Shown piece by piece: positions 1-18,610 of a stretch of 18,610 nucleotides of DNA. The notes beneath the pieces were generated by a model. It saw only the letters and a list, made by a program, of their open reading frames with translations. It was not told where the DNA came from and ran no database searches. This DNA is from Desulfobacterium sp. (GTDB lineage Bacteria; Desulfobacterota; Desulfobacteria; Desulfobacterales; Desulfobacteraceae), in NCBI GenBank assembly GCA_045046665.1, contig JASFYZ010000238.1, positions 1 through 18,610 on the forward strand. The letters are read 5' to 3'. The translations under genes were made by a program, and so were the position numbers. Position 1 is the stretch's first letter, and each line of letters opens with the position of its first letter.

Positions 1-119
1 TGCGAAAAAAGTAAATACGAAATAAAAGGTGCCCATTTTAAAAATCCATGAACCGTAAATTTTCAGGGTGGATTAAATCAGCACCAATCGTAAATACTTT
101 CCAATCACTGGAGCAGACC

Positions 120-578
120 ATGAACAAAGAAATCTTAACAGATCCCCTGTCACCTGAAGATCTTTGGCAGGATCTGAAAACCAATATTAAGATATTCAAG
201 GCACGGGGCATATCCCAGGTATTGGTATTGTACGGATTTTCATGGGGGTCTCATTTTTATGACGGTAACTGGGAAGATATCCCTGTGGATGTTGATAAAT
301 TGGAAGGTATCTTGCTTAAGGCCATGGAAAAAGGATATGGGGCACTGGGACACGACAATCTCTACATATCAATCCCCCGGTTTAACATGAAACTCCAGTA
401 TTCCCATGAAATCGATATTCACATCTCTTTTGGAGATGACAATGAACTGGTACGTACCATTCACAAACGATGGGAAGATGGCGGTTGGTTGCAGTACGGA
501 AAAAATTCAGCAGACATGGAGGATACTAAAAAAAACAATACAAGTAAAAACCAGCGATTTTATAAGCTATTGAGATAA
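120..578 (+). CDS. hypothetical protein (152 aa from ATG 120; the frame is open from 48)
   Basis: Frame is open 48..578. ATG at 120 is preceded by GGAG (110-113) at a 6-nt spacing, whereas ATG 48 has no Shine-Dalgarno-like sequence. No domain recognised by eye. Confidence 0.5.
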   Translation: MNKEILTDPLSPEDLWQDLKTNIKIFKARGISQVLVLYGFSWGSHFYDGNWEDIPVDVDKLEGILLKAMEKGYGALGHDNLYISIPRFNMKLQYSHEIDIHISFGDDNELVRTIHKRWEDGGWLQYGKNSADMEDTKKNNTSKNQRFYKLLR

Positions 579-699
579 CAGATCATAGTCAAATATTGAA
601 ACAAAGCCCGATCTCATTGCGTCCTTTACTTTGAAGAAAAATTCAGATATATCAACAGACTGACCATTGATATCACGCAAAACTAAAAGGGCGATTACC

Positions 700-1944
700 A
701 TGTCAATCAAAACGCAAGTAGAGACACGCAATCCGGGTTACCGGGAGTTTATCATTCTGATGGCGGTGATCATATCCATTACGGCCTTGTCCATTGATAT
801 GATGCTGCCTGCCTTGCCTGACATCGGCCGGGATCTTGGTGTAGAACACCCCAATGACGTCCAGCTCGTTGTCTCCATATTGATACTCGGTCTGGGGATC
901 GGGCAGATCTTTTTTGGTCCTCTGTCTGACTGCTTTGGTCGGAAACCAATGGTCGTTACCGGTTTTTTGATTTTTACACTGGGCTGTCTATTGTCGATCT
1001 TTTCCAGGCAGTTCAGCGTTATGCTGATCGGAAGACTGATCCAGGGTATTGGTGTAGCAGGACCGCGCACAGCCATCGTCGCACTGATAAGAGATCAGTA
1101 TGACGGCCGTGCAATGGCCAGGATCATGTCAGCAGTAATGGCTGTCTTCATTCTCATTCCCGCAATAGCCCCGGCCCTTGGTCAGGTTATTCTGCTCAAA
1201 ACAAACTGGCGGGCTATTTTTGGTGTTTTAATAATCCAGAGTATCGTCGCCCTGATCTGGTTCACCATCCGGCAACCGGAGACACTTCCCCGGCAGCACC
1301 GGATTCCCTTTTCCGCTAAACGTATCCTCAACGGTCTTGTTGAAGTCTGCACCAACCGTCTATCCCTCGGATATACCCTGGCCGCAGGATTTATGTTAGC
1401 TGTGCTTTTGGCATACCTGAACTGCGCCCAACAAATTTTTCAGGAAATTTACCATCTTGGACGACAGTTTCCATTTTACATGGCATTGATAGCCCTGTCC
1501 ATTGGCGGTGCATCGTTTGTGAATTCCCGTATCGTCATGCGGTTCGGCATGCGGTCCTTGTCATATCTGGCGGTTATATTTTTTATCATACTGATGGTTC
1601 TTTATCTGGCCGTCACCTTTCAAATGGGCGGAAATTCTCCATTGTGGTTGATGATGCTCTGTTTCATCTTATCGTTTTTCTGTCTTGGCATTCTTTTCGG
1701 AAATCTGAACGCTATAGCCATGGGGCCACTGGGACATATTGCCGGAATAGGTGCTGCCGTCATCGGCTCTTTGAGCAGCCTGATCTCTTCTCCACTATCT
1801 GTTATCATCGGTCGATATTACAATGGAACCACAATTCCTCTGGCTATGGGATTTGTGATTCTCGGCGTTTTTACGCTCATTATCATGTACTGGGCTGATA
1901 ATTTCTGCCCCGGTGAGTCCTCAAAAGTCAATATGAAGGTCTGA
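700..1944 (+). CDS. MFS transporter, Bcr/CflA drug-resistance subfamily (414 aa)
   Basis: Highly hydrophobic multi-span protein. N-terminus LSIDMMLPALPDIGRDLGV and loop motif GPLSDCFGRKP match the Bcr/CflA MFS signature (E. coli Bcr has LSIDMYLPALP and GPLSDRxGRKP). ATG 700 aligns with the Bcr N-terminus better than the TTG at 667. Confidence 0.85.
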   Translation: MSIKTQVETRNPGYREFIILMAVIISITALSIDMMLPALPDIGRDLGVEHPNDVQLVVSILILGLGIGQIFFGPLSDCFGRKPMVVTGFLIFTLGCLLSIFSRQFSVMLIGRLIQGIGVAGPRTAIVALIRDQYDGRAMARIMSAVMAVFILIPAIAPALGQVILLKTNWRAIFGVLIIQSIVALIWFTIRQPETLPRQHRIPFSAKRILNGLVEVCTNRLSLGYTLAAGFMLAVLLAYLNCAQQIFQEIYHLGRQFPFYMALIALSIGGASFVNSRIVMRFGMRSLSYLAVIFFIILMVLYLAVTFQMGGNSPLWLMMLCFILSFFCLGILFGNLNAIAMGPLGHIAGIGAAVIGSLSSLISSPLSVIIGRYYNGTTIPLAMGFVILGVFTLIIMYWADNFCPGESSKVNMKV

Positions 1945-2197
1945 TGCCTGGCAGGCATGCTGGACTTGGGCGTATTGTCTATCGATCACCCCGCCTTACT
2001 GTGTTAATTGATTTCAATTTTACGATTCGCCCTTAATCCAGATACGAGACTGAGTCCAAAACCACGGAAATTCTTTGCGACCGCTATAAATCCTTCTGTT
2101 GCGGATCGGGCTTTTTGACAATATTTTTGTTCTTTTTTTTCAACATCCTGGGTTTTACCAAGAAAAGTTTGCGAAGCCACTTTGGGAATTTTTTGAT

Positions 2198-3130
2198 TTA
2201 TTTGGCTTCGGTAACCCTGATCACCGATTGTTCCCTCTTCAGCAAATGATTTGAGGCAAGCTCAAGAAAGACCTTTGAGGATTTGGAAAGCGCCAGGTCT
2301 GTCTGAAAAATAGCGTCTATGCCTATTTTTAATCTTTCATCAGTTAATGAGATAACTTTAAGGGTTTCATGACAAATTTCCCTCTCAACATTGGGATAAA
2401 ACATTAACGCAATACCTGAGCCCTGCTTGATAAGATTTTTCATACCTTCGATATTGTCGATTTCAGCAATAACAATAGGGTCTATTTTATACTTATAGAA
2501 TAGATCAAGTATTATTTTGCGACCCGTCATCCCTTCCCGGTGCACAATCAGGGAACATCCCTCCAGATCCTGCAAGGTCACCTTTTTCTTGTTTACCAGG
2601 GGATTTTCAGGACAGGTAATCAGCACCAGCTTTTTTTTTGCCGTCACTGGAACCACTGTGAGACCGTTGATCAATGGATCGACGGTACCCGTAAATCCAA
2701 GGTTACATCGAAAATCGAGTATCGCGGAAATGATCTCCTGATCGGTTCCTTCCTTAAGCGAAATTTTCACCTTGGGATACATTTTGCTGAATTTATCTAT
2801 CAGTAAGATAATATGCTGGGCCAGCGGGCTCGCCACACCAATTCGAAGATTGTTATTACTGCAATCCTGGAGAAAAATCTCTGCTCTGATAGCAGAATGA
2901 TAAAATGATTCTGCATATTTAAACAGCTTTTCCCCTGTTTTCGTTAAACACACTTTTTTCTTCTTTACATTAATTAATTTGATACCATAATACTTCTCCA
3001 GAGATTTGATCTGCATGCTCACTGCAGGTTGTGTCACACAAAGCTTTTCTGCAGCTGCACTGATAGTCCCTTCATTGGCTACGAAGTAAAAAGTAGTTAA
3101 CTGGTAAGGATTTATTTTAGGAGGAATCAT
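2198..3130 (-). CDS. LysR-family transcriptional regulator (310 aa)
   Basis: N-terminal winged-HTH: LTTFYFVANEGTISAAAEKLCVTQPAVSMQIKSLEKYYGIKL. The C-terminal ~200 aa has the length expected of a substrate-binding domain. Divergent from the downstream + strand cluster, which is the usual LTTR arrangement. Confidence 0.9.
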   Translation of the reverse strand: MIPPKINPYQLTTFYFVANEGTISAAAEKLCVTQPAVSMQIKSLEKYYGIKLINVKKKKVCLTKTGEKLFKYAESFYHSAIRAEIFLQDCSNNNLRIGVASPLAQHIILLIDKFSKMYPKVKISLKEGTDQEIISAILDFRCNLGFTGTVDPLINGLTVVPVTAKKKLVLITCPENPLVNKKKVTLQDLEGCSLIVHREGMTGRKIILDLFYKYKIDPIVIAEIDNIEGMKNLIKQGSGIALMFYPNVEREICHETLKVISLTDERLKIGIDAIFQTDLALSKSSKVFLELASNHLLKREQSVIRVTEAK

Positions 3131-3597
3131 TGATATAACCTCAATAAAAATTTTAATAGTACGCTTTTTAGTATTTTTTCTATAAATTCAAAAAAATGCT
3201 TCTCTGAGACAAAAATCAAAAATGACCTTGAAAACAAAACAAACGTGTTTGTCATTTCCGATAGCCAGAATCCAAAAGAGGTTCTGATTCTTCTGCCAAA
3301 AAAGCACGAACATCAGCAGTAAGAATCTAATAGCACACGCCTGACATCTCCAGGCACTGTCAAGATAAAAAAATTGGATTATCGAATTTTAGCAAATGTA
3401 GTTTCAATTACTTATCCCACCCGCATCTAAAAAGTCAACCCCCCCCTAACAAACTTATAAAATCATAAATTTCTTTGTATTGACTCCATTTTTTGTTTGT
3501 GTAAAATCAAAAATACGATCCTGACAGTAGAAACAGAAAAATTATTTCCTTTACACGAAAAAATAACGACGCTCAAATCGCTTTGCCAAGGCAGTAC

Positions 3598-3613
3598 TGG
3601 AAAAATTTTGGCA
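3598..3613 (+). promoter_or_regulatory. candidate sigma-54 (-24/-12) promoter, TGGAAA-N5-TGGCA
   Basis: GG (3599-3600) and GC (3611-3612) are separated by exactly 10 nt, as in the TGGCAC-N5-TTGCA consensus. The -12 box is TGGCA, one mismatch to TTGCA. It lies ~250 nt upstream of the ligase start. This is pattern match only. Confidence 0.3.
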
Positions 3614-3670
3614 GATCATACAAGAACTGTCGGTGAAATAGTGGCATATCAAAATTGAACAAAGCGTTAC

Positions 3671-3752
3671 GATCATGGCATGGTCGCATGTGCACAATTG
3701 TTTTCGCAGCCTTGCAGACTTGGCCATGCCGCAGTTAATGATCTTTTTTTTT
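3671..3752 (+). terminator. large hairpin followed by a T9 run (intrinsic-terminator-like, inside the ligase leader)
   Basis: GATCATGGCATGG (3671-3683) pairs with CCATGCC (3724-3730) and ATGATC (3738-3743): 13 bp with a 7-nt 3' bulge. Nine T residues (3744-3752) follow immediately. Confidence 0.4.
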
Positions 3753-3793
3753 CGGCCAATCTCCATCTGGGTAGGTGGAGATCGCAATTAACG

Positions 3794-3826
3794 CTCCTGG
3801 GTCGGGCACTCCTGCCCAGGAGTTTT
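3794..3826 (+). terminator. second terminator/attenuator-like hairpin, 36 nt upstream of the ligase start codon
   Basis: CTCCTGGG (3794-3801) pairs with CCCAGGAG (3815-3822), followed by TTTT (3823-3826). A second copy of CTCCTG (3809-3814) can pair with the same CAGGAG, giving two mutually exclusive stems. Confidence 0.4.
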
Positions 3827-3861
3827 CATCCCAATTCCATAATGATTGAAGGAGAAACGAC

Positions 3862-5529
3862 ATGGTAAATTTACTATCTGGATGTATGCCTTACAATGCG
3901 GAAGACGTGAAAAAATACAACGACTTTCGGTGGTGGGCAGGATTGACATTCGGGGATGTTTTTGACCGGGCAGCAGACATCCATCCAGACAAAGAGGCCT
4001 TTGTAGACTCCAAAACCCGGCTGACTTTTGGTGAAGCCAGAGAAAAAACCAATCAACTTGCCATTGGCATGATGGACCTTGGCATTAAACCCCTGGACCG
4101 GGTTCTGGTGCAGCTACCCAATTGGAACGAATTTGTTTTTGCCTACTTTGCTCTTCAGAAAATTGGTGCCATAACGGTATTACTCATAGACAAATATCGC
4201 CAATACGAAATTAATCACCTGGCAAAATTAACCGGTGCCAGTGCATGGATTGTTCCTGTCCAGTACAAAAAAATTGATTACCGTCCGATCATTGATGATG
4301 TTCTCAAAGAGAACCCGGCATTACAAAAAGTAATTACCGTTCGAGGCGAAGTCAACAAGGATAAGGTTTCCAGTCTTGAACAGCTAATGGCAGGGGGAAA
4401 ATTAACGGATAAAAATCTGGCCCGCCTGGCAGAGCGCCGTCCCGATCCAATGCAGATCGCCCACATGGGCCCCACTGGCGGCACCACAGGTGCTCCCAAA
4501 GTAGTGCCCCGTTCCCACAACAGCCTGATCACGGGCATCACCTATTGTTCACGCTCCTGGGAGCAGAGCAATCTTGATATCAATCTCATCGCAGGCCCCA
4601 TCGGCCATGACCTTTCGTTCAGCAAAGGATTCATCGGCAGTGTTATCACCATGGGAAAAGTGGTTTTTTTGGATTCTCCCGACAATAAGAGTATCTGTGA
4701 GACCATAGAAAAAGAAAATGTAACCTCCATTATCTGGGTTCCCACCCTTGCACAGAGACTTCTTCAATACGAAGACCTTGATAACTATAATCTACACTCA
4801 CTGCAGAAAATGCACAGTGCTGGCGGTGCCAGCCACCCGGGATTGGTTAAAGAGGTGATAGAACGATTGAATTGTAAATTTTTCAACGGATACGGCGGCA
4901 CCGAGGGGCCCACCACCATCACCCGAATTAACAATGATATTGAAACCATTTGCGGGACAGTTGGCAGGCCTACCTGCCCCTATGACACATACAAAGTAGT
5001 GGATTTCGCAGGTAATACCCTGCCATGTGGTGAGCATGGGGAGCTGGTTCTCAAAGGACCGGGCGTGTTCACTGGATACTATGAGAATCCGGAAGAAGAC
5101 AAGTTGGTGCTGGATAAAGAGGGTTTTTTCAGAACCGGCGATCTGGCCAGAATCGATAAAAACGGTTACATTACCCTCACCGGCCGCATCAAAGAGATGA
5201 TCAACCGGGGCGGCGAAAGTATCAGCTCCACAGAAATTGAGAAACTGATCATGGTTCATCCCGAAGTTGCCATGGTGGCGGTCATTCCCATGCCGGACCC
5301 GGATATGGGCGAAAAGGCCTGCGCCTACATTCAGCCCATGAACGGCGCTACCCTGACATTTGACGGCATTATTTCATACCTCCGGAGCCAGGATGCATCT
5401 GTTTTACAGCTTCCGGAACGCATTGAGTTTGTCGAAAAAATGCCCTATACCGGTGCCGAAAAATTGGATAAAAAATCTCTTCGTGAAGATATTGAGCAAA
5501 AACTTAAGGCCGAAGGCGTGACCGTTTAA
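3862..5529 (+). CDS. AMP-forming aryl-acid CoA ligase / adenylating enzyme, EntE/DhbE-like clade (555 aa)
   Basis: RBS GAAGGAG lies upstream of ATG 3862. ANL-superfamily motifs present: TGGTTGAPKVVPRSH, NGYGGTEGP, FRTGDLA, NRGGESISSTEIE and a terminal KLDKK. Colinear by eye with E. coli EntE, for example GIKPLDRVLVQLPNWNEFVFAYFALQKIG vs [29 protein letters not shown], and MGEKACAY vs MGEKSCAY. No aryl-carrier protein lies nearby, so CoA is the likely acceptor. Confidence 0.9.
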   Translation: MVNLLSGCMPYNAEDVKKYNDFRWWAGLTFGDVFDRAADIHPDKEAFVDSKTRLTFGEAREKTNQLAIGMMDLGIKPLDRVLVQLPNWNEFVFAYFALQKIGAITVLLIDKYRQYEINHLAKLTGASAWIVPVQYKKIDYRPIIDDVLKENPALQKVITVRGEVNKDKVSSLEQLMAGGKLTDKNLARLAERRPDPMQIAHMGPTGGTTGAPKVVPRSHNSLITGITYCSRSWEQSNLDINLIAGPIGHDLSFSKGFIGSVITMGKVVFLDSPDNKSICETIEKENVTSIIWVPTLAQRLLQYEDLDNYNLHSLQKMHSAGGASHPGLVKEVIERLNCKFFNGYGGTEGPTTITRINNDIETICGTVGRPTCPYDTYKVVDFAGNTLPCGEHGELVLKGPGVFTGYYENPEEDKLVLDKEGFFRTGDLARIDKNGYITLTGRIKEMINRGGESISSTEIEKLIMVHPEVAMVAVIPMPDPDMGEKACAYIQPMNGATLTFDGIISYLRSQDASVLQLPERIEFVEKMPYTGAEKLDKKSLREDIEQKLKAEGVTV

Positions 5530-5633
5530 CGACCATGACAGAAAAAGCTGCCACAACAAAAATTGAGACTCTCATCATTGCAGGAACTTAGACGGAGTTT
5601 CTTATAAAAATATCAAAAAAAAGAGGAAGTCCC

Positions 5634-7133
5634 ATGAAACAAGAAAAAACATCCCCGGAAGTATTATTGGCTGAAGATATCACAGACCTTCGTTCTGCAG
5701 TGGCATTTCTGGCCACTCAGCCCGGTCAGCTATTGAGAACAAAGGAACCGGTGGATCCCCATGCTGAACTGGCCGGTGTCTACAAACTCATTGGTGCGGG
5801 CACCCCGGTGGCACCACCCACCACTACCGGGCCAGCCATGCTGTTTGAAAATATAAAGGGATATGATATTCCCGTTCTGGTGGGAGTTCTGGCCAGTCGG
5901 GAACGCGTTGCCATGCTGTTGAACACCACTCCTTCAGAACTGCCTCGAATGATACAAAAAGCCCTGAAAAATCCAGTGGCGGCCGTTACCATCCCCCAGG
6001 AGAAAGCCGCATGCCAGGAGGTGATTCATCGTGCCCCTCTGGATATTAGAAAACTCTTGCCAGCCCCCACCAATACCGAGTTCGATGCTGGTCCCTATTT
6101 CTGCATGGGACTGGTTCGTGCTGAAGATCCGGAAACCGGAGAGGCCAATGTCACCATCCATCGTCTTTGTGTTCAGGGCCCGGATAAGATAAGTATCTAT
6201 TTTGTCCCCGGCCGACACATTGATCAGTTCCGCATTAAGGCAGAAAAAATGGGCAAACCCCTGCCCATCACCATTAACATGGGGCTGGATCCAGCCGTTT
6301 ATATCGCCTCTTGTTTTGAACAACCCACGGCACCCCTGGGATACGATGAATTGCAGGTGGCCGGTGGTATTCGCAATCGACCAGTGGAACTGGTAGACTG
6401 TGTCAGCGTCAATGCCAAGGCCATTGCCAATGCAGAAATCGTCATTGAAGGCGAAATTCTGCCCAACGAACGCATCCGGGAAGATATCAACACCAATTCC
6501 GGAAATGCCATGCCAGAATTCCCGGGGTATATGGGTCCATCGAAACCCGAGGTGCCAGTTATCAAAGTCACCGCAGTGACCCATCGTATCAAACCGATTC
6601 TTCAAACCCTTGTGGGGCCCGGGGAAGAACATGTCAGCCTAGCCGGTCTGCCCACCGAAGCCAGTATTTTCAATCTGGTGGAAGACGCCATGCCAGGTCG
6701 CCTGATCAATGTCTATTGTCATCCCTCCGGCGGTGGCAAGTACCTTGCCATTCTTCAATTTAAAAAAGAGTCGCCAGTGCATGAAGGAATGCAGCGCCAG
6801 GCAGCATTAACGGCATTCGCCGCTTTTTCCGAATTGAAAAATGTTATTATTGTGGATGAAGACGTGGATCTGTTCAACACCAATGATGTGCTGTGGGCCA
6901 TGACCACCCGATACCAGGGAGATGTGAGTACGGTGTTCATTCCCGGCGTCAGGTGCCATCCCCTGGATCCTTCGCAGCAACCGGAGTTCAGCAGAACCAT
7001 CCCGTCGCCCGGAATCTCCTGTAAGACCATTTTTGATTGCACTGTGCCATTTTCCATGAAAAAAAGATTTGAGAGAGCGCCTTTTAAAGATGTTGATATC
7101 CAACGGTTTTTGGACAACAGCGAACTGTCATAA
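5634..7133 (+). CDS. UbiD-family prFMN-dependent (de)carboxylase (499 aa)
   Basis: RBS AGAGGAAG lies upstream of ATG 5634. Typical UbiD blocks: DLRSAVAFLATQPGQLLRTKEPVDPHAELAGV, MLFENIKGY, AGGIRNRPVELVDC, AEIVIEGEI and PEFPGYMG (the counterpart of EGPFGxxTGYY). Length and position next to ubiX also fit. Confidence 0.9.
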   Translation: MKQEKTSPEVLLAEDITDLRSAVAFLATQPGQLLRTKEPVDPHAELAGVYKLIGAGTPVAPPTTTGPAMLFENIKGYDIPVLVGVLASRERVAMLLNTTPSELPRMIQKALKNPVAAVTIPQEKAACQEVIHRAPLDIRKLLPAPTNTEFDAGPYFCMGLVRAEDPETGEANVTIHRLCVQGPDKISIYFVPGRHIDQFRIKAEKMGKPLPITINMGLDPAVYIASCFEQPTAPLGYDELQVAGGIRNRPVELVDCVSVNAKAIANAEIVIEGEILPNERIREDINTNSGNAMPEFPGYMGPSKPEVPVIKVTAVTHRIKPILQTLVGPGEEHVSLAGLPTEASIFNLVEDAMPGRLINVYCHPSGGGKYLAILQFKKESPVHEGMQRQAALTAFAAFSELKNVIIVDEDVDLFNTNDVLWAMTTRYQGDVSTVFIPGVRCHPLDPSQQPEFSRTIPSPGISCKTIFDCTVPFSMKKRFERAPFKDVDIQRFLDNSELS

Positions 7134-7411
7134 ATCGTATTTAACATAATAGTAGTAAAACTATCCATGAGCCTCTTACTAAATGACGTTTTTACGATCA
7201 GGAAAGCAGCAATTCCAGCAAATATGGTATGCGTCCCCAATGGTTCATTCATATGCTGAAACGGCAATTCAAATCGAACAAAACAGCTTTTAAAGGAACA
7301 GGCTCATTGATAGTCCACTCCATATATCGCCTTCCCCCGCGTTTTATCACGGAGGATGAACAATTGACGATTCAAACGCCTGGGGCGTATCCCCGGAAAA
7401 TAGGAGATAGA

Positions 7412-8005
7412 ATGCAAAAACGTATTGTTATAGGAATGTCTGGGGCAAGCGGGGTCATATACGGCATAAAATTATTAGAATATCTTCAGCCCATGGAGTA
7501 TGAAACCCACTTGATTCTATCTGAGGCAGCAAAACTCAATATTAAAATCGAAACCAGTTATACCCCCGATGAAGTGGCTGCCCTTGCCGATATATGCTAT
7601 GATCATAAAAACATCGCCGCCTCACCCGCAAGCGGTTCATTTCTCACCCAGGGAATGATTGTCGCTCCCTGTACCGTTAAAACACTTTCCGGCATTGCCA
7701 ATTCCTACACGGAAAACCTTTTGGTTCGAGCCGCCGATGTGACGTTAAAAGAGAAGCGAAAACTGGTGCTTCTTTTCCGGGAAACTCCCCTCCACAGAGG
7801 GCATTTAAGGCTTCTCACCATGGCATCGGAAATGGGCGCGCATATTCTTCCACCAGTGCCATCTTTTTATCATATGCCAAAAACCATTGATGATATCATT
7901 GACCAGAGCATAGGGAAAATTTTTGATTACATGGGCATTGAACATAATCTGTTCCAGCGATGGCATGGAGAATCCCGCCCCCATACCCGTCCCGTTGCTG
8001 TTTGA
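7412..8005 (+). CDS. ubiX: flavin prenyltransferase UbiX (197 aa)
   Basis: RBS GGAGA (7403-7407) precedes ATG 7412. Near-colinear with E. coli UbiX: RIVIGMSGASGVIYG, SGSF, PCTVKTLSGIANSY, LVRAADVTLKEKRKLVLLFRETPLH, HLRLL, LPPVPSFYH. The 61-codon upstream extension in the ORF track (from 7229) has no UbiX counterpart. Confidence 0.92.
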   Translation: MQKRIVIGMSGASGVIYGIKLLEYLQPMEYETHLILSEAAKLNIKIETSYTPDEVAALADICYDHKNIAASPASGSFLTQGMIVAPCTVKTLSGIANSYTENLLVRAADVTLKEKRKLVLLFRETPLHRGHLRLLTMASEMGAHILPPVPSFYHMPKTIDDIIDQSIGKIFDYMGIEHNLFQRWHGESRPHTRPVAV

Positions 8006-8022
8006 TTTCAAGGAGGTGCACC

Positions 8023-8580
8023 ATGAAGGACAAAGAAAGGGTTATTTTGGTCAATCATAAAGGCATTGCCCTCAGGGGGCCGGATGGTTCTTTAAGAACC
8101 CAGGAAAAATTTTTAGCCCATAAATGCGGCAATCGTCATCTGGCTGTTTCGGTATTTATTTTCAATTCCCAGGGGGAACTGCTTTTACAACAACGGGCCA
8201 TGGGAAAATATCATTCCTCGGGCCAATGGACCAACACCTGCTGCACCCATCCCCGGCCCGGTGAGCAGCCTCAAAAAACCGCTGAAAGAAGACTTGATGA
8301 AGAGATGGGCATAACCTGCTCCTTGGAACCTGCCTTTACCTTTGGCTATCGTGCAGATGTGGGCAACGGACTCATTGAAGATGAATTTGATCATGTCTTT
8401 ATGGGAAAAAGTGACGTACCCCCCATCCCTAACCCTCGGGAAGCGTGTGGCTGGAAATGGATGTCACTGACCCGATTAGCAAAGGAGATAAGAACGGTTC
8501 CTCATGCCTACAGTCCCTGGCTGCGCATCTGCCTTAACACCGTCGTCAACCACAGAACCCAATGCCTGTCACAAACATAG
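8023..8580 (+). CDS. idi: isopentenyl-diphosphate delta-isomerase, type 1 (Nudix fold, 185 aa)
   Basis: RBS AGGAGG (8011-8016) precedes ATG 8023. Colinear with E. coli Idi: [21 protein letters not shown] vs [30 protein letters not shown] vs WTNSVCGHP (catalytic Cys); IEDEFDHVF vs VENEVCPVF (catalytic and metal Glu); SPW near the C-terminus. Confidence 0.85.
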   Translation: [185 protein letters not shown]

Positions 8581-8640
8581 GTCCCAGGCCGTACCCATCG
8601 CCCGTCGGGGGCGGCATGGTTACATTTTCTATCTTCGTTA

Positions 8641-8658
8641 TGACAGGTTGCCCTGTCA
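8641..8658 (+). other. small hairpin in the idi / PNPOx-like spacer
   Basis: TGACAGG-ttgc-CCTGTCA forms a 7-bp stem with a 4-nt loop. The following TGCGGGTTTATATC is only weakly U-rich, so its function is unclear. Confidence 0.25.
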
Positions 8659-8697
8659 TGCGGGTTTATATCGGTATATTCTTGGGAGGGGGCAGAC

Positions 8698-9171
8698 TTG
8701 CTTGAAAAACATGACTGGATGGTCAACATTGAAAAAATGATCATTTCCCAAAAGGTAATGACCCTTGCCGTTATCTGGCAGGCAGAGGCATGGTCATCCC
8801 CGGTCTATTATCTTTATTGGAGAAAGGCGTTCTATTTTTTTTCCAGCACGGATTCCCGCCATATAAAGGGAAGTCAACAGACGGATGGCAGGGCAGGGGG
8901 TTCCATTTTTGTGAATGCACTTTCCTTTGATGAAATTCAAGGGATTCAAATGCAAGGATGCATTGAACCGGCAAAAAAAGACAGGGAAGGCCTTGCCGCA
9001 GCAGTGGCCTATCTCAAACGATTTGGCATCTACCATGGCAAGGTAAACGCTATGACATTTATTAAAAAGCAGTACCGGGCATCCTTTTATCGGTTTCTTC
9101 CCCATGATCTCATTTATATGGATAATCGGGTGGCCATGGGATTTAAAAAAGAACTGGAGATTTCCCGTTAG
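8698..9171 (+). CDS. YhbP/UPF0306-like protein, pyridoxamine-5'-phosphate-oxidase-like (FMN-binding split-barrel) family (157 aa from TTG 8698; alternative ATG 8719)
   Basis: By-eye alignment to E. coli YhbP: QKVMTLAV..W.SPVYYLY..KAFYFFSSTDSRH vs QHVVTWCV..WCANAFYLF..VAFYILTEEKTRH; IQGIQMQGCI vs IRGVQFKGEI; YMDNRVAMGFKKE vs FTDNTLGFGKKM. GGGAGGGGG lies 5 nt upstream of TTG 8698. Confidence 0.65.
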   Translation: MLEKHDWMVNIEKMIISQKVMTLAVIWQAEAWSSPVYYLYWRKAFYFFSSTDSRHIKGSQQTDGRAGGSIFVNALSFDEIQGIQMQGCIEPAKKDREGLAAAVAYLKRFGIYHGKVNAMTFIKKQYRASFYRFLPHDLIYMDNRVAMGFKKELEISR

Positions 9172-9178
9172 TCAGTGA

Positions 9179-9197
9179 CCTCCGGCAAAGCCGGAGG
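9179..9197. terminator. GC-rich hairpin between convergent genes (possible bidirectional terminator)
   Basis: CCTCCGGC-aaa-GCCGGAGG is a perfect 8-bp stem with a 3-nt loop. It starts 8 nt after the stop at 9169-9171 and lies ~50 nt beyond the minus-strand ORF stop. There is no strong U-tract on either side. Confidence 0.4.
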
Positions 9198-9246
9198 CTT
9201 GCATTGTGAACCGCTCAAAGCGGTCAAAAAACCATGCAAGGCAGAT

Positions 9247-9429
9247 TCATGCCATGACCGGCTCGTCCACCATGAACTCCTTAATTTGCCAGCTGACGCC
9301 CCGACGATTGTTTGCCGTTTGGATATATTCTTCCGCCGCGTCCTTTTCCGTAAAGATCTTATCAAGATGTCCATTTCCACATGCCCCGCATTGCATGGGA
9401 TCAAATCTCATCACAACAAAAACACTCAT
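9247..9429 (-). CDS. small hypothetical protein (60 aa)
   Basis: The minus-strand ORF has AAGGA 8 nt upstream of the second ATG (9429). Codon choice and charge mix look protein-like (MSVFVVMRFDPMQCGACGNGHLDKIFTEKDAAEEYIQ...). The overlapping + strand ORFs are S/R-rich and start inside the hairpin. No family recognised. Confidence 0.4.
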   Translation of the reverse strand: MSVFVVMRFDPMQCGACGNGHLDKIFTEKDAAEEYIQTANNRRGVSWQIKEFMVDEPVMA

Positions 9430-9548
9430 TTCAATCATCCTTTTTATTAATGATTATTCCGACAAAATAATCGATATGCTTGCCACCACAATATAGTGCC
9501 GGATAACAATATCTGGCTTGTTCACAAAATCGGCCACCATCAGCCAAA

Positions 9549-9566
9549 GGGGTCAGGCCTGACCCC
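9549..9566. repeat. perfect 18-bp palindrome, GGGGTCAGGCCTGACCCC (REP-like)
   Basis: Self-complementary over all 18 nt. It sits in a non-coding spacer. A degenerate half-copy, GGGGTCAGGCTTGTGC, occurs at 13184-13199 in another spacer. Confidence 0.5.
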
Positions 9567-9800
9567 ATCATATATTCCTTTTATTGAGCTACCAGTTGTT
9601 TAAATATGATATTACATGTATTATAACACGTAATATTAAAACGGCAATATTTTTTCTTAACAAATTACTCTTCACTCATAAGTTCATGCTCAAATCTTTT
9701 GGGAGACGATGTCGGGGGATTGGGCCATGGGAACCTAAGCCCCAAGAGGATCTCATAGCAAATTAAATTTATCATGAATACGTAAACACAAGGAAACCCC

Positions 9801-11270
9801 ATGTCAGAAAATGCCAATGGCTTTAATATCTTAATGTACTGGCTGTGCAGTTTTGACAATATTCTATGGGAAAAAATCTCCTCCGGTGATTTGGACAAAT
9901 CCCAGTGGGCCATCACCATAACCGACGAAGATGTCAACTTTCTTTATGCCAATGAAGCCTTTTGCCAATTGATTGGCCATCCACGGGACACCCTTCTTTC
10001 CATGAAAGCATTTGATGTGCTCCCCGATGAAACTTTTCATCGTTTTAAAAATCACATCACCAACTTCATTGAAATAAAATCCAAATTCCGTTGCGATGTT
10101 GTCGAACTTGATTATATTCAGGAAAACGGCAGATCTGCCACCGTTGAAGAGATCATCCGGTTGGTGACCCACAACGGAAAACATTATATTTTCAGTCTCA
10201 TCTATCTTCCCGACCAGAGGGACAACAAAGACAACGCTCTGGTGAGTTATCTAAACAGCCTTGAAACAGAATTCATCCGGCTCAAGGATGAAAATATAGT
10301 TCTCAAGCAGGAACTTGTTTTGAAGGACACCTATGGGACAGTAATTGGAAAGAGTAAAAATTTCAGACGGGTTCTTAAGGCGGTGGAACAAGTGGCCCCC
10401 ATGGATACCACCGTGCTGATCCTGGGCGAAACAGGAACAGGAAAAGAACTGCTCGCCCGTTCCATCCACGGGTTAAGCCGTCGAAAGGATCTTCCCCTTA
10501 TAAAGGTCAACTGTGCTGCCCTTCCTGCCGGATTAATGGAAGCGGAACTCTTTGGTCATGTCAAAGGCGCTTTCACAGGTGCCATTCAGAATCGTAAGGG
10601 GCGGTTTGAACTGGCAGACAAGGGAACCCTTTTTCTGGATGAAATCGGCGAACTGCCCATGGAATTCCAGACAAAACTGCTCCGGGTGCTCCAGGAAGGA
10701 GAACTCAACCGGGTGGGAGACGGGAAAAACATCACCGTTGATGTCAGGATCATCGCCGCAACCAATCGTGATCTTGAAAAAGAGGTGAAAAAGGGCCGTT
10801 TCCGGGAAGATCTTTTTTATCGACTCAATGTTTTCCCCATCACAAGTCCCCCATTGAGGAAGCGAAGGGAAGATATCCCCTCCTTGATCCGATATTTTCT
10901 TGAGCATTATAATCGGAAGCTTGGCAAACACGTGGATATCATTCCAAGAGCCACCTTGAATCAACTGCTCTCCTACCACTGGCCGGGAAATATCCGGGAG
11001 CTGGAAAATATTCTGGAGCGGGCCATCATCCTTGCAAAGGACCAGGTGCTTTCCCTGGAAGGTCTCAGTAAAAAAAAGCATGAACCAGTGGTTGAAAAAA
11101 CAAATCCCACCCTTGAAGAGGTCCAACGAAACTACATCCTGAAGATTCTCCATCAAACCGGGTGGCGCGTCAGCGGCGAAAACGGTGCTGCCAATATTCT
11201 GGGGCTGAACCCCAAGACCCTGGAGTCCCGCATGAAAAAACTTTCCATCCATCGTCCCACACATTCCTGA
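9801..11270 (+). CDS. sigma-54-dependent transcriptional activator (PAS sensor + AAA+ + Fis-type HTH, 489 aa)
   Basis: RBS AAGGA precedes ATG 9801. Walker A is [15 protein letters not shown]. The sigma-54 contact loop is [15 protein letters not shown] (GAFTGA motif). Also present: [31 protein letters not shown], and a C-terminal HTH ([21 protein letters not shown]). The N-terminal ~170 aa is PAS-like ([29 protein letters not shown]). Confidence 0.92.
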
Positions 11271-11419
11271 AAAACCATCCCCATATTTAAGCTCTTTCCT
11301 TAAATATAAGGATATACTCTCAAAAATTATTTTCATTTTTTTCCTATTTCACCATTGATGAATATTTTTTTGTTTTATTTTAAGTGAGTTAAATAGGATA
11401 TCGTTTATATTTCCCTCCC

Positions 11420-11436
11420 TGGAACAAAAACTGCAT
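11420..11436 (+). promoter_or_regulatory. candidate sigma-54 promoter, TGGAAC-N5-CTGCAT
   Basis: GG (11421-22) and GC (11433-34) have the exact 10-nt spacing, and both TGG and TGC are present. This is the best -24/-12 match in the window. It sits just downstream of the sigma-54 activator gene and ~285 nt upstream of the aminotransferase start, with an AT-rich tract upstream. Confidence 0.45.
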
Positions 11437-11636
11437 CTCTATCAATACATCAAAAAAGAAAACCGGCATTTACCGGTGTTGTGATCAAACCCAATGGGTC
11501 TGCTGGGTAACGACTGTAGAGTCAACACAAAAATCAGGCTTATGCATACAACAATGTATTACCCCAAATCAGTGACCCTAAAATCAAGTAATGACAAAGC
11601 ACTATCCATCATCCGCAATATTGTACTTTAGTAGTA

Positions 11637-11664
11637 TTGACATATTAAATCAGTCTAATATCAT
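11637..11664 (+). promoter_or_regulatory. candidate sigma-70-type promoter, TTGACA-N16-TATCAT
   Basis: Perfect -35 hexamer (11637-11642), a 16-nt spacer and a -10-like TATCAT (11659-11664), ~58 nt upstream of ATG 11722. Pattern match only. Confidence 0.25.
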
Positions 11665-11721
11665 TCATCGGCAACGGCTTTGATGCGGCAAGTCAGTATC
11701 ACCTTTGCCAAAGGAGACCCC

Positions 11722-13131
11722 ATGACCAACGACAAAAGAGAGCAGGCACTTGAAGCATTAAGTTTCCCGGAAGCCCCTAAACTTGTCACCGACACCATCC
11801 CAGGTCCTAAGGCCGGAAAAATTTTCCAGGAGATGATGGCCCTGGAAACTCCCCAGAGGCCCGCGGCCACCGTATTTCCCCTGGTGGCGGAAGAGGCAAA
11901 AGGGGTAACCATCAAGGATGTGGACGGCAATATTTTTATTGATTTTGGTGCTGGCGTCGGTGTAAAGAGCACCGGTAGCTGCCACCCCAAAGTGGTAAAA
12001 GCCATCCAGGAACAGGCCCCGAAAATGGGCCACATGATTGATGCGTTGACCCCCCTTAAATATGAAGTGGTAAAAATCATGCGGGACACGGCTCCCCATG
12101 ATCTGAAAAACAACTGCTTCATGACCTATTTCCAGAGTGGTACGGGCGGGGCCGAGGCCTGTATAAAACAGAGCAAAATGATCACCGGCAGAAACCAGAT
12201 CGTGGCCTTTGAGGGGGGATACCATGGTGTTTTCGGACATACCAATGCCATGACCGTGGGTGAGACCTATCGCCAGGGATACGGCGCATTGATGCCCTAT
12301 GTGCATCATCTTCCCTATGCATATTGTTATCGCTGCCCCTTTAACATGGAATATCCAAAATGCGGTGTGGAGTGTGCCAAATATGCGGATTACAAGCTCA
12401 ATACCCCTTATACCGGCCTTGATGATGTGGCTGCAGTGATCTGCGAATCCTTCCAGGGAGAGGGCGGTTATATAGTTCCCCCCAAAGAGTGGTGGCCCAT
12501 GATCAAAAAAGCTGCAGAGAAAGCAGGGGCCATGTGCATCGCAGACGAAGTACAATCAGGGTTTGGCCGCAGCGGCAAAATGTGGGCATGCGAACATTAT
12601 GACTTTAACCCCGATATGATCACCTTTGGCAAAGGTGTGGGCAATGATCAGCCCTTTGCCGGCGTCATGACCCACTCCAAATATATTGATAAGCTGACCC
12701 TACAGTCTCAGCCAAACACCTTCTCCGGCAACTCAATCACACTGGCTGCTGTCAAAGCCAATTATGAAATCATGCTGGATCCAGAAATGGATCTCATGGG
12801 TCGCGCCACCGAGCTTGGCGAATACATGCAGTCACGATTTAAAGAAGCCCAGAAAAGCATTGAACAAATTGGGGATATCCGGGGCCAAGGGCTGTGGCAG
12901 GCCATTGAACTGGTGAAAGACCCTGATACCAAGGAACCCACCCGCCCCGAATTCCTGGGAGACCTTTTCCCGGCCCTTTTTGCCAAGGGATTGTTCTCTG
13001 TTCCCTGTGGCCGCCATGCCAATGTATTACGATTTATGCCATCATTAACCATCTCCAAGAAACACCTGGACATATCCCTTGATATCCTTTTTGAGACCCT
13101 TGAAGAGTTAAAGGATAAAATGACGCAATAA
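11722..13131 (+). CDS. class-III (omega-/GABA-type) PLP-dependent aminotransferase (469 aa)
   Basis: RBS AAGGAGA precedes ATG 11722. Family blocks: GAGVGVKSTGSCHPKVV, SGTGGAEACIK, FEGGYHG, DEVQSGFGRSGKMWA, and the PLP-lysine block DMITFGKGVGN. The 14-codon TTG extension from 11680 is not needed. Confidence 0.9.
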   Translation: MTNDKREQALEALSFPEAPKLVTDTIPGPKAGKIFQEMMALETPQRPAATVFPLVAEEAKGVTIKDVDGNIFIDFGAGVGVKSTGSCHPKVVKAIQEQAPKMGHMIDALTPLKYEVVKIMRDTAPHDLKNNCFMTYFQSGTGGAEACIKQSKMITGRNQIVAFEGGYHGVFGHTNAMTVGETYRQGYGALMPYVHHLPYAYCYRCPFNMEYPKCGVECAKYADYKLNTPYTGLDDVAAVICESFQGEGGYIVPPKEWWPMIKKAAEKAGAMCIADEVQSGFGRSGKMWACEHYDFNPDMITFGKGVGNDQPFAGVMTHSKYIDKLTLQSQPNTFSGNSITLAAVKANYEIMLDPEMDLMGRATELGEYMQSRFKEAQKSIEQIGDIRGQGLWQAIELVKDPDTKEPTRPEFLGDLFPALFAKGLFSVPCGRHANVLRFMPSLTISKKHLDISLDILFETLEELKDKMTQ

Positions 13132-13199
13132 TTTAAGGCGCATATTGAAGTTCAGAGTCTTTTGCATATTTCATTGTGCATCGGGGGTCAGGCTTGTGC

Positions 13200-13292
13200 T
13201 AAGTACCCGAACAAATGTTCTTCGTGATCAAATCCAAGTATATCAACGGTATATGCTTATAGAATACTGAAAAACATATGTGTGGGTACTTA
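13200..13292. repeat. 20-bp imperfect inverted repeat with a 53-nt centre, in the aminotransferase / AOR spacer
   Basis: TAAGTACCCGAACAAATGTT (13200-13219) pairs with AACATATGTGTGGGTACTTA (13273-13292): 17 Watson-Crick pairs, 1 G-T pair and 2 mismatches. Confidence 0.45.
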
Positions 13293-13424
13293 TTATGCTG
13301 TTATCAGTGATAAACCCGCTGAAACAAATACCAACAAAAAGCGTAATAATGCAAGCCGGACCACCCTGAAATCCACACAAGCCTATTTCTGAATCAGTTC
13401 AATATTATATAAAGGTGATTTTTT

Positions 13425-15137
13425 ATGGACAAAATTCTAAGAATCAACATGAACAAGAAAAGCGCTCAATTTGAATCAGTGCCGGAACCAATGATCCTGT
13501 TTGGGGGGCGGGGCACCGTGGCAGCCATTCTGTCAAATGAAGTGGACCCCACCTGTGATGCCCTGGGGCCGGACAACAAGTTGATCATCTGTCCTGGAAT
13601 GATGACAGACACCTCAGCCCCCTGTTCAGGGCGCATCTCCATTGGCGGTAAAAGCCCCTTGACCGGCACCATCAAAGAGGCCAATGCCGGTGGTATGGCC
13701 GCCAAAAAACTGGCTGCCCTAAATATTTATGCCATTGTTGTGGAAGGTCTGCCTTCAAAGGATGAAAAATGGTCCCTGTTAATGCTGGATGATTCCGGTG
13801 CGAAACTGGTTTCTGCATCAAAATACATGGGCATGGACAACTATGACCTGGTGGCGCAACTGCGAGTAGATTTCGGCGATGATATCGCCACCATTTCCAT
13901 TGGCCAGGCCGGAGAACGGGGATATCTCAACTCCACGGTACAGATGTCCGATCCCGAGGGCCGCCCGGCCAGAGCCGCAGCAAGGGGCGGACTTGGAGCG
14001 CTCATGGGTTCCAAAGGCCTCAAGGCCGTTGTCATTTCCACGGCTCAAAAGCTTAACGCACCTTATCAGGATAAGGAAGCATTTCGAACAAACAGCAAGG
14101 CCTACAGCAAGGCCATCATGGACAATCCTATTTCAGGCCAGGGATTGCCCGCCCTGGGAACAGCGGTCTTGGTCAACGCCACCAATGCCCAGGGTTGCCT
14201 GCCCACCAACAATTTTCAGAAAGGGCGTTTTGAGCAGGCCGAAGCCATCAGTGGAGAACACATTGCAGCATTGCAGGGGGATCGCAAGGGCAAGATGACC
14301 CACAGATGTTCCCCCGGATGTGTTATCCAATGTTCCGGTGTGTACCATGGGCCTGACGGTAAATATCTCACTTCAGGGTTTGAATATGAGACCATTGGAC
14401 TCATGGGTGCCAACTGCGGCATCGACGATATTGACAGCGTGGCCCTGATGGATAAAATGTGCGATGATCTGGGTATTGACACCATGGAAACAGGGGTCTC
14501 CATTGGGGTATGTATGGAAGCTGGCAAATTAAATTTCGGAGATGCCAAAGGTGCCATTGCCCTGGTTCAGGAGATGAAGGATGACACCGAGTTCGGGAAA
14601 ATTCTCGGCCAGGGAACGCTGGCAGTTGGAACCCACTTAGGTGTAGAACGTATTCCTGTTGTAAAAGGGCAATCTCTGGCTGCCTATGACCCAAGAGGTC
14701 TCAAGGGAACGGGGGTAACCTATGCCACCTCCCCCATGGGCGCCGATCACACTGCGGGGAATTCCCTGGGCGATCCCTCCGTGGACCCGGCGAGAAAAAA
14801 AGGTCAGGTGGCTCTTTCCACCCAACTCCAGGTGGGCATGTGCCTGTTTGACAATCTTGGCATGTGTATTTTTTCAGGGTTCTGCCTTGCCGCTCCTGAA
14901 AATCTCCAGTTGCTGGTAAACATGGTTGCGGCCAAGTTCGGCGGCCAATGGGATGTGGACCGGCTCATGGGCATTTCGGTTCAGACCCTTGCCATGGAAA
15001 AGGCCTTTAACAAAAAGGCGGGGTTCACCGCAAAAGACGATAAACTGCCTGATTTCTTCTATGTGGAAACATTGGATTCTGTGGACACTGTGTTTGATAT
15101 TACCTCAGAAGAGCTGGAACAGGCAATTCCCTTTTAA
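13425..15137 (+). CDS. aor: tungsten/molybdopterin aldehyde:ferredoxin oxidoreductase family protein (570 aa)
   Basis: RBS AAAGGTGA precedes ATG 13425. The N-terminal AOR domain (ILRINMN...FGGRGTVAAIL...GKSPLTG) is colinear with Pyrococcus AOR (ILRVNLT...IGGRGLAAWIL...AKSPLTG). The [4Fe-4S] motif is CSPGCVIQC (CxxCxxxC) with a later Cys in MCLFDNLGMC. Pterin-binding blocks are DDLGIDTMETG and SPMGADHTAGN. Confidence 0.9.
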   Translation: MDKILRINMNKKSAQFESVPEPMILFGGRGTVAAILSNEVDPTCDALGPDNKLIICPGMMTDTSAPCSGRISIGGKSPLTGTIKEANAGGMAAKKLAALNIYAIVVEGLPSKDEKWSLLMLDDSGAKLVSASKYMGMDNYDLVAQLRVDFGDDIATISIGQAGERGYLNSTVQMSDPEGRPARAAARGGLGALMGSKGLKAVVISTAQKLNAPYQDKEAFRTNSKAYSKAIMDNPISGQGLPALGTAVLVNATNAQGCLPTNNFQKGRFEQAEAISGEHIAALQGDRKGKMTHRCSPGCVIQCSGVYHGPDGKYLTSGFEYETIGLMGANCGIDDIDSVALMDKMCDDLGIDTMETGVSIGVCMEAGKLNFGDAKGAIALVQEMKDDTEFGKILGQGTLAVGTHLGVERIPVVKGQSLAAYDPRGLKGTGVTYATSPMGADHTAGNSLGDPSVDPARKKGQVALSTQLQVGMCLFDNLGMCIFSGFCLAAPENLQLLVNMVAAKFGGQWDVDRLMGISVQTLAMEKAFNKKAGFTAKDDKLPDFFYVETLDSVDTVFDITSEELEQAIPF

Positions 15138-15151
15138 TCCAGACCCTATTC

Positions 15152-15196
15152 ACCCGTTTCCAGACACTGATTCATTCGTCGCAAATGGAAACGGGT
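15152..15196 (+). terminator. 11-bp perfect stem hairpin 15 nt after the AOR stop
   Basis: ACCCGTTTCCA (15152-15162) pairs with TGGAAACGGGT (15186-15196) around a 23-nt loop. The trailing AAAGATATCGATTTT is not a canonical U-tract. Confidence 0.4.
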
Positions 15197-15435
15197 AAAG
15201 ATATCGATTTTGGGAGTTTCTGGCTTGCATAGATTGGGATTAATAAGGCCCGACTTGACCCGTCTCCCAAAAATAAACTCCAGAACCGTATCCTCGAGAA
15301 TCGGTTCCATGCCATTGTTGGTGTAAATCTGAAAGCATGGTATAAGCAGTGAATATTTTTCGCAGGGGAATGCCCCAGAAATCACCTTCATACCTTAACC
15401 TTTGTTTTTCAAAAACACTATAAAAAGGAAAAACT

Positions 15436-16497
15436 ATGAAAAGATCCCATTGGTCAGTTACAACACTGTTATTAACGATAAGTGTTATTGCCTTTTTAAT
15501 TGCAGGTCCGCAAATTCAAAATGTAGATGCCGGTGATAAAGTGTATCGGATGAAAATCCAATCCCTGTTTCCCCACGGTGATACCTCCATGGAGACATTG
15601 AAAGTATTTTCCGAATCCGCTGCAAAACGAAGCAACGGCCAATTGAAAATAAAGGTCTTTGCCGAGCCTGAAATCATGCCCGGAGATCAACTGTTTGGTG
15701 GCACCAGGCAGGGGGTTGTGGACATGCTCCATGGCATGGGCGGCATGTGGGGCGGTATGGTTCCCATAGGGTATGTTGAATTTAACCTGCCCATGGCTTT
15801 CCGCATTGATGAGGAGAGCACCTGGGAGGGCAAGGCCCAGGCAATACGTGATTTCTATTTTAAAAAAGGCTTTGTCGAACTTCTTCGAAAAGAGTATGCC
15901 AAAAAAGGGCTCTATTTTCTTGATATTCATACCTATGGTCCTGTGCCCTTTGTGCTCTCCACCAAACCCGCCACATCCTGTGCTGATTTTCAGGGATGGA
16001 AAATCAAGGCAGACGGTGGCAATATGGCCTACCACACCGCTGTTGGTATGCAGGCGACTGCAATATCTCCCACGGAAACCTATATGGGATTAAAATTGGG
16101 TACTGTGGATGCCGCTGAATGGGATGTAAGTGCCGTCACCGGTTTAAAATGGCATGAAGTAGCCCCTTACTGGATTCGCGGCATGGAGTGTGACCATACC
16201 ATAGGGCATATCCTCGTGAACTTAAAAAAATGGAATAAACTGCCGGATAACTTAAAAGAGGCACTTGGAGCAGCAGCTAAAGACTATTGGCACGCAACGG
16301 TGGATGCCTATAAAAAAGAGATGGAAGCGGTTAAAGGGCTTGTTAAAGAGGGAAAAGTCATCGAAAACGTTCTTGATGCCGACTGCCAGGAGCAGTACAG
16401 AAAGGCAGCTTACAAGATCTGGGATGAACTTGCCACCCAGGACGAAGCCTGTGCAGAGGCCATCAGAATGATCAAAAAATGGAGAGGCGTGAATTAA
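15436..16497 (+). CDS. TRAP transporter solute-binding protein, DctP family (353 aa, signal peptide)
   Basis: RBS AAGGAAA precedes ATG 15436. The N-terminal signal-like segment MKRSHWSVTTLLLTISVIAFLIAG ends at ..NVDA. Colinear by eye with H. influenzae SiaP: ADFQGWKIKA vs ADMKGLKLRV, and ETYMGLKLGTVDAAEWD vs EVYLALQTNAVDGQENP. Confidence 0.9.
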   Translation: MKRSHWSVTTLLLTISVIAFLIAGPQIQNVDAGDKVYRMKIQSLFPHGDTSMETLKVFSESAAKRSNGQLKIKVFAEPEIMPGDQLFGGTRQGVVDMLHGMGGMWGGMVPIGYVEFNLPMAFRIDEESTWEGKAQAIRDFYFKKGFVELLRKEYAKKGLYFLDIHTYGPVPFVLSTKPATSCADFQGWKIKADGGNMAYHTAVGMQATAISPTETYMGLKLGTVDAAEWDVSAVTGLKWHEVAPYWIRGMECDHTIGHILVNLKKWNKLPDNLKEALGAAAKDYWHATVDAYKKEMEAVKGLVKEGKVIENVLDADCQEQYRKAAYKIWDELATQDEACAEAIRMIKKWRGVN

Positions 16498-16615
16498 TGC
16501 CTGGGGAGTTGGCTATTTTCATTGGGGTACTGAGTAATTCAAGGCTCCTGTAACAATATAACAAGGCGGTGCAGCCCCAAGGGTGATTGCACCGCCATTT
16601 AATGGAAATGACCTA

Positions 16616-17089
16616 ATGAATACTTTTTCTGATGGCATCAAACGCCTCATTGAAACAGTTGGCAAGGTTGGCAGTTTTTTAATCCTCCTAATAATGGCCA
16701 TTATCACTTTTGAGGTAATTTCACGCTATGCCTTCAACGCCCCTACCTCGTGGGCATGGTTGATCAACAAGCAGCTGTTTGGAGTTTTTGCCCTGATTGC
16801 AGGAGGGTATACGTTGATTCATAAAAGCCATATCCGCATTGAAATGCTGTACGAGCACTACCCCCCTGTCATGAAGACCTTTGTTCGATGGCTCACCCTT
16901 ATCATCGCCCTTTTTTTTCTGGGCACGCTGCTGTGGAAAAGCAGTGTCATGGGAATCGATGCCTGGCAGATGAAAGAAAAGGCCATGGGAGTGTTTAAAT
17001 TGCCTCTCTATCCGCTCAAAATGTTCATGCCCATTGGCACCGCTCTGTTCATACTGGCTTGTATTGCAGTGTATGGCCCTAAGAAATAA
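16616..17089 (+). CDS. TRAP transporter small permease, DctQ family (157 aa; alternative GTG start at 16583)
   Basis: About 4 hydrophobic spans, and the size and position between the P and M components are typical of DctQ. The start codon is uncertain because the SD for ATG 16616 is weak. Confidence 0.8.
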   Translation: MNTFSDGIKRLIETVGKVGSFLILLIMAIITFEVISRYAFNAPTSWAWLINKQLFGVFALIAGGYTLIHKSHIRIEMLYEHYPPVMKTFVRWLTLIIALFFLGTLLWKSSVMGIDAWQMKEKAMGVFKLPLYPLKMFMPIGTALFILACIAVYGPKK

Positions 17090-17106
17090 ACGATGATGCT
17101 CATCGT
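17090..17106 (+). other. short hairpin immediately after the DctQ stop
   Basis: ACGATGA-tgc-TCATCGT forms a 7-bp stem with a 3-nt loop. No U-tract follows. Confidence 0.2.
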
Positions 17107-17308
17107 CAATCATTGGCCATGTAAATTTTAAAGAAACTTTCGGTATTCTTTGTTGTGGGCAGAGTGGCATAAAATCCGGTCCGCCCGTGGCGATTTATAA
17201 GAAAATGCAGCACCGGAGCGCCCACAGCAGAGCCCGGTGGTGGCAGAACACTATTTTCATCATTATGTTGTGTCCGCCAGGACATGACCGTTATAGGAAT
17301 TATTATCA

Positions 17309-18610
17309 ATGAGTATTGAACTGATTACCTTAGTTTTATTCGGCGGTCTGCTGTTGTTGCTTGCCCTTGGTATTCCCGTCACCTTTGCATTGGGTGGCAT
17401 CACCGTTCTGATGACCTATATAGTTGATGGGCCGGATGGGGTCTACACCGTTGCCACCACCACTTACCAGCAAATAACCAGTCCCACATTAATGACCATA
17501 CCGCTGTTTCTAATCATGGGCAATTTTCTGGTACAGTCCGGTATTTCAGAACGAATGTACAACGGCTTGAGTTACTGGTTGTCCGGTATTCGCGGAGGTC
17601 TTGCCATCGTCTCCATTGGTGTATGCGTCTCCCTTGCCATGTGTGGCGGCTTCGGCCCCGGCATTTTGACCATGGGGCTGGTGGCGGTCCCGGCCATGCT
17701 AAAACACAACTACAGTAAATCCATTGCATTGGGTTCCGTCATGGCCGGAGGCGTACTGGGTGAAATAATCCCCCCTGCTATCATCATGATTATTTTCGCC
17801 TTCATCGCCCGCATCTCCATTGGCAAACTCTTTTTTGGCGGTATGATACCTGGACTTATACTGGCACTGCTCTACGTTGCTTACATCGTTTTTGTCGGCA
17901 TTATCCGCCCAAATGATCTGCCTAAAATAACAATAGATGTCACTTGGGGCATGCGCTGGAAAGCCCTTGGTGAAATTTTCCTTCCATGCATGCTTGTGTT
18001 GCTGGTACTGGGCTCCATCTTTCTTGGCGTGACCACCCCCACGGAAGCTGCCGGGGTGGGGGCACTTGGAGCCATAGTCATCTGTGCCGTCCACCGCAGA
18101 CTGACTTTCCAGGTTATCACCGATTCCTGCTCCGAGACCCTTAAAATAACCGGTATGGTTCTGTGGATACTTATTCCAGCCACATTATTCGGCGTATTTT
18201 ATGGCAGTGCCGGAGCCCAAGATATGATCATGGAACTTATCCAGTCCCTGGAAGTCAACCGCTGGATTGTGCTCATCTGCATGCAATTTATACTGCTGAT
18301 TTTTGGCATGTTCATGGATGATTATGCGGTGGTAACCATCTGTGCTCCCATCATGATGCCCATTGCAAGGCTACTTGGCTTTGATCCCATATGGTTCTCC
18401 ATTTTGTTTATCTTAAACATGCAGGTGGCCTATTTAACGCCTCCCTTTGGATGGGCGCTGATAATGATGAAAGGGGTCGCCCCCATGGGTATTACCACAA
18501 GGGACATCTGGAAGGCAGTTCCTCCCTTTGTCATGATTCAGGTGGCGGTGCTCCTGCTGGTAATGATTTTTCCACAAATCGCTACTTGGCTTCCCAATGC
18601 AATATTCTAA
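17309..18610 (+). CDS. TRAP transporter large permease, DctM family (433 aa); its stop codon is the last triplet of the window
   Basis: Polytopic hydrophobic protein with a typical DctM N-terminus (LLLLLALGIPVTFALGG). It follows the P and Q genes. An in-frame TAG at 17294-17296 rules out an N-terminal extension. Confidence 0.9.
   Translation: MSIELITLVLFGGLLLLLALGIPVTFALGGITVLMTYIVDGPDGVYTVATTTYQQITSPTLMTIPLFLIMGNFLVQSGISERMYNGLSYWLSGIRGGLAIVSIGVCVSLAMCGGFGPGILTMGLVAVPAMLKHNYSKSIALGSVMAGGVLGEIIPPAIIMIIFAFIARISIGKLFFGGMIPGLILALLYVAYIVFVGIIRPNDLPKITIDVTWGMRWKALGEIFLPCMLVLLVLGSIFLGVTTPTEAAGVGALGAIVICAVHRRLTFQVITDSCSETLKITGMVLWILIPATLFGVFYGSAGAQDMIMELIQSLEVNRWIVLICMQFILLIFGMFMDDYAVVTICAPIMMPIARLLGFDPIWFSILFILNMQVAYLTPPFGWALIMMKGVAPMGITTRDIWKAVPPFVMIQVAVLLLVMIFPQIATWLPNAIF

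Follow-up and report, generated by a model that had tools for sequence, protein, structure and literature searches.

UbiD-family enzymes carry out hard carboxylations and decarboxylations in the anaerobic degradation of aromatic compounds and polycyclic aromatic hydrocarbons, and are wanted as CO2-fixing biocatalysts. Many of them have not been obtainable in active form because their cofactor, prFMN, needs both correct delivery and oxidation. In vitro, this oxidation uses O2. The physiological oxidant of prFMN in strict anaerobes is stated to be unknown (PMC13040415). Two dedicated helpers for prFMN are known, LpdD, a chaperone (PMC10865409), and PhdC/YclD, a maturase (PMC13040415); their sources are lactobacilli, actinomycetes and bacilli. 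LpdD (Pfam PAC_bac, PF21758) has a proteasome-assembly-chaperone-like fold with a His-His-Asp Mn site and has no catalytic role in maturation; its gene lies between or beside ubiD and ubiX (PMC10865409). PhdC of Mycolicibacterium fortuitum and YclD of Priestia megaterium are flavin-binding β-barrel proteins of ~150 amino acids, and phdA-phdB-phdC encode PhdC together with a UbiD and a UbiX. PhdC is a distant HpaC-like flavin reductase, and PhdC-like sequences have been reported from Actinomycetota only (PMC13040415).

The prenyl donor of UbiX has also been studied. The A. niger and E. coli K-12 enzymes require DMAPP (PMC6541611). Supply of DMAP as the C5 donor in E. coli falls to enzymes of unlinked housekeeping genes: NudB, NudF, NudI and NudJ, which convert DMAPP to DMAP, and ThiM, which phosphorylates prenol (Wang et al. 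2018, cited in PMC12359138).

Here we examine a window of 18,610 nt, positions 1-18,610 of contig JASFYZ010000238.1 from a Desulfobacterium metagenome-assembled genome (MAG), in which a UbiD operon carries a DMAPP-forming isomerase gene and, as its last gene, a YhbP-like split-barrel protein. Like PhdC, the latter is a small β-barrel protein encoded with UbiD and UbiX. We compare this operon with the systems above and ask what its distal genes may contribute to prFMN supply.

Results

Positions 7412-9171 make up the second half of a catabolic operon of five genes, which encode, in this order, an aryl-CoA ligase, an AroY-type UbiD, UbiX, a type-1 isopentenyl-diphosphate isomerase (IDI) and the YhbP-like protein. 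The first gene (3862-5529, + strand) specifies an aryl-acid CoA ligase of the AMP-binding family (PF00501, 235.6 bits; PF13193), for which the top NCBIfam models are 2,3-dihydroxybenzoate-AMP ligase-like with scores below cut-off. Divergent from the operon lies a LysR-type gene (2198-3130, − strand; Pfam HTH_1 and LysR_substrate), a candidate regulator; LysR genes occupy the equivalent position in two other UbiD clusters discussed below (L065 and L071). The UbiD gene (5634-7133, + strand) encodes UbiD_N, UbiD and UbiD_C domains and matches the AroY structures 5o3n, 5ny5 and 5o3m with E 1e-197 and ~660 bits. By sequence it is an AroY-type enzyme (3,4-dihydroxybenzoate, or protocatechuate, decarboxylase-like) and not a phthaloyl-CoA decarboxylase-like one. 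An anaerobic phthalate-type operon, with a CoA ligase and a phthaloyl-CoA decarboxylase, was discarded as an assignment, the match to phthaloyl-CoA decarboxylase being ~150 bits versus ~660 to AroY.

A gap of 278 nt separates UbiD from ubiX (7412-8005, + strand; 197 aa), which has an ATG at 7412, AGGAGA upstream and its stop codon at 8005. The idi gene (8023-8580, + strand; 185 aa) begins 17 nt later with an ATG at 8023 preceded by AAGGAGG, and stops at 8580. After a 117-nt spacer (8581-8697) comes the YhbP-like gene (8698-9171, + strand; 157 aa; QM498_09030), with a TTG start at 8698, GGGAGG upstream and a stop at 9171. The initial annotation had placed these three genes in this order, with these spacings and in the same direction as the upstream UbiD gene, and on re-examination the coordinates and the shared + strand were confirmed. 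The spacer contains a weak promoter-like site (8653-8680, 9/12 matches) and a weak hairpin (terminator-like site, 8652-8664), and folds no better than shuffled sequence (z −1.3); it may supply the YhbP-like gene with a promoter of its own. Directly 3′ of the last stop codon, two GC-rich hairpins (9175-9226, + strand) have a minimum free energy of −26.7 kcal/mol (z −4.9; 0/200 shuffles fold as well), with no U-tract after them; the operon transcript probably ends here.

UbiX and its prenyl donor

Profile searches placed both UbiX and IDI above curated cut-offs, as the initial annotation had expected. UbiX scored 253.5 bits with NF004685 (cut-off 188) and 237.4 bits with TIGR00421 (cut-off 108.9), matching over its full length, and alignment to 6qlg and 1sbz identified the motif IDQSIG. 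In the same alignment, Gln165 falls opposite Q203 of AnUbiX, H164 of the O157 UbiX and F181 of PaUbiX. The position of Q203 contacts the DMAPP β-phosphate in the A. niger enzyme; the residue found here correlates with, without dictating, the use of DMAPP (PMC6541611). Because this Gln is found in DMAPP-using enzymes, the window UbiX may use DMAPP directly, although Gln165 makes a weak argument. The background from which the locus had been read, with DMAP as the UbiX donor, does not apply universally, given the A. niger and E. coli K-12 enzymes. The Nudix-type hydrolysis of DMAPP that had been put forward as a route to DMAP need not be invoked.

The isomerase

IDI scored 149.1 bits with NF002995 (cut-off 127) and 109.0 bits with TIGR02150 (cut-off 105.8), and matched E. 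coli IDI structures at E 7e-23. At 35% identity to E. coli Idi (PDB 1hzt, 1nfs), it has all of the metal, catalytic and diphosphate-binding residues in common with that enzyme: the two proteins are identical at all 13 catalytic or ligand positions (K21, H25, H32, R51, K55, C67, H69, R83, E87, Y104, E114, E116 and W161), in agreement with the Cys/Glu/His blocks originally recognized. By these sequence criteria the window protein is a type-1 IPP isomerase. Alternatively, the enzyme could generate DMAP, either by hydrolysing DMAPP or through IP/DMAP isomerization; its fold is of the Nudix type, and NudB, NudF, NudI and NudJ of E. coli yield DMAP from DMAPP (PMC12359138). We consider this very improbable indeed: the protein passes the IDI equivalog cut-off while Nudix hydrolase models stay below 32 bits, all isomerase catalytic residues are kept together with the four that bind diphosphate (K21, R51, K55 and R83), and UbiX perhaps has no need of DMAP.

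Unlike E. coli Idi, the window IDI is encoded inside a ubiX operon and not with isoprenoid or carotenoid genes. Its best relative is 61% identical, and the named ones come from Chloroflexota, Bacteroidota and archaea. A search for an orthologous ubiX-idi operon through these relatives found none; the one contig with gene context, carrying the closest such relative (60% identity), reads MarR-patatin-IDI-MarR. A different UbiD/UbiX cluster (L065) also contains a type-1 IDI gene, placed head-to-head with the YhbP-like gene there. The L065 IDI has only 32% identity to the window IDI, which suggests that the two were recruited independently.

These observations bear on whether idi is a passenger, that is, a horizontally acquired general isoprenoid gene lying behind ubiX with no special part in prFMN supply. 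The distance to its nearest relative, the context of the closest relative away from ubiX, the lack of idi beside ubiX at any other ubiX locus and a set of residues that are all those of an ordinary IPP isomerase would fit such an origin. However, the gene starts 17 nt after ubiX with its own strong ribosome-binding site and inside the operon, the second, independently recruited IDI again adjoins a YhbP-like gene in a UbiD/UbiX cluster, and DMAPP is the direct substrate or a precursor for the UbiX reaction (PMC6541611). We regard a passenger as somewhat unlikely, although linkage in just two loci could be coincidence.

Conservation of the gene arrangement

We recovered 33 orthologous AroY-type UbiD loci, 18 of which extend at least 2.5 kb downstream. 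Among these 18, ubiX is adjacent in two and neither idi nor a YhbP-like gene in any; at the 17 other ubiX-bearing loci, idi was never next to ubiX (0/17). The trio was also sought around orthologous UbiD genes in metagenomes and was not found. Among the loci searched, the ubiX-idi-YhbP-like trio is unique to this contig and is not a conserved unit; the initial interpretation is partly supported. YhbP-like genes do recur, beside ubiD, but idi does not recur beside ubiX. For a part of idi in prFMN supply, the recurrence in L065 speaks in favour and the 17 ubiX loci against.

In most genomes, the partner of the YhbP-like gene is ubiD; ubiX and idi are not its partners. In the closest orthologous operon (L032, 72% identity), ubiD and ubiX flank an LpdD-like PAC_bac gene, whereas the window has no LpdD-like gene: tblastn of the L032 protein against the window gave no match, a decayed lpdD-like gene sought in the 278-nt gap gave no similarity, and the window YhbP-like protein has no Pfam match to PF21758. 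LpdD-like and YhbP-like genes never occurred together in the loci sampled.

The YhbP-like protein: fold and putative flavin site

The YhbP-like protein had no Pfam match at E ≤ 0.01, PF01243 and PF12900 included, while PF01243 was matched by relatives (P0014, P0024, P0025, P0164 and the copies in L065 and L023). It scored 45.1 bits (E 8e-12) with the YhbP equivalog NF002900, against a cut-off of 176, with only residues 4-112 aligned, and by sequence is a subfamily related to, but distinct from, YhbP (UPF0306). Its AlphaFold2 model (pLDDT 92.3, pTM 0.86) matched PNPOx-like FMN-binding split-barrels in Foldseek with probability 1.0 (1rfe, 2arz, 2hti, 2hq9 and HugZ); at E ≤ 0.001 the PDB yielded 130 matches, led by PNPOx-like or HugZ-like structures. 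As modelled, the protein has a PNPOx-like split β-barrel fold. The first assignment as YhbP/PNPOx-like consequently holds for the fold but does not extend to the YhbP equivalog family.

In the family alignment S49, R54 and H55 are invariant and S53 nearly so; they fall where the helix linking strands 4 and 5 begins. It is there that the flavin phosphate is bound in split-barrel flavoproteins, among them PhdC (PMC13040415). Most of 150 distant representatives retain the R-H pair, as does E. coli YhbP, and some family members are fused to a CTP-dependent riboflavin kinase. The conserved S-x-R-H is, on alignment and model, a putative flavin-phosphate site, and fold, site and kinase fusions together point to flavin binding. 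Searching PDB sequences with the family profile returned nothing significant, including no solved flavin-binding protein. E. coli YhbP has the split-barrel fold and a T/S-x-R-H motif in common with the window protein, and is annotated as a putative FMN-binding protein; the HMM that we built for the family gives it 46 bits (E 2e-16). Its gene lies away from ubiD and ubiX, two genes from ubiT-ubiU-ubiV, whereas the window gene is in a UbiD operon.

The resemblance to PhdC does not extend to sequence. The window protein is PNPOx/YhbP-like, with no detectable similarity to the HpaC-like PhdC; it has neither PhdC Glu47 nor the C-terminal ExW, and no Glu is invariant in the family alignment. PhdC (9SRG/9SRJ) was absent among the 50 Foldseek matches listed, the best being PNPOx-like. 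In distribution too the families differ, the YhbP-like one coming mainly from strictly anaerobic Desulfobacteraceae.

Association with UbiD

The YhbP-like gene is a consistent neighbour of UbiD genes and is strongly linked to them in several independent settings. In 16 of 19 informative GTDB species loci it lies directly upstream of a 610-aa housekeeping UbiD (UbiD610), and the same pairing was present in every metagenome locus inspected with a relative of at least 34% identity. In seven loci the two called genes abut or share 4 nt, and in two they are ~130 nt apart. The pairing persists among relatives with as little as 35% identity, and also in L014-L016, for which tblastn returned no match to the neighbouring M48 protease. 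One cultured carrier of the gene is Desulfocicer vacuolatum DSM 3385. Homologues also occur in phenylphosphate-carboxylase-type clusters (L065, L071 and L072) and beside pps-ppcBDA on the Azoarcus KH32C plasmid pAZKH. The naphthalene-carboxylase clusters of N47 and NaphS2, which are rich in UbiD genes, are reported to include a gene of the PNPOx family (PMC6849830). In a Desulfovibrionaceae locus (L027) the operon order is UbiD-UbiX-YhbP-like, the last gene matching by tblastn at 7042-7485 inside the ORF hit by the HMM; this order and that of the window mimic phdABC. In total, the family adjoins at least four unrelated UbiD subfamilies, with 23-33% identity among them. Several members lie away from any UbiD: those of Heliorestis (L023), L026, P0100 and E. 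coli yhbP.

The same MAG encodes a second YhbP-like paralogue (P0299), 79% identical to the window copy. We read its context from its cluster-mate P0003 (at least 90% identical), which occupies the housekeeping UbiD site. Because this close relative sits there, the window copy probably arose by duplication of the housekeeping gene and was then recruited.

Small extra subunits are known in UbiD systems, and ppcD is annotated on pAZKH. The YhbP-like protein might likewise be a UbiD partner that does not handle the cofactor: a small structural or regulatory subunit like VdcCD or phenylphosphate carboxylase D/γ/δ, or a redox-protective partner of the holoenzyme. The tight translational coupling to ubiD610, and not to ubiX, would suit a subunit. 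However, the same family stands beside at least four unrelated UbiD subfamilies, which favours a generic cofactor-level role over an enzyme-specific subunit, and the features that point to flavin binding argue in the same direction; we judge the subunit unlikely. A further possibility is action at UbiX, as a flavin reductase or a carrier delivering FMNH2. Flavin reductases are found among split-barrel proteins and PhdC itself is HpaC-like (PMC13040415), the window gene is in the ubiX-idi half of its operon, and in L027 the gene follows ubiX. Yet more than 20 loci have the gene beside ubiD and no ubiX closer than 10 kb, and a strict anaerobe should not run short of reduced FMN; a function on the UbiX side appears quite improbable.

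Discussion

As the best explanation of the whole locus, which we hold with about even confidence, the distal genes would together supply and activate the cofactor, and the YhbP-like protein would be a functional analogue of LpdD or of PhdC/YclD. IDI would convert IPP to DMAPP and enlarge the prenyl-donor pool when an abundant catabolic UbiD is induced. UbiX would join a dimethylallyl group to FMNH2 to give prFMNH2, perhaps using DMAPP directly. The YhbP-like protein, with the conserved S-x-R-H as its site for the flavin phosphate, would take up prFMNH2 or the prFMN radical and either hand it to UbiD or help its oxidation to the active iminium form. Such a role in a strict anaerobe would parallel that of LpdD as a chaperone or of PhdC/YclD as a maturase. 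The window copy would be a recent duplicate of a housekeeping gene translationally coupled to the 610-aa UbiD throughout Desulfobacteraceae, recruited so that a helper is co-expressed with the catabolic UbiD. Relative to the E. coli DMAP supply, the same need for a C5 donor would here be served by a gene inside the operon, and by one forming DMAPP. In L065, L071 and L072 a metallophosphoesterase gene adjoins the YhbP-like gene, and its product could be a DMAP producer.

A chaperone or maturase role would be new for the YhbP-like family, but such a role is itself known in kind from LpdD and PhdC/YclD. The accessory role that the initial annotation had proposed has support from the link to UbiD by gene context.

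More speculatively, and in our view rather doubtfully, YhbP-like split-barrel proteins may be the missing O2-independent prFMN maturases, or obligatory prFMN carriers, of anaerobes' UbiD enzymes. They would then serve the housekeeping quinone-type UbiD of Desulfobacteraceae as well as catechol, phenol and naphthalene carboxylases; E. coli YhbP would do likewise for anaerobic ubiquinone synthesis, and idi, or elsewhere the metallophosphoesterase, would complete a self-contained prFMN supply module.

From its sequence and gene context, the YhbP-like family is a candidate for a third, unrelated helper family, kept beside UbiD in sulfate-reducing strict anaerobes and, in this MAG, probably copied into a catabolic operon. 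The window protein is a concrete candidate for anaerobic prFMN activation and, together with idi, may offer a practical co-expression part for obtaining active anaerobic UbiD carboxylases.

Organization of the operon

The window covers nearly all of an 18,950-bp contig from a MAG labelled Desulfobacterium sp. A LysR regulator gene (2198-3130; Pfam) diverges from an operon in which an aryl-acid CoA ligase gene (3862-5529; Pfam) lies upstream of a UbiD gene (5634-7133). On the same forward strand follow ubiX (7412-8005), idi (8023-8580) and an ORF with a TTG start encoding a YhbP-like protein (8698-9171). The gaps are 17 nt (ubiX-idi) and 117 nt (idi-YhbP-like), as the initial annotation had described, and each of the three genes has a Shine-Dalgarno sequence ahead of it. 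Because two GC-rich hairpins (-26.7 kcal/mol, z -4.9) lie just 3' of the YhbP-like stop codon, the five genes seem to form a single unit; internal promoters could lie in the 278-nt and 117-nt gaps. The UbiD-ubiX spacer (7134-7411; 278 nt) is unusually long, and we found neither a recognizable gene nor an lpdD remnant in it. A longer, ATG-initiated ubiX ORF (7229-8005) would extend UbiX by 61 residues without homology; its use is improbable.

The UbiD matched 3,4-dihydroxybenzoate decarboxylase structures in the PDB at ~660 bits (E 1e-197) and phthaloyl-CoA decarboxylase at only ~150 bits, and is assigned by sequence to the AroY type. Desulfobacterium strain Cat2 reportedly degrades catechol anaerobically via protocatechuate and protocatechuyl-CoA; a CoA ligase together with a putative AroY-type enzyme would fit such a route.

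Just past the hairpins is a small ORF of 63 aa (9247-9438, reverse strand). A separate module (9801-18610) begins with a PAS/sigma-54 activator and carries a class-III aminotransferase (11680-13131), an aldehyde:ferredoxin oxidoreductase (13425-15137) and a TRAP transporter (DctP, 15436-16497; probable DctQ, 16583-17089; DctM, from 17309). It looks like a catabolic unit running from amine to aldehyde to acid.

Identity of the three proteins and conservation of their arrangement

UbiX and type-1 IDI both passed curated NCBIfam cut-offs (NF004685, 253.5 bits against 188; NF002995, 149.1 bits against 127), and IDI keeps 13/13 of the catalytic, metal-binding and diphosphate-binding residues of the E. 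coli enzyme, which bears out both identifications. The third protein had no Pfam match and only a partial match to the YhbP model (45 bits; cut-off 176). Its structure model, from a 22-sequence alignment, reached a pLDDT of 92.3 and matched PNPOx-like FMN-binding split-barrel structures with a Foldseek probability of 1.0. Of the proposed YhbP/PNPOx-like identity, the predicted fold thus stands and membership of the YhbP equivalog family does not.

To explore conservation of the trio, we scanned metagenomes with the UbiD and screened the resulting 78 loci by tblastn and with HMMs for IDI and the YhbP-like family. There were 33 AroY-type orthologues (56-72% identity), 18 of them with at least 2.5 kb of downstream sequence. 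Within the 18, ubiX was present in two, and idi and the YhbP-like gene in none; nor did idi adjoin ubiX in any of 17 other ubiX-bearing loci. The trio is therefore not conserved as a unit. Among 5.8 billion proteins none exceeds 61% identity to the window IDI, and the nearest relative with gene context is flanked by MarR and patatin genes.

Association of the YhbP-like family with UbiD

A word-indexed search gave 28 relatives of the YhbP-like protein, and a full HMM search 1513 representatives at E <= 0.001 (56 at E <= 1e-30). In all contexts examined for relatives of at least 34% identity, the gene lies directly upstream of a 610-aa UbiD (UbiD610; for example L001, 10001-12298, with the pair likewise in L002, L004-L022, L024, L025, L028, L108 and L111). 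UbiD610 is nearest to the menaquinone-type decarboxylase TIGR03701 (337 bits, under its cut-off) and carries an extra C-terminal stretch of ~150 aa. The conserved housekeeping synteny in Desulfobacteraceae is arginase, DEAD helicase, MurJ, a small ORF, an M48/TPR protease, YhbP-like and UbiD610. In seven loci the called genes of the pair abut or share 4 nt; in two they are ~130 nt apart. The pair occurs in 16 of 19 informative GTDB species loci, from Desulfobacterium MAGs, Desulfocicer vacuolatum DSM 3385, Desulfamplus and Desulfotignum. Three of the 16 gave no tblastn match to the M48 protease, so that the partner of the gene is UbiD rather than the protease. The proposed prFMN supply and maturation module is thus supported in part: by gene context the link of the YhbP-like gene to UbiD holds, and the conserved trio does not.

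Unrelated UbiD subfamilies also have members of the family beside them. A Desulfovibrionaceae MAG (L027) has the order UbiD, UbiX, YhbP-like. In loci L065, L071 and L072, the YhbP-like gene is grouped with LysR and metallophosphoesterase genes, divergent from a cluster of phenylphosphate-synthase-like, UbiD and CoA ligase genes; the UbiD is phenylphosphate-carboxylase-beta-like (505 bits, above the 469-bit cut-off), and UbiX is present in L065, where the contig extends far enough. Plasmid pAZKH of Azoarcus sp. KH32C carries a family member (L114, NC_020548.1 128511-128975; family-HMM score 73 bits) immediately after the sigma-54 regulator gene of a phenol cluster and divergent from pps-ppcB-ppcD-ppcA, which offers a cultured, genetically accessible setting for the UbiD-helper idea. 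A gene of the PNPOx family, by annotation only, is listed without proposed function in the N47/NaphS2 naphthalene-carboxylase clusters (PMC6849830).

Members without a nearby UbiD are those of Heliorestis (L023), L026, P0100 and E. coli yhbP. The last, annotated as putative FMN-binding (L110, K-12 NC_000913.3 3299472-3303367), is two genes from ubiT-ubiU-ubiV, the O2-independent ubiquinone hydroxylation system, whose pathway also requires UbiD/UbiX. Six metagenome loci (L073, L075, L076, L079, L083 and L085) each have three tandem UbiD paralogues, with UbiX in all except L083, and resemble multi-subunit aromatic carboxylase clusters; in L075 a generic PNPOx-domain ORF lies ~2.5 kb from the nearest paralogue (17467-18588).

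The MAG of the window encodes a second YhbP-like paralogue (QM498_15095, 79% identical to the window copy, QM498_09030), a cluster-mate of which (at least 90% identical) sits in the housekeeping M48/YhbP-like/UbiD610 context. The window copy shares 85% identity with a further protein from a housekeeping context and, from these identities, looks like a recruited duplicate. UbiD610 and the window UbiD are 23-25% identical, and for a helper duplicated and moved between such unrelated UbiDs the simplest target is their common component, the cofactor.

A possible prenyl-donor supply

The suggestion that the IDI-like protein hydrolyzes DMAPP to DMAP found no support; by every sequence test it appears to be an ordinary type-1 isomerase. 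Is idi a mere passenger? We consider this less likely than not. The idi gene lies 17 nt behind ubiX within the operon, and a second IDI lies head-to-head with the YhbP-like gene in L065 and, being only 32% identical to the first, was probably recruited separately. These two points favour a functional link of idi to ubiX. The premise that UbiX needs DMAP was also too narrow, as the A. niger and E. coli K-12 enzymes require DMAPP (PMC6541611). The window UbiX carries Gln165 (motif IDQSIG) at the aligned position where AnUbiX has Q203, the residue that binds the beta-phosphate, and PaUbiX has F181, which blocks the beta-phosphate (PMC6541611). This alignment suggests that the IDI product may be a direct substrate of UbiX, although the residue-165 position alone does not set specificity. 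A metallophosphoesterase gene, which could encode a DMAPP-to-DMAP phosphatase, adjoins the YhbP-like gene in L065, L071 and L072; in L065 (4960-5667, reverse strand) and L071 (5016-5675, reverse strand; 3 nt apart) it is calcineurin-like (YfcE-like).

A proposed cofactor role for the YhbP-like protein

In the YhbP-like family the invariant S49, R54 and H55 and the near-invariant S53 fall at the N-terminal end of the helix that links strands 4 and 5, where split-barrel flavoproteins such as PhdC hold the flavin phosphate (PMC13040415). Most of 150 distant representatives, and E. coli YhbP as well, retain the R-H pair. The distant members P0156 and P0159 combine a YhbP-like domain with a domain of CTP-dependent riboflavin kinase (PF01982), an FMN-making enzyme; in P0087 the fusion partner is a 2-thiouracil desulfurase domain.

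Among known helpers, LpdD binds prFMNH2 and helps UbiD activation (PMC10865409), and PhdC and YclD oxidize prFMN from its radical to its iminium form, activating E. coli UbiD ~9- to 10-fold (PMC13040415). Unlike PhdC, the window protein is without the Glu/ExW signature. Four metagenome loci have an LpdD-like gene (PAC_bac, PF21758) immediately next to ubiD or ubiX: L032 (11498-11905), the closest orthologous operon (UbiD 72% identical), where the gene is between ubiD and ubiX; L070 (9169-9531); L084 (11277-11585); and L090 (4643-4933). The YhbP-like gene is absent from all four, and no lpdD remnant was found in the window. This exclusion, in small numbers, is the pattern that non-orthologous replacement would give. 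Given the flavin-phosphate site, the kinase fusions, the known helpers and this alternation, we rank first a role as prFMN carrier or maturase for UbiD, at roughly even odds. A passive chaperone and an oxidative maturase would both fit this evidence.

As initially proposed, the arrangement appears undescribed: our literature search found no PNPOx/YhbP-like UbiD accessory and no ubiX-idi unit. Cofactor helpers of UbiD are already known as a concept; what appears to be new is the YhbP-like family in such a role, its occurrence among strict anaerobes and the addition of idi. The oxidant for prFMN in strict anaerobes has been stated to be unknown (PMC13040415), and the YhbP-like family is a concrete candidate for how prFMN is activated without oxygen.
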